Source of the DNA: Bacteroidota bacterium | GTDB lineage: Bacteria > Bacteroidota > Bacteroidia > UKL13-3 | Length of the DNA: 50,923 nt | Assembly (NCBI GenBank): GCA_040386055.1 | Contig: JAZKGH010000189.1 | Coordinates: 1-50,923 of the forward strand | Direction of reading: 5' to 3' | Shown: piece after piece, positions 1 to 50,923 of the stretch | Layout: the number at the start of each line of letters is the position of its first letter | How positions within the stretch are numbered: the first letter of the stretch is position 1 | Program-made: the position numbers and the translations under genes | The notes under the pieces: model-generated | The model's input: only the letters and a program-made list of their open reading frames with translations | Database searches by the model: none | Told to the model about the DNA's origin: nothing

Positions 1-282
1 GATTCCTGCATTGTTTACCACCACATCTACAGCGCCAAATTCTTTCACAATATCCTCAATCAATTTTTCGGCTTCGCTAAATTCGGCAGCATTGCTTTGG
101 TACCCTTTTGCTTTTACACCCAAGGCAGCAAGTTCTGTTTCAAACAATTTCGCTTTTTCTAAAGAGCTTACAAAGGTGAAGGCAATATTGGCTCCCGCAT
201 TTGCCAGTTTCAAGGCAATACCTTTTCCAATTCCACGCGTGGCTCCTGTAACAAGAGCAGTTTTTCCAGCTAATAGTTTCAT
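1..282 (-). CDS. fabG: 3-oxoacyl-[ACP] reductase, short-chain dehydrogenase family. Only the N-terminal 94 aa are present; the gene runs off the window edge.
   Basis: The reverse-strand translation starts at the ATG at 280-282 and reads MKLLAGKTALVTGATRGIGKGIALKLANAGANIAFTF...VVVNNAGI. This contains the classic TGxxxGIG Rossmann motif and the NNAG motif. The listed + strand ORF 11..295 is its antisense shadow. Confidence 0.85.
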   Translation of the reverse strand, partial: MKLLAGKTALVTGATRGIGKGIALKLANAGANIAFTFVSSLEKAKLFETELAALGVKAKGYQSNAAEFSEAEKLIEDIVKEFGAVDVVVNNAGI

Positions 283-597
283 AATCATTTATTAAAGACC
301 GAAGCAAGCCTGCTTCAGGTTGTTGTGTTTTGTTCAAATGTAACGGAGAGATCGGGATTGTGCAAATAGCACCTTGCTAACTACAACCGAACAAAATTTT
401 AATGTGGTTTAAACCTTGAAAGCTAAAATGTATTTAAATCCAATGTTAGCATAGTGTTTCACAAATTCTTTAACTCCATAATGATGTAGTTTCGCTGATT
501 AGATACTTAAAAAAGTCTTAAAATGACATTTAGTATTTCTCATTAACATTTTTTTAATCTTACTTCGGATTTAAGAAAATTTTAACTCCCTATTTGT

Positions 598-765
598 ATG
601 CAACATTTTATTACCTGTTATATTGATCCGGGCAACGGAGGTTACCTGTTTCAAATGATTATTGGCGCTGTTATTGGTGGGAGTTTTTATATAAAGACCA
701 TCTGGGGAAGGGTAAGGTCCATTTTTATGAAACCGGGAAAAGAGAACGATGATGTTTCCGGCTGA
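598..765 (+). CDS. Small 55-aa predicted membrane protein. It is below the length cutoff of the ORF track.
   Basis: An ATG at 598 gives MQHFITCYIDPGNGGYLFQMIIGAVIGGSFYIKTIWGRVRSIFMKPGKENDDVSG, ending at a TGA at 763-765. It has one hydrophobic helix followed by a basic tail, and its 3' end overlaps the ATGATG start of the next gene (749) by 17 nt. Confidence 0.35.
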   Translation: MQHFITCYIDPGNGGYLFQMIIGAVIGGSFYIKTIWGRVRSIFMKPGKENDDVSG

Positions 766-2161
766 TTCGAATACGCTAGGCTTAGGACAACAGATAACAC
801 CACACAACAGTTCGTTTAAAGACCCCAGCGGTTTTGTATTTATGCAAGATGGAATGGTTTATCGTCAGATTAATCATAGCTATTCGCACCATTACGATCA
901 TCTGTTATCATCTGGTTTGTACCAGGAGTTGGTTAACCAAAACTGGTTAATTGCCCATACCGAAATCAATTCTGCTACCCCAATTGCGGATGCATATAAA
1001 ATTATTCGACCCCAAACTGTCCGGCATATTTCATATCCTTACGAGTGGAGTTTTTCGCAACTCAAGGCTGCAGCATTGCTCACATTGAAAATCGCCCGAA
1101 AAAGTCTTGCCTTTAAAATGATATTGAAGGATGCTACTCCGTTTAATATTCAGTTTCACAATGGTAAACCGGTATTTATCGACACGCTTTCTTTTGAATG
1201 TTACCGTGAAGGAACACCGTGGGTAGCTTATCGTCAATTCTGTGAGACCTTTCTCGCACCTCTTGCATTGATGAGCTATCGTGATGGATCTGCCAATGCT
1301 GCACTCACAACCCATATTCATGGATTACCTATGAAACAAACGGCTACAGCTCTTCCTTTCTCTTCGTATTTTAATGTAGGATTGCTCATGCATATTCATT
1401 TGCAGGCATGGTTTCAGGGAAATGCTTCGCAAGGCAAACCAAATACTAAAGTGCGTGAACTGTCCAAACAGCGATTGGAGGCAATGCTTAGCCATTTGGA
1501 AAAAACCGTTTCAAATCTTTCTCTTCAAACCAATAAAGGAGTATGGGGCGCATATTATCAAACCGGTGTACTCGATCAGGAATATGTGGTTGAAAAAAGT
1601 TCGGTTATTGAACAGTTCATTGCTAATCGTTCCTATTCTTCTGCCATCGATTTAGGCTCAAACAGTGGTCATTTTTCGCGACTACTGGCTAGCAAAGGAA
1701 TACATGTAGTAGCCGTTGATTCGGAGCATAGTTGCATAGATGAGCTTTACCAGGTATGCAAGACCGACACGATTGAAAACATCTTACCATTGTTGATTGA
1801 TCTAAGCAATCCCACGCCTGCAATAGGTTGGATGAATACAGAAAGAGGTTCGTTTATGGAACGGTTTGCTTCGAGAGACCTTGTAGTTGCGCTTGCTTTG
1901 GTGCACCACCTGGCCATTGGTCGCAATGTTCCGTTTGCTAAAATAGCAGCGTTTTGTGCACAACTTGGAGAGGATCTTATCATAGAGTTTGTTCCCAAAA
2001 GCGACCCGAAAGTGCAATTATTGCTTGCACACAGAGAGGATGTTTTTGTACAATATACATCCAAAGATTTTCATGAGGCCTTTCAACAGTATTACAACCT
2101 CATGGAGGAAGTTGCTATTGCTGGAACAGAAAGAGTATTGTATTTATTTAAGAAGAAATGA
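749..2161 (+). CDS. Class I SAM-dependent methyltransferase with a large N-terminal domain of unknown function that may be kinase-like.
   Basis: The C-terminal region has a methyltransferase motif I-like IDLGSNSGHFSRLLA...VVAVDSE and later LVHHL. The N-terminal half contains KDATPFNIQF...PVFIDTLSF. Its stop overlaps the next start (ATGA at 2158-2161). Confidence 0.75.
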   Translation: MMFPADSNTLGLGQQITPHNSSFKDPSGFVFMQDGMVYRQINHSYSHHYDHLLSSGLYQELVNQNWLIAHTEINSATPIADAYKIIRPQTVRHISYPYEWSFSQLKAAALLTLKIARKSLAFKMILKDATPFNIQFHNGKPVFIDTLSFECYREGTPWVAYRQFCETFLAPLALMSYRDGSANAALTTHIHGLPMKQTATALPFSSYFNVGLLMHIHLQAWFQGNASQGKPNTKVRELSKQRLEAMLSHLEKTVSNLSLQTNKGVWGAYYQTGVLDQEYVVEKSSVIEQFIANRSYSSAIDLGSNSGHFSRLLASKGIHVVAVDSEHSCIDELYQVCKTDTIENILPLLIDLSNPTPAIGWMNTERGSFMERFASRDLVVALALVHHLAIGRNVPFAKIAAFCAQLGEDLIIEFVPKSDPKVQLLLAHREDVFVQYTSKDFHEAFQQYYNLMEEVAIAGTERVLYLFKKK

Positions 2162-3684
2162 AAGCGTGGCTCTTCAGGCTTTTTAAATACTTTCCGGTAG
2201 GAACGGTATTGTTTCCACTCTTCATTTGTTTTCATGGAGCCAATTACGTTTTTGATTGGATTAAACTTCAAGATGTATTGTACTTCTTATTCAACAGCTA
2301 CTTATCCATTCTCATATTGTTTGTACTCATATGGTTTATCACAGGACCTGTATACAATGCAACGATTCTGAGTTTTGCGTTTGTGGTATCATTTTTTTGT
2401 TTTGGATATGTGCAGGATGTGTTAGCCGGAATAATACCAATGTTATCAAAACCAAGATTCACGATAGCCATCATCGGAATTATTATTTTCAGTGTCCATA
2501 TATGGGTAAAAAGAACGAGTCTGAGGAGAAAAATAAAGGTCAACTACATTAACAACCTTATTATAACAGCTGTTACTCTATTTGATTTATGCATCGTATT
2601 GTTTCATTCCTCTAATACAAAAGCATCTCAGGTAAAATTCTACGACACCAGGATAGCCAATATACAGGCTCCGGCCAAGGAGGAATATACTCAACAAAAG
2701 CCGGACGTATATTTTATCGTTTTCGATGAATATGCTAGCTCACAGGCATTGAAGCAAAATTTCGATTTTGACAATGATGAGTTGGATACTTTTTTAAGAG
2801 GCCGTGGTTTTTACATTGCCGATAAAGCCAAGAGTAACTATGCCGTTACGGCCTTCTCAATTGCATCTACCTTTAATATGAACTATTTTAAAGATTGGAA
2901 TGCCTTAATGTATCCCAATGACTTTCCTGCTGTGTGTGCGGCAATGAAAAACAATACGTTGTTCCGGTTTTTTAAGAAGGAAGGATATTCCATTTACAAC
3001 TACTCCATTTTTAATTTTGAAGAAGCGCCCTCATTATATGTAGATATTGAGCGCGACTTAGGCATGTCGGCTATGCTTAGTTATGCATTAACCGAACGTG
3101 TTGATTTCAAATTGCTCATCAATAAACTGTTTAAATTAAAGCCTTACCAGCAAATGGGAATTATTGATGTATTGCACAATGTAGAAGAGGATAAAAAAAA
3201 TAATACAACTGCTCCTAAGTTTTTTTATATTCATATTTTATTACCTCATTCTCCCTTTATCTTTAATAAAGACGGTTCGCTTAAATCGGTTTTTGGAATG
3301 ACTTCCAAGCAAGAGATGATGGGAACCGACAGCTATCTGGATCAATTGGTGTACACCAATAAAATCATCAAAAAGTTTATCCTGAGATTACAGGAAACTA
3401 AAAAGAAACAAATCATTATTGTGGAGGGCGATCATGGATTTAGAAATGCCCAAACGTATAAAGGGAAAAAGATTCCGAAGACGTATTATACACAGGGAGA
3501 GTATTTTAAAAACCTGAATGCCTTTTATTTTTACGACCAGAAGTATGAAGCTTTGTATGATAGCATCAGTCCGGTTAATACCTTTAGAGTAGTATTGAAC
3601 AACTATTTTGGTCAGCAGATTCCGTTGTTAAAAGATTCTTCTTTTGTAAAAAAAGGAATATTCAGGAGCGTTGATTTTGATTAA
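2158..3684 (+). CDS. Polytopic membrane protein of the LTA synthase/sulfatase-like (alkaline phosphatase superfamily) group.
   Basis: The N-terminal ~165 aa contain about five hydrophobic helices. These are followed by PDVYFIVFDEYAS, LLPHSPF and IIIVEGDHGF, which are metal-ligand motifs typical of LtaS/EptA/arylsulfatase-fold enzymes. Confidence 0.75.
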   Translation: MKAWLFRLFKYFPVGTVLFPLFICFHGANYVFDWIKLQDVLYFLFNSYLSILILFVLIWFITGPVYNATILSFAFVVSFFCFGYVQDVLAGIIPMLSKPRFTIAIIGIIIFSVHIWVKRTSLRRKIKVNYINNLIITAVTLFDLCIVLFHSSNTKASQVKFYDTRIANIQAPAKEEYTQQKPDVYFIVFDEYASSQALKQNFDFDNDELDTFLRGRGFYIADKAKSNYAVTAFSIASTFNMNYFKDWNALMYPNDFPAVCAAMKNNTLFRFFKKEGYSIYNYSIFNFEEAPSLYVDIERDLGMSAMLSYALTERVDFKLLINKLFKLKPYQQMGIIDVLHNVEEDKKNNTTAPKFFYIHILLPHSPFIFNKDGSLKSVFGMTSKQEMMGTDSYLDQLVYTNKIIKKFILRLQETKKKQIIIVEGDHGFRNAQTYKGKKIPKTYYTQGEYFKNLNAFYFYDQKYEALYDSISPVNTFRVVLNNYFGQQIPLLKDSSFVKKGIFRSVDFD

Positions 3685-4063
3685 CAAGTTTACGTTTGAA
3701 CCAGAACCATACCACCAAACACCCAAATGTATTGGCCAGCATATCGTAGTAGTCATAAGCACGCCCTTCGAAATAGAATTTTTGCAGTACTTCCATGACT
3801 ATACCATACAGAGCACTTATTATACAGGCATATGTAATCATTAATGTAAATGGTGTTTGGTTTTTCAACACACGAATGAGAAGATATGCTTGTGTACCAA
3901 ACAATATGGCGTGAATTGGTTTGTCGTAGCCTAAAATAGGCTTGAGTTGCAAGCCTTCAAAGGTATAGCCGGGTGCTCCGCAGGCAAATAAAATAAACAA
4001 TGCCCATGCAATTGCATAGGCATTGTTTTGTCGTTGAGTAGATTTTGGAAAAAACTTATGCAT
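3662..4063 (-). CDS. VanZ-like family membrane protein.
   Basis: This is a small four-helix membrane protein with DKPIH...EVLQKF...[15 protein letters not shown], matching the VanZ pattern. I place the start at MHKFF (ATG 4061-4063), which overlaps the pgk stop by 8 nt. The longer ORF reaching 4099 would run well into pgk. Confidence 0.6.
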
Positions 4064-5270
4064 TGATTGCTTTGATACCCGGCAATTCTTTTCCTTCAAA
4101 ATATTCTAACAATGCACCTCCACCGGTGGATACATAACTCACTTCATTTTCGTAACCAAATTTTGCAACTGCAGCAGCGCTGTCGCCACCACCAATTAAG
4201 CTGAATGCTCCATTTTTTGTGGCCTCTACCACTGCATCAGCAACACCTTTGGTTCCTTTTTCGTAATTGCTCATTTCAAACACACCCATGGGTCCGTTCC
4301 ATAGAATGGTTTTAGAGTTTTTGATAACGGCACTGTAATCAGCGGTTGCTACCGGTCCGATATCTAATCCCATCCATCCTTTTTCAATCATTTTATTGTC
4401 GCACACTTTATGATTAGCATCGTTGCTAAAAGCATCGGCAACTACAGAATCCATCGGTAATAATAACTTTACACCTTTATCCTCTGCTTTTTTCATCAAC
4501 TGTTGGCACAATTCCAAACGATCATCTTCGCATAAAGACGAACCGATTTCGTACCCCATTGATTTCAAAAAGGTATACGCCATCCCTCCGCCAATAATCA
4601 GATTGTCCACGGTATTGATGAGGTTTTCCAGAATTAATAGTTTATCGGAAACTTTGGCTCCACCTGTGATGGCCGTGAACGGACGCTCAGCGTTGTTCAT
4701 GAGTTTTTCGGCATTGGCAACTTCTTGTGCCATTACATACCCAAAACATTTTGCTTGCGGGAAAAACTGTGCAATCACAGCGGTACTTGCATGTGCGCGG
4801 TGTGCGGTTCCAAATGCATCGTTTACATATACATCCCCATAGGCTGCTAATTTCTCAGCAAAGCCAACATCACCTTTTTCTTCTTCTTTGTAAAAACGTA
4901 AGTTTTCCAACAATAAGATTTCACCCGCTTTGAGATTGCTTGCTTTAGCTTTTGCATCATCACCAATACAATCAGTAGCAAACAACACATGTGTTCCTGT
5001 TAAGTCACTCACACGCTCCACTACATGTTGCAGCGTATGTTTTTTCACGTCAATGGTTCCATCCTCATTCAATTTTTTAAGTGGACGTCCAAGATGCGAC
5101 ATCAATACTACCGATCCGCCATCCGCCAATATTTTTTTTATGGTAGGTACTGCAGCACGTATGCGTGCATCATCTGTTATTTCTAGAGATGTTTTATCGA
5201 GTGGAACATTAAAATCAACACGAACAAGGGCACGTTTGCCTGCGAAATTTATAGAATCAACGGTTTTCAT
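4056..5270 (-). CDS. pgk: Phosphoglycerate kinase.
   Basis: A 404-aa protein reading [13 protein letters not shown]...SHLGRP...[16 protein letters not shown]...[19 protein letters not shown], which are canonical PGK motifs. Confidence 0.97.
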
Positions 5271-5347
5271 TATGAGTGGTTTAGAGTGAATAGTGCGCGA
5301 AAATAAATTTTTATGTTAGATTTATCTCAAATTTTACGGGAAGGCAT

Positions 5348-5788
5348 ATGAAGTTTTTTTATTTAACCCTTGTAGGATCATTGTTTTTGCTGGCTTCCTG
5401 CAACAATGCAAAGGAGAGAATGCTCTGCAAACGCTGGCAGGTAAGTGATGTTGTGTTTATCAATGAAAAGGAAGCTACCGTTCAGAGTGATACCATGCAG
5501 GGTAACTTGCAACAACGTACCGAAATCATCCTCAAAGATGTGATGATGAAAAATATTTATGAGTTCAAGGATGACGGTACCTACCTTACCGGCAATGCAG
5601 CCGCCAATGCTGAAGGCAAATGGCAATTGGTAGGAGATAATATCAAGTTTATCTCGGATAAAGGAAATGAACAAAAGGAGAAAATAGTACCGGTTGAAAA
5701 ACTGCAGGATGATACTCTTGTGTTGTTGCTCAAGCAGGATCAAACAACTATTCAGATGAAATTGATTTTAACACCGATCAAACCATAA
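5348..5788 (+). CDS. Lipoprotein, possibly with a lipocalin-like fold.
   Basis: It has the lipoprotein signal MKFFYLTLVGSLFLLASC followed by a small beta-rich domain. No catalytic motif was recognised. Confidence 0.6.
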   Translation: MKFFYLTLVGSLFLLASCNNAKERMLCKRWQVSDVVFINEKEATVQSDTMQGNLQQRTEIILKDVMMKNIYEFKDDGTYLTGNAAANAEGKWQLVGDNIKFISDKGNEQKEKIVPVEKLQDDTLVLLLKQDQTTIQMKLILTPIKP

Positions 5789-5789
5789 C

Positions 5790-6131
5790 ATGCAACGTTG
5801 GTTTAAGGTGTACGATTTTGCCAAACACGGTATCGAACCACAGCGCATAAACAGTGCAAGATCTATTGTTGTTGAAGGGAAAAAACTCTGCTTAACCCGC
5901 ACGGAGGAAGGATATTTTGCATTGGAGGACCGCTGCCCGCATGCCGGTGCGCGTTTGGGTATGGGTGGTTATTGTGAAGATGCCATGTTGATTTGTCCCG
6001 TACATCGTTACCGCTATAATGTTAAAACAGGGCGGGGCACTCAAGGTGATTATGTGCAAACCTACCCCACCGAAACACGTGAAGATGGAGTGTATGTGGC
6101 CATTGATAAAAAATGGTGGCAATTCTATTAA
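5790..6131 (+). CDS. Rieske (2Fe-2S) domain protein, similar to the NirD small subunit.
   Basis: It carries CPHAGARL...CPVHRYRY, the canonical CxH...CxxH Rieske ligand set, in a 113-aa protein. It starts 1 nt after the upstream stop. Confidence 0.8.
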   Translation: MQRWFKVYDFAKHGIEPQRINSARSIVVEGKKLCLTRTEEGYFALEDRCPHAGARLGMGGYCEDAMLICPVHRYRYNVKTGRGTQGDYVQTYPTETREDGVYVAIDKKWWQFY

Positions 6132-6161
6132 TCGCTACATTTGCAATCATAACGAACACGT

Positions 6162-7493
6162 ATGAAGCATTCCGTTAAAAAGACACAAGAGTTTTTTGCC
6201 AATGATATCTGGCATGTGAAGCTGGAAAAATTTCCGCGCTGGCAACGGTGGTTCATTAAGATTGTGCGTATTATTTTACTGGGTGTCAAAGATTTTAACG
6301 ACAAACAACTGATTCTGCGTTCATCTGCACTTACCTATTATACATTACTTTCCATCGTTCCCGTAATTGCCATGATATTTGGTATTGCGCAAGGTTTCGG
6401 GTTGGAAAACTACATCAGTGAACAATTGGCCAAAGCATTTGATGGACAACCGGAAGTGCGTGACAACCTCATGAATTATTCGCACAATATGCTCCAAAAT
6501 ACCAGTGGTGGTTGGGTTGCCGGATTTGGTTTTATGTTGCTCATTTGGGCTGTGGTACAGGTGTTGGGAAATATCGAAGATGCTTTCAACTCAATCTGGT
6601 ATGTGCACAGGGCCCGCTCGTGGTCACGTAAATTCACCGATTATTTATCCATTATGGTGGTGGCTCCGGTGTTAATCATTCTTACGGGTTCAGTGAATAT
6701 TTTTATTTCAACGGAAATTCAAAACCTGGCAGAAACACTCTCTGTATTGGGTAATACAGTGAAACAACTAATCATTATCTCCATCAAATTTGTTCCGTTT
6801 CTAAGCACCTGGATCTTATTTTTTCTCGTGTACATGGTGATGCCTAATACACGCGTTAAAATTAAAGCAGCTATCACGGCAGGTATTATTGCAGGTACAG
6901 CCTTCCAATTGTTTCAGTGGGGATATATTGAATTTCAGGTCGGGGTTTCGCGTTCTAATGCCATTTACGGAAGTTTTGCCTCCATACCAATGTTTATCAC
7001 CTGGCTTTATTTTAGCTGGACGATTGTATTAATTGGTGCGGAGATCTCGTATTCTATTCAAAATGTAAAACACTTTGAAGGGCAGAAAAAGACCTTGCAT
7101 ATCAGTCATGAGCAGCGGATGTTGTATGTTTTACACATCATTCATTTAATAGTGAAACGGTTTAAAAATGGAGACAATGCACCATCTCTGGGAGAGATCT
7201 CCCAAAAGCTGGACATTCCCGCATCGATGTGCCGCACAGTAGCCGACCATTCTATCAGGGCGGGACTAATTGTAGAATCCATTGACCCGGCCACCAAGGA
7301 AGGTGTTTTTACTCCGGCTATTGATATTTCCAAACTCACTATAGGTTTTGTAATTTCCAAAATTGAGGGTCTGGGTGAATTGAAACGCAGTAGCCATACT
7401 TCAGAAGAATACCTGCGCATTAAAACGCTTTACAACGAGATGGAAGATGCTATGTACAAGTCACCTTCCAATAAACATATTGCAGATATTTAA
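6162..7493 (+). CDS. YihY/BrkB family inner membrane protein with a C-terminal extension.
   Basis: It has LILRSSALTYYTLLSIVP near the N-terminus, about six transmembrane helices, and a GAEISY motif. The ~130-aa soluble C-terminal tail looks like a winged helix. Confidence 0.8.
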   Translation: MKHSVKKTQEFFANDIWHVKLEKFPRWQRWFIKIVRIILLGVKDFNDKQLILRSSALTYYTLLSIVPVIAMIFGIAQGFGLENYISEQLAKAFDGQPEVRDNLMNYSHNMLQNTSGGWVAGFGFMLLIWAVVQVLGNIEDAFNSIWYVHRARSWSRKFTDYLSIMVVAPVLIILTGSVNIFISTEIQNLAETLSVLGNTVKQLIIISIKFVPFLSTWILFFLVYMVMPNTRVKIKAAITAGIIAGTAFQLFQWGYIEFQVGVSRSNAIYGSFASIPMFITWLYFSWTIVLIGAEISYSIQNVKHFEGQKKTLHISHEQRMLYVLHIIHLIVKRFKNGDNAPSLGEISQKLDIPASMCRTVADHSIRAGLIVESIDPATKEGVFTPAIDISKLTIGFVISKIEGLGELKRSSHTSEEYLRIKTLYNEMEDAMYKSPSNKHIADI

Positions 7494-8062
7494 TGGCTTC
7501 ACAGCTCAGCGTACAGCAGGTTTTACATGGATACACTATGGGCATTTTTCCCATGGCCGATAGTGACGATAACGATTTAATTTATTGGTACGAACCCCGC
7601 ATGCGGGGTATTATTCCATTGGATGGATTGAAAATCAGCAAGTCACTCAGGCAAACGTTGCGTTCCGGAAAATATACCATTAGTATCGACAGGGAATTTG
7701 AAAAGGTGATGCGTTTATGTGCCAACAGGAAAGAGCGTTGGATCAGCGAAGAAATTATTGAAATATACACAGAGCTGCACGAACTTGGTTATGCGCATAG
7801 TTTTGAAGTGCGCAATGCCAATGGCGATATGGTAGGTGGATTGTATGGTGTGACGATGGGTAATGCTTTTTTTGGAGAGAGCATGTTTCACCTGGAGCGC
7901 GATGCCTCTAAAGTAGCATTGGTGTATTTGGTGGAATGGATGAAGCTGCGCAAGATGAATTTATTGGATACCCAATACATGACCGATCATTTACAAACAT
8001 TGGGTGGTATTGAGATTCCGCAGGAGGAATACCTGGAATTGCTGCTCAAGGCATTGCAATAA
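7493..8062 (+). CDS. aat: Leucyl/phenylalanyl-tRNA--protein transferase.
   Basis: It reads GIFPMAD...YWYEPRMRGIIPLD...GGLYGV..GNAFFGESMF...LLDTQ, the Aat signature. Its start overlaps the upstream stop (TAATG). Confidence 0.9.
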   Translation: MASQLSVQQVLHGYTMGIFPMADSDDNDLIYWYEPRMRGIIPLDGLKISKSLRQTLRSGKYTISIDREFEKVMRLCANRKERWISEEIIEIYTELHELGYAHSFEVRNANGDMVGGLYGVTMGNAFFGESMFHLERDASKVALVYLVEWMKLRKMNLLDTQYMTDHLQTLGGIEIPQEEYLELLLKALQ

Positions 8063-8064
8063 AA

Positions 8065-8092
8065 AAGTCCCGCTCCGTTAGGAACAGGACTT
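8065..8092 (-). terminator. Hairpin terminator between the convergent genes aat and rpsT.
   Basis: The sequence aagtcc(cgc)tcc-gtta-gga(aca)ggactt forms an imperfect stem. It is preceded on the + strand by an A-run, which is a T-run after the hairpin on the rpsT strand. Confidence 0.5.
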
Positions 8093-8115
8093 AATATGAT
8101 ATCTCTAAAATAAAA

Positions 8116-8457
8116 CTATGCTTTTTTAGCTGATTTCTTAGCAGCACCCTTTTTAGGAGCAGCTTTTTTGGCAGCTTTCTTAGGAGCAGCTTCAGTTGTA
8201 GCTTTTCCGATTTTGTTAACCACTTTAGCCAATTTTGATTTTTGATTAGCAGCTTTTTTCTTGTGAATAACGTTTTTCTTAGCAAGTTTATCCAACATTG
8301 AAGAAACTTTTTTGAAAAGGGTTTCAGCTTCGGCTTTATCGTCTGTTGAACGAAGCGTTTTAACTACTGTACGTGTACTTTTCGCTTGGTATCTGTTTCT
8401 CAAACGCTTGGTTGCAGTACTGCGAATTCTTTTTTCTGCTGATTTATGGTTTGCCAT
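8116..8457 (-). CDS. rpsT: 30S ribosomal protein S20 with a Lys/Ala-rich C-terminal extension.
   Basis: It reads [30 protein letters not shown]..., the S20 signature. The protein is 113 aa and carries a [21 protein letters not shown] tail. Confidence 0.95.
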
Positions 8458-8489
8458 TGCTCTACTATTATTCTTTTAAAAAAGGACTG

Positions 8490-8519
8490 CAAATATAGGA
8501 TTAGGAATTCAAAATCAAA
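8490..8519 (-). promoter_or_regulatory. Bacteroidota sigma-A type promoter for rpsT, with -33 TTTG and -7 TAnnTTTG elements.
   Basis: The reverse strand reads TTTG-attttgaattcctaatcc-TATATTTG, with an 18-nt spacer. The -7 box ends 33 nt upstream of the rpsT ATG. Confidence 0.6.
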
Positions 8520-8539
8520 GTTTTCAACAAAAAAAATCC

Positions 8540-8872
8540 TTAAACCGCGAAACTCTCGCCACAACTGCACGTACGCGTAGCATTCGGATTGTTGAAAGCG
8601 AAGCCTTTTCCATTAAGCCCATCTGTAAAGTCCAATTCGGTTCCGAAGAGGTATAATACACTTCTTTTATCGGTAACTACCTTAACACCATCAAACTCCA
8701 TTACTTCATCACCCGTTTTTACCTCATTATCGAAGTCGAGCTTGTATGAAAGTCCTGAACACCCTCCGCTATCCACGCCTACACGTAAAAAGTAGTCTTC
8801 GGTATAGTTCGACTCTACTTTTAAGTCTTTAATTCTTGTTTTTGCTTTTTCAGTTACAGTAATCATATGCAA
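8540..8872 (-). CDS. Iron-sulfur cluster insertion/assembly protein of the HesB/IscA/ErpA family.
   Basis: It reads GGCSGLSY...FAFNNPNATRTCSCGESF, which contains the three conserved Cys residues of A-type carriers. Confidence 0.9.
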   Translation of the reverse strand: MHMITVTEKAKTRIKDLKVESNYTEDYFLRVGVDSGGCSGLSYKLDFDNEVKTGDEVMEFDGVKVVTDKRSVLYLFGTELDFTDGLNGKGFAFNNPNATRTCSCGESFAV

Positions 8873-8954
8873 GATGATTTAGAGTACAAATTTACACTAT
8901 AAATTCCATAATAAGAGCAAACGAACGAAGCATTTTGTTTGACTTTGGTTGTTT

Positions 8955-9005
8955 AAAGTTTGCAACTTCAAACATTTTGCGGATGTAAGTCTATGACTTG
9001 CGCTG
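8955..9005. repeat. Copy A of a ~48-bp direct repeat that ends in a palindromic 17-mer.
   Basis: The sequence gtttgcaacttcaaaca...gtaagtc-tat-gacttgc aligns with 9092-9142. The terminal GTAAGTC-TAT-GACTTGC is a 6/7 inverted repeat. Confidence 0.6.
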
Positions 9006-9038
9006 ATGACAAGTTGAAAAATTGCCTATGTTTAGTAT

Positions 9039-9061
9039 CTGCGAAGTTACAACCTTCGCAG
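9039..9061. other. Perfect 8-bp hairpin located between the two repeat copies.
   Basis: The sequence is ctgcgaag-ttacaac-cttcgcag. The loop region repeats the GAAGTTnnAAC motif seen in both flanking repeats. Confidence 0.5.
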
Positions 9062-9091
9062 ATCAAGGGGCTGTTGTTTGAACTCGCCGTT

Positions 9092-9142
9092 TGAAGTTGT
9101 AACTTAAAACAATAGACATTTGCAAGTCTGTGACTTGCTGTG
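9092..9142. repeat. Copy B of the ~48-bp direct repeat. Its palindromic 17-mer lies about 55 nt upstream of the hbd start.
   Basis: The sequence is gaagttgtaacttaaaaca...GCAAGTC-TGT-GACTTGC, where the last part is a perfect 7-bp inverted repeat with a 3-nt spacer at 9122-9138. Confidence 0.6.
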
Positions 9143-9195
9143 GGAGAAAGAAGGAGGAACTTCCAGACCAACAAAAAAGTCATACCTTTGTCTAC

Positions 9196-10047
9196 ATGCA
9201 ACAGATATCTACCATCGGCATTGCCGGAGCAGGAACCATGGGAGCTGGGATCGCTCAGGTAACCGCGCAAGCAGGTTATCAAACCATTTTATTTGATTTG
9301 AATCTACAGGTGTTGGATAAAGCACAGGCGGGTTTGGAAAAGGGGTTAAGTGGACTTGTTGCCAAAGCAAAAATTACAGAAGCGGATAAAACGGCCATTC
9401 TGGGAAGAATTTTGTTTACCTCGGACGTAGAACAGTTGAAAGCGGATTTAATTATTGAAGCGATCATTGAAAAGTTGGATATCAAACAACAACTATTTCT
9501 GAAACTGGCCGACATTAATGGCAATCATACTATTTTAGCAACCAATACATCATCGATTCCTGTAACGCAGATTGCAGCTAAGATTCCTAACCCTAAACGT
9601 GTGTTGGGTATCCACTTTTTCAACCCGGCTCCGATTATGAAACTGGTGGAAATTATTTTGGGTGTGGAAACGGATCCGGCCATTGCACAACAATGTAAAA
9701 CGTTGATTGAACAAATGGATAAAACATGTGTGATGGCGGCTGATGCACCCGGATTTATTGTGAACCGTGTGGCACGTCATTATTATGTGGAGGGTTTGAA
9801 AATTGCCGAAGAAAAGGTAGCAGATATTCCGACCATTGACGCCTTGCTGGAAAGCAGCGGGTTTAAAATGGGACCGTTCCGTTTAATGGATCTGATTGGA
9901 GTAGATACTAATTTTTCTGTTACATCTTCTATCTACAACCTGTTTCATCAGGATGGAAAATTCCGTCCGAGTCGCATTCAGCAACAAAAAGTAGATGCCG
10001 GACATTATGGACGCAAAACGGGAAGAGGCTTTTACACGTACGAATAA
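9196..10047 (+). CDS. hbd: 3-hydroxyacyl-CoA / 3-hydroxybutyryl-CoA dehydrogenase.
   Basis: It reads IGIAGAGTMGAGIAQV (NAD-binding fold) ...TNTSS...HFFNPAP...GFIVNR...MGPF.L.DLIG.D. I chose the start at MQQIST (9196), because the longer ORF from 9130 runs through the repeat region. Confidence 0.9.
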   Translation: MQQISTIGIAGAGTMGAGIAQVTAQAGYQTILFDLNLQVLDKAQAGLEKGLSGLVAKAKITEADKTAILGRILFTSDVEQLKADLIIEAIIEKLDIKQQLFLKLADINGNHTILATNTSSIPVTQIAAKIPNPKRVLGIHFFNPAPIMKLVEIILGVETDPAIAQQCKTLIEQMDKTCVMAADAPGFIVNRVARHYYVEGLKIAEEKVADIPTIDALLESSGFKMGPFRLMDLIGVDTNFSVTSSIYNLFHQDGKFRPSRIQQQKVDAGHYGRKTGRGFYTYE

Positions 10048-10076
10048 TACCCTGTATTCGTTTATTGATAGATTAC

Positions 10077-10556
10077 ATGAATAACATTAATAGATACATC
10101 AATGTTTTGGTACTGTTTTCACTTTCAGTGGTATTGGTATGCTGCAAAAAAAGTACTGACACGTCTGATTTTTTCAACCCGGTTCAGTTCAAAACGCAGT
10201 TGAATTTAAACCTTCCGCAATATATTGGTTTACTGGCACCGCAGGGATATGTCTACATTCCGGAAGGCAACAAGGGTACTGTAGTGTATCATTTGCCACA
10301 AGGTGGATTTGCAGCATATGACAGAACATGCTCCTATAACCCGAATGATGCGTGCGCACAAATCACGGTTGATAGTAACTATGCCGGAATGCATTGCGGA
10401 AAATACAATAAAGGGTTTCAGGCATGCTGTGCATCAGTGTTTGATTTGAATACAGGAACGGCCATTCAAAAACCGGCATCCCGCCCGTTGAAATCCTATT
10501 ACACATCGTATGACGAAGCACAAAAAGTGTTATACGTAAGCACCACCCCGTTTTAA
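10077..10556 (+). CDS. Hypothetical Cys-rich lipoprotein.
   Basis: The signal and lipobox read MNNINRYINVLVLFSLSVVLVCC. The mature part has eight Cys residues after the lipobox and no motif I can name with confidence. The ATG at 10077 is preferred over the TTG at 10065. Confidence 0.55.
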   Translation: MNNINRYINVLVLFSLSVVLVCCKKSTDTSDFFNPVQFKTQLNLNLPQYIGLLAPQGYVYIPEGNKGTVVYHLPQGGFAAYDRTCSYNPNDACAQITVDSNYAGMHCGKYNKGFQACCASVFDLNTGTAIQKPASRPLKSYYTSYDEAQKVLYVSTTPF

Positions 10557-10618
10557 GGGATAAGGAATATTTAATCTCGAAATAAAATATAAAGAGTAAA
10601 AATATTAAATCATAAAAC

Positions 10619-10647
10619 GAAGGAGTTCTCCTTTTAATTTTTTTCTA
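10619..10647 (+). terminator. Rho-independent terminator downstream of the lipoprotein gene.
   Basis: The aagga-gttc-tcctt hairpin is followed by ttaattttttt. Confidence 0.5.
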
Positions 10648-10689
10648 TTTAAATAGTAACAGTTTTTTCGAATTTCGAGATTGAATATT

Positions 10690-11442
10690 TTAGATTTCTA
10701 CCCATACCGGACAGTGATCTGAGTGTTTTACTTGTTGTAAAATACCGGCATCTTTTAATTCAATATTGGGAGTGGTGAGGCAATAATCAATGCGCCAGCC
10801 TTTATTTCGTTCACGCGCTGCCGCTCGGAATGTCCACCAACTGTATTGATGTGGTTCAGGGTGAAATTGCCGGAATGTATCTACAAAACCATTATCCATA
10901 AATTTACCTAACCATTCTCTTTCTTCCGGTAAAAACCCGGAGCTGTTTTTATTGCCCACCGGATCATGGATATCAATAGGTTTGTGACAGATATTGTAAT
11001 CACCACAAATAATGAGCTTCTTCTTTTCTTTCTTCAACTGATTAATGTAATTGTAAAAATAATCGAGCCATATCATTTTGTATGCTTGTCGTATTTCTCC
11101 ACTTGAACCTGAGGGAATGTATACACTTATAACAGATGTATCACCAAAATCGGCACGTACAATGCGCCCTTCCGCATCAAACGAAGGGTCGCCAAATCCA
11201 TAAACTACATTATCCGGAGTCTGCTTGGTGAAGATAGCCACACCACTGTATCCTTTTTTCTGAGCCGAGAACCAAAAGCTTTTATATCCGAAAAAATCAA
11301 ATTGTGCATGGTCTATTTGCGAGTTATCTGCCTTGGTTTCCTGAAAGCAGTATACATCGGCCTTCCGTTCTTCCATCCAGTTTAACAGACCTTTGCTGAT
11401 GGCTGAACGGATACCATTTACATTATAGGATACAATTTGCAT
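10690..11442 (-). CDS. xth: Exodeoxyribonuclease III.
   Basis: It reads MQIVSYNVNGIRSA...DVYCFQETK...GDYNICH...WWTFR...GWRIDY...SDHCPV, the canonical ExoIII/APE1 motifs. Confidence 0.93.
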   Translation of the reverse strand: MQIVSYNVNGIRSAISKGLLNWMEERKADVYCFQETKADNSQIDHAQFDFFGYKSFWFSAQKKGYSGVAIFTKQTPDNVVYGFGDPSFDAEGRIVRADFGDTSVISVYIPSGSSGEIRQAYKMIWLDYFYNYINQLKKEKKKLIICGDYNICHKPIDIHDPVGNKNSSGFLPEEREWLGKFMDNGFVDTFRQFHPEPHQYSWWTFRAAARERNKGWRIDYCLTTPNIELKDAGILQQVKHSDHCPVWVEI

Positions 11443-11543
11443 ATAGTGTGTGTTGATTGTACAAAAACAAAGATTGTTATCGACAAATAAACACTAAAAA
11501 ACATGAACTCGGTAATGTGAAATAATGCATCTTCGCGCACTAT

Positions 11544-11939
11544 ATGTTGTACGTAAAAAAATCAAAACTTCCCAAAGCAGGCAAAGGCCTGTTTACCGAT
11601 ACGGATATTCCCAGAGGTGAAATTGTATGTGAATACGAAGGAGAAAAAGTAACCTGGAAGGAATGCCTGCGCAGAAATGAAAATCAGGAAGGTAAAGGAG
11701 GGTATTTCTTCCATATTACCGATCGTAATTGTGTAGATGCACAGCATACATTGTGGGCATTGGGTCGTTATGCGAATGATGCAGGAGGGCCGAGTAAAAT
11801 TACCGCCCTAAAAAACAATGCCAGATATGAGGTGATCAAAAACAAACCATATATTGTGGCGTTGAAAAAAATAAAAGCAGGAGAGGAAGTATTTGTATCC
11901 TATGGCAAGGTATACTGGGAAGCGATGATGGAAGACTAA
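11544..11939 (+). CDS. SET domain-containing protein (putative protein lysine methyltransferase).
   Basis: This 131-aa protein reads GKGLFTDTDIPRGEIVCEYEGEKV...RYANDA...AGEEVFVSYG, matching the GxG, (R/N)HS-like and ELxxxY-like blocks of SET domains. Confidence 0.8.
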   Translation: MLYVKKSKLPKAGKGLFTDTDIPRGEIVCEYEGEKVTWKECLRRNENQEGKGGYFFHITDRNCVDAQHTLWALGRYANDAGGPSKITALKNNARYEVIKNKPYIVALKKIKAGEEVFVSYGKVYWEAMMED

Positions 11940-12199
11940 GGCAACAAAAGAATTTTTTCGTACACTATCCTGATAGCTATCGGGACAAAAAAATGAAGAG
12001 GAAGAAAGAGTACCGAGGAGTGCTAATTGGTTGGATACGCGATTAGTTGATAAGTGTTAAACGTATCAGAAGTTGTTCTGTGTTCGCTGTGTTTCCCGCA
12101 TTGCAGAGCGTTGCGTTAGCTGTGGTAAATGAAATGTCCAACACGAAAACAAAGGTTCACCAGCCGTAATAAAATAACTCCTTGTTGTTTGTATATTCT

Positions 12200-14737
12200 T
12201 TAGAAGACAATACTGATTCCTACATTGAGGCCCCATTTGCGGGCATCTTTATTACCTAAATAGGTAAGCCGGTGCACCGAGCTGATGGAGATAAACTTGA
12301 AAATGTTTTCAAACCCATAAGCTATTTCGGCATAAGGATCATTTCCAAAAAAGTATATCGGAGACAATGATCGTCCATCGGAATTGGTAGCAGGTAAAAT
12401 CAAGTTGTTTTGACGGGTAAGATGTCCGTATGCTGTTTTCACTGCGGCAAAATTTCTCAGCTTCCATTTTTTCAGTAACGGAACACGGTTGGTAAACAAA
12501 CCCTCGAAGTGCTGAATGTATGAAAACTGAGTATACTCATCCGCCACAAATTCGTATAAATTCATGAGACTGTAATTCTTGTCGCTATATATAAAGGTTG
12601 GATTTCCCCGGGGTACATCCAACATTGGATACGGCAGGCGACCGAATACTTTACCAACCGTAATGCTAAAATCAGCGTTCCCTAAAAACCCTGTAGCGAG
12701 ATGTTGGCTCATGTTGAGTTGCAATTTATCATAGCTGAAATCGCCACCTAAGAATCCTCTGAATCCGCGTGTATACAAAAAGGTAAATGCAGGTGCCTTT
12801 GGCATCGTCATTCGGATGCGCTGACTTCCCCGAATTGCCATCAATTCTTTATAGGCATAGCGTAACTCAAACGAAGCAGCCGTGTATCTGAAACTTTCTG
12901 CTAACTCAGGTACACCGGATCCTCCGCGGTGTGGATTTTTTTCATACGCAAACACAAAACTTCCCACGGGTTCGAAGTATGTTCGTTGCAACCCTATCCT
13001 ATAAGTCCAGTCTCTGTTTATTTGTTTGATGAAGTTGGTTTGTACTTCCATCGTCCGGTTAATGCGGGTGCCGGGAGCTCCAAAACTCAATGCCGCAAAG
13101 AGATTAGACATTCCATTGTTTACCTGAAGTGTGCTGTTTTGATTCCCATCCGTTACACCTAAAATATCATAATCGTTTTTAAACTGGATACTGATAATAC
13201 TCCATTTTTTCCGCGAGAGTACATAATCTACACCAAGCCCGTATTTAAATTTTTCATCTTTGACCCCATACGCCACATAGGGTCGCAATACCCAATGTTT
13301 GGAAAAACTCATGTTAGTGCGTAGCCCCAATCGTAAGCGCAAGTGTTCTACTTCATTGTATCCAATAAACAATAAATACGGACCTACATCCACTTTGTTT
13401 TTGCGGTAGTATCCTTCAAGCACGAGTCGTACAATATCAAGGTAGGTTTTAACCGCAGGAAGATTTTTTACCGAATCGATCATGGTGAACATTTGTTTTT
13501 CGGTAGTGGTAAAAGGTTCGGTACGCAGTGTATCCCAATAGTTAGAATCCCTTTCGGTGGATTCATAATCCCGTTCAATTTGTACATCAAAAAATTCAGG
13601 TGGTTTTTTCTGATTGAGAATAAAGTTGGTATTGGTGCGGTACATTTTGGCAATGAAACTGCTTGTATTGGCACTCAGCTCGGCAACATCCACAATCAAA
13701 CGTGTTTTGTAAGGAACCCATGCACCTTTGCCTGTGCGAATCATTTCCTGTTGTACTTTAAGACGGTCAATAAAATTAATATTCGCAGAAGGAGACAACT
13801 CAACTTGTATACGTTTGATGGCATAGGTTGAATCGGTAATCCACATGGTTCCAATAAAGCCTAAATCCTCTTCTCGTTTTAAATTCAATTGAATCTGATA
13901 ACATTTTAAGCCGTCAATAAAAGTTGAATCAAGTAAAGTATAAATGTAATAGGAGTTGCTTCCGGAAGCGATCGGAGAGATAAAATCTTTGCCAAGTAAC
14001 CGCAACCAGTTTTGGTTGAAATTAAGTTGCAGCAAACTTCCCCCCAGCATATCTATAATGTAGCTTCCCTGCTCCACACCAAACCCTGTGATACTGCTGG
14101 CTTTAATAATTTCTTTGGAAATGGAAGGTTCGTTGTTTTGATAAAAACGCGAATACGTTTCACTAATCATCACCGGAAGAATATATTTTCCTTCTTCATT
14201 TTTCAGTTGATTAGCGGTATCAAATAAATCCCTGATGGGTCTGAACAGTTTGTTGTTGCGCATCTTCTCCGAAATATTGTCCATTGATACGTCAATCTTG
14301 GTATAATTGTCGTACTCATAGGCAGCGAGATTTCTGGAGTCATTACGTTCACGCAGCTCTTGTGCTCTTTTGATAATGCGCAATGCCGGGTTTTCTCCCG
14401 GGCGAACAACCACTTCGAGCAGGTCATTCGTTTGTTCGGAAAGTTCAATGGTCAGACGTTGTTTTTGTTTGGGTATAATTTTGATGCGGGCAGTTTTATA
14501 ACCCAAATACGAAACAATAATACTATCAACAGGAAGAGTAGTGCGAATGGTGAAGTTTCCCTCAAAATCACTGGTTGCACCAATTTTGGTTCCTTTAAAT
14601 CCGATGCTTACAAAGGGTATTGGTTCGGCTTTTCCTTTTTCCAGCACCCTTCCACTCACAACCGTTTCTTCCTGTGCGAAACAGGAGAGCGTAAGAGAAA
14701 AGAATATCAGGAAGAAACAAAAGAAAGCGATTCTCAT
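12200..14737 (-). CDS. Large outer-membrane-type protein with a carboxypeptidase-like regulatory domain (DUF5686-like).
   Basis: It has a signal peptide followed by VSGRVLEKGKAEPIPFVSIGFKGTKIGATSDFEGNFTI (CarboxypepD_reg-like fold). A long beta-rich C-terminal region ends in ...LNVGISIVF, an aromatic terminal residue typical of OM barrels. Confidence 0.8.
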   Translation of the reverse strand: MRIAFFCFFLIFFSLTLSCFAQEETVVSGRVLEKGKAEPIPFVSIGFKGTKIGATSDFEGNFTIRTTLPVDSIIVSYLGYKTARIKIIPKQKQRLTIELSEQTNDLLEVVVRPGENPALRIIKRAQELRERNDSRNLAAYEYDNYTKIDVSMDNISEKMRNNKLFRPIRDLFDTANQLKNEEGKYILPVMISETYSRFYQNNEPSISKEIIKASSITGFGVEQGSYIIDMLGGSLLQLNFNQNWLRLLGKDFISPIASGSNSYYIYTLLDSTFIDGLKCYQIQLNLKREEDLGFIGTMWITDSTYAIKRIQVELSPSANINFIDRLKVQQEMIRTGKGAWVPYKTRLIVDVAELSANTSSFIAKMYRTNTNFILNQKKPPEFFDVQIERDYESTERDSNYWDTLRTEPFTTTEKQMFTMIDSVKNLPAVKTYLDIVRLVLEGYYRKNKVDVGPYLLFIGYNEVEHLRLRLGLRTNMSFSKHWVLRPYVAYGVKDEKFKYGLGVDYVLSRKKWSIISIQFKNDYDILGVTDGNQNSTLQVNNGMSNLFAALSFGAPGTRINRTMEVQTNFIKQINRDWTYRIGLQRTYFEPVGSFVFAYEKNPHRGGSGVPELAESFRYTAASFELRYAYKELMAIRGSQRIRMTMPKAPAFTFLYTRGFRGFLGGDFSYDKLQLNMSQHLATGFLGNADFSITVGKVFGRLPYPMLDVPRGNPTFIYSDKNYSLMNLYEFVADEYTQFSYIQHFEGLFTNRVPLLKKWKLRNFAAVKTAYGHLTRQNNLILPATNSDGRSLSPIYFFGNDPYAEIAYGFENIFKFISISSVHRLTYLGNKDARKWGLNVGISIVF

Positions 14738-15576
14738 TTCAGGAGCTTCATTTTCATGCGCAAATCAACCAATGGTCTGTTAAGTGTATCTGTTTTTTGT
14801 GCTGCGATAGAATCCAATACCCGTAGCCCCGAAACAACTTCTCCAAAAACTGTGTAGTTTCCATCGAGATGTGGAGCGCCACCCATCTGCAAGTAATCAA
14901 TAATTTGGTTGGGGCCGAATTTGAATTCATTTGGTGCATATGCTTTATCAATCACCGTTTGCAAGGAAAGCATATACTTATGAAGTCCCTCTTTATCACC
15001 CCTCAAGGTAAAGTCATTGAATTTGGCATTGATGGAATCCGACTTCAGCATTTTGCTGAACATCACACGCTTCTCGTTATAGTTAACCTGATTTTCGTAA
15101 GCGGAGAGTTCTTCTATTTTAAAAGGTCTTCCCTGAACAATATAAAACTGACAACCACTTGAAACTTTCTCAGGATTCTCATTACGGGCCGCTGCCAGCG
15201 CTCCGCGTTTATGGTACAATTTTTTGTTGAATTCGGCAGGTATTGTATAAGGTACTTCCGTATCTCCCAAAGCTTTACCCGCTGGAGCATATTTGGAGTT
15301 GGGGTCACCGCCCTGAATCATAAAAGAAGGGATTACTCGGTGAAATAATAAACTGTCGTAAAAACCCTCCTTTACCAGTTTAACGAAGTTATCGCGGTGC
15401 AGAGGCGTCTCATTGTATAGTTTAACAACCATCTTCCCATACCGGGTGGTGATTTCAACCAGTTGCTCTTTTACGGGAGTCTGTTTGGGTGGTGTAAATG
15501 AACTGATAACCCATGTTGTAAGGGTTAATAGCGTATACAAGGTTAATTTGTTGAGTATGGTTATTTTTATCATCAT
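14734..15576 (-). CDS. Peptidyl-prolyl cis-trans isomerase, cyclophilin type, with a signal or anchor sequence.
   Basis: It reads FHRVIPSFMIQGGDP...SSGCQFYIV...HLDGNYTVFGEV. Its stop overlaps the downstream start (ATGA at 14734-14737). Confidence 0.93.
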   Translation of the reverse strand: MMIKITILNKLTLYTLLTLTTWVISSFTPPKQTPVKEQLVEITTRYGKMVVKLYNETPLHRDNFVKLVKEGFYDSLLFHRVIPSFMIQGGDPNSKYAPAGKALGDTEVPYTIPAEFNKKLYHKRGALAAARNENPEKVSSGCQFYIVQGRPFKIEELSAYENQVNYNEKRVMFSKMLKSDSINAKFNDFTLRGDKEGLHKYMLSLQTVIDKAYAPNEFKFGPNQIIDYLQMGGAPHLDGNYTVFGEVVSGLRVLDSIAAQKTDTLNRPLVDLRMKMKLLK

Positions 15577-15600
15577 CAGGCAAAATATAAAAGAAGCGGG

Positions 15601-15978
15601 CTATTTCAAAGCCTCGTCTTCTTCAAGCAAATCATTGATTTCAAAGTATTTCACAATAAGCTTCCGTAGAAACGTTTCTTGTTGCAATAAATCGGCATGG
15701 GGCAATTCCTTCAACAGCTTGTAATGTGGCCAGCCTTCATTGTCGTAATTCTCCAATTCATAGTATCCTTCCAAAGTGAGTAGCGCACAAGTTGCAATGT
15801 GCATCAGGTCCATCTTCTCATCTTTACTAAATTCACGTGTTTGCCCCAACTCTCTCATCCCTATCAAAAACAAAAACCCATTCATATCGGGTTTTTTGCC
15901 AAAATCCTTTTTAAGTGCAAACACAATTTTATACCACTTCATTTTAGTGGTTTCATCCATTTCATATACATCTGTCAT
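15601..15978 (-). CDS. Conserved hypothetical protein.
   Basis: The ORF has good coding character. The start at MTDVYEM (ATG 15976-15978) is preferred over the longer 16056 start. No domain was recognised. Confidence 0.5.
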   Translation of the reverse strand: MTDVYEMDETTKMKWYKIVFALKKDFGKKPDMNGFLFLIGMRELGQTREFSKDEKMDLMHIATCALLTLEGYYELENYDNEGWPHYKLLKELPHADLLQQETFLRKLIVKYFEINDLLEEDEALK

Positions 15979-16104
15979 CGTGGTTGCGAATGTAAACAAT
16001 AGCTTTTGTATATTGCTATGACAGCTTAGATACAATAAACCCTTATGAGGCTGCATAAAAATTAATTATTTATGTAGTTTTGTCCTCCGTTAAATTTATT
16101 TAGT

Positions 16105-16350
16105 ATGTTTAAGTTTTTGATTTATCTGTTGTTGATTTATCTAATATACAGGCTGGTATTTGGTCGTATGATGGGAAGTAGCATTAAAACCAAGGTATTT
16201 AGATTTGATACCCATCATCACTATCACACTAAAACAACTTCTGAAAAAGAGGAAGGGTCAGTAACTGTAAATCCGAAAATCAACAAGCAAAATACTGGTG
16301 GCAATGCACAAAACCTTGGTGAGTACGTAGATTATGAAGAAGTAAAATAA
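16105..16350 (+). CDS. Small membrane protein, DUF4834-like.
   Basis: It has the N-terminal transmembrane helix MFKFLIYLLLIYLIYRLVFG and the C-terminal motif GEYVDYEEV that I recall for DUF4834. Confidence 0.6.
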   Translation: MFKFLIYLLLIYLIYRLVFGRMMGSSIKTKVFRFDTHHHYHTKTTSEKEEGSVTVNPKINKQNTGGNAQNLGEYVDYEEVK

Positions 16351-17096
16351 TGGAAAAAAAGCTGCGTGCGCTATTACTCAAAACTCTTGGAACCGAAAGG
16401 TATCTTTCTTTAGTAAGTCGTATTTATATCCGCATGATTAAAGGCGGAATGATGAAAGCAAAATATCCGGAACTATTTTACCTCGAGCAACTTATCAAGC
16501 CCGGATTTATTTGCATTGATATTGGAGCCAATGTAGGTTACTATAGTACAATGCTTTCCCGTTTATGCGGCAATAATGGACATGTGCATGCCGTTGAACC
16601 GGTTCAATTGTTTCAGTCGGTCTTCAATCGGAATATGCGCGCATTTCAATGCACCAATGTTACTTTACATCCTGTGGCTTTGGGAGGAGAAACATCTACC
16701 ATTACTATGGGCACACCCGTTATTGACGGAGTATTTCGCCATGGATTGACGCACGTGGTTGAACCGAATGAGGATGTTACCGGAATGCATACTTACAGTG
16801 TAAACATGCGCAGGCCCGATGACTTGTTTGTTTCGCTGCAACGGGTTGATTTTATGAAATGTGACGTAGAAGGGTATGAAGTGTTTTTGATGCCCCATTT
16901 CACTAACCTGATAGCCAAATTTAAACCCCTTATTCAGATTGAAATATCATCTGCTGAGAATAGGGAAAGTATTATGAACCTGTTTGCACGTTTTGGATAC
17001 CACCCTTTTAAACTTTCTACAGGTACTTTGGTAAAGATGACCGCATCAGAGGCAATAGCCTATGAGAATGGCGATTTTTATTTTAAAGCAAAATAG
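16350..17096 (+). CDS. FkbM family methyltransferase.
   Basis: It reads CIDIGANVGYYS...VHAVEP...DFMKCDVEGYE, the FkbM pattern. Its start overlaps the upstream stop (TAATG). Confidence 0.75.
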   Translation: MEKKLRALLLKTLGTERYLSLVSRIYIRMIKGGMMKAKYPELFYLEQLIKPGFICIDIGANVGYYSTMLSRLCGNNGHVHAVEPVQLFQSVFNRNMRAFQCTNVTLHPVALGGETSTITMGTPVIDGVFRHGLTHVVEPNEDVTGMHTYSVNMRRPDDLFVSLQRVDFMKCDVEGYEVFLMPHFTNLIAKFKPLIQIEISSAENRESIMNLFARFGYHPFKLSTGTLVKMTASEAIAYENGDFYFKAK

Positions 17097-17107
17097 AAAT
17101 GAGTGGC

Positions 17108-17797
17108 TTACCACTCGTCTTCATCAACCACCGGTTTTTCTTTCAAAGCTTTCTTGAAGCTCTCAATCATCTTGTTAATGTCCCTGTCGGCATAACGTAA
17201 TATTGAATCAACACCTTTTATATTGGTTGTAGTGGTATAGTAATATTCGAAATAATTGCGGTTAGGTGATCCCTGATTTGGTTTTATCGCTTCATGTGCA
17301 AAGTTTGTAATGGAGTACTTGTAACGTCCTTCTTTAATAAGGATGGTCATTTTAAACAAGTACTTACCGTTAGGTTGTTTTGCATATTTATTGGCATACG
17401 AGTAAGCGGGAACCGATCCGTTTATGATGAGCTTTTGGTTTTTCTTATCTAACTCATACATCGCTTTGGGCTCACTTTTCCCATTTTCACTAAAGGTTTT
17501 GATCGCCCATTTTTTGGTACGGATATATAAAGAGTCAGAACTGCTTTCTTCCTGTTCTACCACACCGGTGTAAGTAATCAGGTTTGTTAGCGTATCCATA
17601 GCCAACACAATACGCTCGTAAGGTTTTACTACCACGGCAGTTTCAGCAGTCTGGTCTCCTTCTTGTGTATCACTTGGAGTGGCGGTGCTATCTGTAGTTG
17701 TATTAAAATCAAAACCAGGAGAATTAGGATCCTGAGTTTGTGCCGATACAAAAATTCCGGCAAGTACTAATGCAACTACACTAAAATATTTCTTCAT
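17108..17797 (-). CDS. Secreted hypothetical protein, possibly DUF4468-like.
   Basis: It has the signal peptide MKKYFSVVALVLAGIFVSAQ, a low-complexity Thr/Asp linker, and a beta-rich domain. Confidence 0.5.
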   Translation of the reverse strand: MKKYFSVVALVLAGIFVSAQTQDPNSPGFDFNTTTDSTATPSDTQEGDQTAETAVVVKPYERIVLAMDTLTNLITYTGVVEQEESSSDSLYIRTKKWAIKTFSENGKSEPKAMYELDKKNQKLIINGSVPAYSYANKYAKQPNGKYLFKMTILIKEGRYKYSITNFAHEAIKPNQGSPNRNYFEYYYTTTTNIKGVDSILRYADRDINKMIESFKKALKEKPVVDEDEW

Positions 17798-17975
17798 CTT
17801 TACGTTACTTTCGGTTAGGGTGGATTAACAAGCTGTCAAAAATAGAAAAAGCATTCATTTTTCAAACTGTCAATATTTATATTTTCAACAGACGCTCTTA
17901 TCCTATATATATCAACAAATATTAGTTGTGTTTATTGTGTGTGAAGGGGTTAAAAACACCATATTTGCCGTTTCA

Positions 17976-19652
17976 ATGATGCAACAACACGTACACACTA
18001 TTTCTCAAACTTGTGCAGCAGCAGGTATTAAACATGCTGTTATTTGTCCGGGCTCTCGTTCAGCACCTCTTGTATTTGCTTTTACCCAAAGCGGAATGAG
18101 CTGCCATAGTGTGGTAGATGAACGCAGTGCGGCATATATGGCTTTAGGCATGGCACAGCAGCTTAATGAACCGGTGGTGCTTATTTGCACATCCGGTACG
18201 GCAGTGCTCAACTTCTTTCCTGCCATAGCCGAAGCCTATTACCAGAAAATTCCTTTGCTAGTGTTAACTGCCGACCGCCCGCCCGAATTACTCAACCAGC
18301 AGGATGGCCAAATGATTATGCAACGGGAAGTGTATGGCAAACACGTACGAAAAAGCTTTGAATTGCCTTGTTATATGCATGGCAAAGAAAACACTACCGA
18401 AACGAAGAAGATAATGCAGCAAGCAATTGCAGCAACCTTGAATAAAGGAAAAGGTCCGGTGCATGTAAATATTCCTCTACGCGAACCACTCTACCCAAAC
18501 CCAATAACCTTAAAGCGCACGTTAAAAACAAAAATTACGAAAGTGGAGGCAAGTCCAAATCCGGTTTCTTTAGCAGAACAAAAATGGGTAACGGATGTCT
18601 GGGAACGGAGTAAACGCAAACTGGTACTTGTGGGTCAGATGCCTTGTGACGGCTCTTTAAATGGAGCGTTACAAGAATTGCAGCATCATGATGATGTGGT
18701 GATTGTATGCGATGTTCTATCCAATGAATACGAATTTAATACAGCAGCACAGTTTGACTATTTACTTCAACGGGCGGATGCCAAAACATTGTTGGAGCTG
18801 GAACCGGATTGTATCCTGTCGTTTGGAGGGCCTGTATTATCAAAGTCTCTCAAGCTCTGGTTGCAGACTATTAAACCAGTATCTCACGTTCGGTTTAATG
18901 TGAATGAGGATAGTATTGATACCTATAAAAATGTAACTAAACATATTCAGGGGAATCCAGCATCGCTGTTGTTTCAACTTGGATTAATGGTCAAAACCCC
19001 AACCCCAAATCGTTACAAACATTTCTGGTTGGTGGCGAATGCCGTGGTGGCCCATTATACAGAACAATTTGTTTCAGATCATACATGGAGTGAATTGCAT
19101 GCTATGAACGAAGTGCTGAAATATATTCCGGATGCAGCCAATGTGCAGGTGGGCAACAGCTCGATCATTCGATACCTCAGTAATTTGGGAACACTAAACC
19201 CAAGTTGGATAATGAATGGCAATCGCGGTACGAGTGGTATTGATGGTTGTACCTCAACCGCAGTGGGTGCTGCTAAGGTTAATAACAGGCCAACGTATTT
19301 GCTCACGGGTGATATTGCCTTTTTGTATGATATCAATGCATTGTGGAACACTCTTCCTCATAATTTAAAGATCATTGTGTTTAACAATGAAGGAGGAGGC
19401 ATTTTTCAGTTAATTGACGGTCCCCCTAAACACAAGGGGCAACTGGAATATTTTACCACACCTCATCACCAGTCTATCAAACAAATTGCTTTGCAAAAAG
19501 ATGTGGAGTATTACTTTTGCGCCTCGCCAAATGATTGGAAACAAACCAGAAATTTTTTTGACAATACATATAAAGCAGCAGTGCTTGAATTGAAATTTGA
19601 CCGCACTCAAAACGCTTTGGTGTTTGACATGTTTAAGAAGATAAAACTATAA
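17976..19652 (+). CDS. menD: 2-succinyl-5-enolpyruvyl-6-hydroxy-3-cyclohexene-1-carboxylate (SEPHCHC) synthase.
   Basis: It is a ThDP enzyme reading CPGSRSAPL...[11 protein letters not shown]...CTSGTA..N...LTADRP...[10 protein letters not shown]...GDIAFLYD.N. It sits directly upstream of menB. The ATG at 17976 is preferred over the GTG/TTG-type start at 17928. Confidence 0.9.
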
Positions 19653-19659
19653 GAAATAT

Positions 19660-20484
19660 ATGGAATCAAAGCATCCTTGGAAAACCATCAAAGAATATGA
19701 AGAAATCAAATATTCGTTCTTAGATGGCATTGCCAAAATCAGTATCAACCGCCCTGAAAAGCACAATGCATTTACACCCTTAACCGTAAAGGAAATGAGT
19801 GAAGCGATGGAGTTGGCTCGTCAGGACGAAAACGTGTATTGCGTTGTATTAACCGGTGAAGGCGGAGAAGCTTTTTGCAGTGGTGGTGACCAAAGTGTGC
19901 GCGGACACGGTGGATACATTGGCAACGATGGTGTGCCGCGTTTGAACGTATTGGATTTGCAAATGCAGATTCGCAGAATTCCGAAACCGGTAATTGCAAT
20001 GGTAGCAGGCTGGGCCATTGGTGGCGGACATGTTTTACATGTCATTTGCGATTTGACCATTGCTGCCGAAAATGCAAAATTCGGGCAAACAGGACCGAAA
20101 GTGGGAAGCTTTGATGGTGGTTTTGGTGCAGGTTATTTAGCACGTATAGTGGGTCAGAAAAAGGCAAGAGAGATCTGGTTTTTGTGTGACCAGTACAATG
20201 CACAGGAAGCGTTGGATATGGGCTTGGTGAATAAGGTTGTTCCATTGGATGTATTGGAAGATACAACCATTGAATGGTGCCGTAAAATCATGGAGAAAAG
20301 CCCGATTGCATTACGCATGCTGAAATCATCATTCAATGCTGAGCTTGATGGGCAAGCAGGTATTCAGGAGCTTGCAGGTAATGCAACCTTATTGTATTAT
20401 ATGAGTGATGAGGCAAAAGAAGGCAAGAACTCTTTTCTAGAGAAACGTAAGCCTGACTTTAAGAACTTCCCTAAGTTCCCATAG
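19660..20484 (+). CDS. menB: 1,4-dihydroxy-2-naphthoyl-CoA synthase.
   Basis: It has a crotonase fold with [10 protein letters not shown]...[13 protein letters not shown]...[12 protein letters not shown]...[12 protein letters not shown]... Confidence 0.95.
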
Positions 20485-20608
20485 GCCGGTGGCTGACTAT
20501 TCTGCTCCGCGGAGCTCAGCCACCGTGCATATTTTTTATGAAATTTAGATGAATAATGAGGCTTCATTAAGGTGCCAGAGCGTCCCGCAGGGACTGTCCG
20601 AAGGCATC
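20484..20608. repeat. Palindromic intergenic element, copy 1 of the TGCCTTCGG...GCTCWGGCACC family. It includes the probable menB terminator.
   Basis: The right arm ggtgccagagc-gtccc-gca-gggac-tgtccgaaggcat is homologous to both arms of the element at 46597-46758. The left arm, ggtggctga...ctccgcggag-ctcagccacc followed by gtgcatatttttt, forms a 9-bp stem plus a T-run. Confidence 0.55.
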
Positions 20609-20616
20609 TTAACAAG

Positions 20617-20642
20617 AAAGGCGTTGATCACTCAACGCCTTT
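20617..20642 (-). terminator. Hairpin terminator downstream of ftsH.
   Basis: The sequence aaaggcgttga-tcac-tcaacgccttt forms a perfect 11-bp stem with a 4-nt loop, 23 nt after the ftsH stop. Confidence 0.65.
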
Positions 20643-20664
20643 CTTATTCTAGAAACAATTTATC

Positions 20665-22722
20665 TTAAACAATCTTAGTGTCTTCTTCAGTCGTGGTCGG
20701 TTCTTCAATGGCATGAATCACTTCATCCTGAGCTACTCCATTTAAGTTAGGTGCTATTTCAGCAACTTTATTAAAAGGATGCGGGCCTAAGATTCCTTCC
20801 AAATCATGTGGGAATAGAATCTCTTTTTCCAGCAATAACTTCGACAGTTTTTCCAGCATATCACGTCTTTCAGAAAGCATCTTTTTGGTGTCAACATAAC
20901 ATTCGTCAATCATGTTGCGTACTTCAATATCAATCATCTCCGCAGTTTTGTCGCTGTATGGTTTTGTGAATCCATACTCGTTGTTAGGATCGTAGAAAGA
21001 TACATTTCCAACTTTAGCATTCATGCCATATATGCTCACCATTGCATATGCCATTTTGGTGATACGCTCCAGGTCGTTTTGCGCACCGGTACTGATCCTT
21101 CCGAATACAATATCTTCTGCCACGCGACCACCTAAGGTCATCATCATCATGTTTTTCATTTGTTCGGTGGTATACAAATACTGGTCTTTAGGTAAGTATT
21201 GCGCATAACCTAAAGCAGCAACTCCACGCGGTACAATTGATACTTTCACCAATGGATCCAATCCTTCGAGGAACCATCCCATAATGGCATGTCCGGATTC
21301 GTGGTATGCAATGATTTCTTTTTCTTCAGGACTAATGATTTTATTTTTCTTTTCTAATCCTCCAATGATACGATCCACCGCATCATGGAAGTCTTGCATT
21401 TCTACTTTTTCCTTGTTTCTACGGGCAGCTATCAAAGCGGCTTCGTTACACACATTGGCAATATCTGCGCCTGCAAAACCCGCTGTTTGAATAGCCAACT
21501 TAGCAGGATCAACATCATCACTCAGTTTTAAGGGTTTTAAATGTACTTTGAAAATTTCTTCACGTCCATTCAAATCCGGTTTGTCAATTGAAATCTGACG
21601 ATCAAAACGTCCCGGGCGAAGCAATGCTGAGTCCAAAATATCCGGACGGTTTGTAGCAGCCAAAATAATCACTCCGATATCGGTTGCAAAACCATCCATC
21701 TCAGTCAATAATTGGTTTAAGGTATTTTCGCGTTCATCGTTTCCGCCTTGAATAGCATTACGTCCGCGTGCTCTACCTACAGCATCAATCTCATCAATAA
21801 AAATAATACAAGGTGCTTTTTCCTTAGCCTGACGGAACAAATCGCGTACACGGCTGGCTCCTACTCCCACAAACATTTCCACGAAATCGGAACCTGAAAG
21901 AGAGAAGAACGGAACGCCTGCTTCACCTGCAACGGCTTTGGCCAGCAAGGTTTTACCGGTACCCGGAGGGCCTACTAATAAAGCGCCTTTCGGGATTTTA
22001 CCACCCAGATTGGTATATTTTTTAGGGTTCTTCAAGAAATCAACAATCTCCATGATTTCCACTTTCGCTTCATCCAGTCCTGCCACATCTTTAAATGTAA
22101 CTTTTACCAAAGTATCTTTATCAAACAGCTGAGCTTTCGATTTTCCGATATTGAAAATCTGTCCACCACCGGCACCTGCGCCACCACCCATTTTACGCAT
22201 CACAAACATCCACAATCCTATCAGCAATACGAATGGTAAAATCCATCCTAGGATATCACCGAAATAGTTGCGTTGGGTAACATATTCCACGGGCACCTGA
22301 ATGGTTTGTCCGGGATTATTTTTTTCGTAGGTAGCACGGGCAGTATTGAGGTCGGTTGAGAATTGGTTCACATCACCAATTTCAAAATAGTAGTGAGGTC
22401 CCACATCATCACCAAATAAGCCGCGATCTTTCAGATCTTTGAACTTGTCGTTTTTTACCGACTCTTTTTTCAAGTACACTTCGGCACGTTCCTTATTTAC
22501 TACCACAATTTTCTCCACGTCATTGGTCATAATCATGTCGTTTTGCACTTTGTACCAAGTGGTTTTAAGTGAAACATCATGCGGCATGAATTGTATTACG
22601 AGGAAAATGACAGCAATGATTCCATAAATCCAGTAAAAGTTGAATTTAGGAACAGGCGGCATTTTTGGTTTCTGAGAGCGCTTATCTCCGGGTTTTAAAT
22701 CTTGAGGATTGATATCTGACAT
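20665..22722 (-). CDS. ftsH: ATP-dependent zinc metalloprotease FtsH.
   Basis: It has the AAA+ Walker A motif GPPGTGKT, Walker B IIFIDEID, the SRH motif, and the HESGHA zinc site. There are two N-terminal transmembrane helices. Confidence 0.97.
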
Positions 22723-22795
22723 TATTATCTAATTGTTTGTAGAGGTAGAAATTTAAGCAAGAATAATGCTAAAAAAATTGATAGCCAAACCTTGC

Positions 22796-23296
22796 TTAGT
22801 TGGTTTGTAAGGCCTTTAGCGATGGGTAAACCCACGATTGGCCTAGTGTTTTCTGAAAGTATTTGTCGAATGAGTCTTTATCTGTTACTGTTTTGTTAAA
22901 CACGGGTGTTTGATCATTTACGGCACCCTCTTGTAACATCACCGCCAATTTTTGTTTGTTGGTCAGCAACAACTCATCATTTAGGAAAAGCTCTATTTGT
23001 AAACGATTGAACAGATTGATATTGTATTCTCGGTCGATCTCCTGCACAAAGTGAACCGACTTATCAATGCCACAGCCACTTACTTCATTATGGTTTTCAT
23101 CAACAGCCACGATTAAGAACGCATCGTGCAAAATGGTAAATGCTGCTTTAAGCTGCTGCTGATGGGCGGTCCAGCTTGTAACAAACTGTGCACCTTTTGC
23201 TAATATAGCTTCTTGCTCTGCTTTTGTAAGCTTTCTGTTGGATGCGTATATCCAAAGCTTTGCATTGGCGGGCATTTGTTCGAAGGGAATATTCAT
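22796..23296 (-). CDS. Conserved hypothetical protein.
   Basis: It has good coding character. I chose the start at MNIPFEQMPANAKLWIY (ATG 23294-23296). No domain could be named from the sequence. Confidence 0.5.
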   Translation of the reverse strand: MNIPFEQMPANAKLWIYASNRKLTKAEQEAILAKGAQFVTSWTAHQQQLKAAFTILHDAFLIVAVDENHNEVSGCGIDKSVHFVQEIDREYNINLFNRLQIELFLNDELLLTNKQKLAVMLQEGAVNDQTPVFNKTVTDKDSFDKYFQKTLGQSWVYPSLKALQTN

Positions 23297-23466
23297 ACCT
23301 GTTAACTTGAACCACAAAGTTACCAAAAACCCGGCCATTAAGGAATGACAAATGAAAAGGAGATTGAACGTGCCAAGATTGCCGCTTTTGTTTAAAGTAT
23401 GTCAGGTTATAACTTTTTGGTTGCTGATAAATTTGACTTCTGCCACCTTTTTCCTGTGGCATCTTC

Positions 23467-23478
23467 TTCTTATACTTG
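23467..23478 (+). promoter_or_regulatory. Copy 1 of the shared 12-mer TTCTTATACTTG, which contains a -7-like TATACTTG.
   Basis: The identical 12-mer also occurs at 26127-26138 and 46803-46814. Each copy lies 18-28 nt upstream of a + strand start codon. Confidence 0.45.
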
Positions 23479-23496
23479 CACTTTAACTCATACCCT

Positions 23497-24741
23497 TTGA
23501 AAAACACAGATATTGTTATTATAGGTGCCGGTCCTGCAGGATGCTCTACGTCACTGTTTCTGGCCAAACACAAGATTCCGCATACAATTATTGACAAAGC
23601 CGTTTTTCCCCGCGATAAAGTATGCGGTGATGCCTTAAGTGGTAAATCGGTATATGTACTCAACCAACTCGATCCAAGTATTATCCCTTCTTTCGATCAG
23701 CAAAAGAATAAGTTTATTGAAAGTTGGGGTGTAAAATTTGTAGCACCCAATGGTAAGGCCATTGATATTCCATTTAAGTCGGACATGTCAAAGGAGCAAC
23801 TACCTCCGGGCTTTATTTCCAAACGTGTTGATTTTGATAATGAATTGTTCAAACGCCTTGACCGCACGTATGCAAACGTAATTGAAGGAGCTGAAGTTAC
23901 GGAAATTGAACGCTTAGCGGAAGGTATTACAGTAAAATACGAATATCAAAATTCTCAATTCTCAATTCAAAATTCTCAATTAATCATCGGTGCTGAGGGT
24001 GATAGAAGTATTGTGGCTAAAAAGCTGGCAAATCTTCAAAAGGAGAATGACCACTATTGTGCGGGCATTCGTGCTTATTATGAAGGTGTGGAAGGAATGC
24101 ATGACCAAAACTTTATTGAGTTGCATTTTTTGCCTGAGATGTTACCGGGGTATTTCTGGATTTTCCCGTTGCCAAATGGAAAGGCTAATGTGGGTGCCGG
24201 GATGTTGAGCAGTGAAGTGAGCAAACGTAAAGTGAACCTGAAAGCCGACATGCTAAAAGCGATTGAAAACAATCCGAACATCAGGGAGCGCTTTAAGAAT
24301 GCTACGTTGCAGGGTAAAATCCAGGGTTGGGGATTGCCGCTTGGGAGCAAGAAAAGACCGGTATCGGGTGAACGCTTTTTATTGGTGGGTGATGCCGGTT
24401 CGTTGATTGATCCGTTTACAGGAGAAGGAATTGGGAATGCTTTGTACAGTGGGATGATGGCAGCCAACCATATTATGGAATGTATAAAACAGAACCGTTT
24501 TGATGCGGATTTCTTAAAACAATACGATACCGTCTTTTATAACCGTCAGTGGGACGAATTGAAGCTTAGTCATACAATGCAAAAGCTCTGTAAATTCCCC
24601 TGGTTGTTCAACTTTGTAGTGAACAAAGCACATAAAAACAAAACGCTTCGTGAAACCATCAGTTGTATGTTTGAGGATTTGGATTTACGTGCCAAGTTAC
24701 GCAACCCACTCTTTTATGTGAAGCTGCTAATTAATGACTAA
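23497..24741 (+). CDS. Geranylgeranyl reductase family FAD-dependent oxidoreductase.
   Basis: It reads DIVIIGAGPAGCS...KVCGDAL...LVGDAGSLIDPFTGEGIGNA. I chose the TTG at 23497 because the ORF-track start at 23476 lies inside the shared 12-mer. The start is uncertain. Confidence 0.8.
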   Translation: MKNTDIVIIGAGPAGCSTSLFLAKHKIPHTIIDKAVFPRDKVCGDALSGKSVYVLNQLDPSIIPSFDQQKNKFIESWGVKFVAPNGKAIDIPFKSDMSKEQLPPGFISKRVDFDNELFKRLDRTYANVIEGAEVTEIERLAEGITVKYEYQNSQFSIQNSQLIIGAEGDRSIVAKKLANLQKENDHYCAGIRAYYEGVEGMHDQNFIELHFLPEMLPGYFWIFPLPNGKANVGAGMLSSEVSKRKVNLKADMLKAIENNPNIRERFKNATLQGKIQGWGLPLGSKKRPVSGERFLLVGDAGSLIDPFTGEGIGNALYSGMMAANHIMECIKQNRFDADFLKQYDTVFYNRQWDELKLSHTMQKLCKFPWLFNFVVNKAHKNKTLRETISCMFEDLDLRAKLRNPLFYVKLLIND

Positions 24742-24818
24742 TTTTCTACTGCTCAACCAAAAGCATCATTTAGTTCGGTCAAAAAGCATATCTTTGCACC
24801 CTTAAAAAATAGGGCTTA

Positions 24819-26042
24819 GTGAAAAGAAAAGTGATTGTTATTGGCGGTGGTGCTGCCGGATTTTTTTCCGCTATTACCTGTGCGCAGGCCAGCAAAGATG
24901 TGGAAGTAACCTTGTTTGAAAAAACGAGTAAGTTGCTAAGTAAGGTGGCCGTTTCAGGTGGTGGCAGGTGCAATGTAACGCATGCTTGTTTTGACAATAA
25001 AATACTTTCAGGCAGTTATCCGCGTGGCGAAAAGCAACTTAAAAGTGCTTTCAGCAGGTTTACAACTACCGATACGATTAACTGGTTTGAGTCGCGTGGG
25101 GTAAAGCTAAAGACTGAGTCGGATGGCCGTATGTTCCCGCAAACAGACGATTCACAAACAATCATCGATTGTTTGATGAAAGAGGCTAAGAAAGCCAAAG
25201 TAACCGTTCGAACCGAAATAGCTGTAAAAGAAATTCGTCCGCGTTTTGACGGTGGATTTTATGTGGAGCTAAGCACCGGTGAACAACTTGAGTGCGATAA
25301 AATTATTATTGGAACAGGAGGAAGTCCAAAGGCAGAAGGGTTTGATTGGCTTAAGAAATTAGGACACCAAATTGTAGAACCCGTACCTTCATTGTTTACG
25401 TTTAATATTCCTGATAATCCCATTATAGAGTTGCAGGGGATTGCAGTTGATCCGGCAAGGGTCAAAATCGCTGATACCAAAATAGAATTTTCAGGTCCGG
25501 TATTGATCACGCATTGGGGATTAAGTGGCCCGGCAGTACTGAAACTTTCGTCATTTTGCGCACGAATGTTGGCGGAAAAGGAGTATGACTTCAAAATACA
25601 GATTAGCTGGTTGAATAACAAAAAGGAAGATGCCTTGCGTCAGGAATTGTTCAATATTAAAGCGGCTAATCCAACCAAACATATAGGCAACTTATTGCCG
25701 GTGGTGTTACCTAAACGATTGGTGGAATTCATTCTCCAAAAGTGTGGTATCAATCCCGATAAACGCTGGGCCGATGTAACCAAAGAAGAAATCCAGCTGT
25801 TACAGGAACATTTCTTATATGATACCTATCATGTTCAGGGTAAAACTACATTTAAGGAGGAGTTTGTAACCTGCGGGGGTATTAATCTAGATGATATTGA
25901 TTTCAAAACGATGGAAAGCAAGCGATGTAAAGGATTACATTTTGCCGGAGAGGTTCTGGATATTGATGGTATCACAGGCGGTTTTAACTTTCAGGCAGCA
26001 TGGACAACCGGGTTTATTGCCGGTACCGGAGTCCTTAAATAA
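24819..26042 (+). CDS. BaiN/RdsA (HI0933-like) family NAD(P)/FAD-dependent oxidoreductase.
   Basis: It reads VIVIGGGAAGFFSAI...SGGGRCNVTH...TGGS...HWGLSGPAVL...VTCGGI...FAGEVLDIDGITGGFNFQ. The start codon is GTG. Confidence 0.85.
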   Translation: MKRKVIVIGGGAAGFFSAITCAQASKDVEVTLFEKTSKLLSKVAVSGGGRCNVTHACFDNKILSGSYPRGEKQLKSAFSRFTTTDTINWFESRGVKLKTESDGRMFPQTDDSQTIIDCLMKEAKKAKVTVRTEIAVKEIRPRFDGGFYVELSTGEQLECDKIIIGTGGSPKAEGFDWLKKLGHQIVEPVPSLFTFNIPDNPIIELQGIAVDPARVKIADTKIEFSGPVLITHWGLSGPAVLKLSSFCARMLAEKEYDFKIQISWLNNKKEDALRQELFNIKAANPTKHIGNLLPVVLPKRLVEFILQKCGINPDKRWADVTKEEIQLLQEHFLYDTYHVQGKTTFKEEFVTCGGINLDDIDFKTMESKRCKGLHFAGEVLDIDGITGGFNFQAAWTTGFIAGTGVLK

Positions 26043-26126
26043 CCCCTGCTTATCTTCTCTTTCAGCTGTTAGTTGCCATTTTTTGCCCATTTAACCTAAT
26101 TTTAACTTAGGGAATCACGCGCCTTT

Positions 26127-26138
26127 TTCTTATACTTG
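26127..26138 (+). promoter_or_regulatory. Copy 2 of the shared 12-mer TTCTTATACTTG, upstream of the first gene of the EPS-like operon.
   Basis: An exact 12-mer match, 28 nt upstream of the ATG at 26167. Confidence 0.45.
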
Positions 26139-26166
26139 GAAGGTATTAACTGCAATATTCAACTGA

Positions 26167-28551
26167 ATGTATAAAGAGCGCTTCCAATTTGCTGTACAGC
26201 ATTTTTGCCTGAGTTATGGATTGCTCATTGTGTTGTTTTGGCTGGTTCGAATAGCGGAATTTGTGTTAGTTAGCGAAGCCAACTTGTTTCCTGAGCATCC
26301 AATGCCTTTGATGGCGGCAGGTTTTGCATTTGATCTGTGGTTTTGCCTCTTCCTATCCTTAGTTACTTTCCCCTTTTATGTGGTTTCATACCTAATCATT
26401 GGGCCATTTACCCGATACTTTTTGGCTATTGGTTTTATATTGTTTTTATTGGTGGATCTGGCATTGGTTCAATATTATGTGCAAACAACGTTACCGCTCA
26501 GTGCTGATTTTTGGGGTTATTCATTAGCCGATATTCAAACAACCGTAAACGCTTCAGCCGATTTTAGCATCCTTACTTTTGTTCCTTTTATGGTAGTACT
26601 GGCATTGTTTTTTTATACTTATAAGAGAGTGCAGGAAATATTTTTGCCAAATTGGGCATTGTATATGTTTTATGGATTGGCTTTGGTTTCGAGTGTCTTT
26701 TATGTTCTGAAAACACCTGATGCAACTTGGTTTACCACTGAAAATGATTACACTTTCAGTATGAATAAGATGGCTTTTTTTGCCGAAAAATCAGGAAGAT
26801 TTTATACAGAAGACATCGACAAAAACTCAGTTGCTGATACCGAATATCCCCTGGTGCATGTTGCTGATACCATAGATGTATTGAGTCCTTATTTTGATAG
26901 TTTGGAGCAGAAACCCAATCTGGTATTTTTGGTGATTGAAGGATTAGGCGGAACATTTGTGGGACCGAATGCCCGCTATGGTGGCTGTACACCTTTTCTG
27001 GATTCACTTGCCCAACACAGTTTGTATTGGCAAAATACTTTGAGTACAACAGGAAGAACGTTTGGTGTGCTTTCATCATTGTTTGGATCACTCCCGTATA
27101 ATGACAAGGGATTTTTGGAAACGGGTTCGAATATGCCAACGCACCTTACTTTGCTTAGTTTGCTCAAACAACACGGATACAATGTCCATTACTTTTATGG
27201 TGGCAATTCCAATTTCGATTTGCAGGATGTGTTTCTGGAAAAACAGGGTGTTGATTATATTTTGAGTTCTGACAAATTCCCTGCATCGTATCAAAAATTG
27301 AAAGCCAATAGTGAAGGTTTTTCATGGGGGTATTCTGATGAAGATGTATTTAAACGCTCTCTTGAATTGTTCCCGGCTGATACAGCCAAACCAACGCTTT
27401 CAGTGTATCTTACATTGAATACACATGAACCGTTTAGGGTTCCAAATCAACCTAAATACTTAGCATTACTGGATAAAGTCATGCATACCAAAACGGGAAC
27501 CGAACAAAAAAACTACAAGCAATATGCACTTGAACTTTCAAGCTTGTTGTATACAGATGATGCTATTCGTAATTTAATGGAAGCATATAAAAAGAGACCT
27601 GATTATACCAATACGATCTTTGTGATTACGGGTGATCATCGTATGATACCAATACCCCAGGTGAATCGTATTGACCGTTTTCATGTGCCGCTGATTGTGT
27701 TTTCACCTAAGTTGAAACGCTCACAAACATTTTCGTCTGTTAATACTCATCATGATGTTACACCCACACTACTTTCGTTTTTACAACATCAAACAGGGAT
27801 GACATTTCCCTATCAAGTACATTGGTTAGGAAAACCAATGGATACAACGGTTACATTTCATTCCATTCGCGATATAGCTTTGATGCGGAATAAAAATGAA
27901 CTGATAGATTATATTGACGGAGAGTATTTTTTATCTGATAACATTGCGTACCGTATTACTCCAAAGCTTGATTTGGAAAGGCTAGCGCGTGGTTCTCCGG
28001 AGGAAAAACAATTGAAAGCAAAAATGACTGCTTTTAAGCAGATGAACAAGTATGTGTTTGCCAATAATAAAATTTACAATGACAGTTTAGGGAAGACAAT
28101 TCCAAAAGAATTTAACTTTACTTATCTTGAAAAATTGACACTCCGGTTTATGGGTGTTGAGGGCATGAATCCGGAACAGTTGTTGGCCGCAGCTTATAAA
28201 CGAACAATCGTAAAACAATACAATAACGCACGATTGATTTGCAAATGGTGTCTTATCACGAGTCCGAATTTTATCGATGTGCGGTTGGTTTTGGGTCGTA
28301 CATATGCATGGGAGGGCAATTATGATGAAGCGCAAAAACAGTTTTCCGAAAGTGTGAAACGTTCACCCCTGAATGGAGAGGCCTGGAGGGCACTCATTGA
28401 TAACGAGTTATTATTTGGTCATTATGAAAAGGCAATTGAAATTTCGAAGCAAGCACATACAATAATTCCTAAAAGGGATTATACGGATAGGATAAAGGAG
28501 GCAAAGGCTTCACTGAAAAGACTAGTGAGTATGCCACCGCCAAAGATTTAA
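26167..28551 (+). CDS. Polytopic LtaS/sulfatase-family (alkaline phosphatase superfamily) enzyme with a C-terminal TPR domain.
   Basis: The N-terminal ~190 aa contain about five transmembrane helices. These are followed by NLVFLVIEGLGG, STTGRTFG (candidate Thr nucleophile), NTHEPF and VITGDHRM. The C-terminal ~150 aa are TPR-like (LGRTYAWEGNYDEAQKQF...). Confidence 0.75.
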   Translation: MYKERFQFAVQHFCLSYGLLIVLFWLVRIAEFVLVSEANLFPEHPMPLMAAGFAFDLWFCLFLSLVTFPFYVVSYLIIGPFTRYFLAIGFILFLLVDLALVQYYVQTTLPLSADFWGYSLADIQTTVNASADFSILTFVPFMVVLALFFYTYKRVQEIFLPNWALYMFYGLALVSSVFYVLKTPDATWFTTENDYTFSMNKMAFFAEKSGRFYTEDIDKNSVADTEYPLVHVADTIDVLSPYFDSLEQKPNLVFLVIEGLGGTFVGPNARYGGCTPFLDSLAQHSLYWQNTLSTTGRTFGVLSSLFGSLPYNDKGFLETGSNMPTHLTLLSLLKQHGYNVHYFYGGNSNFDLQDVFLEKQGVDYILSSDKFPASYQKLKANSEGFSWGYSDEDVFKRSLELFPADTAKPTLSVYLTLNTHEPFRVPNQPKYLALLDKVMHTKTGTEQKNYKQYALELSSLLYTDDAIRNLMEAYKKRPDYTNTIFVITGDHRMIPIPQVNRIDRFHVPLIVFSPKLKRSQTFSSVNTHHDVTPTLLSFLQHQTGMTFPYQVHWLGKPMDTTVTFHSIRDIALMRNKNELIDYIDGEYFLSDNIAYRITPKLDLERLARGSPEEKQLKAKMTAFKQMNKYVFANNKIYNDSLGKTIPKEFNFTYLEKLTLRFMGVEGMNPEQLLAAAYKRTIVKQYNNARLICKWCLITSPNFIDVRLVLGRTYAWEGNYDEAQKQFSESVKRSPLNGEAWRALIDNELLFGHYEKAIEISKQAHTIIPKRDYTDRIKEAKASLKRLVSMPPPKI

Positions 28552-28596
28552 ACTAAGTTAATTGCATAAGCTCTATTTTTGAATATAATCTAGTAC

Positions 28597-29856
28597 ATGT
28601 ATAAACTCATATTCATATTCTGTATTTTCCTTGCAACTGTTGCAGATGCACAAATGGATACAACCCAAATGGGAGCAGATGATCTATACTCACTGGCCCG
28701 AGAGAAGGCTTTTAGTGGTGACAGAGAAGGTGCACGTAGACTGTGTAGTCTGGCATTGGAAAAAAGTCCGAATTATCATGAAATAGCATTATTGATAGGA
28801 AGGACTTATGCATGGGACGGAAAAAAAGAAGAAGCAAGAAAAATATACAAAGGTATTCTTGCGAAAGAGCCCAATCATATTGAAGCAACATTGGCGTTGG
28901 CTGATGTGGAACTGTGGGACGATAAACCTCAGGATGCATTGGTTGCATTAGATAAATGCCTGACAGTATATCCCAATAATTTTGATTTGTTGCTCAAGAA
29001 AGCAAAAGCACTCATTGATGCCAAACTGGAAAATGAAGCCATGATGGTGTTGAGCCGGGCATTGGAGATTGATCCGGGATGTGTGGCCTGTATTCAGCTC
29101 AAACAAAAAATAAAGACAAAAAAATTCAAGCATACCTTATCCGTAAATGCAGCAACTGATGTTTTCTCTGCATATTTTGATCCGATGTATTATTCATCCC
29201 TGCAATTTGGATCGGTAACCAAACCGGGCACCGTTGTGGGCCGAATCAACTACACCAACCGATTCAATCAAAGCGGGATTCAACCTGAAGTGGATTTTTA
29301 CCCGGGTTTGTGGAAAGGTGCCTATGGATATTTGAACTATGGATTTACAACCTCATCCTTATTTGCACGTCACCGTGTAGGAGGTGAAATATTTCAATCG
29401 CTGCCGCGTAGTTTTGAAGCATCCTTAGGATTGAGATATTTGGATTTTGGAGCGGGCAATTCAATGACCATATACACAGGATCATTGGGTTGGTATTATA
29501 AAAACTATTGGTTTAATGCACGCACCTTTATCACTCCGTCAAATGGAACTTTTTCACGCTCGCTAAATGTAACAGCTCGCAGGTATTTTGCAGATGCAAA
29601 CAATTACATTGGCATTACGGCAGGAGCGGGTTTTTCACCTGATGCCCGAAGGATTCAGACCAATGAAGGATTGAATCCGGGTAATAATATTTACTTATTA
29701 AAGGCTCAGAAAATTGAATGCAACCTGCAAAAGAGTATTCGGTACAATATGAATTTCACTCTTGATGTATATTATTCGCATCAGGAACTCAGTTTCAGCT
29801 ACGGAGAATATGTGAATGTGGTGGGCATTACAACAGGTATTAAAATTAGACTTTAA
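28597..29856 (+). CDS. Outer membrane protein with an N-terminal TPR region and a C-terminal YaiO-like beta-barrel.
   Basis: It has the signal peptide MYKLIFIFCIFLATVADAQ and three or four TPR repeats (IGRTYAWDGKKEEARKIY...). About 240 aa of alternating-hydrophobic beta-strand pattern follow, rich in Tyr/Gly/Asn and ending in GIKIRL. The family name is from memory of YaiO-domain proteins. Confidence 0.65.
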   Translation: MYKLIFIFCIFLATVADAQMDTTQMGADDLYSLAREKAFSGDREGARRLCSLALEKSPNYHEIALLIGRTYAWDGKKEEARKIYKGILAKEPNHIEATLALADVELWDDKPQDALVALDKCLTVYPNNFDLLLKKAKALIDAKLENEAMMVLSRALEIDPGCVACIQLKQKIKTKKFKHTLSVNAATDVFSAYFDPMYYSSLQFGSVTKPGTVVGRINYTNRFNQSGIQPEVDFYPGLWKGAYGYLNYGFTTSSLFARHRVGGEIFQSLPRSFEASLGLRYLDFGAGNSMTIYTGSLGWYYKNYWFNARTFITPSNGTFSRSLNVTARRYFADANNYIGITAGAGFSPDARRIQTNEGLNPGNNIYLLKAQKIECNLQKSIRYNMNFTLDVYYSHQELSFSYGEYVNVVGITTGIKIRL

Positions 29857-29867
29857 AGCAGTAACAA

Positions 29868-30677
29868 ATGCTAACAACAGATCCTATTGGTAAAAATAAT
29901 GTGGTTGTGAAGGGTAATCTTCACGCCCGCGAAACCATTATTTTTAGTAATGGGTTTGGTACAGAACAATCTGTTTGGGATAAAGTGATAACTCCTTTTT
30001 TAGAGAATTACCGCATTATTTTGTATGACCTTGCTGGTTCCGGAAAATCGGATATGAATGCTTTTAGCTCCCATAAATATGATAGCCTGCGGGTGCATGC
30101 TGATGATTTAATTGACATATGCAAACGCATGCTTGTGAAAGATGCGATTTTTATTGGACATTCAGTAAGCGGAATGATAGGCATGCTTGCAGCGATTAAA
30201 GCTCCGCAGTATTTTTCGAAGATGGTTTTCATAAGTGCCTCTCCGCGTTACATCAATGCAGATGAATATGTTGGCGGATTCACACAAGAAACGTTAGATG
30301 AATTGTACCGGAACATGGAAACAAATTATTTTGCCTGGATTAGTGGTTTTGCCCCAATGACAATGCTCAATAGTGATAAACCTGAATTGGCAGAAGGGTT
30401 TTTGCAAACACTATCTGCCATTCGTCCTGATGTGGCTGTATCCGTAGTACGCACCATTTTTCAAAGCGATTACAGAAGTAGTTTGAAAGAGTTAACCAAA
30501 CCTGCGCTATTGATTCATTGCGATAACGATATGGCTGTTCCGGTAACTGTAGGAGCCTATATGAATGAACATATACCAAACAGTCAATTGGAGTTAATAG
30601 CTGCAGAAGGCCATTATCCTCATGTGAGTGCACCGGAGGCTGTAATCAAAGCAATTCAACGATTTATAGAAGTATGA
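29868..30677 (+). CDS. RsbQ / D14 / KAI2-type alpha/beta hydrolase.
   Basis: This 269-aa protein reads KNNVVVKGN...IIFSNGFGTEQSVW...ILYDLAGSGKSD...FIGHSVSGMIGM (nucleophile elbow) ...LLIHCDNDMAVP...AEGHYPHVSAPE. It is collinear with B. subtilis RsbQ as I recall it, and the Ser/Asp/His triad is intact (about S99, D221, H249). Confidence 0.85.
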   Translation: MLTTDPIGKNNVVVKGNLHARETIIFSNGFGTEQSVWDKVITPFLENYRIILYDLAGSGKSDMNAFSSHKYDSLRVHADDLIDICKRMLVKDAIFIGHSVSGMIGMLAAIKAPQYFSKMVFISASPRYINADEYVGGFTQETLDELYRNMETNYFAWISGFAPMTMLNSDKPELAEGFLQTLSAIRPDVAVSVVRTIFQSDYRSSLKELTKPALLIHCDNDMAVPVTVGAYMNEHIPNSQLELIAAEGHYPHVSAPEAVIKAIQRFIEV

Positions 30678-33151
30678 TGGAACGGGAACAAGATATAGAT
30701 TGGAATGCACACGCACTTGATTTTTTGGTGAAGCTTTCACCGATAAAAAAAATAAGGGAACAAGCACAGTTGATACGTGAAGTATTTTCACTGGTGGAAG
30801 AGTATATGCTGGCAGATGCTGTTTGTTTTTACCGCAATTTTGATGAACTCACCACACGAGTTGTTTTAGCGTCAAAGAAACAGGTTTTTCATTCGCACCT
30901 GAATCCGGATAGTGTACAAAACTATATCCGCTCAGACGAATATCAATCTGTGGAAAAAATATTTCAACCACTGTTTTTCATCAATGAGCAATATGAAAAG
31001 TGTATTGTGATTCCGCTATACAATACTGCATTGTCGGGTGGTTTGATTATGGGCTGGAAGGCCCTTAAAACGGATGAGGCAGGGTTCGATCGTTTTTTAA
31101 CGGGTGTGCAGATGGGAATGAATGAGATGATGCAACGTATGAGTGTGTATCATGAAATTGATGAACTCACCACGCGTTTTAATGCCATTCTCGAAACCAT
31201 TCCTGAAGGAATTGTGTATGTAGATGATTCGGGAAAATCAGCATGGGTAAATACAGTGGGTAGTGAATTGCTTAAGTTGAATCAGGGGAGCAATCAACCT
31301 TTTTTGGTTGCAACAGCTATGCAGGAATTGCGCAGCGGAGCAGTGAATCAGGAGGAGATTAATGAAATAGCGAATAAACTTTTCAGCGAACCCAATCAAA
31401 CCATTAAGGATTGGAAATGGATTATCGGAGACCCCATTCTATCCGTACTGCGTGTGGCCTGCAAACCCATTTCTTCACCGCTCGTAAATGGCCGGTTATG
31501 GGTATTTACCGATATTACCTTTTCACATATTGCTAATGAGCAACTAAAGGAATTAAATGAGGAACTCGCCATAAAACGTAATCTGGCCGATGAACAGAAT
31601 CAAGCTAAGTCTGAATTTCTGGCCAATATGAGTCACGAGATCCGTACACCAATGAATGGTGTAATCGGGATGACAAGTTTGCTTATGCATACGATACTCA
31701 CTGAAGAGCAAAAAGAATATGTTGACACTATTCGATTGAGTGGTGAAACACTGCTTTCACTTATCAATGATATTTTAGATTTATCCAAAATTGAATCTGG
31801 TAAGTTAGAAATTGAAGAAGCTCCAATGAGCTTGGTAAAACTGGTGGAAGAAACATACGACTTGCTTTCGGTACGTGCTAATGAAAAGGGGCTGGATTTA
31901 TTATACCTCATTGATCCGAATGTTCCGTCAGAGGTATTGGGTGATCCTACCCGTTTGCGACAAATATTGCTTAACCTTGTTTCCAACGGTATCAAGTTTA
32001 CTTCCAAAGGAGATATCCTCATTCATGTACAATCGATTGGTAAGCAAGAGGACGTTTACCATATTCAGATAAGCGTGAAAGACACCGGAATTGGGATACC
32101 TGCCAATAAATTCAACACTATTTTTGAGAGCTTTTCACAGGTTGACACATCCACTACACGAAAATATGGAGGAACGGGATTAGGCTTAAGCATTTGTCAG
32201 CGTTTAGTGAATATGATGGGAGGAACGATTTCTGTGAGCAGCACGGAAGGGTTAGGCTCTACCTTCACATTTAATATAAAAGTACACGCTAACCGTGAAG
32301 TGAAGCAGTTTGATTTTGCCCCCGTTGTAAAAGACACGCTGCTTACCGGCAAAAAAATACTCATTCTGGATGACAATGAAACTAACTTGCAGATTTTACA
32401 ATCCCAATGTAAATTATGGGGAATGAATCCGGTAATTTTTAACGATTGTCATTTGGCCATTGCGGAAATGGGACAGCAGGAGTTTGATTTGGCCATTGTA
32501 GATATGCTTATGGAGGAGTATGACGGTGTTGCTGTGGCAAGAGAAATGAAAATGAAATTTCCGGATAAAAAAATTCCGATTATTTTATTCAGTTCATTAG
32601 GATTCTCTCATTTTAAGAATAAGGAAGATAAAGATCTGTTTGCAGCAATACTGGTAAAGCCCACAAAACATAGCATGTTGAAAAAGACGATGATGGATAT
32701 ATTGGGTAGAAAAGAAGGATCTGAAATGGCAACAATGTCGGCAAGTGTTCTTTTATCTCAAACACAATCCATTGACAATATCCGTATCTTAGTGGCAGAG
32801 GATAATGACACCAATCAGAAACTCATTCGTAAAACTCTTGAAAAGCTGGGTTACGGATGTGAGCTGGTGAACAATGGTGTGGAGGCTGTAGAGGCTGCAA
32901 AGCGCAAGCAATACGATTTGATTTTGATGGATGTAATGATGCCGGAAATGGATGGGTATGAAGCAACTCAACAGATTATTGTGGGTGCTAAAGCCCATAA
33001 ACCCATTATTATAGCCATGACGGCAAATGCGTTGGCAGATGATAAGAACAAGGCTATGCGGGCAGGCATGGATGACTATATCAGCAAGCCTTTCCGCATT
33101 GCAGATATTGAAGAAAAAATAAACAAATGGAAACCGCATTTTCAGAATTGA
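30674..33151 (+). CDS. Cytoplasmic hybrid sensor histidine kinase with the architecture GAF-like, PAS, HisKA, HATPase_c, REC, REC.
   Basis: No transmembrane helix is present. The PAS region reads RFNAILETIPEGIVYVDD...GRLWVFTDIT, the H-box reads SEFLANMSHEIRTPMNGV, and the kinase has N/G boxes (LLNLVSNGIKFT, DTGIGIP, GGTGLGLSI). There are two receiver domains (LILDDNE...IVDMLM; ILVAEDND...LILMDVMMPEMDG...SKP). The start ATGATG overlaps the hydrolase stop by 4 nt. Confidence 0.9.
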   Translation: MMEREQDIDWNAHALDFLVKLSPIKKIREQAQLIREVFSLVEEYMLADAVCFYRNFDELTTRVVLASKKQVFHSHLNPDSVQNYIRSDEYQSVEKIFQPLFFINEQYEKCIVIPLYNTALSGGLIMGWKALKTDEAGFDRFLTGVQMGMNEMMQRMSVYHEIDELTTRFNAILETIPEGIVYVDDSGKSAWVNTVGSELLKLNQGSNQPFLVATAMQELRSGAVNQEEINEIANKLFSEPNQTIKDWKWIIGDPILSVLRVACKPISSPLVNGRLWVFTDITFSHIANEQLKELNEELAIKRNLADEQNQAKSEFLANMSHEIRTPMNGVIGMTSLLMHTILTEEQKEYVDTIRLSGETLLSLINDILDLSKIESGKLEIEEAPMSLVKLVEETYDLLSVRANEKGLDLLYLIDPNVPSEVLGDPTRLRQILLNLVSNGIKFTSKGDILIHVQSIGKQEDVYHIQISVKDTGIGIPANKFNTIFESFSQVDTSTTRKYGGTGLGLSICQRLVNMMGGTISVSSTEGLGSTFTFNIKVHANREVKQFDFAPVVKDTLLTGKKILILDDNETNLQILQSQCKLWGMNPVIFNDCHLAIAEMGQQEFDLAIVDMLMEEYDGVAVAREMKMKFPDKKIPIILFSSLGFSHFKNKEDKDLFAAILVKPTKHSMLKKTMMDILGRKEGSEMATMSASVLLSQTQSIDNIRILVAEDNDTNQKLIRKTLEKLGYGCELVNNGVEAVEAAKRKQYDLILMDVMMPEMDGYEATQQIIVGAKAHKPIIIAMTANALADDKNKAMRAGMDDYISKPFRIADIEEKINKWKPHFQN

Positions 33152-33153
33152 CT

Positions 33154-33510
33154 ATGAACAAACAGGAATACACTCATATTAATTTGTCATACCTCTATGA
33201 TATTGCAGATAATGATATTGATTTCGTAAAGGAGATGATTACGGATTACATCATAAAAGTACCGGTGCAGTTTACCGAAATGCAGACCGTATTCTGGGAA
33301 CGCAACTTTGAACAAACACATTTTATTGCGCATAAAATTAAATCGGCTTTTCAGTTTGTGGGGGCACAGCAACTGGTTGAATTGGCCCGCAATATTGAAA
33401 GGGTAAGTGAGACACAAGATATAGAAACCATCACACAGGATCTGGCCGCAATGGAGCCTGTTGTAAAATTGGTATTAACAGAATTGCAATCTGAATTGTC
33501 TGTTCTCTAA
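33154..33510 (+). CDS. Stand-alone Hpt (histidine phosphotransfer) protein.
   Basis: It reads FIAHKIKSAFQFVGAQQLVELARNIE, the HxxKG-type Hpt motif, in a ~118-aa helical protein. The ATG lies 2 nt after the kinase stop. The longer 33127 start would overlap the kinase by 25 nt. Confidence 0.8.
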   Translation: MNKQEYTHINLSYLYDIADNDIDFVKEMITDYIIKVPVQFTEMQTVFWERNFEQTHFIAHKIKSAFQFVGAQQLVELARNIERVSETQDIETITQDLAAMEPVVKLVLTELQSELSVL

Positions 33511-33525
33511 TTTCATTCGGACCTC

Positions 33526-33888
33526 ATGAAAAGAATATTAATAGTAGAAGATGAAGACTTGATTTTGAAGGCGCTTGAATTCAGGCTTCGGAGGGACGGC
33601 TATGACGTCATAAAGGCAAAGGATGGTCGCGATGGATTAAAGGCCATTGAAACGGAAATGTTTGATTTACTGATTACCGACATGATGCTTCCCTTTAATA
33701 ATGGACTTGAAGTGGTGAATAAAGCAAAAGAAATGAAGGGTAAGAATTTTCCGGTGATTGTTCTTTCCAATGTTGGCTTGGAAAATGTGGTATTGGATGC
33801 TTTCAAGCTGGGTGCTGACGATTATATTACTAAACCATTTAGCCCGGTAGAGTTATCGATAAGGGTAAAAAGGCTCTTAAATAAGTAG
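33526..33888 (+). CDS. Single-domain CheY-like response regulator with no output domain.
   Basis: This 120-aa protein reads ILIVEDEDL...DLLITDMMLP...VIVLSN...DDYITKPF, so all the receiver acidic pocket, Thr/Ser and Lys positions are present. Confidence 0.9.
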   Translation: MKRILIVEDEDLILKALEFRLRRDGYDVIKAKDGRDGLKAIETEMFDLLITDMMLPFNNGLEVVNKAKEMKGKNFPVIVLSNVGLENVVLDAFKLGADDYITKPFSPVELSIRVKRLLNK

Positions 33889-33932
33889 GATTGCAGACCT
33901 TGCTGTTTATATGGCCCCGATTTGGTTTTCGC

Positions 33933-35042
33933 ATGGAGTCACTATCCTCGAGCAAATCAGACCAGTATGATACTATCATTACATTTTGTATTGCCTTTAT
34001 TGTTTGCTGTCTTTCGGGTGCGTTCATTACCGGGGTTTATTTATTTTATATCAGGTTTCGTAATCAGTACTATGCCAAACGTATTGCCAGATTGGAAGAA
34101 CGTTACGGCTTGTTGCTCACCGGAATTATTTTTGATGAGGAAGACGAACAATTCGAAGAAAAGAGAAAGAAATTAATCAAGCATTTTAAGAAAACATATT
34201 TGCGTTCGCATTTTAATAAGCGTGTGTTGCGCAAAGAACTTCTTAAATTATATAAGAGCTTTAGCGGGTCCTCACAAAAAGTTTTGCGGGATTTGTATCT
34301 TGAATTGCGTCTGCACAAAGAAGCATTAGCAGATTTAAACAGTACCGATTGGAGTGTAAGAGCTGATGCAGTTAAAGAACTCGGTCAGATACAGTACACA
34401 GATGCAAAGCTTAAAATGTTGAAGTTGAGTTCTCACGAAAATCCAGAATTACGGCTGGAGGCACAAGCCGCTTTTCTGGCATTGGAAAAGGAAAATCCAT
34501 TTGGGTTTTTGGAGACAGCTAAAGCAAAAATTACCGAATGGCAACAGTTGAATCTGGAAGAAATAGCCAAACGAATAGAGTCGGATAAAATACCATTGTT
34601 TGCCAGTTGGTTTGGGTTACGCAACCAATCAGTGGTTGAATTTTGTGTGAAGATGACGGCAACCTTTAATCAGTTTGAGTCGGGTGAGGCGCTGATACAA
34701 TTGTTGCATGCCAAGGATATTCGTGTTGCCAAGGAAGCGGTAAAAGCATTGGGAAATCTGTTTGTAGTTGAAGCACAATTGCCCCTCATAGAATTATATC
34801 CCGGAAGCTCTCAGGAGGTTCAGAATGAAATTATCATGAGTCTTGGGAAACTTGGGGGAACAGAAGTGTTGCAGTTTTTAACAGATATTTTATACACGGC
34901 TCCGCATGAGCAAGCCATGAAGGCAGGTATGGCCATTCGCTCAACAGGATATGATGGAGATCTTATTTTGCAGCAGGCATTGCAAAGTGAAGATACACAT
35001 GTAGTAGCTATTGCGGAACATATGTTAGATGAAAGAATATAA
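33933..35042 (+). CDS. Membrane-anchored HEAT/PBS-lyase-like repeat protein.
   Basis: It has one N-terminal transmembrane helix (TIITFCIAFIVCCLSGAFITGVYLFYI), followed by repeated helical units: DWSVRADAVKELGQI, NPELRLEAQAAFLAL, DIRVAKEAVKALGNL and QEVQNEIIMSLGKLG. The start could instead be the TTG at 33891, which is 2 nt after the receiver stop. Confidence 0.65.
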   Translation: MESLSSSKSDQYDTIITFCIAFIVCCLSGAFITGVYLFYIRFRNQYYAKRIARLEERYGLLLTGIIFDEEDEQFEEKRKKLIKHFKKTYLRSHFNKRVLRKELLKLYKSFSGSSQKVLRDLYLELRLHKEALADLNSTDWSVRADAVKELGQIQYTDAKLKMLKLSSHENPELRLEAQAAFLALEKENPFGFLETAKAKITEWQQLNLEEIAKRIESDKIPLFASWFGLRNQSVVEFCVKMTATFNQFESGEALIQLLHAKDIRVAKEAVKALGNLFVVEAQLPLIELYPGSSQEVQNEIIMSLGKLGGTEVLQFLTDILYTAPHEQAMKAGMAIRSTGYDGDLILQQALQSEDTHVVAIAEHMLDERI

Positions 35043-35044
35043 GG

Positions 35045-36457
35045 ATGATTGAGATTTTTAATAATGCTATTCTATTATATGGTATAACGATTACGTTATC
35101 GTATGTGCTATTGGCTATTATTTCGGCAAGGGCACTCAATTATTATATTCGTAAAAACAAGTTTGTATCACATGAGGCATTGCTGTCATCACCCAATGCA
35201 CCATCAGTTTCATTGATTGCTCCCGCTTACAATGAAGAAAAAACAATTGTCGAGAATATTCGGTCCCTCTTGTCTATTCACTACAATAACTTTGAAGTAA
35301 TTATTGTGAATGATGGTAGTAAGGACAATACATTACAAACCATGATTGAGGCGTATGATTTACAGAAAGTAAATTTTGCCATACACCAGGAGTTACCCGG
35401 AAAACCGATAAGGGGTGTATATAAAGCCATGAATCCTGCATATAAAAAGCTCACTGTAGTAGATAAGGTAAATGGCGGGAAAGCAGATGCACTGAATGCC
35501 GGTATCAATATTTCCTCCTATGATTTGATTACTTGTATTGACGTGGATTGTATTATTGAACAGGACGGAATATTGCGTATGGTAAAACCTTTTATGGAGG
35601 AAAACGTAAAGGTGATTGCCAGTGGAGGAGTCATTCGCATTGCCAATTCATGTGAGATTGAAGATGGAAAATTAATTAAAGCACATGTTCCTAAAAGTTT
35701 GGTTGCAAGATTTCAGGTAATTGAATACTTAAGGGCTTTTTTAATGGGGCGTATGGGATGGAGTAAACTCAATGGACTCTTGCTTATATCCGGTGCGATG
35801 GGAATGTTTGACAGACGTATAGCCATAGCCAGTGGAGGGTATAATCACAATACTGTGGGTGAGGATATGGAACTGGTGGTGCGCATGAGGCGTTATATGG
35901 CCGATCGGAAAATAAAATATAAAGTAACCTACATTCCTGATCCACTTTGTTGGACGGAAGCTCCTTCCGATTACAAAATTCTTTCCCGCCAACGTAATCG
36001 CTGGATGCGGGGAACTATGGAAACACTATGGATCCACCGCAAACTGGCCTTCAATCCTCGTTATGGATTATTGGGATTGATAAGTTATCCATACTGGATG
36101 TTTTACGAATGGTTGGCTCCGGTGATTGAGTTTTTAGGAGTGTGTTATTTCGTATTTTTGATTGTAACGGGTTACGACAACTGGTATTTGTTTATGGTTT
36201 TGTTTCTGGTAGTGTATGCCTTTGCCATTTTCATGTCGTTTCTGGCATTATTGTATGAGGAACTTACATATCATCAGTATACAAGCAAGCGCGATACCTT
36301 GAAGTTGATGCTTACTGTTTTGCTTGAGCCGATTATCTATCATCCACGCAGCACCTGGTGGGGACTCAAAGGAAATATTGACAAAATAAAAGGTAAGAAT
36401 ACATGGGGAGAAATGACCCGTGCTGGTTTCAACAAGGTTGAAAATAAGAATGTTTAA
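35045..36457 (+). CDS. Processive family-2 glycosyltransferase (a PgaC/IcaA/BcsA/NodC-like polysaccharide synthase).
   Basis: It has an N-terminal transmembrane helix, then SLIAPAYNEE, IIVNDGSKDNT, GGKADALNAG, CIDVDCII (DxD), GEDMEL and SRQRNRWMRG (the Q-x-x-R-W processivity motif). About four C-terminal transmembrane helices follow. No PilZ-like RxxxR/DxSxxG tail is visible. It starts 2 nt after the HEAT gene stop. Confidence 0.85.
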   Translation: MIEIFNNAILLYGITITLSYVLLAIISARALNYYIRKNKFVSHEALLSSPNAPSVSLIAPAYNEEKTIVENIRSLLSIHYNNFEVIIVNDGSKDNTLQTMIEAYDLQKVNFAIHQELPGKPIRGVYKAMNPAYKKLTVVDKVNGGKADALNAGINISSYDLITCIDVDCIIEQDGILRMVKPFMEENVKVIASGGVIRIANSCEIEDGKLIKAHVPKSLVARFQVIEYLRAFLMGRMGWSKLNGLLLISGAMGMFDRRIAIASGGYNHNTVGEDMELVVRMRRYMADRKIKYKVTYIPDPLCWTEAPSDYKILSRQRNRWMRGTMETLWIHRKLAFNPRYGLLGLISYPYWMFYEWLAPVIEFLGVCYFVFLIVTGYDNWYLFMVLFLVVYAFAIFMSFLALLYEELTYHQYTSKRDTLKLMLTVLLEPIIYHPRSTWWGLKGNIDKIKGKNTWGEMTRAGFNKVENKNV

Positions 36458-36517
36458 AGCAGCTAACCAATTCACGATTTTGCGGTTTGCCTTAATCTCT
36501 GTAATTATGCTGCATAA

Positions 36518-37465
36518 ATGGTACACATGAATACATCCGGAATAGCTATACATGGTGGAGCAGGAACGATTTTACGTTCCCTTATGACTCCTGAAAAAGA
36601 GGCACTATACATTAAAGGGTTACAGGATGCAATTATTGCAGGAAATGCGGTATTGGAAAAAGGCGGATCAAGCTTGGATGCAGTAGAAATTGCGGTGATG
36701 ACACTTGAAGATTTCCCCCTGTTTAATGCGGGCAAAGGTGCTGTGTTTACCAACAAGGGAACGCACGAAATGGATGCCAGCATTATGGATGGATTAACAT
36801 TGGAGGCGGGTGCCGTTAGTGGTATCAGCAATGTGCAAAATCCGGTTCATTTAGCAAAGGTGATAAAGGAAAAAAGTGGTCATGTTTTTTTATGCGGACC
36901 CGAAGCAGAAGCTTTTGCCAAACAGATGGGATTGCCGTTTCAACCGGATGCTTATTTTTATGAAGAAGGGCGCCACAAACAATGGCAGGAAGTAAAAGAC
37001 AGTAATGGCTATCAACTGGATCATACAGTGAATAGCGGTGAAGGAAAAAAGTTCGGAACCGTTGGCGCAGTGGCGTTGGATAAACATGGAAACCTAGCAG
37101 CAGCAACATCAACAGGCGGCATGACCAACAAACGTTTCGGGCGCATTGGCGACACTCCGATGATTGGCGCAGGAACGTATGCAAACAATAAAACATGTGC
37201 AATCAGTTGCACAGGACATGGTGAATATTTTATCCGTGCCGTAGTGGCTTATGATATTAGCTGTTTAATGGAATACAAAGGAATGAGCTTGAAGGAAGCA
37301 TGCGACTTTGTTGTGAAAGATAAGCTTGTAAAATTTGGTGGTGAAGGTGGATTGGTTGCGATGGATGCTATGGGAAATATTGAGTTACCCTTTAACAGCG
37401 AAGGAATGTACAGAGCGTGGAAAAAGGGAGATGGAAATATTGAGGTGAGGATTTACGAAGATTAA
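36518..37465 (+). CDS. iaaA: Isoaspartyl peptidase / L-asparaginase (Ntn hydrolase).
   Basis: It reads IAIHGGAG...FNAGKGAVF...GTVGAVALD.HGNLAAATSTGGMTNK..GRIGDTP.IGAGTYA. The autocleavage Thr lies in GTVGAV. Confidence 0.9.
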   Translation: MVHMNTSGIAIHGGAGTILRSLMTPEKEALYIKGLQDAIIAGNAVLEKGGSSLDAVEIAVMTLEDFPLFNAGKGAVFTNKGTHEMDASIMDGLTLEAGAVSGISNVQNPVHLAKVIKEKSGHVFLCGPEAEAFAKQMGLPFQPDAYFYEEGRHKQWQEVKDSNGYQLDHTVNSGEGKKFGTVGAVALDKHGNLAAATSTGGMTNKRFGRIGDTPMIGAGTYANNKTCAISCTGHGEYFIRAVVAYDISCLMEYKGMSLKEACDFVVKDKLVKFGGEGGLVAMDAMGNIELPFNSEGMYRAWKKGDGNIEVRIYED

Positions 37466-37524
37466 TCAATCGCTATTTTCATTGCTCAGGGTTTAAACCC
37501 TTATGCTATGTACAATGGATATAA

Positions 37525-37580
37525 CTGATATGAATAAAAAATGCGCTCCCCAATGGAAGCGCATTTTTTATTCATATCAG
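37525..37580. terminator. Bidirectional terminator made of a perfect 23-bp inverted repeat.
   Basis: The sequence is ctgatatgaataaaaaatgcgct-ccccaatgga-agcgcattttttattcatatcag. The GC core is flanked by A and T runs on both strands. It lies between the convergent genes iaaA and cphB. Confidence 0.75.
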
Positions 37581-37587
37581 AGTGATG

Positions 37588-38457
37588 TTAAGCAGTCACT
37601 TCTTCACTCGCAATAAACTTGCGCTCTTTCAATAAATACTGATTGCCTCTTACAAGGATGCTCACACGTAAGTTTTCTACTGCAATGGGTTCGCCCATGC
37701 CAACTTCGGTAATATTGCTGTGACGTATATCTTTTCCATCTACAATAACCACAGCACCGCTACCCACTACCTCCAAATTGGTACCACCTGTTACAATTAT
37801 ACCGGTATCTTCACCCAACCCTATTCCGGTACATTGCGGATTGCTGGCTACGGCTTGTGCCAAACGGTTAAAACGACCACGTTTGTCGAAATGTGAATCA
37901 ATAATCACGTTGGCCATAAACGCCAAACCGGTTGTGATTTTTACTTCACCTTTTAAGTGCGCCAACTCACTTTTGCCTTGATAGATCATGGTATTGCTCA
38001 TAGCCATTGCACCCGCACTGGTTCCTGCAATTACAAATCCTTCTTCATTCCAATAACGTTCGTGTAAAATGGTATAGATATCGGTGCCGCCAAAAATGCT
38101 GGTTAAACGCAACTGATCGCCTCCGCTAAACATAATACCATCCGCTTCTTTTACACGCTGAATATATTCTTCGTTGAATACATCTTCGCGTTTACGTATA
38201 TCCAATACACCCACATTTACGCACCCTATTTTACCAAATGCTTCCTGATAGTTTGCACCTACTTCAGTAGGAATGGAAGATGCTGTGGTGATAACTTCAA
38301 TACGTTTTTCAACGCCACCCACTTCATCCACAAAACGTTTTAAAATGCCAAGCTCGAAAAAATTGAGTCGGTTTCGCTGTATAAAGCCTTGCTCTAAGTC
38401 TGTTCCCTTATCTTCTGCACCGCCTACAGAAATCAGTTTTCCTTTAGGATATTCCAA
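37588..38457 (-). CDS. cphB: Cyanophycinase (peptidase S51).
   Basis: It reads LISVGGAEDKG...GIMFSGGDQLRL...VIAGTSAGAMAMS (Ser nucleophile) ...IIDSHF..RGR..RL, the cyanophycinase pattern. Confidence 0.9.
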   Translation of the reverse strand: MEYPKGKLISVGGAEDKGTDLEQGFIQRNRLNFFELGILKRFVDEVGGVEKRIEVITTASSIPTEVGANYQEAFGKIGCVNVGVLDIRKREDVFNEEYIQRVKEADGIMFSGGDQLRLTSIFGGTDIYTILHERYWNEEGFVIAGTSAGAMAMSNTMIYQGKSELAHLKGEVKITTGLAFMANVIIDSHFDKRGRFNRLAQAVASNPQCTGIGLGEDTGIIVTGGTNLEVVGSGAVVIVDGKDIRHSNITEVGMGEPIAVENLRVSILVRGNQYLLKERKFIASEEVTA

Positions 38458-38557
38458 AATGATGTTACTAAATGATCAGGTGGCAAAGAAAATCAAATTC
38501 CCAGAATAGAACAGTTTATAACATAACTTTTAGTTAACAATTAGATTAAACATGTAT

Positions 38558-39019
38558 TTAATGGGAAACACTGATCCTTAAAGGCTTTATATACAGGTAT
38601 TTTGAACGGCCAGTGGAAAGGTAATACAAAAAAGATTTCCCCTTAGTAAGTACCACATCACGCACAACCCAAATTGCCAAAAGCAACCCCAAGGCAATAG
38701 GTGTAATAGTTTCATACATAAGGATGCTACCCAAAAGAACTCCAAAGCCAAGTATACTAAGGATTTTCTGATAGTTGTTGATTGTAATCGAGCACCCTAT
38801 TTCCAGAGTTTGAACGTCTTGGTCTCCAAGGCTAATGATATATTCCTCACTGCACACCCAGTCAACTTTGGCCCTGATAATGTAGGTTCCCGCACTTAAT
38901 GTGAGGGTTTTCTGTTCATTGTATCCTAATTGTATCATTTCCTGTCCGTTTACCAAAACCCTATAGTTTCGCAAACGGTTGATGAACTGATGGGCTCTGT
39001 TGATGGTTAAAGTAGCCAT
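38558..39019 (-). CDS. Hypothetical membrane protein.
   Basis: It has an N-terminal beta-rich ~85 aa followed by two hydrophobic helices. It starts 2 nt after the esterase stop. No domain was recognised. Confidence 0.45.
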   Translation of the reverse strand: MATLTINRAHQFINRLRNYRVLVNGQEMIQLGYNEQKTLTLSAGTYIIRAKVDWVCSEEYIISLGDQDVQTLEIGCSITINNYQKILSILGFGVLLGSILMYETITPIALGLLLAIWVVRDVVLTKGKSFLYYLSTGRSKYLYIKPLRISVSH

Positions 39020-39021
39020 AA

Positions 39022-40920
39022 TTATTTGCGGATTAATAATTTTTGAACAATTGATTGGCCACCAAAGGTCAATTGCGCCATATATAAACCTTCCGGAATA
39101 TCAGTCAAGGCGATGCGATGTTCGCGACTATTAATGGTTTGTTGTGAAACAATTTTACCGGTGATATCCATGATGGTGATATCACCTGATGCACCCGCAG
39201 GTATCTCAATAGATACATATTCATTTGCCGGATTCGGATACATTGTGAAAGAAGTATTCTTAACTGTTGTTTCATGCACCGAAACATAAGAACCTCCAAA
39301 GCTTAAGTTGTCAAGATAAAGTAAACCACCCATACCCGAAATACTATTGAATTTGAAGATAGCTTTATCGGCAGTAGCAAAATTGGTAAGATCAATAGTT
39401 TCGGTTCTCCATTCATCAGCTTTAGGTGTAAAAATACAAGCCTGCAAACTAAGTGCGTTTACAATGGGTTCCATTCTAGTGGCTAATTGCTGTCCGCCTT
39501 TTTTGTATATACTGGTAAATGTTGCTCCGCAATCGGTTGAGATAAGCACTTCAAGTGTATCTGCAAAATTGGTTTCAGAGGCTATATAAGGGGGAGTATA
39601 TCTATAATAAGTAAAGGCGAGATCCAAGTTGAGTTCCTTTTTGCTAAGCGCAGCAATATTGACAGCAGGCAATGAAAAACTTTCAATGGCATTGCGGGAG
39701 TAAAATAATAAGGCTGTATTAAAAGATGACATGGAATTTTGTCCCGATTTGCTAACCTCATCATCTATATACCATTCGAACACACTGCCGGAAGGATGGA
39801 AATACCAGGTGTTTGAAGTGTCGTCAAACGTTTGTGTGACGATGGATTTAGCCGCTCCCGTTGCCACATCAATTGCCAGTTCCAGTTTATTGTTGGAAAG
39901 AATTGAATCAGCTGGAGTATCATTTACACCGGTAATTGAAGCAGTAAACAGATACTGGCCATTGTTAGGTAGGTTTAATGATAATGGAACCATGGCATAG
40001 TGATTTGGCAGAATGGTTCCTGTCCATTGCTGAACGGTTGAAGCATTGCCGGTAGAAAGTGTAATGCTCAGAGAATGGATGATGGAATCCCCGTTGTTGC
40101 GCACAAAGCCTGTTGTTTGCAGGTTGTTTGAGCAAAAATGTTGTTGGTCATCAAAATCAAATAGATCGGCATCCAGATGAGGAACATTGCGGTTTATCAG
40201 AAACGAATAACTTTTTTGGGTGATGGTACTGTTGGGAATAGTATGTCCTACATTGGGAACAGATTCAAATTGTACGGGTGCATTGTTCTTTTTTAAGATC
40301 TCTACCAGTGCGGAGATTTGAGCGGTGTATGTGAAATCAGATTCTCCAACAGTGATAAACATAGGCAAGAACTCGGCATTGTCATAGCTGAACTGAAGAC
40401 TTGCGATTGAGTCGTTTTGCACATCCTTCAACCCTTGCATAGCCGGTGTATTCAATAGTAAAGCTTTAAACCACTCCGGATGATCCAGGCCATATTTTAG
40501 TGCACTGCGTCCACCGAGTGAAAAACCTTGAAGGACTACGGCTTGTGTATCGATAGTGTATTTGGTTTTTGCAAATTCTATGGAAGCTTTGACGATTTCC
40601 TGATCACCTTTGGGTTGGTAGAAATCTTTGTTTGCATCAGAACCTCCGTCAGGACAAACAAAAATAGTATTTGGGTAAATGGCAGGCCAGTTGAATGAAG
40701 TGATTAAAGCATTGCGGTAGTTGGTGCTATTGTCGCCCAAACCATGCAAACAAATCATCAGCCGGTAAGCCTGGGTAGAATCATAGTTTGAAGGAACATA
40801 ACAAGAAAGTGTTCTGTTTTCTGCATTGAAGGGAATGGTAGTATTAAATGATCCTGTTTGTGCAGAGGCAGTCATCAGTGTGATGACAAGCAGTGTGAAG
40901 AAGGTGGTTAATGTTTTCAT
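39022..40920 (-). CDS. Secreted esterase (alpha/beta hydrolase, phospholipase/carboxylesterase-like) with a T9SS C-terminal sorting domain.
   Basis: It has a signal peptide, then LHGLGDNSTNY, GFSLGGRSA (GxSxG) and VGHTIP. The C-terminal segment reads FTMYPNPANEYVSIEI...GLYMAQL...KLLIRK, as expected for a Por/T9SS secretion tail. Confidence 0.75.
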   Translation of the reverse strand: MKTLTTFFTLLVITLMTASAQTGSFNTTIPFNAENRTLSCYVPSNYDSTQAYRLMICLHGLGDNSTNYRNALITSFNWPAIYPNTIFVCPDGGSDANKDFYQPKGDQEIVKASIEFAKTKYTIDTQAVVLQGFSLGGRSALKYGLDHPEWFKALLLNTPAMQGLKDVQNDSIASLQFSYDNAEFLPMFITVGESDFTYTAQISALVEILKKNNAPVQFESVPNVGHTIPNSTITQKSYSFLINRNVPHLDADLFDFDDQQHFCSNNLQTTGFVRNNGDSIIHSLSITLSTGNASTVQQWTGTILPNHYAMVPLSLNLPNNGQYLFTASITGVNDTPADSILSNNKLELAIDVATGAAKSIVTQTFDDTSNTWYFHPSGSVFEWYIDDEVSKSGQNSMSSFNTALLFYSRNAIESFSLPAVNIAALSKKELNLDLAFTYYRYTPPYIASETNFADTLEVLISTDCGATFTSIYKKGGQQLATRMEPIVNALSLQACIFTPKADEWRTETIDLTNFATADKAIFKFNSISGMGGLLYLDNLSFGGSYVSVHETTVKNTSFTMYPNPANEYVSIEIPAGASGDITIMDITGKIVSQQTINSREHRIALTDIPEGLYMAQLTFGGQSIVQKLLIRK

Positions 40921-41036
40921 GTGAGGTAGTGATTTGATGATTCAAAACTACTTTCACAACGCACCTATATTTATGACAATTTGTGGTTGAGCGTTTTCAG
41001 TTTGTAATTGGCCATACTCATTTGGTATCACACTTT

Positions 41037-42848
41037 CTATTGGTAAGGAATAATGAGCACGACTTTTGTTCCGATGGCTTCGCTGTTATTCTTGAGATCC
41101 GTAATCGTGATCGAGACATCTACACCCGTTTCTTTTTGTAACACATTTAAACGCTCCTGAATGTTAGGGATTGCAGCCGATTGATAATGGATATTTTTGC
41201 CGGCTTTTATCTCTGCAGCACGTTCTCTGCCCACGCCATTGTCGGTAATTTCACATACAATTGTTTCACCTTCCAGTTTGAATTGCAATAGCAATGTTCC
41301 TTTGTCATCGTTGCGGTTGATTAACCCATGTCCAATAGCATTTTCAATAATCGGTTGAATCAGCATTCCCGGAATTTCATACACTCCGTTCCCTAATTCA
41401 CTATCTAATTTTAGGGTGTAATGAAACTTGTTGTTAAAACGAATGGCCTCCAGCTCCATGTATAGTTTCAGTTGTTCCAATTCATCTTCAAGCGGAATAA
41501 ATGTTTTGGCTGAATTTTCCATTACCAGACGTAGCAGTTTGGCAAAATTGGAAAGGTATTCGTATGCCTGTTCCCGCTGGTTATTCATTACAAAATGCTG
41601 GGCTGTATTGATGCAGTTGAAGATAAAATGCGGGTTCATCTGCGCGCGCAAGGCAAACATTTTGGCTTCGGCAATCTTGGTATTGAGAACTGAATGTTCA
41701 ATTTTTTCGCGCTGGTTTCTTCGCAACCATACCCATCCTATTACCACGCCAAACAAGAGCAATACGGCTACAGAACCTATAGTATATAAAGTGAATAGTT
41801 GTGCTTTGTTTTCAGCATCGAGTTTTTGGGTAGAGAGCTGTTCAATTTGCAATGCCTGTTCGGTATGCTGATACTTGGCTTCCATCTCAGCAACGGCCTG
41901 TGCGTTGTTGCTGCTGTCAACCGATAGTTTCAATTCAAGATACTGTTGAAGTGCTTCAAATGCTTGTTCGTACTTTTTTTGTTCGGAGAGAATATTACTA
42001 AGCAACATTTTTCCTTCAAGGAGTAACTCTGTTTGCCCTATGGCCTCTGCACCTTCCAGGCCTTTTTGTACTTCGGAATAAGCTTTGGTTAATGCTCCTG
42101 TTTGTCCGTACAAATTAGCCAACCCCAGGCGAACCATCGGAGGCACTTTACCTAATTCTGTTTTGGTTTCGAATGTTGTGATCGCCAGTTCCAGATAATA
42201 TTTGGCACTATCCATTTCTCCAAGGTCCAGATAAGAGGAACCAATATTAAAGTAGGAATACCCGACCCAGTAATAGTCCTTTCTGCTTAACCGGATAGCC
42301 AGCGATTGACGATAATATCCGATGGCCTCTTTGGTTTTATGCGTACTTACTGCACCCATATTGTTGAGCACCATTTCTAACCTGCTGGTATCTTTTAATC
42401 TGATAAACTCAGCTCGCGCAAGTTTCAGATATTGCATGGCCAGATCTGAGCGGCCAAACCGACTGTTTACTAATCCCAGCCGGTTCATGGTTTGTGCAAT
42501 ACCCGATGCATCCGGAATCGCTTTTTGTTTAGACAAGGCCTCGTGCAATAACCGTAAACTGGCTTCGTATTTGGATTCAAAACAATAGTAGTAGGCGCGT
42601 AAGGATTGAGCTCTGTATCTTCCCAAATCAAATTGTGTTCCGCAGGAGTCTTCATACTTCAATAGCATTTGAACAGCTGAGTCGCGGTTTAAGCCTGATA
42701 CTTTATTGATATACTTTAAGTAATAATCGCATTTGAGCTGAGGGTCTTTTTCATTGATAGAAACCTGCAATAAACTATCCAATGTTCCCGCGCGAAGCGA
42801 ACAAAACGGTAAGAGTAACAGCACCCCGATCCATGTATATTTTTTCAT
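41037..42848 (-). CDS. TPR-containing sensor histidine kinase of the LytS/YehU type (His_kinase PF06580-like).
   Basis: It has the signal/anchor MKKYTWIGVLLLLPF, about 300 aa of TPR-like repeats, a coiled coil, a transmembrane helix (LFTLYTIGSVAVLLLFGVVIGWVWL), then LRAQMNPHFIFNCINT and an ATPase domain (ENAIGHG...DNGVG). The ORF extends to 42926, so the true start could be there, 7 nt after the LytTR gene. Confidence 0.85.
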   Translation of the reverse strand: MKKYTWIGVLLLLPFCSLRAGTLDSLLQVSINEKDPQLKCDYYLKYINKVSGLNRDSAVQMLLKYEDSCGTQFDLGRYRAQSLRAYYYCFESKYEASLRLLHEALSKQKAIPDASGIAQTMNRLGLVNSRFGRSDLAMQYLKLARAEFIRLKDTSRLEMVLNNMGAVSTHKTKEAIGYYRQSLAIRLSRKDYYWVGYSYFNIGSSYLDLGEMDSAKYYLELAITTFETKTELGKVPPMVRLGLANLYGQTGALTKAYSEVQKGLEGAEAIGQTELLLEGKMLLSNILSEQKKYEQAFEALQQYLELKLSVDSSNNAQAVAEMEAKYQHTEQALQIEQLSTQKLDAENKAQLFTLYTIGSVAVLLLFGVVIGWVWLRRNQREKIEHSVLNTKIAEAKMFALRAQMNPHFIFNCINTAQHFVMNNQREQAYEYLSNFAKLLRLVMENSAKTFIPLEDELEQLKLYMELEAIRFNNKFHYTLKLDSELGNGVYEIPGMLIQPIIENAIGHGLINRNDDKGTLLLQFKLEGETIVCEITDNGVGRERAAEIKAGKNIHYQSAAIPNIQERLNVLQKETGVDVSITITDLKNNSEAIGTKVVLIIPYQ

Positions 42849-42933
42849 CGCAGTAAAATTCAGCATTTCATAGGGTAACAATGTTGCAAATTTGTAGATA
42901 ATCGTTTTCAGTTTGTAATCGGACATGTGAATG

Positions 42934-43692
42934 TTATTTTAAAGCCAGCATTTCCATAAACTCATCCTTACGGCTTTTTGAAATACTAAACTCTTCATTA
43001 TCCTCCATAATTACCGAACCACCGGCCGATTTACTAATGCGCTTGATGTATTTTATATTGATAAGTGTGGAGTTGTGAATACGGAAAAAACCGTATCCAT
43101 CCAGAATGCTTTCATAAAACTTGAGACTTTTGGAAGTTGTGAGTTTTTGCCCACCACGCAAATAAAAGATGGTATAGCTTCCATCGGCAGTGAGGTAATA
43201 AATATCCTTGATGGCAATAAAATCATACCCTTCGGCAATGGATACCGTAATTTTATGTTCACTTTTATCGGGAGTGAGAAAATTGCCGAACATCTGTTTC
43301 ACCTTTTGATTTTCTTCTGATACCTTGGGTTGCTGTTCTGTTTTTTGCAGCAACGATTTTAAATCCGAAATGCTCGCTGGCTTGATGATATAATCTATGG
43401 CAGAGAATTTAATGGCCTTCAGTGCAAATTCTTCATGAGCCGTAACAAATGCAACATGGAAGTTTACCTCATTAAATTTTTCCAGCAATTGAAAGCCATT
43501 TTCACTACCCATTTCAATATCCAGAAACACCAGTTGAGGTTTGGTTTCCACAATGCGACTGTAGGCATCCTGAATATTGGTTGCTGTACCTACTACCTGT
43601 ATATGATCAAAAAAGCCCGTAAGGGTTTTGGTCAGCGTATCAATAGCGCGTTGTTCATCATCTACAATAAATACTGTGAGAGGGTGTTCCAT
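42934..43692 (-). CDS. LytR/AlgR family response regulator (REC plus LytTR DNA-binding domain).
   Basis: The receiver reads VFIVDDE...LVFLDIEMGSENG...VTAHEEF...DYIIKP. The C-terminal LytTR region reads FFRIHNSTLINIKYI. Confidence 0.9.
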   Translation of the reverse strand: MEHPLTVFIVDDEQRAIDTLTKTLTGFFDHIQVVGTATNIQDAYSRIVETKPQLVFLDIEMGSENGFQLLEKFNEVNFHVAFVTAHEEFALKAIKFSAIDYIIKPASISDLKSLLQKTEQQPKVSEENQKVKQMFGNFLTPDKSEHKITVSIAEGYDFIAIKDIYYLTADGSYTIFYLRGGQKLTTSKSLKFYESILDGYGFFRIHNSTLINIKYIKRISKSAGGSVIMEDNEEFSISKSRKDEFMEMLALK

Positions 43693-43891
43693 GGTTTAGC
43701 TTTATGCAATAAAAATAGTTGTTCGTAATCAATTCACCAATTGCAATATACGAAGGTCGGGGCTTTCCATTTTATAAAGTCCAGTGACTACAAGCTTTAA
43801 GGCAGAAACTAAAACCCTTATAAAAGTTAGTTTTTTACGAAAAAAACCGTAAACTGCATATGACTTATCTATTGTTCATTTCTTAATCTGA

Positions 43892-46543
43892 ATGCTTATG
43901 CAAATCCTCGACATTAAAGTAATGCGTGGCCCCAATTACTGGTCTGTTCGCAGACATAAACTGATTCAAATGCGCCTCGATCTGGAGGACATGGAACAGA
44001 AACCTACCAACAAAATTCCCGGATTCAGAGAACGTCTAGAAAAGTTGTTTCCGAGTATGTACGGACACCGTTGTTCAGTTGGAACTCCGGGCGGATTTTT
44101 TCAACGTGTGGATGACGGAACATGGATGGGACATGTGATTGAACATATTGCATTAGAATTACAAACACTTGCCGGAATGTTCTGCGGTTTTGGCCGCACA
44201 CGCAGCACAGGAAAAGAAGGAGTATATAATGTAGTGTTTAGTTACATGGAAGAAAAAGCGGGAATTTATACCGCGAAAGCAGCTGTAAGAATTACAGAAG
44301 CATTGATTGCCGGAACGGATTATGATTTATCAGAGGATATTCAAAACCTGCGTGTGATTCGTGAAGAAGAACGCCTTGGTCCAAGTACAGGTTGTATTGT
44401 TGATGAAGCTGTAGCACGGGGTATTCCTTATATCCGTTTAAACAAACATTCATTGGTGCAATTGGGATATGGTGTGAATCAGCGCAGAATTCGCGCAACC
44501 ATTGCAAGCACTACAGGGAGTATTGCTGTTGATATTGCCTGCAATAAAGAAGAAACGAAAAACTTATTGGAAGCGGCTGAAATTCCGGTACCACGTGGTC
44601 GTATTGTGTACAGCGAAGAGGGAATGAAAGAAGCTATCGATCGTATCAAGTATCCGATTGTAACCAAACCCGTAGATGGAAATCATGGTAAAGGTGCCAC
44701 TACAAATATCACCAATTGGGAAGATGCAGTAAAAGGATTGGAAGCAGCCAAAAAATATTCGCGTGGTGTGATCGTAGAGAAATTTATTACGGGACAAGAT
44801 CACCGAGTATTGGTGATTAACTACAAGTTCGTTGCCGCTGCTATTCGTAAACCCGCTGCTGTTATGGGTGATGGCAAAAGCACCATTCAGGAGTTGATCG
44901 ATAAAGTGAACGAAGATCCGCGCAGAGGATACGGTCACGAAAAAACCTTAACACAAATTAAGGTGGATGAGTTCACCATGAATATGCTCACAAAAGAGAA
45001 CCTGACATTGGACAGTGTGTTACCTGCAGGCAAGGAACAATGGCTGAAACCAACAGCAAATTTAAGTACGGGAGGAACAGCAACTGATGTTACCGACCTC
45101 GTGCATCCCGATAATATTTTTATGTGCGAACGTATTGCACGCATTATCGGATTGGATATTTGCGGCATCGATATCATGGGCGAAAATTTAACGGAACCGG
45201 TGAGTGAAAACGGTGGCGCAATTCTGGAAGTAAATGCTGCTCCGGGTTTCCGCATGCATATTGATCCGGCCGAAGGATTACCACGTAATATTGCCGAACC
45301 TGTAATTGATATGTTGTATCCTCCGGGGAGCAGTGCACGCATTCCGATCATTGCAGTGGCAGGAACCAATGGTAAAACAACCACTACGCGATTAATGGCA
45401 CACATGGCCAAAACCATGGGCTATAAAGTAGGGTTTACCACTACCGATGGTGTATATATTCAAAATCAGTTGATGATGCGCGGTGATTGCACCGGACCGG
45501 TAAGTGCAGAGTTTGTGTTGAAAGATCCAACCGTTGATTTTGCTGTACTGGAATGTGCACGTGGTGGAATTCTGCGCGCAGGTTTGGGCTTTCACAATTG
45601 CGACATGGCCATTGTGACCAATGTGGATGAAGATCACCTCGGCTTGCAAGATATTGATACCATTGAACAACTGGCCCGCGTAAAAGCTGTAGTTCCAGAT
45701 AGTGTGTTGCCAAGCGGTTATGCTATTTTAAATGCGGATAACAAATGGACTGCTGCCATGCACAAAGGACTGGCTTGTAAAGTTGCCTACTTCAGTATGG
45801 ATGAAAACAATCCGATCATTAAGGAGCATATAAACGGTGGCGGATTGGCCGCTATTTATGAAAACGGGTACGTTACTATTTGCAAAGGCACCTGGAAAAT
45901 TCGTGTAGAGAAAGCAGTGAATATTCCGCTTACGTTTGGCGGACGCGCTGCCTACAATATTGCCAATGTGTTGCCAACGGTTTTGGCCGGATTCATCCGC
46001 AACTATAAAGTTGAAGATATGCGTGTGGCCTTGGCTACATTCATTCCGGGTCCGGCACAAACTCCGGGTCGCATGAATATTTTCCGCTTCAAACATTTTG
46101 AGGTGATGATAGATTACGCACACAACACTGCAGGCTTTGAAGCCATTGGCGAAATGCTGGCTAAGATAGAAGCCAAACACGTTGGCGTTATAGCCGGTGT
46201 GGGCGACAGACGCGATGAGGATACCATAGCACTGGGTGCACAAGCGGCTAAAATGTTTGAGGAAATTATCATACGCCAGGATAAAAACCTGCGGGGTAAA
46301 ACAGAAGATGAAATTATTGATTTGATTAAACAAGGTATTCATTCGGTTGACCCGGGTAAAAAAGTAACCTCTTTTAAAAAGGAAAGAGATGCCATCGACT
46401 TTGCCATCAAAAATGCGCGTAAAGGAACATTCCTCACCATATGCAGCGATGTAGTACCCGATGCATTAGATCAGATCATGAAGTTGAAAGAGCAGGAAGA
46501 TTTGGGAGAGATTGAGTTAGGATTGGAAGAGGCGAGTGCTTGA
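43892..46543 (+). CDS. cphA: Cyanophycin synthetase.
   Basis: This 883-aa protein has the N-domain ILDIKVMRGPNYWS, an ATP-grasp domain (PIVTKP.DGNHGKG...) and a Mur-ligase-like M domain (AVAGTNGKTTTTRL...DYAHN). Confidence 0.95.
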   Translation: MLMQILDIKVMRGPNYWSVRRHKLIQMRLDLEDMEQKPTNKIPGFRERLEKLFPSMYGHRCSVGTPGGFFQRVDDGTWMGHVIEHIALELQTLAGMFCGFGRTRSTGKEGVYNVVFSYMEEKAGIYTAKAAVRITEALIAGTDYDLSEDIQNLRVIREEERLGPSTGCIVDEAVARGIPYIRLNKHSLVQLGYGVNQRRIRATIASTTGSIAVDIACNKEETKNLLEAAEIPVPRGRIVYSEEGMKEAIDRIKYPIVTKPVDGNHGKGATTNITNWEDAVKGLEAAKKYSRGVIVEKFITGQDHRVLVINYKFVAAAIRKPAAVMGDGKSTIQELIDKVNEDPRRGYGHEKTLTQIKVDEFTMNMLTKENLTLDSVLPAGKEQWLKPTANLSTGGTATDVTDLVHPDNIFMCERIARIIGLDICGIDIMGENLTEPVSENGGAILEVNAAPGFRMHIDPAEGLPRNIAEPVIDMLYPPGSSARIPIIAVAGTNGKTTTTRLMAHMAKTMGYKVGFTTTDGVYIQNQLMMRGDCTGPVSAEFVLKDPTVDFAVLECARGGILRAGLGFHNCDMAIVTNVDEDHLGLQDIDTIEQLARVKAVVPDSVLPSGYAILNADNKWTAAMHKGLACKVAYFSMDENNPIIKEHINGGGLAAIYENGYVTICKGTWKIRVEKAVNIPLTFGGRAAYNIANVLPTVLAGFIRNYKVEDMRVALATFIPGPAQTPGRMNIFRFKHFEVMIDYAHNTAGFEAIGEMLAKIEAKHVGVIAGVGDRRDEDTIALGAQAAKMFEEIIIRQDKNLRGKTEDEIIDLIKQGIHSVDPGKKVTSFKKERDAIDFAIKNARKGTFLTICSDVVPDALDQIMKLKEQEDLGEIELGLEEASA

Positions 46544-46596
46544 GGGAAGTTGATTAGTTAATAGTGTTGATTGGTTGATAAGGTTAGCATTATGCT

Positions 46597-46758
46597 CTGC
46601 CTTCGGCCGTTTCGCTGTGCGAAGCTCAGGCAGCTTTCTTTGTGCTAGTAAAAAACTTGAACCATGATGACATTGTTTTTTTGTTCTAAACAAGTGCTCT
46701 TTAAATAACGAATGCAGGGTGCCTGAGCGTTTTGCGAAGCAAAACTGGCCGAAGGCAG
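46597..46758. repeat. ~160-bp palindromic intergenic element (MITE/REP-like), copy 2 of the TGCCTTCGG...GCTCWGGCACC family.
   Basis: The left arm is ctgccttcggcc-gtttcgctgtgcgaa-gctcaggcagc. The reverse complement of the right arm is ctgccttcggcca-gttttgcttcgcaaaac-gctcaggcacc. The termini match 12/12 and 9/9, and each arm carries its own small hairpin. Confidence 0.65.
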
Positions 46759-46802
46759 CCGGACCTGAAACAAAAATTGCACTAGTAAAATCTACTCCTG
46801 AT

Positions 46803-46814
46803 TTCTTATACTTG
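46803..46814 (+). promoter_or_regulatory. Copy 3 of the shared 12-mer TTCTTATACTTG.
   Basis: An exact 12-mer match, 18 nt upstream of the ATG at 46833. Confidence 0.45.
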
Positions 46815-46832
46815 TTATAAACATAACAGACT

Positions 46833-47438
46833 ATGAAATTCCAACTCGAACGTATCGCACTTTTTAGTGATGCTGTATTTGCAATTGCCATCACATTAAT
46901 GATGATTGAGATCAAGGCTCCGCACCTGGGACACCATGTTTCATTCGGAGAGGCATTCTTTACATTTATGGAATTGATGCCTGTTTTTCTGGGTACTATT
47001 TTGAGTTTTTATCTCATCGGTATGTTCTGGACCAAACACCACAAACTGATGAAATACCTTACAGGGTATACACCCAAACTCATTTGGTTAAACATCAGCT
47101 TTTTGTTGTGTATTGCCTTTATTCCGTTCTCTACGTCATTTGTGTTCGAAAATTTCCAATCTTTTTCTCCGTTGCCGTTGGTGGTGTATAATTTGAATTA
47201 TGTATTGGCTACGGTGCTTGAATATCGGTTATTCAGCTATGCCTTTAATCCTAAGAATGGCATTTGCACGGGAGAACCTATTCCCGAAAGCGATTACAAC
47301 AAAAAGGAAATGTTGTTTCCAATTGTGGTGTATACACTGGTATCTGTTTTGGCCTTTGTTAATCCAACATTTGCAGCTACGGGTTATGCAGCTTTTGCCT
47401 TTGAAAACTGGATAACCAAAAGCAGGAAGAAAAAATAA
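46833..47438 (+). CDS. TMEM175 family (DUF1211) potassium channel-like membrane protein.
   Basis: It reads RIALFSDAVFAIAITLMMIEIK, the RxxxFSD-x-x-x-AIAITLL signature of TM1. The 201-aa protein has six predicted transmembrane helices. Confidence 0.8.
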   Translation: MKFQLERIALFSDAVFAIAITLMMIEIKAPHLGHHVSFGEAFFTFMELMPVFLGTILSFYLIGMFWTKHHKLMKYLTGYTPKLIWLNISFLLCIAFIPFSTSFVFENFQSFSPLPLVVYNLNYVLATVLEYRLFSYAFNPKNGICTGEPIPESDYNKKEMLFPIVVYTLVSVLAFVNPTFAATGYAAFAFENWITKSRKKK

Positions 47439-47580
47439 CTGACCAAACGGTTGCAGCTTTTGCGTCAGCATAATAGAACCTCATGCTTTTTTAAATCAGA
47501 TATGAGTTCAAAAACAATCATTTGTAAAATAGGATGTGTTTGGAGTACTTTAGTAAAAAATTAACCAAATTCCTTTGCTC

Positions 47581-48801
47581 ATGAAAAAACTATTTACGCT
47601 CCTTCTTCTTGTGTTAGTTGCCTTCAGTATGCAAGCTCAACGGTATAGAGACAAGGTATTCACAACCGTAACGATGGATAGTGTGCTCTATGGAAATGCG
47701 ATCAACTGGGACAATTCTGCTCAGGAGTTGAAGATGAATATTTTCCAACCTGCCGGTGATACGGCATCAAAACGTCCATTGCTTGTATTGGCACATGGAG
47801 GGTCCTTTATCAATGGCAGCAGGTACAATGAAGATGTTGCTTATTTGTGCAGAGAGTTTGCCAAACGCGGGTATGTATGTGTATCCATCCAGTATCGTCT
47901 AGGTATTGACTTGGCGAAATTCTTTAACGAGGGTGGAACCCAATTTGCAAATGCTGTATGGCGCGGTACATTGGATGGCAGAGCTGCAGTCCGTTTTCTG
48001 AGAGCTCATGCTGATTCACTAAAAATAAGTACCGAACATATTTACCTCGGAGGTGTTTCGGCCGGAGGGGTGTTAGGATTGCACCAGGCATTTTTAGATA
48101 CGGAGAGTGAAGTAAATGCTTCTGATCCATTGATTGACATGACAGCTATCGGTGGTGGTATTGAAGGGCTATCGGGAACACCGGGTCAAAGTTGGAGAGT
48201 GAAAGGGATCATCAATTTATGTGGCGGAGTGGGCAATGTTAACTGGATGTTGAACAACAAGGATATTGCTATCTTTAACGTACACGGAACAAATGATCAA
48301 ACCGTTCCTTACAAAACAGCCTATTTTAAAGCGTTCGGTTTTGATGTTGCAAAACTGAGCGGAGGCTTTGTGATCGACTCAATGGCTAAAACGCTTGGCA
48401 TGAAATCATATCTGTATACTTTTGTGAATGCACCTCATGTTCCTTTTTCTCCGGGCATTGGTACTACACAAAGCAGCACTGCTTATATGGATACTACCGA
48501 AGGATTGCTCAGAGATTTTTTAACCGAGGACTTAGGCAGAAAAGTTGGATTACCCGATGTATTAAGCAATGCTGATGTAAGACTGTATCCAAATCCGGCA
48601 AAGGAACAACTCGTTGTACAGGTTGATAAAGGAACAAAAACGGTGATTGAGTTAATGAATCTTACAAGTCAATGCCTGCAACGTGTGGTAACGGAAAAAG
48701 CAATTAACAGATTGAATACAGAAGACCTGACAACGGGAATATACATTGTTACAATAAGCAACGAATACGGGAAAGCCACCCGAAAGGTATTGATTGAATA
48801 A
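47581..48801 (+). CDS. Secreted alpha/beta hydrolase (carboxylesterase-like) with a T9SS C-terminal sorting domain.
   Basis: It has the signal peptide MKKLFTLLLLVLVAFSMQAQ, then LVLAHGGSFINGS (HGG oxyanion motif), GGVSAGG (GxSxG) and VHGTNDQTVP. The C-terminal segment reads VRLYPNPAKEQLVVQV...GIYIVTI...KVLIE. Confidence 0.75.
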   Translation: MKKLFTLLLLVLVAFSMQAQRYRDKVFTTVTMDSVLYGNAINWDNSAQELKMNIFQPAGDTASKRPLLVLAHGGSFINGSRYNEDVAYLCREFAKRGYVCVSIQYRLGIDLAKFFNEGGTQFANAVWRGTLDGRAAVRFLRAHADSLKISTEHIYLGGVSAGGVLGLHQAFLDTESEVNASDPLIDMTAIGGGIEGLSGTPGQSWRVKGIINLCGGVGNVNWMLNNKDIAIFNVHGTNDQTVPYKTAYFKAFGFDVAKLSGGFVIDSMAKTLGMKSYLYTFVNAPHVPFSPGIGTTQSSTAYMDTTEGLLRDFLTEDLGRKVGLPDVLSNADVRLYPNPAKEQLVVQVDKGTKTVIELMNLTSQCLQRVVTEKAINRLNTEDLTTGIYIVTISNEYGKATRKVLIE

Positions 48802-48818
48802 GCTGACACGAACGAATA

Positions 48819-48883
48819 GTTTCCCGCAGATTTCGCAGATGACGCAGAAAAAATCCGCGCGATTTGCGAAATCTGCGGGAAAC
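48819..48883. repeat. Copy 1 of a REP-like hairpin repeat (18-bp perfect stem), which probably also acts as a terminator.
   Basis: The sequence gtttcccgcagatttcgc-(29 nt loop agatgacgcagaaaaaatccgcgcgattt)-gcgaaatctgcgggaaac begins 18 nt after the esterase stop. Confidence 0.7.
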
Positions 48884-49066
48884 CACATTCAGATTGACAG
48901 AATCCCGATAGTCATATCTTAAAAAAGCAGAAAGTGCTCTCTATCCGGGGAGCATTTTTAGTATGTATGCAGTCACTACTTCTTCATCGAAAAAAAACAA
49001 ACGTTGGTCTAAAACTCCGGTACTGCATCTCTAAGCAAACGAATATTGAGGCAAATATCAGAACAA

Positions 49067-50854
49067 ATGAAACATACCCTTTTCTTATGTATTGCAGCAC
49101 TAAGTATTATGCTGACTAATGCTCAAACTACTTACAAAATTCCGGAGAAAGCTCGCAAAATAATTGATAGTACTTATCAGGCATTGCTGAAAAAGAACAA
49201 AGCTGTTGGTGTAAGCATTGCTATTGTTGAGAATGGTGAAATTGTGTACGCCACGGGATATGGGTTTGCAGATATTGCCAATAAAGTGCCTGCTACCGAA
49301 CAAACCATTTACCGAATAGGTTCATGCACTAAATCTTTTACGGCACTTTCTATTATGCAATTGCAGGAAAAAGGATTGGTGGATGTAAAACAATCCGTGA
49401 AAACATATTTGCCGGAACTCACTATTCAGTCGAGATTTAACGACACGAATACGATAGTGATTGATGATATGCTCAGGCATGTTTCAGGATTACCTTGTGA
49501 TATTACAAACGGTTTTTATTGTGATTCCCCACCGGATATGAAATGGGTTATTCAACAGTTGAATCAGCAAACAACAATGTCGCCCAAACGCTATACCCGG
49601 GCTTATTCAAATGTAGCCTATGGTTTATTGGGAGAAGTCATTTCCCGCACTTCACATTCAACCTATGAGCAATATATCAACGAGCATATTTTTAAGCCGC
49701 TGAATATGCAATCAAGTTTTATAACATACGAAGAAAAATGGGCGGGCAAATATGCAAAGGGGTACAGAGGAGACAAGGAAACGAGAGACCCTATGATTAG
49801 AGATGTAGCAGCCGGATTGATTCACAGCAATGTTGTTGATATGTCACAATATTTGATGATGTATCTGAATAAAGGTAGCTACAATGGGGTTCAGCTGGCT
49901 TCCTCACAATCGATAGCAGATATGGAAAAAAGCACAAATGAAGACGTTGTACTCCCTGATGAAGAAAAATGGGGATACGGGCTTTACACTTCAGATGTCA
50001 TGCTTAAAAAAGGCAACGACAGCAGTACGATGCAATTAATTGGCCATGGCGGAGACACCTATATTTATCATGCAGATTTTAAAATAATCCCTGACAGAAA
50101 TATTGGAGCAGTTGTACTTACCAATAATGGTGGCGGTGCCCGAATGGTAAGTGCTTCCAAATTATTGAAGGTATACCTTCAGGAAACAAAGGGAGATACG
50201 CTCATTGTAAATCCGGAATCTGTTCGCAAGGCAAAAAAGAAAGCACCTGCAGATTCGATTTGTTCGGGACAAGCAGTAATAGGAAAATACAATTTGGGGA
50301 GTTTTGTCATTCCGGTAGCCAATGAACAACGTACTAGCTTTAAACAAGGCCCTGTTAAAGTTGTATTTAAACGCAATGCGGTTGATACTAACTGGTATGA
50401 TGCCAAAGCGGTTTTATTCAAAATCATTCCGATTCGTATCAAAGATCAGCGGTTTAAGTTTGTAACGAAAAGTGATAAAACATATATGAAAGTTATGTTC
50501 ACGAAAAGTAAAGCCGAAGAGTATATGGCCGTTCGTTCAACTCTTTCACCCATTTCCAATACATGGAAGAACAGAGAAGGAACATATAAAGTAATTGGCA
50601 ATGTTTATGGTTGTAAGGATTGCTCGTTTATGAATTTTGATGGATTGAAAATGATATTATCTGAAGAAGACGGTGTGTTAAAAATGAAGACAGAAGGAAA
50701 AAGTGATGATACAAAAAGTAGTTTGTACCTGGATATTGTTTCAGATAATATAGCTGTTGGAGGAGGAATTGGAAGGGGAACAGGAGAAACGGTAAGAATA
50801 TTGGAAAACGGCAATATTTATTACAGTGGTTTTGAATTCACCAGAATGAAATGA
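49067..50854 (+). CDS. Serine hydrolase of the beta-lactamase/transpeptidase-like family, with a C-terminal extension.
   Basis: It has the signal peptide MKHTLFLCIAALSIMLTNAQ, then IGSCTKSFTA (SxxK), YSNVAY (YxN) and GHGGDT (HxG). The ATG at 49067 is preferred over the TTG at 49046. Confidence 0.85.
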   Translation: MKHTLFLCIAALSIMLTNAQTTYKIPEKARKIIDSTYQALLKKNKAVGVSIAIVENGEIVYATGYGFADIANKVPATEQTIYRIGSCTKSFTALSIMQLQEKGLVDVKQSVKTYLPELTIQSRFNDTNTIVIDDMLRHVSGLPCDITNGFYCDSPPDMKWVIQQLNQQTTMSPKRYTRAYSNVAYGLLGEVISRTSHSTYEQYINEHIFKPLNMQSSFITYEEKWAGKYAKGYRGDKETRDPMIRDVAAGLIHSNVVDMSQYLMMYLNKGSYNGVQLASSQSIADMEKSTNEDVVLPDEEKWGYGLYTSDVMLKKGNDSSTMQLIGHGGDTYIYHADFKIIPDRNIGAVVLTNNGGGARMVSASKLLKVYLQETKGDTLIVNPESVRKAKKKAPADSICSGQAVIGKYNLGSFVIPVANEQRTSFKQGPVKVVFKRNAVDTNWYDAKAVLFKIIPIRIKDQRFKFVTKSDKTYMKVMFTKSKAEEYMAVRSTLSPISNTWKNREGTYKVIGNVYGCKDCSFMNFDGLKMILSEEDGVLKMKTEGKSDDTKSSLYLDIVSDNIAVGGGIGRGTGETVRILENGNIYYSGFEFTRMK

Positions 50855-50882
50855 TCATCATCATTGATAGATGTCAGTGTTG

Positions 50883-50920
50883 AGTTTCCCGCAGATCTCG
50901 CAGATGACGCAGAAAAAAAT
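50883..50920. repeat. Copy 2 of the REP-like hairpin repeat. Only the left arm is present because the window ends.
   Basis: The sequence gtttcccgcagatCtcgcagatgacgcagaaaaaaatc matches 48819-48855 with one substitution and one extra A. It begins 29 nt after the serine hydrolase stop. Confidence 0.65.
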
Positions 50921-50923
50921 CAG

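Follow-up and report, generated by a model that had tools for sequence, protein, structure and literature searches.

Several described systems resemble the locus reported here in part. In E. coli PgaABCD, the poly-beta-1,6-GlcNAc system, and in IcaADBC, an inner-membrane family 2 glycosyltransferase (GT2) is encoded beside a membrane partner, the two-TM peptide PgaD or IcaD, and Pga adds a TPR plus beta-barrel outer-membrane (OM) exporter, the deacetylase/hydrolase PgaB and allosteric input from c-di-GMP. In the Bcs cellulose system, the processive synthase BcsA, a GT2 with an integral channel and a PilZ domain, is accompanied by BcsB and a TPR plus barrel exporter, and is coupled to a membrane decorator of the alkaline phosphatase superfamily, the phosphoethanolamine transferase BcsG (BcsA–BcsG complexes 9fmv and 9b8v). 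The minimal NfrB–NfrA layout of E. coli consists of a GT2 and a TPR/beta-barrel OM protein with few accessory genes, and NfrB, annotated as c-di-GMP-activated, has a domain at its C-terminus that binds c-di-GMP. In M. xanthus, EpsW, a single-domain response regulator, when phosphorylated binds the first enzyme, EpsZ, and activates polysaccharide synthesis post-translationally (PMC12802240). Finally, RsbQ-PAS modules with hybrid-kinase outputs have been published, and a 2011 survey places such outputs in Gram-negative bacteria (PMC3183031).

The window analysed here, a stretch of 50,923 nt from a Bacteroidota bacterium (contig JAZKGH010000189.1), contains an eight-gene cluster on the + strand at 26167-36457. 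An ORF check and gap measurement bore out the operon layout and spacing given in a preliminary description of this DNA, and domain searches confirmed its assignments for all eight proteins (Sulfatase, YaiO, RsbQ-type, kinase, Hpt, receiver, HEAT_2 and GT2). The genes are as follows:

26167..28551, + strand, gene 1: LtaS/OpgB-type sulfatase-fold membrane transferase (Pfam, NCBIfam, structures)
28597..29856, + strand, gene 2: TPR plus YaiO-family beta-barrel OM protein (Pfam, TIGR04390)
29868..30677, + strand, gene 3: RsbQ/KAI2/D14-type alpha/beta hydrolase (PDB sequence search)
30674..33151, + strand, gene 4: soluble hybrid histidine kinase (Pfam)
33127..33510 (alternative ATG 33154), + strand, gene 5: stand-alone Hpt protein (Pfam Hpt, HKIKS motif)
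33526..33888, + strand, gene 6: single-domain receiver, REC (Pfam Response_reg)
33891..35042, + strand, gene 7: single-pass membrane HEAT-repeat protein (Pfam HEAT_2, AF2 model)
35045..36457, + strand, gene 8: processive-type GT2 synthase/translocase (Pfam, AF2 model, motifs)

The intergenic gaps are 45, 11, -4, +2 (or -25), 15, 2 (or 44) and 2 nt, where the Hpt gap is +2 nt from start 33154 and -25 nt from start 33127, and the HEAT gap is 2 nt with TTG 33891 and 44 nt with ATG 33933. NCBI calls the HEAT start at ATG 33933; the longer form from TTG 33891 is favoured here because its N-terminal LFIWPRF is conserved in homologues. No terminator-like site was found in any gap of the cluster, and overall counts of such sites are at chance level. 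We put at roughly 60% the probability that this region encodes a Bacteroidota-wide synthase-dependent polysaccharide secretion system, joined to a genome-specific sensor module and controlled by the phosphorylated REC. The machine roles are assigned from homology and gene linkage, and the control step from invariant gene linkage together with the absence of DNA-binding or c-di-GMP domains. A literature search found no description of such a system, in agreement with the preliminary description, which had not recognised the gene combination.

The GT2 matches Glycos_transf_2, Glyco_tranf_2_3 and Chitin_synth_2 in Pfam, and is similar in size and topology to its Pga/Ica counterparts; a TM helix (residues 7-32) precedes the cytoplasmic GT-A domain, and a helical TM bundle forms the C-terminal part. 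The DxD, GED and QRNRW motifs and flanking TM helices first noted from the sequence are seen as DVD166, GED272 and QRNRW316, next to NDGSKD89, and across 75 orthologues every catalytic motif shows a conservation of 90% or more. Its best named family is PgaC_IcaA (NCBIfam, E 5.5e-39), yet at 134 bits against an equivalog cutoff of 422, and identity to E. coli PgaC is 29%. The AF2 model is of moderate confidence (pLDDT 71, pTM 0.77); its top structural match is Chlorella virus hyaluronan synthase (E 2e-11, TM ~0.6), and BcsA is also a strong match over the full length. The modelled fold is thus nearest to processive synthases and the sequence nearest to PgaC/IcaA, and the NCBIfam and fold comparisons group the enzyme with processive synthases and not with lipid or LPS glycosyltransferases, as had been proposed. 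BLASTP showed no similarity of the window proteins to NfrB or NfrA. Unlike NfrB, with its C-terminal c-di-GMP-binding domain, the GT2 has no C-terminal regulatory domain, and it ends about 20 residues past its last TM helix, so that a PilZ domain would not fit. Neither a PilZ domain nor BcsB, both present in Bcs, was found here.

The first gene of the cluster combines a sulfatase domain (PF00884, E 9e-37) with C-terminal TPR_14/19 repeats (Pfam). About five N-terminal hydrophobic TM segments lie within residues 6-181, followed by a periplasmic catalytic domain at residues 250-539 and the TPR at ~683-770. In NCBIfam it scores best against phosphoglycerol transferase I (OpgB) and LtaS, in both cases well short of the cutoff; among solved structures, VP1736 (3lxq, E 4e-20) and LtaS (4uoo) come closest. 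Sixteen orthologues share E258, T298 and D490-H491. The likely role of the enzyme is to attach phosphoglycerol or a comparable head-group to the nascent polymer. The coupling of synthase and decorator seen in Bcs is known here from gene fusions of the sulfatase-fold enzyme to the GT2 (6 of 80 related loci), but the transferase is LtaS/OpgB-like by sequence and not BcsG/EptA-like.

Gene 2 encodes a signal peptide, a periplasmic TPR region (~27-175) and a YaiO barrel (178-402+), with matches to YaiO (PF19413, E 4e-59; TIGR04390, E 2e-49) and to several TPR families in Pfam/NCBIfam. It shares the TPR plus barrel architecture with the Pga and Bcs exporters, but has no detectable similarity to PgaA and its barrel is from a different family than that of Bcs; no solved structural relative of the barrel was found. 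In E. coli, YaiO is encoded in the uncharacterised yaiS-yaiP-yaiX-yaiO cluster with a GT2-type glycosyltransferase, an acyltransferase and a deacetylase, so that YaiO barrels seem to be tied to glycan genes in general. The E. coli protein has no TPR, BLASTP does not match it to the window protein, YaiP is 26% identical to the window GT2 over the GT-A core only, and the yai cluster has no REC, HEAT or sulfatase genes. We know of no YaiO barrel that has been demonstrated to export a polymer, and regard the gene 2 product as a candidate export porin.

Two features of these envelope genes weigh against a secretion machine: the barrel is small (~240 aa), and the cluster has no periplasmic glycoside hydrolase or deacetylase that is conserved across related loci, unlike in Pga (where PgaB has no counterpart here), Bcs, Pel and Alg. 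The product could instead be retained in the periplasm or envelope, as a phosphoglycerol-decorated, OPG-like glucan or a membrane-anchored, teichoic-acid-like glycopolymer that the relay tunes to osmotic or envelope conditions. Such a product would suit the OpgB and LtaS matches of gene 1 (OpgB decorates periplasmic glucans), the missing EPS-typical enzymes, the absence of YaiO from 6 of 50 complete loci and the periplasmic SPOR (peptidoglycan-binding) domains borne by Bacteroidales HEAT partners. We nevertheless consider it unlikely, as the TPR plus barrel OM protein found in 88% of loci has the exporter architecture of PgaA, BcsC, PelB, AlgK/E and NfrA, among named GT2 families PgaC/IcaA and hyaluronan synthase are the nearest to the window enzyme, whose 24 NCBIfam matches include no OpgH model, and the neighbourhood of the cluster contains no conserved OpgG- or OpgD-like gene.

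Conservation was examined in 80 related loci, 74 of which had enough flank for REC and HEAT counts and 50 of which had 6 kb on both sides. A membrane HEAT gene adjoins the GT2 gene upstream in 74/74 loci, and a stand-alone REC gene lies directly upstream of the HEAT–GT2 pair in 73/74. Among the 50 full-flank loci, 44 (88%) carry a TPR-YaiO barrel gene, 31 have kinase and/or Hpt genes beside REC across five taxonomic orders, 29 encode an Hpt, either on its own or within the kinase, and 17 have an LtaS/OpgB-type sulfatase-fold gene. The REC–HEAT–GT2 order recurs in Flavobacteriales, Sphingobacteriales, Chitinophagales, Cytophagales and Bacteroidales, far beyond chance. The linkage counts define the conserved unit as REC–HEAT–GT2 plus YaiO, which the sulfatase-fold enzyme often joins, while the kinase/Hpt part is swappable between genomes. 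The idea of eight genes as one conserved unit is therefore not borne out, but the expected synteny of GT2, HEAT and YaiO orthologues with signalling genes is clear from the REC and kinase/Hpt counts.

The sensor module is the most variable part. The hydrolase matches KAI2 (E 6e-68) and RsbQ (1WOM, E 1e-65) in a PDB sequence search and has the catalytic triad S99-D221-H249; its stop and the kinase start share 4 nt. Its gene is present in 2 of 81 loci, here and at L044, where it again lies immediately upstream of an orthologous kinase. This recurrence points to a sensor part and not to a polymer-modifying enzyme, and the hydrolase is presumed to provide the small-molecule input of the neighbouring kinase. 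The kinase contains HisKA (H321), HATPase_c and two Response_reg domains (Pfam) with H-box, N-box, G2-box and REC residues all in place, and no hydrophobic segment was found in it, consistent with a soluble protein. In its N-terminal sensor region of ~300 aa, the only match is a sub-threshold PAS hit (E 0.005, residues 168-204). The arrangement resembles RsbQ–RsbP, RsbQ-PAS and plant KAI2/D14 in pairing the hydrolase with a soluble signalling protein, here with kinase output, but the PAS match here is faint and lies away from the extreme N-terminus, and the downstream target would be a polysaccharide synthase module and not sigma-B. The Hpt protein (Pfam, E 5e-8) has the HKIKS motif with H69. 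Together with REC, these proteins provide the relay parts with their phosphotransfer residues, as previously described.

With the hydrolase gene in only two loci and the kinase variable in type and position, an unrelated RsbQ–kinase–Hpt cassette could have landed by chance between envelope genes and REC–HEAT–GT2, so that the eight genes would not be one unit. We find this scarcely credible: kinase and/or Hpt genes neighbour REC in 31 of the 50 full-flank loci, the hydrolase–kinase–Hpt module adjoins the core again at L044, although divergently transcribed and with a GT2 only 56% identical to the one here, and overlaps or very short gaps without terminator-like sites run throughout the cluster.

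REC is a 120-aa protein (Response_reg, E 3e-25) in which Pfam detects no output domain. It has the acidic pocket E8-D9, the phospho-acceptor D52, S81 and K103; across 74 members, conservation reaches at least 90% for the acidic pocket, the Asp and the Lys, and 70-90% for the switch Ser. REC stands at the end of the relay as its terminal acceptor and is a near-invariant partner of the synthase. The HEAT protein (HEAT_2, E 3e-17) is modelled by AF2 (pLDDT 86) as a TM helix and about nine helical repeats, with structural matches limited to generic alphaRep/ARM folds, and prediction places its solenoid in the cytoplasm, together with REC and the GT domain. This partner of 370 aa differs from the two-TM peptides PgaD and IcaD. 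The family comprises ~705 clusters at E<=1e-30, and even its 150th-ranked member has the same gene context. At a mean identity of 24% no obvious binding surface stands out. The HEAT protein is thus an obligate partner of the synthase by gene linkage, and we propose it as docking site for the receiver.

Kinase and Hpt genes are absent from ~40% of loci, which argues against relay control. REC may also be a phosphate sink or connector, or may signal to an unlinked transcription factor, with the cluster under transcriptional control and the linkage reflecting co-regulation only. Sinks and hubs are a common role of single-domain receivers, with MrrA as an example, and the HEAT family has no strongly conserved surface. 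This role is distinctly unlikely, since REC stays upstream of HEAT–GT2 even where kinase and Hpt are missing, which ties it to the synthase and not to a particular kinase; moreover, gaps of 2-3 nt or overlaps among REC, HEAT and GT2 suggest stoichiometric co-expression, and no cluster variant in the related loci encodes a DNA-binding output.

No PilZ, GGDEF, EAL or MshEN domain was detected in the eight cluster proteins or in 21 other window proteins scanned, and no GIL domain in the cluster proteins (Pfam), which upholds the earlier statement that the cluster lacks a PilZ, GGDEF/EAL or MshEN module. Some environmental Bacteroidota do encode GGDEF proteins, which counts against relay control in place of c-di-GMP. 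Reviews and a census report Bacteroidetes to be without diguanylate cyclases (PMC1183210, PMC10745434). A nucleotide messenger (c-di-GMP, c-di-AMP or another) could still control the synthase through a cryptic HEAT–GT2 site, with the relay additional or unrelated, since PgaC-PgaD has no recognisable domain for c-di-GMP and yet binds it (summarised in PMC12802240). The single-TM HEAT partner is placed like PgaD, and c-di-AMP cyclases exist in Bacteroidetes (PMC10745434). Against such a messenger, which we consider very improbable, stand the domain scan, the reported lack of diguanylate cyclases and the nature of the invariant partner, a receiver of the canonical, phosphorylatable type. From gene linkage we infer that a relay controls the synthase instead of c-di-GMP; the moderate confidence of the GT2 model, the poorly conserved HEAT family and the possible cryptic ligand site count against secretion under REC control.

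In the preferred reading, secretion under phospho-REC control, the GT2 would polymerise a UDP-sugar and extrude the chain via its integral membrane channel, the LtaS/OpgB-type enzyme would add a phospholipid-derived head-group, probably phosphoglycerol or similar, in the periplasm, and the TPR-YaiO barrel would carry the chain across the outer membrane. The hydrolase would sense a small molecule and act on the kinase, and phosphate would pass from His321 to an Asp of the kinase receiver, to His69 of Hpt and to Asp52 of REC. REC phosphorylated at D52 may then bind the HEAT solenoid, the GT2 itself or both, and act at the protein level to start or stop polymerisation, most likely to start it and via HEAT. 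By doing so it would fill the role taken elsewhere by the c-di-GMP receptors PilZ, PgaD, PelD and MshEN, which suggests a different, undescribed switch for slime production. EpsW–EpsZ is the nearest precedent for this control logic, but it belongs to a Wzx/Wzy pathway, has a phosphoglycosyl transferase as target and a Che-like input and lacks a HEAT adaptor; homology to the target here is not implied. In other genomes, different kinases would be plugged into the same REC–HEAT–GT2 core, and the packaging of the relay indeed varies, from GAF-HK-REC-Hpt in F. johnsoniae to a REC-Hpt fusion in some Bacteroidales and stand-alone Hpt proteins.

The eight forward-strand open reading frames between 26167 and 36457 lie exactly where the preliminary description had placed them, and they are as tightly packed as it had noted, with gaps of 45, 11, -4, +2 or -25, 15, 2 or 44, and 2 nt. 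The alternative values reflect the choice of start codon, which is 33154 or 33127 for the Hpt gene and TTG 33891 or ATG 33933 for the HEAT gene. No terminator-like site was found within the gaps among the eight genes, and the overall counts of such sites are at chance level; a scan for sigma-70 promoters is not informative in Bacteroidota. Pfam and NCBIfam profiles bore out all domain assignments, which are, in gene order, an LtaS/OpgB-type sulfatase-fold enzyme, a TPR-YaiO protein, an RsbQ/KAI2-type hydrolase, a hybrid kinase, an Hpt protein, a stand-alone receiver (REC), a transmembrane HEAT-repeat protein and a GT2 synthase. These genes had been interpreted as one operon for a candidate synthase-dependent exopolysaccharide machine under a phosphorelay instead of c-di-GMP. 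The architecture and the two-component linkage are strongly supported, while the functional unit had to be redefined: the conserved unit is REC-HEAT-GT2 plus the YaiO barrel, often with the LtaS-like enzyme, and the sensor is a swappable module.

A scan with one genome per GTDB species gave over 525 relatives of the GT2 synthase; the best 80 loci were examined with tblastn, with ORF clustering and with HMMs of the resulting families. All but one of these 80 are labelled Bacteroidota, comprising Flavobacteriales, Sphingobacteriales, Chitinophagales, Cytophagales and Bacteroidales, and the cluster occurs in Flavobacterium johnsoniae, which is genetically tractable, as well as in Pedobacter, Mucilaginibacter and Chitinophaga. 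Locus L076, whose MAG carries the label 'uncultured Limnohabitans sp.' (Betaproteobacteria), has the typical REC-HEAT-GT2 arrangement and could represent a binning error or lateral transfer. Components were counted in two sets of loci.

Occurrence of cluster components in loci with at least 1 kb upstream (n = 74) and in loci with at least 6 kb on each side (n = 50)
HEAT gene adjacent to GT2: 74/74; 50/50
Single-domain REC: 73/74; 49/50
TPR-YaiO: 44/50
Hybrid kinase: 25/50
Hpt: 29/50, 19 of them inside the kinase
Kinase and/or Hpt: 31/50
Sulfatase-fold enzyme: 17/50

The sole locus lacking a REC call, L016, is truncated by a contig end and has a partial REC detected by tblastn. The proposed synteny of GT2, HEAT and YaiO orthologues with signalling genes therefore holds for REC (73/74) and for histidine kinase and/or Hpt (31/50). 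It is unlikely that the signalling cassette is adjacent merely by chance, given the latter count and the recurrence of a hydrolase-kinase-Hpt cassette in a second locus, L044.

Several loci depart from the common layout. In a Bacteroidales/Rikenellaceae variant (at least L048, L052, L054, L061, L062, L066, L069, L078 and L080), REC has a ~900-aa DUF5916 protein upstream, the YaiO protein is shorter (~360 aa), and the HEAT partner measures 540-780 aa, its N-terminal extension carrying a SPOR domain in L031. The opposite strand encodes a GNAT acetyltransferase and a T9SS-secreted protein of ~920 aa, which has Ig/cadherin-like domains, Por_Secre_tail and ~650 N-terminal aa without annotation. Annotation of the Bacteroidales accessory proteins c6, c7 and c10 gave no clue to the polymer, containing only T9SS tail, Ig-like and DUF5916 domains. 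In Flavobacterium omnivorum (L071:~17000-21400), a second HEAT-GT2-YaiO set, without a receiver of its own, directly follows a REC-HEAT-GT2-sulfatase-YaiO set, and in one MAG a CotH kinase-family protein (L014:7424-8785, Pfam E 2e-59) lies between the YaiO and HEAT genes.

Gene 4 encodes a soluble HisKA-HATPase-REC-REC hybrid kinase (H321, N-box 434, G2-box 500, REC1 D610, second REC 705-816), the Hpt protein carries H69, and gene 6 is a 120-aa receiver without an output domain (D52, S81, K103). The complete four-step His-Asp-His-Asp relay that had been proposed is thus matched by all required residues in kinase, Hpt and receiver, and phosphotransfer through the three proteins is predicted. 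Across the REC family (74 members), the acidic pocket, phospho-acceptor Asp and Lys are kept in at least 90% and the switch Ser in 70-90%. The gene order in F. johnsoniae CI04 is [GAF-HisKA-HATPase-REC-Hpt]-REC-YaiO-HEAT-GT2, in which the predicted four-step relay is conserved in different packaging; elsewhere REC and Hpt are fused, or Hpt stands alone as a separate protein.

Bacteroidota, prominent in gut, soil, plant and marine habitats, have numerous histidine kinases and few if any diguanylate cyclases; some environmental members carry GGDEF genes. A lack of diguanylate cyclases in Bacteroidetes is supported by Galperin's census (PMC1183210) and by a 2023 review (PMC10745434), and post-translational control of synthase-dependent pathways is known to run through c-di-GMP (PMC12802240). 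The present cluster lacks the c-di-GMP receptor common to this class. As first noted, the eight proteins contain no PilZ, GGDEF, EAL or MshEN domain; 21 other scanned window proteins have none either, and Pfam and NCBIfam searches of the eight at E ≤ 0.01 returned no PilZ, degenerate GGDEF/I-site, MshEN or GIL domain. The GT2 synthase ends ~20 residues past its last transmembrane helix and therefore has no room for a PilZ domain. The position of the c-di-GMP receptor beside the synthase is occupied by the receiver domain, which stays with the synthase even in loci without a nearby kinase. The REC, HEAT and GT2 genes are 2-3 nt apart or overlapping, and no variant of the cluster contains a DNA-binding output. 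From the lack of a DNA-binding output and of a c-di-GMP module, the kinase-independent linkage of REC, the shared cytoplasmic side of REC, the HEAT domain and the GT domain, and the tight spacing, we infer that the phosphorylated receiver controls the synthase post-translationally, most simply via the HEAT partner: the phosphorylated stand-alone receiver would dock on the membrane-anchored HEAT adaptor and so gate the processive GT2. The receiver may instead act indirectly, and a cryptic nucleotide site on HEAT-GT2, as in PgaCD, is possible. Direct control by a phosphorylated receiver has a mechanistic precedent in a pathway of another type, as EpsW of M. xanthus, when phosphorylated, binds the phosphoglycosyl transferase EpsZ and activates it (PMC12802240).

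The putative target, the GT2 synthase, has the motifs NDGSKD, DVD, GED and QRNRW, an N-terminal transmembrane helix and a C-terminal transmembrane bundle, and its catalytic motifs are all kept across the family. Its nearest named families are PgaC/IcaA (TIGR03937, 134 bits against a curated cutoff of 422) and the XrtG-associated glycosyltransferase, and it is 29% identical to E. coli PgaC. The subthreshold PgaC equivalog score, together with the lack of PgaA and PgaB, excludes membership in the Pga/Ica PNAG system; no PgaB/IcaB-type deacetylase occurs in the window or among the conserved neighbours. Membership in Nfr is rejected, BLASTP having given no match to NfrB. Because single-sequence and profile searches of the PDB reached only the GT-A N-terminus, plus a weak BcsA match, a structure model was needed. 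The best fold matches of the AlphaFold2 model (pLDDT 71, pTM 0.77) are Chlorella virus hyaluronan synthase (E 2e-11, TM ~0.6) and BcsA (E 5e-10), two membrane-integrated processive synthases that align over ~480 columns of the model; non-processive GT2s match its GT-A core only. These full-length matches uphold the assignment to processive-type synthases, and by motifs, topology and fold the protein resembles an inner-membrane glycosyltransferase/translocation channel of predicted processivity.

The HEAT protein combines a single transmembrane segment with a HEAT_2 domain (Pfam), and its model (pLDDT 86) shows one long transmembrane helix followed by about nine helical repeats. Positive charges after the helix place the solenoid, by prediction, in the cytoplasm, and Bacteroidales homologues, whose N-terminal extensions carry periplasmic SPOR domains, are consistent with this topology. 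Sequence and fold searches returned only designed alphaRep/ARM scaffolds and importins, and no functional lead. While the NCBI call starts at ATG 33933 (369 aa), TTG 33891 yields 383 aa and leaves a 2-nt gap after REC; the peptide 'LFIWPRF' encoded from TTG 33891 is conserved at the N-terminus of the homologues P0123 and P0125, so this start is favoured and the longer form is probably correct. The family keeps its fold but little of its sequence, and word-indexed searches recovered only 18 and 33 proteins because it is too divergent. An exhaustive profile search at E ≤ 1e-30 yielded ~705 clusters (50% identity), and the 150th-ranked match still lies within an Hpt-REC-HEAT-GT2-sulfatase-x-YaiO cluster.

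Gene 2 encodes a signal peptide, TPR repeats and a YaiO barrel (E 4e-59), that is, an outer-membrane barrel with periplasmic TPR, which makes it a candidate export porin. No solved structural relative of the YaiO barrel was found, the PgaA model reaches 21 bits of the required 367, within the TPR region only, and PgaA, BcsC and AlgE have barrels of other families. Among the papers listed for it, YaiO appears mostly as an E. coli PCR marker. The E. coli K-12 segment 380069-384616 contains yaiS (deacetylase), yaiP (GT2), yaiX (acyltransferase, split by IS2) and yaiO, a glycan locus disrupted in K-12, and shows that predicted YaiO barrels accompany glycan genes outside the cluster too. It is a remote analogue only: an orthologous relationship is excluded, as YaiP is 26% identical over the core only and E. 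coli YaiO gave no BLASTP match. A protein of ~390 aa with an N-terminal transmembrane helix and no Pfam or NCBIfam match repeatedly adjoins the YaiO gene in the same orientation; it is absent from the window and may be a further component of the system.

Occurrences of the ~390-aa YaiO-adjoining protein
L002:5870-7048 (-), and 10 other loci
L084:10714-11892 (-)

Gene 1 has about five N-terminal hydrophobic transmembrane segments, a Sulfatase domain (250-539) and C-terminal TPR repeats. Its closest matches are Vibrio VP1736 and LtaS, with NCBIfam pointing to OpgB and LtaS; EptA and BcsG are not close. The metal-binding and Thr nucleophile residues E258, T298 and D490-H491 are conserved, and all equivalog scores are far below cutoff, so that the protein is assigned to the LtaS/OpgB (MdoB) glycerophosphotransferases at the superfamily level only. 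Such a transferase, a candidate polymer-modifying enzyme, occurs in the window and in 34% of loci (n = 50), sometimes as a fusion with GT2. The single fusion protein is found in 6 of the 80 loci (~1,140-1,180 aa; Pfam GT2 58-329, Sulfatase 743-1034).

GT2-sulfatase fusion loci
L011:9986-13414
Also L027, L034, L046, L049 and L067

At the level of gene architecture, the fusions are strong evidence for a substrate shared by GT2 and the sulfatase-fold enzyme. Bcs likewise couples its synthase to a lipid-head-group transferase, and the fusions would represent such coupling independent of BcsA-BcsG. The OpgB/LtaS-like character of the putative decorating enzyme also fits a periplasmic or envelope-retained glycan as the product, instead of a secreted polymer, as does the finding that no hydrolase, lyase or deacetylase is conserved across the cluster neighbourhoods. 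The product may be of this kind, but the linkage to a TPR-barrel in 88% of loci favours export.

Gene 3 is unambiguously assigned by homology to the RsbQ/KAI2/D14-type alpha/beta hydrolases (E 1e-65 to RsbQ, 1WOM; 6e-68 to KAI2; triad S99/D221/H249). It sits directly upstream of the kinase gene with a 4-nt overlap, the position of the RsbQ homologue in the RsbQ-PAS module. Among the 80 loci analysed, the only other RsbQ-like hydrolase gene is in L044, where it likewise immediately precedes the orthologous kinase and Hpt, in a cassette transcribed divergently from REC-HEAT-GT2. For gene 3, a role as polymer esterase is rejected in view of its RsbQ/KAI2-like nature and its co-occurrence only with the orthologous kinase. 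RsbQ-PAS is a bipartite sensing module whose Gram-negative outputs include hybrid kinases (Nadezhdin et al. 2011, PMC3183031), and genes 3 and 4 fit it in gene order and kinase output. In that class, however, the RsbP-type PAS is most N-terminal, whereas the PAS match of the window kinase (residues 168-204) is sub-threshold (E 0.005; 1e-4 in the L044 orthologue) and not at the extreme N-terminus, residues 1-150 being without assignment.

By analogy, the cluster would work like the Pga, Bcs and Nfr synthase-dependent machines, and we classify it as a synthase-dependent system in which both the set of regulatory partners and the candidate porin family are new. A literature search over open-access papers and bioRxiv found no description of a REC-HEAT-GT2-YaiO system. 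The joint reading, to which we give roughly one chance in three, combines a phylum-wide switch of phosphorylated REC and HEAT, YaiO as a new porin class and hydrolase input in some lineages. In the latter, a KAI2/RsbQ-type hydrolase would allow a butenolide-like or other small molecule, possibly host-derived, to control matrix production directly. With the cluster, the control of Bacteroidota polysaccharide secretion in the absence of c-di-GMP becomes open to direct tests in tractable organisms. The cluster would also provide the YaiO barrel family, and a HEAT-repeat family that numbers ~700 clusters at 50% identity, with their first function, and would assign a defined physiological output to a KAI2/RsbQ-type receptor in bacteria.

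Elsewhere in the window, genes for cyanophycin metabolism follow closely after the cluster. The window also encodes a separate two-component pair and two T9SS-associated proteins, whose C-terminal sorting domains confirm the Bacteroidota origin of the contig.

Other genes of the window
749-2161 (+), 470-aa protein without Pfam match, overlapping the next gene by 4 nt
2158-3684 (+), second sulfatase-fold protein (508 aa, E 9e-11)
36518-37465 (+), Asparaginase_2 (isoaspartyl peptidase type)
37588-38457 (-), Peptidase_S51 (cyanophycinase type)
39022-40920 (-), esterase/carboxylesterase-like protein with T9SS Por_Secre_tail
41037-43692 (-), TPR-containing His_kinase (LytS-type, PF06580) and LytTR response regulator
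43892-46543 (+), cyanophycin synthetase (Cyanophycin_syn N-domain and Mur ligase)
47575-48801 (+), esterase/carboxylesterase-like protein with T9SS Por_Secre_tail

The 470-aa protein and the 508-aa sulfatase-fold protein could form another membrane transferase pair.

Follow-up and report, generated by a model that had tools for sequence, protein, structure and literature searches.

An RsbQ/KAI2-type hydrolase encoded with a soluble GAF-PAS hybrid histidine kinase in a polysaccharide gene block of a Bacteroidota bacterium

To our knowledge, the natural ligand has been elusive for two decades both for bacterial RsbQ and for plant KAI2. In Bacillus subtilis, RsbQ binds the PAS domain of RsbP and its catalytic triad is required for signalling; bipartite RsbQ-PAS modules with histidine kinase (including hybrid kinase) and diguanylate cyclase outputs were catalogued in 2011 by Nadezhdin, Brody and Price, and the regulatory target of such modules is known only in B. 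subtilis (PMC3183031). An AF2 model places RsbQ at the PAS/linker interface (PMC12143880). RsbQ-family proteins are efficient butenolide and strigolactone hydrolases in vitro, and RsbQ both hydrolyses butenolides and is inhibited by them (preprints 10.1101/2023.12.05.570042 and 10.1101/2025.03.14.642314). In B. subtilis, the effect of synthetic butenolides on RsbQ signalling is inhibition and not activation (10.1101/2023.12.05.570042), so that the natural agonist may be something other than a butenolide. A preliminary description of the present locus had treated the pairing of such a hydrolase with a histidine kinase as new and the ligand of RsbQ-type proteins as unknown. The first claim is superseded by the 2011 catalogue, while the second stands for the endogenous ligand but not with regard to butenolides.

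The window analysed is a stretch of 50,923 nucleotides from a Bacteroidota bacterium (assembly GCA_040386055.1, contig JAZKGH010000189.1), in which an eight-gene block (Table 1) resembles the RsbQ-RsbP system in that a gene for an RsbQ-family hydrolase lies directly upstream of one for a signalling protein of the cytoplasm, in which a long helix connects the N-terminal sensor with an output that can be exchanged. Unlike RsbP, the partner has a GAF as its first domain and a PAS as its second, and this PAS keeps a DIT motif that is lacking in RsbP-PAS. Bacteroidota and Cyanobacteria are absent from the lineages mentioned in the 2011 study (PMC3183031), a class III cyclase is added here to the outputs catalogued, and the target, a set of polysaccharide synthase genes, appears readable from the genome. 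Novelty thus lies in the kind of sensor that the partner carries and in the output linked to it, the coupling of RsbQ-PAS to histidine kinases being already known. Neither Rfam nor tRNA scans gave a match in the window, and a scan of the operon for sigma-70 promoters and terminators, uninformative for Bacteroidota, gave fewer matches than shuffled sequence.

Table 1. Features of the hydrolase-kinase locus, with positions in the window
Feature	Position	Strand	Remarks
Sulfatase/alkaline-phosphatase-fold protein, multi-TM, C-terminal TPR	26167..28551	+	Candidate polymer-modifying transferase; first gene of block
TPR + YaiO outer-membrane beta-barrel	28597..29856	+	Candidate export porin
Hydrolase, RsbQ/KAI2/D14-type alpha/beta	29868..30677	+	269 aa, cytoplasmic; Ser99/Asp221/His249; four lid helices (residues 140-198)
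Soluble hybrid histidine kinase	30674..33151	+	825 aa; order GAF, PAS, HisKA, HATPase, REC, REC
Divergent GAF, kinase residues 1-160	30674..31153	+	Fold match and profile homology
Hydrolase-associated PAS, kinase residues 161-295	31154..31558	+	Ends in DIT motif (D280-I-T282)
HisKA (residues 311-376, phospho-His321 in SHEIRTP) and HATPase_c (423-537)	31604..32284	+	
Two receiver domains (about 561-680, Asp610; 705-816, Asp753)	32354..33121	+	
Stand-alone Hpt protein	33127..33510	+	127 aa; His69 in AHKIKS; 25-nt overlap with kinase 3' end
Stand-alone receiver	33526..33888	+	120 aa, Asp52; without output domain
HEAT-repeat protein	33891..35042	+	One N-terminal TM helix
Family-2 glycosyltransferase (GT2), multi-TM	35045..36457	+	PgaC/IcaA-like synthase, below equivalog cut-off

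Membership of the hydrolase in the RsbQ/KAI2/D14 family is virtually certain. The nucleophile elbow GHSVSGMIG (residues 97-105) carries the catalytic Ser, the Asp lies within CDNDMAVP and the His within EGHYPH, as the preliminary description had read from the motifs; the three residues align with S95/D217/H246 of KAI2 and are invariant in all 91 sequences aligned (homologues and references). The elbow form GHSVS, correctly given there as that of D14/KAI2, is common to the hydrolase and to KAI2/D14 (GHSVSAM), whereas B. subtilis RsbQ has GHSVGAL (reference sequences verified against PDB). A phmmer search of PDB returned KAI2-like proteins at 6e-68, RsbQ at 1e-65 and D14 at about 1e-60, the next hydrolase from outside the family following at 9e-15; bit scores were 165-232 to all family chains as against 58 or less for that next hydrolase. 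Identity in the alignment is 39% to RsbQ, 40% to AtKAI2 and 21% to BioH. The AF2 model (pLDDT 92.9; lid helices 140-152, 154-165, 173-183 and 187-198) superposes on KAI2, D14 and RsbQ with TM scores of 0.91-0.94 and rmsd of 1.3-2.0 A, the best superpositions reaching TM 0.94 at 1.3-1.4 A, and the top 50 matches of a fold search with it were all family members. By PDB search, alignment and fold search alike, the hydrolase is not of the generic catabolic or haloperoxidase type, the placement that the preliminary description had set against its own reading. A scan of its sequence found no signal peptide and no TM segment.

The comparison of pockets that had been suggested earlier showed 21 of 27 pocket columns to be identical to AtKAI2, the pocket of the window hydrolase resembling KAI2 more than that of B. 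subtilis RsbQ does. At the columns equivalent to RsbQ F27/Y125/L144, the pocket residues stressed by Melville et al., the hydrolase likewise has F, Y and L. In a neighbour-joining tree, the hydrolases of Bacteroidota and Cyanobacteria form a clade beside plant KAI2/D14 with B. subtilis RsbQ outside; as this tree carries no bootstrap values and no proteobacterial RsbQ, no conclusion on the origin of the plant genes is drawn from it. The plant proteins share the fold, triad, GHSVS elbow and four-helix lid with the hydrolase, but at an identity of only 35-43%, and their partners are the F-box protein MAX2 and SMAX1/SMXL, whereas the partner here is a bacterial GAF-PAS kinase.

No TM-like segment is present in the kinase (highest Kyte-Doolittle mean over 19 residues 1.33, threshold 1.6), and both of its receivers keep the acidic pocket and the Ser/Thr and Lys motifs intact. 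It scores below every named NCBIfam equivalog cut-off (BarA 448 against 890, TorS 431 against 676) and is thus no orthologue of a characterised kinase. The preliminary description had read it as soluble, with a GAF-like and PAS region at the N-terminus, and both readings are borne out. Foldseek matched residues 1-160 to the GAF domains of Nlh1 (TMt 0.70) and NifA (0.59), to 3k2n (0.58) and to phytochrome GAFs, and hhalign aligned them with the corresponding region of cyanobacterial partners (98.9%, E 1.6e-17), which Pfam assigns to GAF_2 in 16 of 27 members. A Pfam search with kinase residues 1-300 of the window protein gave nothing at E<0.01, and direct scans of the window GAF and its Bacteroidota relatives gave a GAF match in only 1 of 56 (E 0.04), which makes the window GAF a highly divergent member. 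Identity falls to 13-28% outside close relatives. D57 is invariant and W10, F17, T60, P114 and F141 nearly so among the Bacteroidota partners. An exhaustive search with the N-terminal domain yielded four true matches at library-wide significance, a further match, P0124, being spurious (a repeat protein). The idea that the domain is almost unique was rejected because a small-database search and profile comparison find it in most Bacteroidota partners; on the profile evidence it is best described as fast-evolving and homologous to the cyanobacterial GAF.

Residues 161-295 belong to a PAS that matches PF00989 in 64 of 84 family members. W191, N193, M216, N225 and G273 are invariant across the 84 partners, Trp residues (W191, W247, W249, W276) are prominent among the strongly conserved positions, and D280-I281-T282 is conserved among close relatives, DIT also standing in the family consensus. 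RsbP-PAS is marked by a conserved F-alpha helix and nine signature residues. When the partner PAS profile (84 sequences) was compared by hhalign with a shallow RsbP-PAS profile of 9 sequences, the probability was 0.1% (E 0.5), and the GAF profile gave 0.5% against the same RsbP-PAS; the RsbP query was confirmed by database matches of 94-99% identity. The PAS is therefore not of RsbP type, as its DIT motif and the profile comparison both indicate. A hidden RsbP-type PAS in residues 1-160, with which the locus would be an ordinary RsbQ-PAS module, is rejected by the GAF fold match together with the profile comparison. PDB was searched for a structure of RsbP and returned none. For the sensor, the AF2 model is of moderate quality only, owing to an alignment of 5 sequences (pLDDT 63, PAS part below 50); it is adequate in the GAF but poor in the PAS.

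Among structures, E. coli DhaR(N) (4lrx/4lry/4lrz) matched the sensor best over both domains, and its PAS was also matched by the partner PAS profile (E 5.5e-5). DhaR(N) is a cytoplasmic GAF-PAS that senses through bound enzyme subunits, DhaK/DhaL, and not through a free ligand. It differs in that its output is a sigma-54 activator rather than a kinase and its partner enzymes are dihydroxyacetone kinase subunits; at 10-14% identity the likeness would be one of mechanism, by analogy, and not of orthology. LuxP-LuxQ of Vibrio, cited by Nadezhdin et al. as a precedent for a receptor acting by contact (PMC3183031), is similar in that a separate ligand-binding protein docks on the PAS domains of a hybrid histidine kinase feeding an Hpt-based phosphorelay, but it is periplasmic and its binding protein is no enzyme and has an unrelated fold.

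The start codon of the kinase (ATG, 30674-30676) and the stop codon of the hydrolase (TGA, 30675-30677) overlap within a 4-nt ATGA, and a second ATG follows directly (...GAA GTA TGA TGG...), in agreement with the coupling noted earlier from the sequence. A word-index search with protein fragments, which seems to favour matches of similar length, yielded almost nothing, and the surveys were made through loci instead. Among hydrolase-seeded reference-genome loci from Bacteroidota and Cyanobacteria, this PAS is present in the ORF downstream of the hydrolase in 77 of the 79 evaluable (E 1e-18 to 1e-83), and reciprocally the hydrolase lies upstream in 38 of 39 PAS-seeded metagenome loci. The partner starts within -16 to +8 nt of the hydrolase stop in 62 of 88 loci. 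Such adjacency is far beyond chance and the pairing is close to obligate, although a kinase may sometimes act alone, as the GAF-PAS kinase of locus L122 has no hydrolase within 7.4 kb and in L007 only the C-terminal half of the hydrolase is left. The outputs vary (hybrid and plain histidine kinases, GGDEF-EAL, class III cyclase; GGDEF-EAL and nucleotide-cyclase outputs occur on the same GAF-PAS module in cyanobacteria) while the hydrolase stays, as expected of an input module. The hydrolase and the soluble GAF-PAS hybrid kinase are very likely functional partners.

All phospho-acceptor residues of a phosphorelay are present: HisKA and HATPase_c with receivers, a separate Hpt and a terminal receiver. 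The eight-gene block is kept down to about 50-60% hydrolase identity. In L015, L023, L026, L029 and L035 the block is split, with the stand-alone receiver, HEAT and GT2 genes on one strand and the hydrolase, kinase and Hpt on the other (the Hpt being fused to the kinase in L023); the stand-alone receiver stays with the HEAT and GT2 genes in other genomes. Neither the HEAT protein nor the stand-alone receiver was assigned to a specific family by NCBIfam. With 134 bits, the GT2 protein stays below the cut-off (422) of the PgaC/IcaA poly-beta-1,6-GlcNAc synthase equivalog and is classed here simply as a GT2 synthase. As in PgaABCD/IcaADBC, a multi-TM GT2 synthase is accompanied by a small accessory protein of the membrane and by an outer-membrane barrel with TPR, but the porin is of YaiO and not PgaA type, the accessory is the HEAT-repeat protein, and control apparently runs via a phosphorylated single-domain receiver and not c-di-GMP. 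The output of the module is likely to be polysaccharide synthesis, as had been proposed, since the synthase genes are found with the pair in two different arrangements. This output is specific to certain lineages, polysaccharide genes being absent within 6 kb from most loci of Pedobacter, Mucilaginibacter and cyanobacteria.

On balance, we favour a scheme in which a two-protein cytoplasmic chemosensor feeds a four-step phosphorelay that switches on synthase-dependent polysaccharide production. The hydrolase would bind, and probably turn over, a small hydrophobic molecule resembling a lactone or butenolide in its KAI2-like pocket and would directly contact the N-terminal GAF-PAS module, the contact altering kinase autophosphorylation through the long helix linking PAS and HisKA. 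Phosphate would then pass from His321 to a receiver Asp (D610 and/or D753), to Hpt His69 and on to Asp52 of the stand-alone receiver. From gene order we infer the target of this receiver to be the membrane HEAT-repeat protein and the GT2 synthase, on which it most likely acts post-translationally because it has no DNA-binding domain. The TPR-YaiO barrel would serve as exit for the polymer, which the sulfatase-fold protein may modify.

That the hydrolase signals as a receptor, by contact with the sensor (model 2 of Nadezhdin et al.), is about evenly poised. A less probable reading, though one to be taken seriously, is that of the preliminary description, in which a ligand is generated or delivered, and corresponds to model 1 of the same authors: here the hydrolase would be an obligatory processing enzyme that converts a precursor and hands the product to the GAF or PAS pocket, the true sensor. 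The invariant triad suggests that catalysis and not binding alone matters, B. subtilis signalling requires the triad of RsbQ (PMC3183031), and the partner offers two potential small-molecule pockets with the conserved Trp-rich PAS residues. Yet the same family is itself the receptor in plants, where the triad is conserved too, and the low GAF conservation is unusual for a shared ligand pocket. A role of the hydrolase in metabolism or in degrading the signal, for example as a lactonase or esterase that tunes a molecule sensed by the kinase alone and is co-expressed without contact, is improbable. The in vitro hydrolysis of butenolides by the family and the kinases of L122 and L007 would fit such a role, but near-obligate adjacent, often overlapping genes across two phyla and four output types are typical of physically interacting partners, and RsbQ-RsbP contact was shown experimentally in the homologous system (PMC3183031). 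That the hydrolase is a polysaccharide-tailoring (e.g. deacetylase-like) esterase, beside the kinase by accident, is effectively refuted: it does sit inside the polysaccharide block of the window, but it lacks a signal peptide or TM segment, goes with the kinase and not the synthase genes when the block splits, and keeps the same sensor as its partner in genomes without nearby exopolysaccharide (EPS) genes, with GGDEF-EAL or cyclase output.

The GAF-PAS partner is a second partner architecture, so that the hydrolase emerges as the part that stays constant while the docked sensor domain would be exchangeable. The locus offers a pocket nearer to KAI2 than that of the Bacillus model protein and a self-contained, genetically readable output, a phosphorelay to a polysaccharide synthase; culturable relatives with the pair are found in Pedobacter, Mucilaginibacter, Arcicella, Spirosoma and Flavipsychrobacter. 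A parallel exists in B. subtilis, where RsbQP, butenolides and biofilm formation have been linked (10.1101/2023.12.05.570042). Tentatively, and as a possibility well short of probable, the pair may represent an input module, 'Q-GAF-PAS', that is widespread in Bacteroidota and filamentous Cyanobacteria and has so far gone undescribed. Its hydrolase would sense a butenolide-like signal, either endogenous or derived from plants or algae and possibly related to the KAI2 ligand, and the module would control surface polysaccharide and biofilm, c-di-GMP turnover or cyclic-nucleotide synthesis according to lineage. If this is true, the discrete synthase gene block could serve as a bioassay for identifying the natural ligand of the receptor family.

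The window, 50.9 kb long, is one contig from a Bacteroidota MAG. The hydrolase and kinase open reading frames are exactly those of the preliminary description (coordinates and lengths in the table), and the TGA of the hydrolase is overlapped by the ATG of the kinase, as ATGA. The two genes are embedded in a tightly packed, co-directional block (spacings 45, 11, -4, -25, 15, 2 and 2 nt) that encodes, in order, a multi-TM sulfatase-fold protein with TPR, a TPR-YaiO outer-membrane barrel, the hydrolase, the hybrid kinase, an Hpt protein, a stand-alone receiver (REC), a TM-anchored HEAT-repeat protein and a multi-TM GT2 synthase. The spacing points to a single transcription unit; a promoter and terminator scan was uninformative in this respect. 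The window hydrolase is 100% identical to a database protein (P0002) named by NCBI as 'MAG: alpha/beta hydrolase [Bacteroidota bacterium]'.

Features of the window with their positions, strands and lengths
Feature	Position	Strand	Length
CarboxypepD_reg + DUF5686 protein	12200-14737	-	845 aa
Eight-gene block	26167-36457		
Hydrolase	29868-30677		269 aa
Kinase	30674-33151		825 aa
Asparaginase_2 (isoaspartyl-peptidase type)	36518-37465	+	
Peptidase_S51 (cyanophycinase family)	37588-38457	-	
Esterase/S9-like hydrolase with C-terminal T9SS sorting domain (Por_Secre_tail)	39022-40920	-	632 aa
TPR-containing His_kinase (PF06580, LytS/YehU type)	41037-42926	-	
ORF adjoining His_kinase (PF06580)	42934-43692	-	252 aa
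Cyanophycin synthetase (Cyanophycin_syn + ATP-grasp + Mur ligase domains)	43892-46543	+	

The hydrolase was found to belong to the RsbQ/KAI2/D14 family, as had been proposed, and not to the generic meta-cleavage or haloperoxidase-type hydrolases. Against all PDB sequences its matches were KAI2-like (E 6e-68), B. subtilis RsbQ (1e-65) and D14 (~1e-60), the weakest family member scoring 1.7e-47 vs 8.6e-15 for the next unrelated hydrolase, and it fell far under the cut-offs of all NCBIfam catabolic-hydrolase models (PcaD, BioH, RutD and others). An AlphaFold2 model built with 20 homologues as input (pLDDT 92.9) has the four lid helices and superposes on KAI2, D14 and RsbQ with TM 0.91-0.94 and rmsd 1.3-2.0 A; all 50 of its 50 best structural matches are members of this family. 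Sequence identity is 39% to RsbQ, 40% to AtKAI2, 43% to PpKAI2L-C and 35% to AtD14, the reference sequences of RsbQ, AtKAI2 and AtD14 being identical to 1wom, 4ih1 and 4ih4. Identity to a sequence that we take to be E. coli BioH is 21%. Ser99, Asp221 and His249 align with the catalytic triad and are invariant in 91/91 sequences compared. At 27 columns presumed to line the pocket, the window hydrolase is identical to AtKAI2 in 21, vs 14 for B. subtilis RsbQ. Neither a signal peptide nor a TM segment was detected in the hydrolase.

The partnership of hydrolase and kinase, also claimed in the preliminary description, is borne out by its conservation. Related MAGs with hydrolase identities of 78%, 76%, 63% and 60% share the eight-gene block, and most of it is still present at 50%. 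A forward survey with the hydrolase profile, using one genome per GTDB species, yielded 80 loci in Bacteroidota (Pedobacter, Mucilaginibacter, Flavipsychrobacter, Niabella, Arcicella, Sporocytophaga, Spirosoma and others) and filamentous Cyanobacteria (Microcoleus, Coleofasciculus, Laspinema, Oscillatoria, Leptolyngbya and others); the PAS domain of the window kinase was found in the downstream ORF in 77 of the 79 evaluable loci (E 1e-18 to 1e-83). The start of the partner lies -16 to +8 nt from the hydrolase stop in 62/88 evaluated loci. Reciprocally, a metagenome scan seeded solely with the PAS profile returned 42 loci, 39 of them with enough upstream sequence, and an RsbQ-like hydrolase precedes the PAS-bearing gene in 38 of these 39, at a spacing of about 152-173 or about 262-289 residues from the PAS in 36 of the 38 (L131 is anomalous at 28 residues, and the 289 of L111 stems from a partial hydrolase match). 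The only PAS-seeded locus lacking the hydrolase, with none in 7.4 kb, is L122:3021-5507, which carries an 828-aa GAF-PAS hybrid kinase after a 425-aa ORF; its hydrolase may have been lost or may lie elsewhere in the genome.

At L007:7592-7993 (GCA_009829085.1), the other exception, an intact GAF-PAS kinase is preceded by a hydrolase reduced to its C-terminal half (residues 134-267, without the nucleophile Ser), apparently a copy that has decayed naturally; a DDE transposase lies ~1.4 kb 3' of the kinase. The partner kinase frame is broken in two Niabella isolate genomes, L020:7168-7731 and L032:6791-7312 (ORFs of 187 and 173 aa), which may reflect true pseudogenes or long-read indel errors. 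In the hydrolase tree, the pair from L016 ('MAG: Acinetobacter pittii', 5.5 kb) clusters with Niabella and that from L021 ('MAG: Sulfurimonas sp.') with Arcicella; both are probably mis-binned Bacteroidota contigs.

Across the loci, the sensor keeps its hydrolase while the output varies among hybrid histidine kinase, plain histidine kinase, histidine kinase with fused Hpt, GGDEF-EAL (L059) and class III nucleotide cyclase (L088). This retention of the hydrolase through changes of the output domain marks the sensor as a modular input device.

In the kinase itself, Pfam identified HisKA (311-376), HATPase_c (423-537) and two receivers, with no match in residues 1-300 at E<0.01; no named kinase equivalog of NCBIfam was reached and no TM segment was found. 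Residues 161-295 form a PAS domain with a weak direct match to the cytoplasmic PAS of DcuS; a profile of 84 orthologous PAS domains matches those of DcuS, DhaR, CitA and WalK, and 64 of the 84 individually match PF00989. When 1.84 billion representative proteins were scanned exhaustively with HMMER, residues 1-160 had just four true relatives, all in kinases of the same architecture. The AF2 model of the sensor is of moderate confidence over residues 11-150 (pLDDT about 65-86, dipping to 53 near 61-70), and its fold matches are GAF domains (Nlh1, TM 0.70; also NifA, 3k2n, fRMsr and phytochromes). The stretch ahead of the PAS in the cyanobacterial partners, which Pfam assigns to GAF_2 in 16/27 members, is homologous to a profile of 56 Bacteroidota N-terminal domains (hhalign 98.9%, E 1.6e-17, 152 columns). 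Residues 1-160 are thus a highly divergent GAF, and the earlier wording 'GAF-like plus PAS' is correct on the grounds of the fold matches, the profile homology and the GAF_2 assignment. The best two-domain structural match of the kinase N-terminus is E. coli DhaR, whose GAF-PAS sensor has been crystallised with its enzyme partners DhaK and DhaL.

The sole near-universal feature of the GAF across both phyla is D-x-x-T (D57-T60, window 30842-30853; FDELTT here, LDEVTA in cyanobacteria), and conserved tryptophans (W191, W247, W249, W276) are unusually frequent in the PAS; these are candidate interface or ligand residues. The cyanobacterial partners (L042-L089) carry an extra extension of ~110-130 residues ahead of the GAF (residues about 1-125) with a conserved HPxRLPTFxP-like motif and, among 27 members, no Pfam match at E<0.01.

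A bipartite 'RsbQ-PAS' module was defined by Nadezhdin, Brody and Price in 2011 from 45 gene pairs whose outputs are a PPM phosphatase, a histidine kinase (three hybrid) or a diguanylate cyclase; RsbQ contacts the RsbP-PAS, in which the F-alpha helix is critical (PMC3183031). Since that survey was seeded with RsbP-PAS, it was confined to this partner type, and the paper makes no mention of Bacteroidetes, cyanobacteria or GAF (PMC3183031). The PAS is the domain nearest the N-terminus in that module, whereas the GAF is in the window kinase, and the DIT motif reported as absent from RsbP-PAS (PMC3183031) is kept here (D280-I-T). Profile-profile comparison gave the window PAS family a probability of 0.1% and the GAF family 0.5% against an RsbP-PAS profile, the RsbP query being validated through database fragments 94-99% identical. 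As these three defining features fail, the pair lies outside the strict RsbQ-RsbP-PAS module and is a new form of the known hydrolase and sensor-domain system. No account of the hydrolase and GAF-PAS arrangement emerged from full-text searches that combined RsbQ with GAF, Bacteroidetes, cyanobacteria or exopolysaccharide. The earlier interpretation is partly supported: the hydrolase identity, partnership and output proposed there stand and the GAF-PAS partner type is undescribed in these searches, but the novelty of the concept had been overstated, its principle having been established in 2011 (PMC3183031).

Polysaccharide synthesis holds up as the likely output: the pair is found together with the GT2, HEAT and TPR-YaiO genes in two layouts, co-directional (the window, L001/L010, L003, L005, L006, L008) and divergent (L015, L023, L026, L029, L035; L027 partly visible). 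The divergent loci keep the REC-HEAT-GT2 order on one strand, with Hpt following the hydrolase-kinase pair on the opposite strand or, in L023, fused to the kinase C-terminus. This linkage, which withstands rearrangement, supports a predicted relay from the kinase through its receiver, Hpt and the stand-alone receiver to the synthase complex. The phospho-acceptors lie in intact motifs (kinase His321, receivers D610 and D753, Hpt His69, stand-alone receiver Asp52). As the terminal receiver lacks a DNA-binding domain, its control of the synthase complex would probably be post-translational. The GT2 reached 134 bits where the PgaC/IcaA cut-off is 422, so its polymer is not assigned by this score. 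The output is lineage-specific, since the Pedobacter, Mucilaginibacter and cyanobacterial loci have no polysaccharide genes within 6 kb.

A cyanophycin metabolism set (Asparaginase_2, Peptidase_S51 and the cyanophycin synthetase) flanks the block in the window, with the same neighbours in L001, L003, L005 and L006. The 252-aa ORF is probably the LytTR response regulator of the PF06580 kinase, and the two appear to constitute a second, unrelated two-component system. The Por_Secre_tail hydrolase fits a Bacteroidota origin and has no relation to the RsbQ-type hydrolase. Scans of the whole 50.9-kb window for tRNAs and Rfam families found none.

The interpretation with most support is that the hydrolase would act as the ligand-binding element and signal to the kinase through contact with the GAF-PAS, as proposed for RsbQ-RsbP (PMC3183031; PMC12143880) and by analogy with DhaR-DhaK/L, though the data do not distinguish it from the preliminary description's alternative, in which a product of the hydrolase is bound by the GAF or PAS. 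A signal-degrading enzyme making no contact with the kinase is less likely, being disfavoured by the gene order. A polysaccharide-tailoring esterase is effectively excluded, as the hydrolase travels with the kinase and not with the synthase genes.

The ligand may be of the butenolide type, the grounds being the KAI2-like pocket and the published hydrolysis of butenolides by Bacillus and Stenotrophomonas RsbQ (10.1101/2023.12.05.570042; 10.1101/2025.03.14.642314). Since butenolides inhibit RsbQ signalling in B. subtilis (10.1101/2023.12.05.570042; 10.1101/2025.03.14.642314), the natural agonist may be a different compound. Biofilm formation in B. subtilis is negatively regulated by RsbQP via sigma-B and enhanced by butenolides (10.1101/2023.12.05.570042), a link paralleled by the direct wiring of the window pair to a polysaccharide synthase. 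The principle of a hydrolase joined to a sensor will not surprise the specialist; the long-standing question of the ligand is, however, made more tractable by a distinct GAF-PAS partner occurring in two phyla with four outputs, a KAI2-like pocket and a readable output.

Follow-up and report, generated by a model that had tools for sequence, protein, structure and literature searches.

A single-domain receiver, a membrane HEAT-repeat protein and a processive glycosyltransferase as a possible phosphorelay-controlled synthase module in Bacteroidota

To our knowledge, c-di-GMP is what turns on the polymerase in all of the well-studied exopolysaccharide systems of the synthase-dependent kind, namely those for cellulose, PNAG, alginate and Pel. 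A Bacteroidota contig raises the question of what a receiver may be doing beside such a polymerase: in the window (the whole stretch of DNA analysed, 50,923 nucleotides), three genes at 33526-36457, each 2 nt apart from the next, encode a stand-alone receiver, a HEAT-repeat protein and a family-2 glycosyltransferase (GT2). An earlier sequence-only reading of this stretch had suggested that the receiver controls the synthase with the HEAT protein as adaptor, and we asked how far this proposal is supported by the products themselves, by their conservation and by comparison with known systems.

An eight-gene operon and its products

The trio forms the 3' end of a set of eight genes (26167-36457; Table 1) with intergenic gaps of 2-45 nt or overlaps. 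Judging from gene content and structural models, the best explanation is a single operon encoding both a synthase-dependent machine for exopolysaccharide secretion and a phosphorelay dedicated to it. A promoter and terminator scan, whose models are without Bacteroidota-type promoters, gave no enrichment over shuffled sequences, and Rfam gave zero matches within the window.

Table 1. Genes of the predicted operon
Product	Position	Strand	Basis
LtaS-like transferase (predicted) with TPR	26167..28551	+	Pfam Sulfatase and TPR_14/TPR_19
TPR/YaiO outer-membrane barrel	28597..29856	+	Pfam YaiO and TPR
RsbQ/KAI2/D14-family alpha/beta hydrolase	29868..30677	+	phmmer against PDB
Soluble hybrid histidine kinase	30674..33151	+	Pfam HisKA, HATPase_c, 2x Response_reg
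Stand-alone Hpt protein	33127..33510	+	Pfam Hpt
Single-domain receiver, 120 aa	33526..33888	+	Pfam Response_reg
Single-pass TM-HEAT protein, 383 aa	33891..35042	+	Pfam HEAT_2, TM segment, AF2 model
PgaC/IcaA-like processive GT2, 470 aa	35045..36457	+	Pfam GT2 families, motifs, AF2 model

The receiver had been described as lacking an output domain, and this was borne out: Response_reg spans residues 4-114 (E 3e-25), no other Pfam domain is present, and the phospho-acceptor residues E8/D9, D52, S81 and K103 are all kept. Each of them is at least 90% conserved among 48 orthologues, and a GADDYITKPFSPxEL motif is conserved as well; orthologues range from 119 to 171 aa. The closest NCBIfam similarities are to the receivers of PhoB, VanR and RpaB, and the protein is of the OmpR/PhoB type without the DNA-binding domain, an architecture shared with single-domain response regulators of the CheY and EpsW type.

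Upstream lies a hybrid kinase with, in order, a sensor region, HisKA, HATPase_c and two receivers. It has zero TM segments and is thus soluble, and its sensor region gives a weak PAS match (residues 168-204, E 0.005, below the Pfam cutoff). The Hpt gene (Pfam Hpt, E 4.6e-8) starts within the last 25 nt of the kinase gene. By domain content, kinase, Hpt protein and receiver make up a His-Asp-His-Asp phosphorelay, the phosphotransfer itself being inferred from the Pfam domains and the conserved receiver residues. As the receiver gene comes after the HisKA-HATPase-REC-REC kinase and Hpt, it is the natural end of this relay and is predicted to be its terminal phospho-acceptor. The hydrolase aligns over nearly its full length with a KAI2-like protein (6atx, E 6e-68) and with Bacillus subtilis RsbQ (1wom, E 1.2e-65). 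An overlap between its stop and the start of the kinase gene makes it a likely partner of the kinase in signal input, and the hydrolase-kinase pair is kept in five loci (L001, L003, L004, L008 and L075).

The HEAT protein has 383 aa when translated from a TTG start. NCBI has a 369-aa version from the ATG at 33933, which explains the spacing of 2-44 nt given by the sequence-only reading; the longer frame is favoured because two homologues (P0003 and P0005) conserve residues that precede this ATG. The protein matches HEAT_2 (E 2.7e-17) and has one hydrophobic segment (residues 26-56), around which the net charge is 0 before and +4 after, so that the C-terminus is predicted to lie inside the cell. 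We thus predict a single-pass inner-membrane protein, N-terminus out and C-terminus in, with a cytoplasmic solenoid, a placing that rests on the charge bias and on the N-terminal LysM or SPOR extensions of some homologues. The AF2 model (pLDDT 85.6) is all-helical and, taken together with HEAT_2 and with matches to alphaRep proteins, indicates a solenoid of tandem bi-helical repeats. A Foldseek search with this model returned generic or designed solenoids only (alphaRep, armadillo, importin) and no functional analogue.

The last gene, 2 nt beyond the HEAT stop, matches Pfam GT2 families including Chitin_synth_2. Its QRNRW motif is invariant in the 25 and in the 48 sequences aligned, as are the D and DxD motifs, and it has TM segments, the combination of Q(Q/R)xRW and TM channel that marks inner-membrane processive GT2 enzymes. 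Its score of 134 bits against TIGR03937 (PgaC_IcaA), for which the cutoff is 422, sets it apart from PgaC equivalogs. With its AF2 model (pLDDT 81.9), the best Foldseek matches were hyaluronan synthases (E 1e-14, TM about 0.6), followed by chitin synthase and BcsA. By motifs and model, then, the product is a membrane-integrated processive family-2 glycosyltransferase of PgaC/IcaA-like architecture.

The first two genes would supply the envelope partners. The first product is polytopic, with about 5 N-terminal TM segments, a periplasmic LtaS/OpgB-like domain of the alkaline-phosphatase superfamily ('sulfatase'; Pfam Sulfatase, E 9e-37) and C-terminal TPR repeats (TPR_14/TPR_19). It gives weak NCBIfam matches to phosphoglycerol transferase I and LtaS and PDB matches to 3lxq and LtaS 4uoo. 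We predict a polymer-modifying transferase, which may possibly add phosphoglycerol. The second product has a signal peptide, TPR repeats and a YaiO-type beta-barrel (Pfam YaiO, E 3.6e-59, and TPR; TIGR04390, E 1.7e-49), the outer-membrane barrel and periplasmic TPR scaffold of synthase-dependent systems, and is predicted to be the outer-membrane export component in the role of PgaA or BcsC.

Conservation of the trio across Bacteroidota

The sequence-only reading had proposed that receiver-HEAT-GT2 triplets be counted in other genomes. This was done on 75 GT2 loci, dereplicated at 90% identity. Adjacency was scored in those with at least 1.2 kb of upstream DNA and required a HEAT-family ORF whose end lay upstream of the GT2 start by less than 200 nt. 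A HEAT gene directly precedes the GT2 gene in 57 of the 59 loci with such upstream DNA, and in most of 65 pairs the HEAT stop overlaps the GT2 start (a 4-nt overlap in 28 pairs and a 1-nt overlap in another 10). A receiver-only gene is found somewhere in 47 of 49 loci, directly upstream of the HEAT gene in 31 of them; by the score of more than 100 bits to the family profile, the receiver is orthologous in 45-47 of about 50. Against 51 family receivers, only 8 other receiver-only ORFs were found in 1.05 Mb, and 3 of these 8 sit in the family position, leaving a background of about 5 per 1.05 Mb for unrelated receiver-only ORFs. The grouping is thus real and far above chance.

The trio stays together despite at least seven different gene orders, in several Bacteroidota orders (Pedobacter, Limnovirga, Nibribacter and Chryseolinea being among the named hosts), with the receiver in some loci on the opposite strand away from the HEAT-GT2 pair, or separated from HEAT by a YaiO gene. 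One GT2 lineage, a GT2-SPOR fusion (L052/L055), has neither HEAT gene nor receiver. The other genes are kept less strictly: TPR/YaiO in 36 of 50 loci, the LtaS-like gene in 30 of 50 (in 8 loci fused to the GT2 C-terminus) and an Hpt gene or domain in 27 of 50, a kinase or Hpt lying within 10 kb in only about half of the loci. These data support the view that receiver, HEAT protein and GT2 are a conserved functional module.

A comparison of domain content pointed away from the usual ligand. PilZ, GGDEF, EAL and MshEN are absent from the eight window ORFs and from eight Pfam-annotated loci (L001, L003, L004, L006, L007, L089, L091 and L092); for c-di-GMP receptors as a class (PilZ, PgaD, degenerate GGDEF, GIL, MshEN) none was found at the level of Pfam domains, a level that does not cover a cryptic site. 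The co-retention of the trio suggests that secretion of a sugar polymer is switched by phosphorylation rather than by c-di-GMP. If this is true, it would reveal how matrix production is controlled in a large and ecologically important phylum, and would give a function to a large unannotated HEAT family (704 representative clusters at E<1e-30).

Within that family, a distant homologue (L090) has no GT2 gene after it. Profile searches added little: a search of contigs with the alignment of close HEAT homologues returned one locus only, and a search of a word-indexed protein database only a few additional homologues. The C-terminal 'HxLDERI' tail, invariant in close homologues, was considered as a universal functional motif; as no more than 16 of 65 loci and 32 of 68 representatives carry it, it was rejected as a family-wide feature. 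A 289-aa gene after the GT2 gene in L001 and L004 proved unrelated to 'DUF383', the conserved accessory gene.

The target of the receiver

Apart from the signalling proteins, the conserved gene set offers only two sizeable cytoplasmic partners, namely the solenoid of the HEAT protein and the catalytic domain of the GT2. Our best reading of these comparative data, which we hold to be somewhat probable, is that of an exopolysaccharide machine whose HEAT-GT2 complex is controlled post-translationally by the terminal receiver of the relay. By sequence and structure prediction, the GT2 sits in the inner membrane, partnered by the single-pass protein with its cytoplasmic solenoid, the periplasmic LtaS-like transferase and the TPR/YaiO barrel complete an envelope-spanning machine, and the soluble hybrid kinase, paired in the window lineage with the RsbQ/KAI2-like hydrolase, forms the relay with Hpt and the receiver-only protein. 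The phosphorylated receiver, as the output of the relay, would bind the HEAT-GT2 complex on its cytoplasmic side and turn polymerisation on, filling the role of c-di-GMP receptors in the Pga, Bcs, Alg and Pel systems. As the receiver is of the OmpR/PhoB type, phosphorylation-driven dimerisation via the alpha4-beta5-alpha5 face may help to assemble or stabilise the active complex. Several observations weigh against this reading: the presence of a kinase or Hpt near only about half of the loci, the distant homologue L090 with no GT2 gene after it, the loci in which receiver and HEAT genes are apart, and the absence of receiver fusions and of receiver-HEAT co-divergence described below. More tentatively, and as a possibility that we would not yet call probable, many Bacteroidota may gate a processive synthase not by c-di-GMP but by a phosphorelay in which the receiver docks on the TM-HEAT co-subunit and, in the window lineage, a KAI2/RsbQ-type hydrolase feeds the relay.

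Which of the two partners would be touched is less easily read. The adaptor role that the sequence-only reading gave to the HEAT protein drew no support from gene fusions, from divergence or from the loci with the receiver on the other strand. The phosphorylated receiver might bind the GT2 catalytic domain directly, as PilZ/c-di-GMP does on BcsA, with the HEAT protein as an obligatory co-subunit similar to PgaD or IcaD and, in many homologues, a cell-wall tether. The rates of divergence go in this direction: mean pairwise identity is 59% for the GT2 and 52% for the receiver (48 loci) versus only 26% for the HEAT protein, and the divergence of receiver and GT2 stays correlated once HEAT is accounted for (partial r 0.53, p 5e-4), as opposed to no residual co-divergence of receiver and HEAT when controlling for GT2 (partial r 0.04, p 0.32). 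Correlations of this type are, however, confounded, since the loci share a phylogeny and distances in the fast-evolving HEAT protein saturate. A tether would fit the LysM or SPOR domains that HEAT homologues carry on their periplasmic side, or the SPOR on the GT2 itself, and EpsW (see below) touches its enzyme directly. However, a cytoplasmic solenoid of ~300 residues usually serves to bind proteins and calls for a ligand on the cytoplasmic side, and the only GT2 lineage without HEAT, a single one, is also without the receiver. We regard direct binding to the GT2 as rather unlikely. Gene fusions did not point to either partner: no fusion of a receiver or other signalling domain was found among 180 HEAT-family proteins, nor was a REC-GT2 fusion found.

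Our preferred reading, control of the HEAT-GT2 complex, supposes that the linkage of the receiver is more than co-expression. Single-domain receivers can serve as phosphate sinks or connectors, and the receiver could likewise be a sink, a relay intermediate or a protein that regulates something unlinked, for instance a transcription factor or motility. Its position apart from HEAT-GT2 in some loci, and the several extra receiver-only genes and kinases upstream in Nibribacter, would be in line with this. We consider it improbable, given that an orthologous receiver (>100 bits, 52% identity) stays with the synthase in ~90% or more of loci despite the rearrangements, that the Hpt gene lies directly 5' of the receiver in the window clade, and that no DNA-binding regulator is conserved in the annotated related loci.

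Least probable of all, in our opinion, is that relay and HEAT protein steer placement, polymer modification or export and not catalysis, by recruitment to the division site or cell wall or by gating of the LtaS-like transferase. One might think of it because HEAT homologues bear SPOR or LysM domains and one GT2 bears SPOR, and because the GT2 is fused to an LtaS-like protein in eight loci. Against it, the window HEAT protein has no periplasmic domain, only ~25 residues being outside, and the LtaS-like catalytic domain is periplasmic, beyond the reach of a cytoplasmic receiver.

Comparison with known systems

The sequence-only reading took control of this kind to be uncharacterised. This stands in part: we found no description in the literature of the combination of receiver, HEAT and GT2 genes, but activation by contact with a single-domain regulator has already been reported in 2025, when phosphorylated EpsW of Myxococcus xanthus (EpsW~P) was shown to activate the exopolysaccharide enzyme EpsZ directly (PMC12802240). 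The logic is the same as that proposed here. EpsZ, however, belongs to a Wzx/Wzy pathway and is a monotopic phosphoglycosyl transferase rather than a processive GT2; EpsW receives its input from a chemosensory CheA-type kinase, acts without a HEAT partner and is encoded by an orphan gene, whereas the receiver here is embedded in the synthase locus. If our reading is true, the EpsW-type principle would be widened from Wzx/Wzy pathways to processive synthases.

For the adaptor there is a parallel in archaeal motility, where the HEAT_PBS protein OE2401F of Halobacterium salinarum interacts with CheY and is required for motor switching (PMC2666748). There too, a HEAT protein of PBS-lyase type passes the signal of a CheY-type receiver to a membrane machine, as proposed for the window protein; but OE2401F is soluble and has no glycosyltransferase beside it, and the likeness is at the level of the generic repeat type.

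The closest synthase system is E. coli PgaABCD, with a GT2 comparable in size and architecture (which also gives the best NCBIfam similarity), an adjacent membrane partner and an outer-membrane TPR and beta-barrel exporter. PgaC appears to need its small membrane partner, as well as a ligand bound where the two meet (PMC8461298), so that activation is post-translational at the synthase-partner complex, as proposed here; the input is c-di-GMP in that case and, we predict, a phosphorylated receiver in this one. The window locus falls outside the PNAG systems: besides the GT2 not being a PgaC equivalog, the operon has no PgaB deacetylase or PgaD homologue, the partner being the 383-aa TM-HEAT protein, and the YaiO-type barrel scores 21 and 16 bits with the PgaA models against cutoffs of 367 and 1043. 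Control by a phosphorelay would, if true, add a third, nucleotide-independent mode for synthase-dependent secretion systems, and its three proteins, present in cultured strains, would make a simple system in which to study synthase gating.

The type II cellulose system of E. coli likewise has a processive GT2 of similar fold, TPR/beta-barrel export and a synthase (BcsA) coupled to a transferase of the alkaline-phosphatase superfamily (BcsG), a coupling backed here by the eight GT2 fusions. Even a receiver-like domain is part of its regulatory apparatus, in BcsE; that domain, REC*, is degenerate, whereas the window receiver has all catalytic residues. The operon is without equivalents of PilZ, BcsB, BcsQ and BcsR, and its transferase is LtaS/OpgB-like, not BcsG/EptA-like (BcsG being a pEtN transferase).

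On the input side, the alpha/beta hydrolase belongs to one family (E about 1e-65) with Bacillus subtilis RsbQ, of the RsbQ-RsbP pair, and the plant KAI2/D14 proteins; its gene lies just before, and overlaps, that of a PAS-type signalling protein, the PAS assignment being weak. The partner is a hybrid histidine kinase in place of a PP2C phosphatase or F-box pathway, and the linked hydrolase hints at a small-molecule cue for the production of biofilm matrix.

Gene arrangement and conservation across loci

The genes for a receiver-only protein, a transmembrane (TM) HEAT-repeat protein and a family-2 glycosyltransferase (GT2) at 33526-36457 are co-directional, with intergenic gaps of 2 nt and 2 nt, and close an eight-gene operon in which neighbouring genes overlap or lie at most 45 nt apart. 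The sequence-only reading had described their ORFs, domains and close spacing accurately, and its stand-alone receiver without an output domain was confirmed (Response_reg spans residues 4-114 of 120). In the public annotation the HEAT protein is 369 aa long, beginning with an ATG at 33933. We favour the TTG at 33891, 2 nt past the receiver stop, because the residues FIWPRF, encoded 5' of that ATG, are conserved in the HEAT homologues P0003 and P0005.

Genes of the operon and its downstream neighbours in the window
Coordinates (strand)	Length	Product	Domains and basis
26167-28551 (+)		Polytopic LtaS/OpgB-like 'sulfatase'	C-terminal TPR repeats
28597-29856 (+)		Outer-membrane protein	TPR repeats, YaiO beta-barrel
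29868-30677 (+)		Alpha/beta hydrolase	
30674-33151 (+)		Soluble hybrid histidine kinase	HisKA-HATPase-REC-REC
33127-33510 (+)		Hpt protein	
33526-33888 (+)	120 aa	Receiver-only protein (REC)	Pfam Response_reg, E 3e-25; no other domain
33891-35042 (+)	383 aa from TTG	TM-HEAT protein	HEAT_2, E 2.7e-17
35045-36457 (+)	470 aa	GT2	Pfam
36518-37465 (+)		Isoaspartyl peptidase/asparaginase_2	Pfam; directly 3' of GT2
37588-38457 (-)	289 aa	ORF	In position of Peptidase_S51 gene of related loci
43892-46543 (+)	883 aa	ORF	Equal in length to cyanophycin synthetase of syntenic loci L001 and L004

For comparison we took 80 metagenomic loci at GT2 orthologues (54-72% identity) and 10 from protein look-ups and one genome scan, and scored all ORFs of the 90 loci with profiles built from the window operon; dereplication of GT2 at 90% identity gave 75 clusters. 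Upstream sequence of 1.2 kb or more was available for 59 loci, and in 57 of these a HEAT-family ORF ends less than 200 nt before the GT2 start; of 65 pairs, 28 have a stop/start overlap of 4 nt and another 10 one of 1 nt. The exceptions are L076, where a kinase gene sits between the two, and L052/L055, the sole GT2 lineage among the compared loci without a HEAT gene, which also lacks the receiver and whose GT2 (L052 2187-4289) has a C-terminal SPOR domain. In the 49 loci with a HEAT gene and no less than 3.2 kb of upstream sequence, a receiver-only gene is immediately 5' of HEAT in 31 and somewhere in the locus in 47, the remainder being mostly REC-YaiO-HEAT-GT2; the two loci without one are truncated. 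In 1.05 Mb of loci there are 51 family receivers versus 8 other receiver-only ORFs, 3 of which occupy the family position, so that the background is about 5. The co-occurrence that had been proposed as a check thus goes beyond chance.

The three genes stay together in at least seven gene orders, such as REC-HEAT-GT2-sulfatase (Pedobacter sp. ASV28), REC-x-x-HEAT-GT2 (Limnovirga soli), a kinase cluster followed by REC-HEAT-GT2 (Nibribacter koreensis) and REC-HEAT-GT2-sulfatase-YaiO (Chryseolinea sp. H1M3-3, and another locus whose 694-aa HEAT protein is 27% identical to that of the window). Such retention through repeated rearrangement is good evidence for a functional module, as opposed to inherited synteny.

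The synthase and its HEAT partner

The QRNRW signature of the GT2 is invariant, and its TM layout comprises one N-terminal helix and a cluster of C-terminal helices. For the predicted structure (pLDDT 81.9) the closest matches are hyaluronan synthases, followed by chitin synthases and BcsA, all membrane-integrated enzymes that polymerise and translocate simultaneously. The protein is PgaC/IcaA-like yet scores 134 bits, far under the equivalog cutoff of 422. Identity is at least 59% in all 120 matches listed, the named ones among them belonging to Sphingobacteriales, Chitinophagales, Cytophagales and uncultured Bacteroidia. In eight related loci (L044, L046, L056, L061 (9962-13507), L070, L073, L078 and L083) GT2 and the 'sulfatase' form one predicted ORF of ~1,130-1,200 aa, with the LtaS-like transferase joined to the GT2 C-terminus. 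This suggests a physical complex of synthase and modifying enzyme like BcsA-BcsG.

The HEAT protein has a single hydrophobic segment (residues 26-56), with a net charge of 0 N-terminal and +4 C-terminal of the TM helix, and some longer homologues carry a peptidoglycan-binding LysM or SPOR domain N-terminal of that helix; both points place the predicted solenoid in the cytoplasm. Many homologues have this N-terminal domain (L024 8475-9971, L051 2364-4061, L066 8358-9962, L088 6393-8027; also the family proteins P0153, P0189, P0192 and P0206). The AF2 model (pLDDT 85.6, confident) shows a long TM/juxtamembrane helix followed by an all-helical solenoid, for which structure searches matched generic or designed solenoids only. 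The family is large (704 representative clusters at E<1e-30 in an exhaustive profile search, full-length in nearly all), and Pfam and NCBIfam hold no model for it apart from generic HEAT repeats. A distant member (28% identity; L090 1190-2371) follows a YaiO gene and precedes TetR and ABC1 genes without a GT2; on this short contig the system may have decayed or been rearranged.

The conserved set, namely GT2, TM-HEAT, LtaS-like transferase, TPR/YaiO barrel and often the unannotated 'DUF383', resembles in its make-up the synthase-dependent secretion systems, Pga and Bcs among them. 'DUF383' (~385 aa, N-terminal TM helix, no Pfam match; L007 7717-8868) occurs in 21 of 50 loci but not in the window. 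In Limnovirga another gene, 'DUF373' (L007 6615-7736), has an HCxxGxxR phosphatase-like motif; L006 13705-14262 (-) is listed beside these accessory genes. At one distant locus the cluster adjoins a gene resembling glycerophosphodiester phosphodiesterase (L089 17590-18477 (-)), by a weak Pfam match to GDPD; this single weak observation would fit a glycerophosphate-modified polymer.

Candidate control by the receiver

Unlike Pga and Bcs, the conserved set lacks a recognisable c-di-GMP receptor: neither the operon of the window nor eight related loci annotated with Pfam encode a PilZ, GGDEF, EAL or MshEN domain. It has instead a receiver-only protein with intact phosphorylation residues. Across 48 orthologues, conservation is 90% or more for each of E8/D9 (acidic pocket), D52 (phospho-acceptor), S81 and K103. 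The nearest relatives of this protein are receivers of OmpR/PhoB-type regulators, whose alpha4-beta5-alpha5 motif GADDYITKPFSPxEL it shares, and it has the look of an OmpR-type protein reduced to its receiver by loss of the DNA-binding domain. Within 10 kb, 27 of 50 loci have an Hpt gene or domain and 21 have a hybrid kinase. From the gene order in the window, kinase(REC-REC)-Hpt-REC, the small receiver would be the expected end point of the relay, with phosphate predicted to pass from hybrid kinase through Hpt to it.

Since the receiver has no output domain, and the HEAT solenoid and GT2 catalytic domain are the only sizeable cytoplasmic non-signalling surfaces of the set, the most economical mechanism, which we favour with modest confidence, is that the phosphorylated receiver would control the HEAT-GT2 complex post-translationally. 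What is said here on function is inferred throughout from comparative genomics and predicted structures. Such control is plausible by analogy, since PgaC needs PgaD and c-di-GMP is bound at their interface (PMC8461298), direct contact with EpsW~P activates EpsZ, a phosphoglycosyl transferase (PMC12802240), and archaeal motor switching depends on a HEAT_PBS protein that interacts with CheY (PMC2666748). Among weaker rivals, it is improbable that the receiver is a phosphate sink or acts on an unlinked target, and more so that the relay governs placement or modification instead of catalysis.

As to the partner contacted, the earlier proposal that HEAT is an adaptor docking the phosphorylated receiver to the synthase was left unsupported. 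A search of 180 family members showed no fusion of REC with HEAT, and in 48 matched triplets (mean pairwise identity 59% for GT2, 52% for the receiver, 26% for HEAT) a partial Mantel analysis, crude and confounded by phylogeny and saturation, yields no signal in favour of a REC-HEAT interface (r 0.04, p 0.32, GT2 controlled). Receiver divergence follows that of GT2 instead (r 0.53, p 5e-4, HEAT controlled), leaving a serious, if rather unlikely, rival in which the receiver contacts GT2 directly and HEAT is a PgaD-like co-subunit and cell-wall tether, but the same crudeness and confounding apply to this measure.

Full-text literature gave no description of this gene combination, in line with the earlier remark that the module was not known to be characterised. 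According to a 2025 paper on EpsW, synthase-dependent pathways are 'frequently' controlled post-translationally by way of c-di-GMP, and c-di-GMP mechanisms are the only ones it lists (PMC12802240). The operon reads best as a synthase-dependent exopolysaccharide machine whose TM-HEAT co-subunit is unstudied and whose switch is apparently of a phosphorylation type.

Input side and downstream genes

Among solved structures the hydrolase matches a KAI2-like protein at E 6e-68 and B. subtilis RsbQ at 1.2e-65, as a close member of the RsbQ/KAI2/D14 family would, and its stop codon overlaps the kinase start. The sensor region of the kinase gave a weak PAS match and nothing stronger. This arrangement parallels RsbQ-RsbP, which suggests a small-molecule cue, and the hydrolase may be a small-molecule input to the relay. 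The hydrolase-kinase pair occurs in 5 of 50 loci, namely the window clade and one other locus (L075).

The downstream genes are probably an unrelated cyanophycin metabolism cluster.
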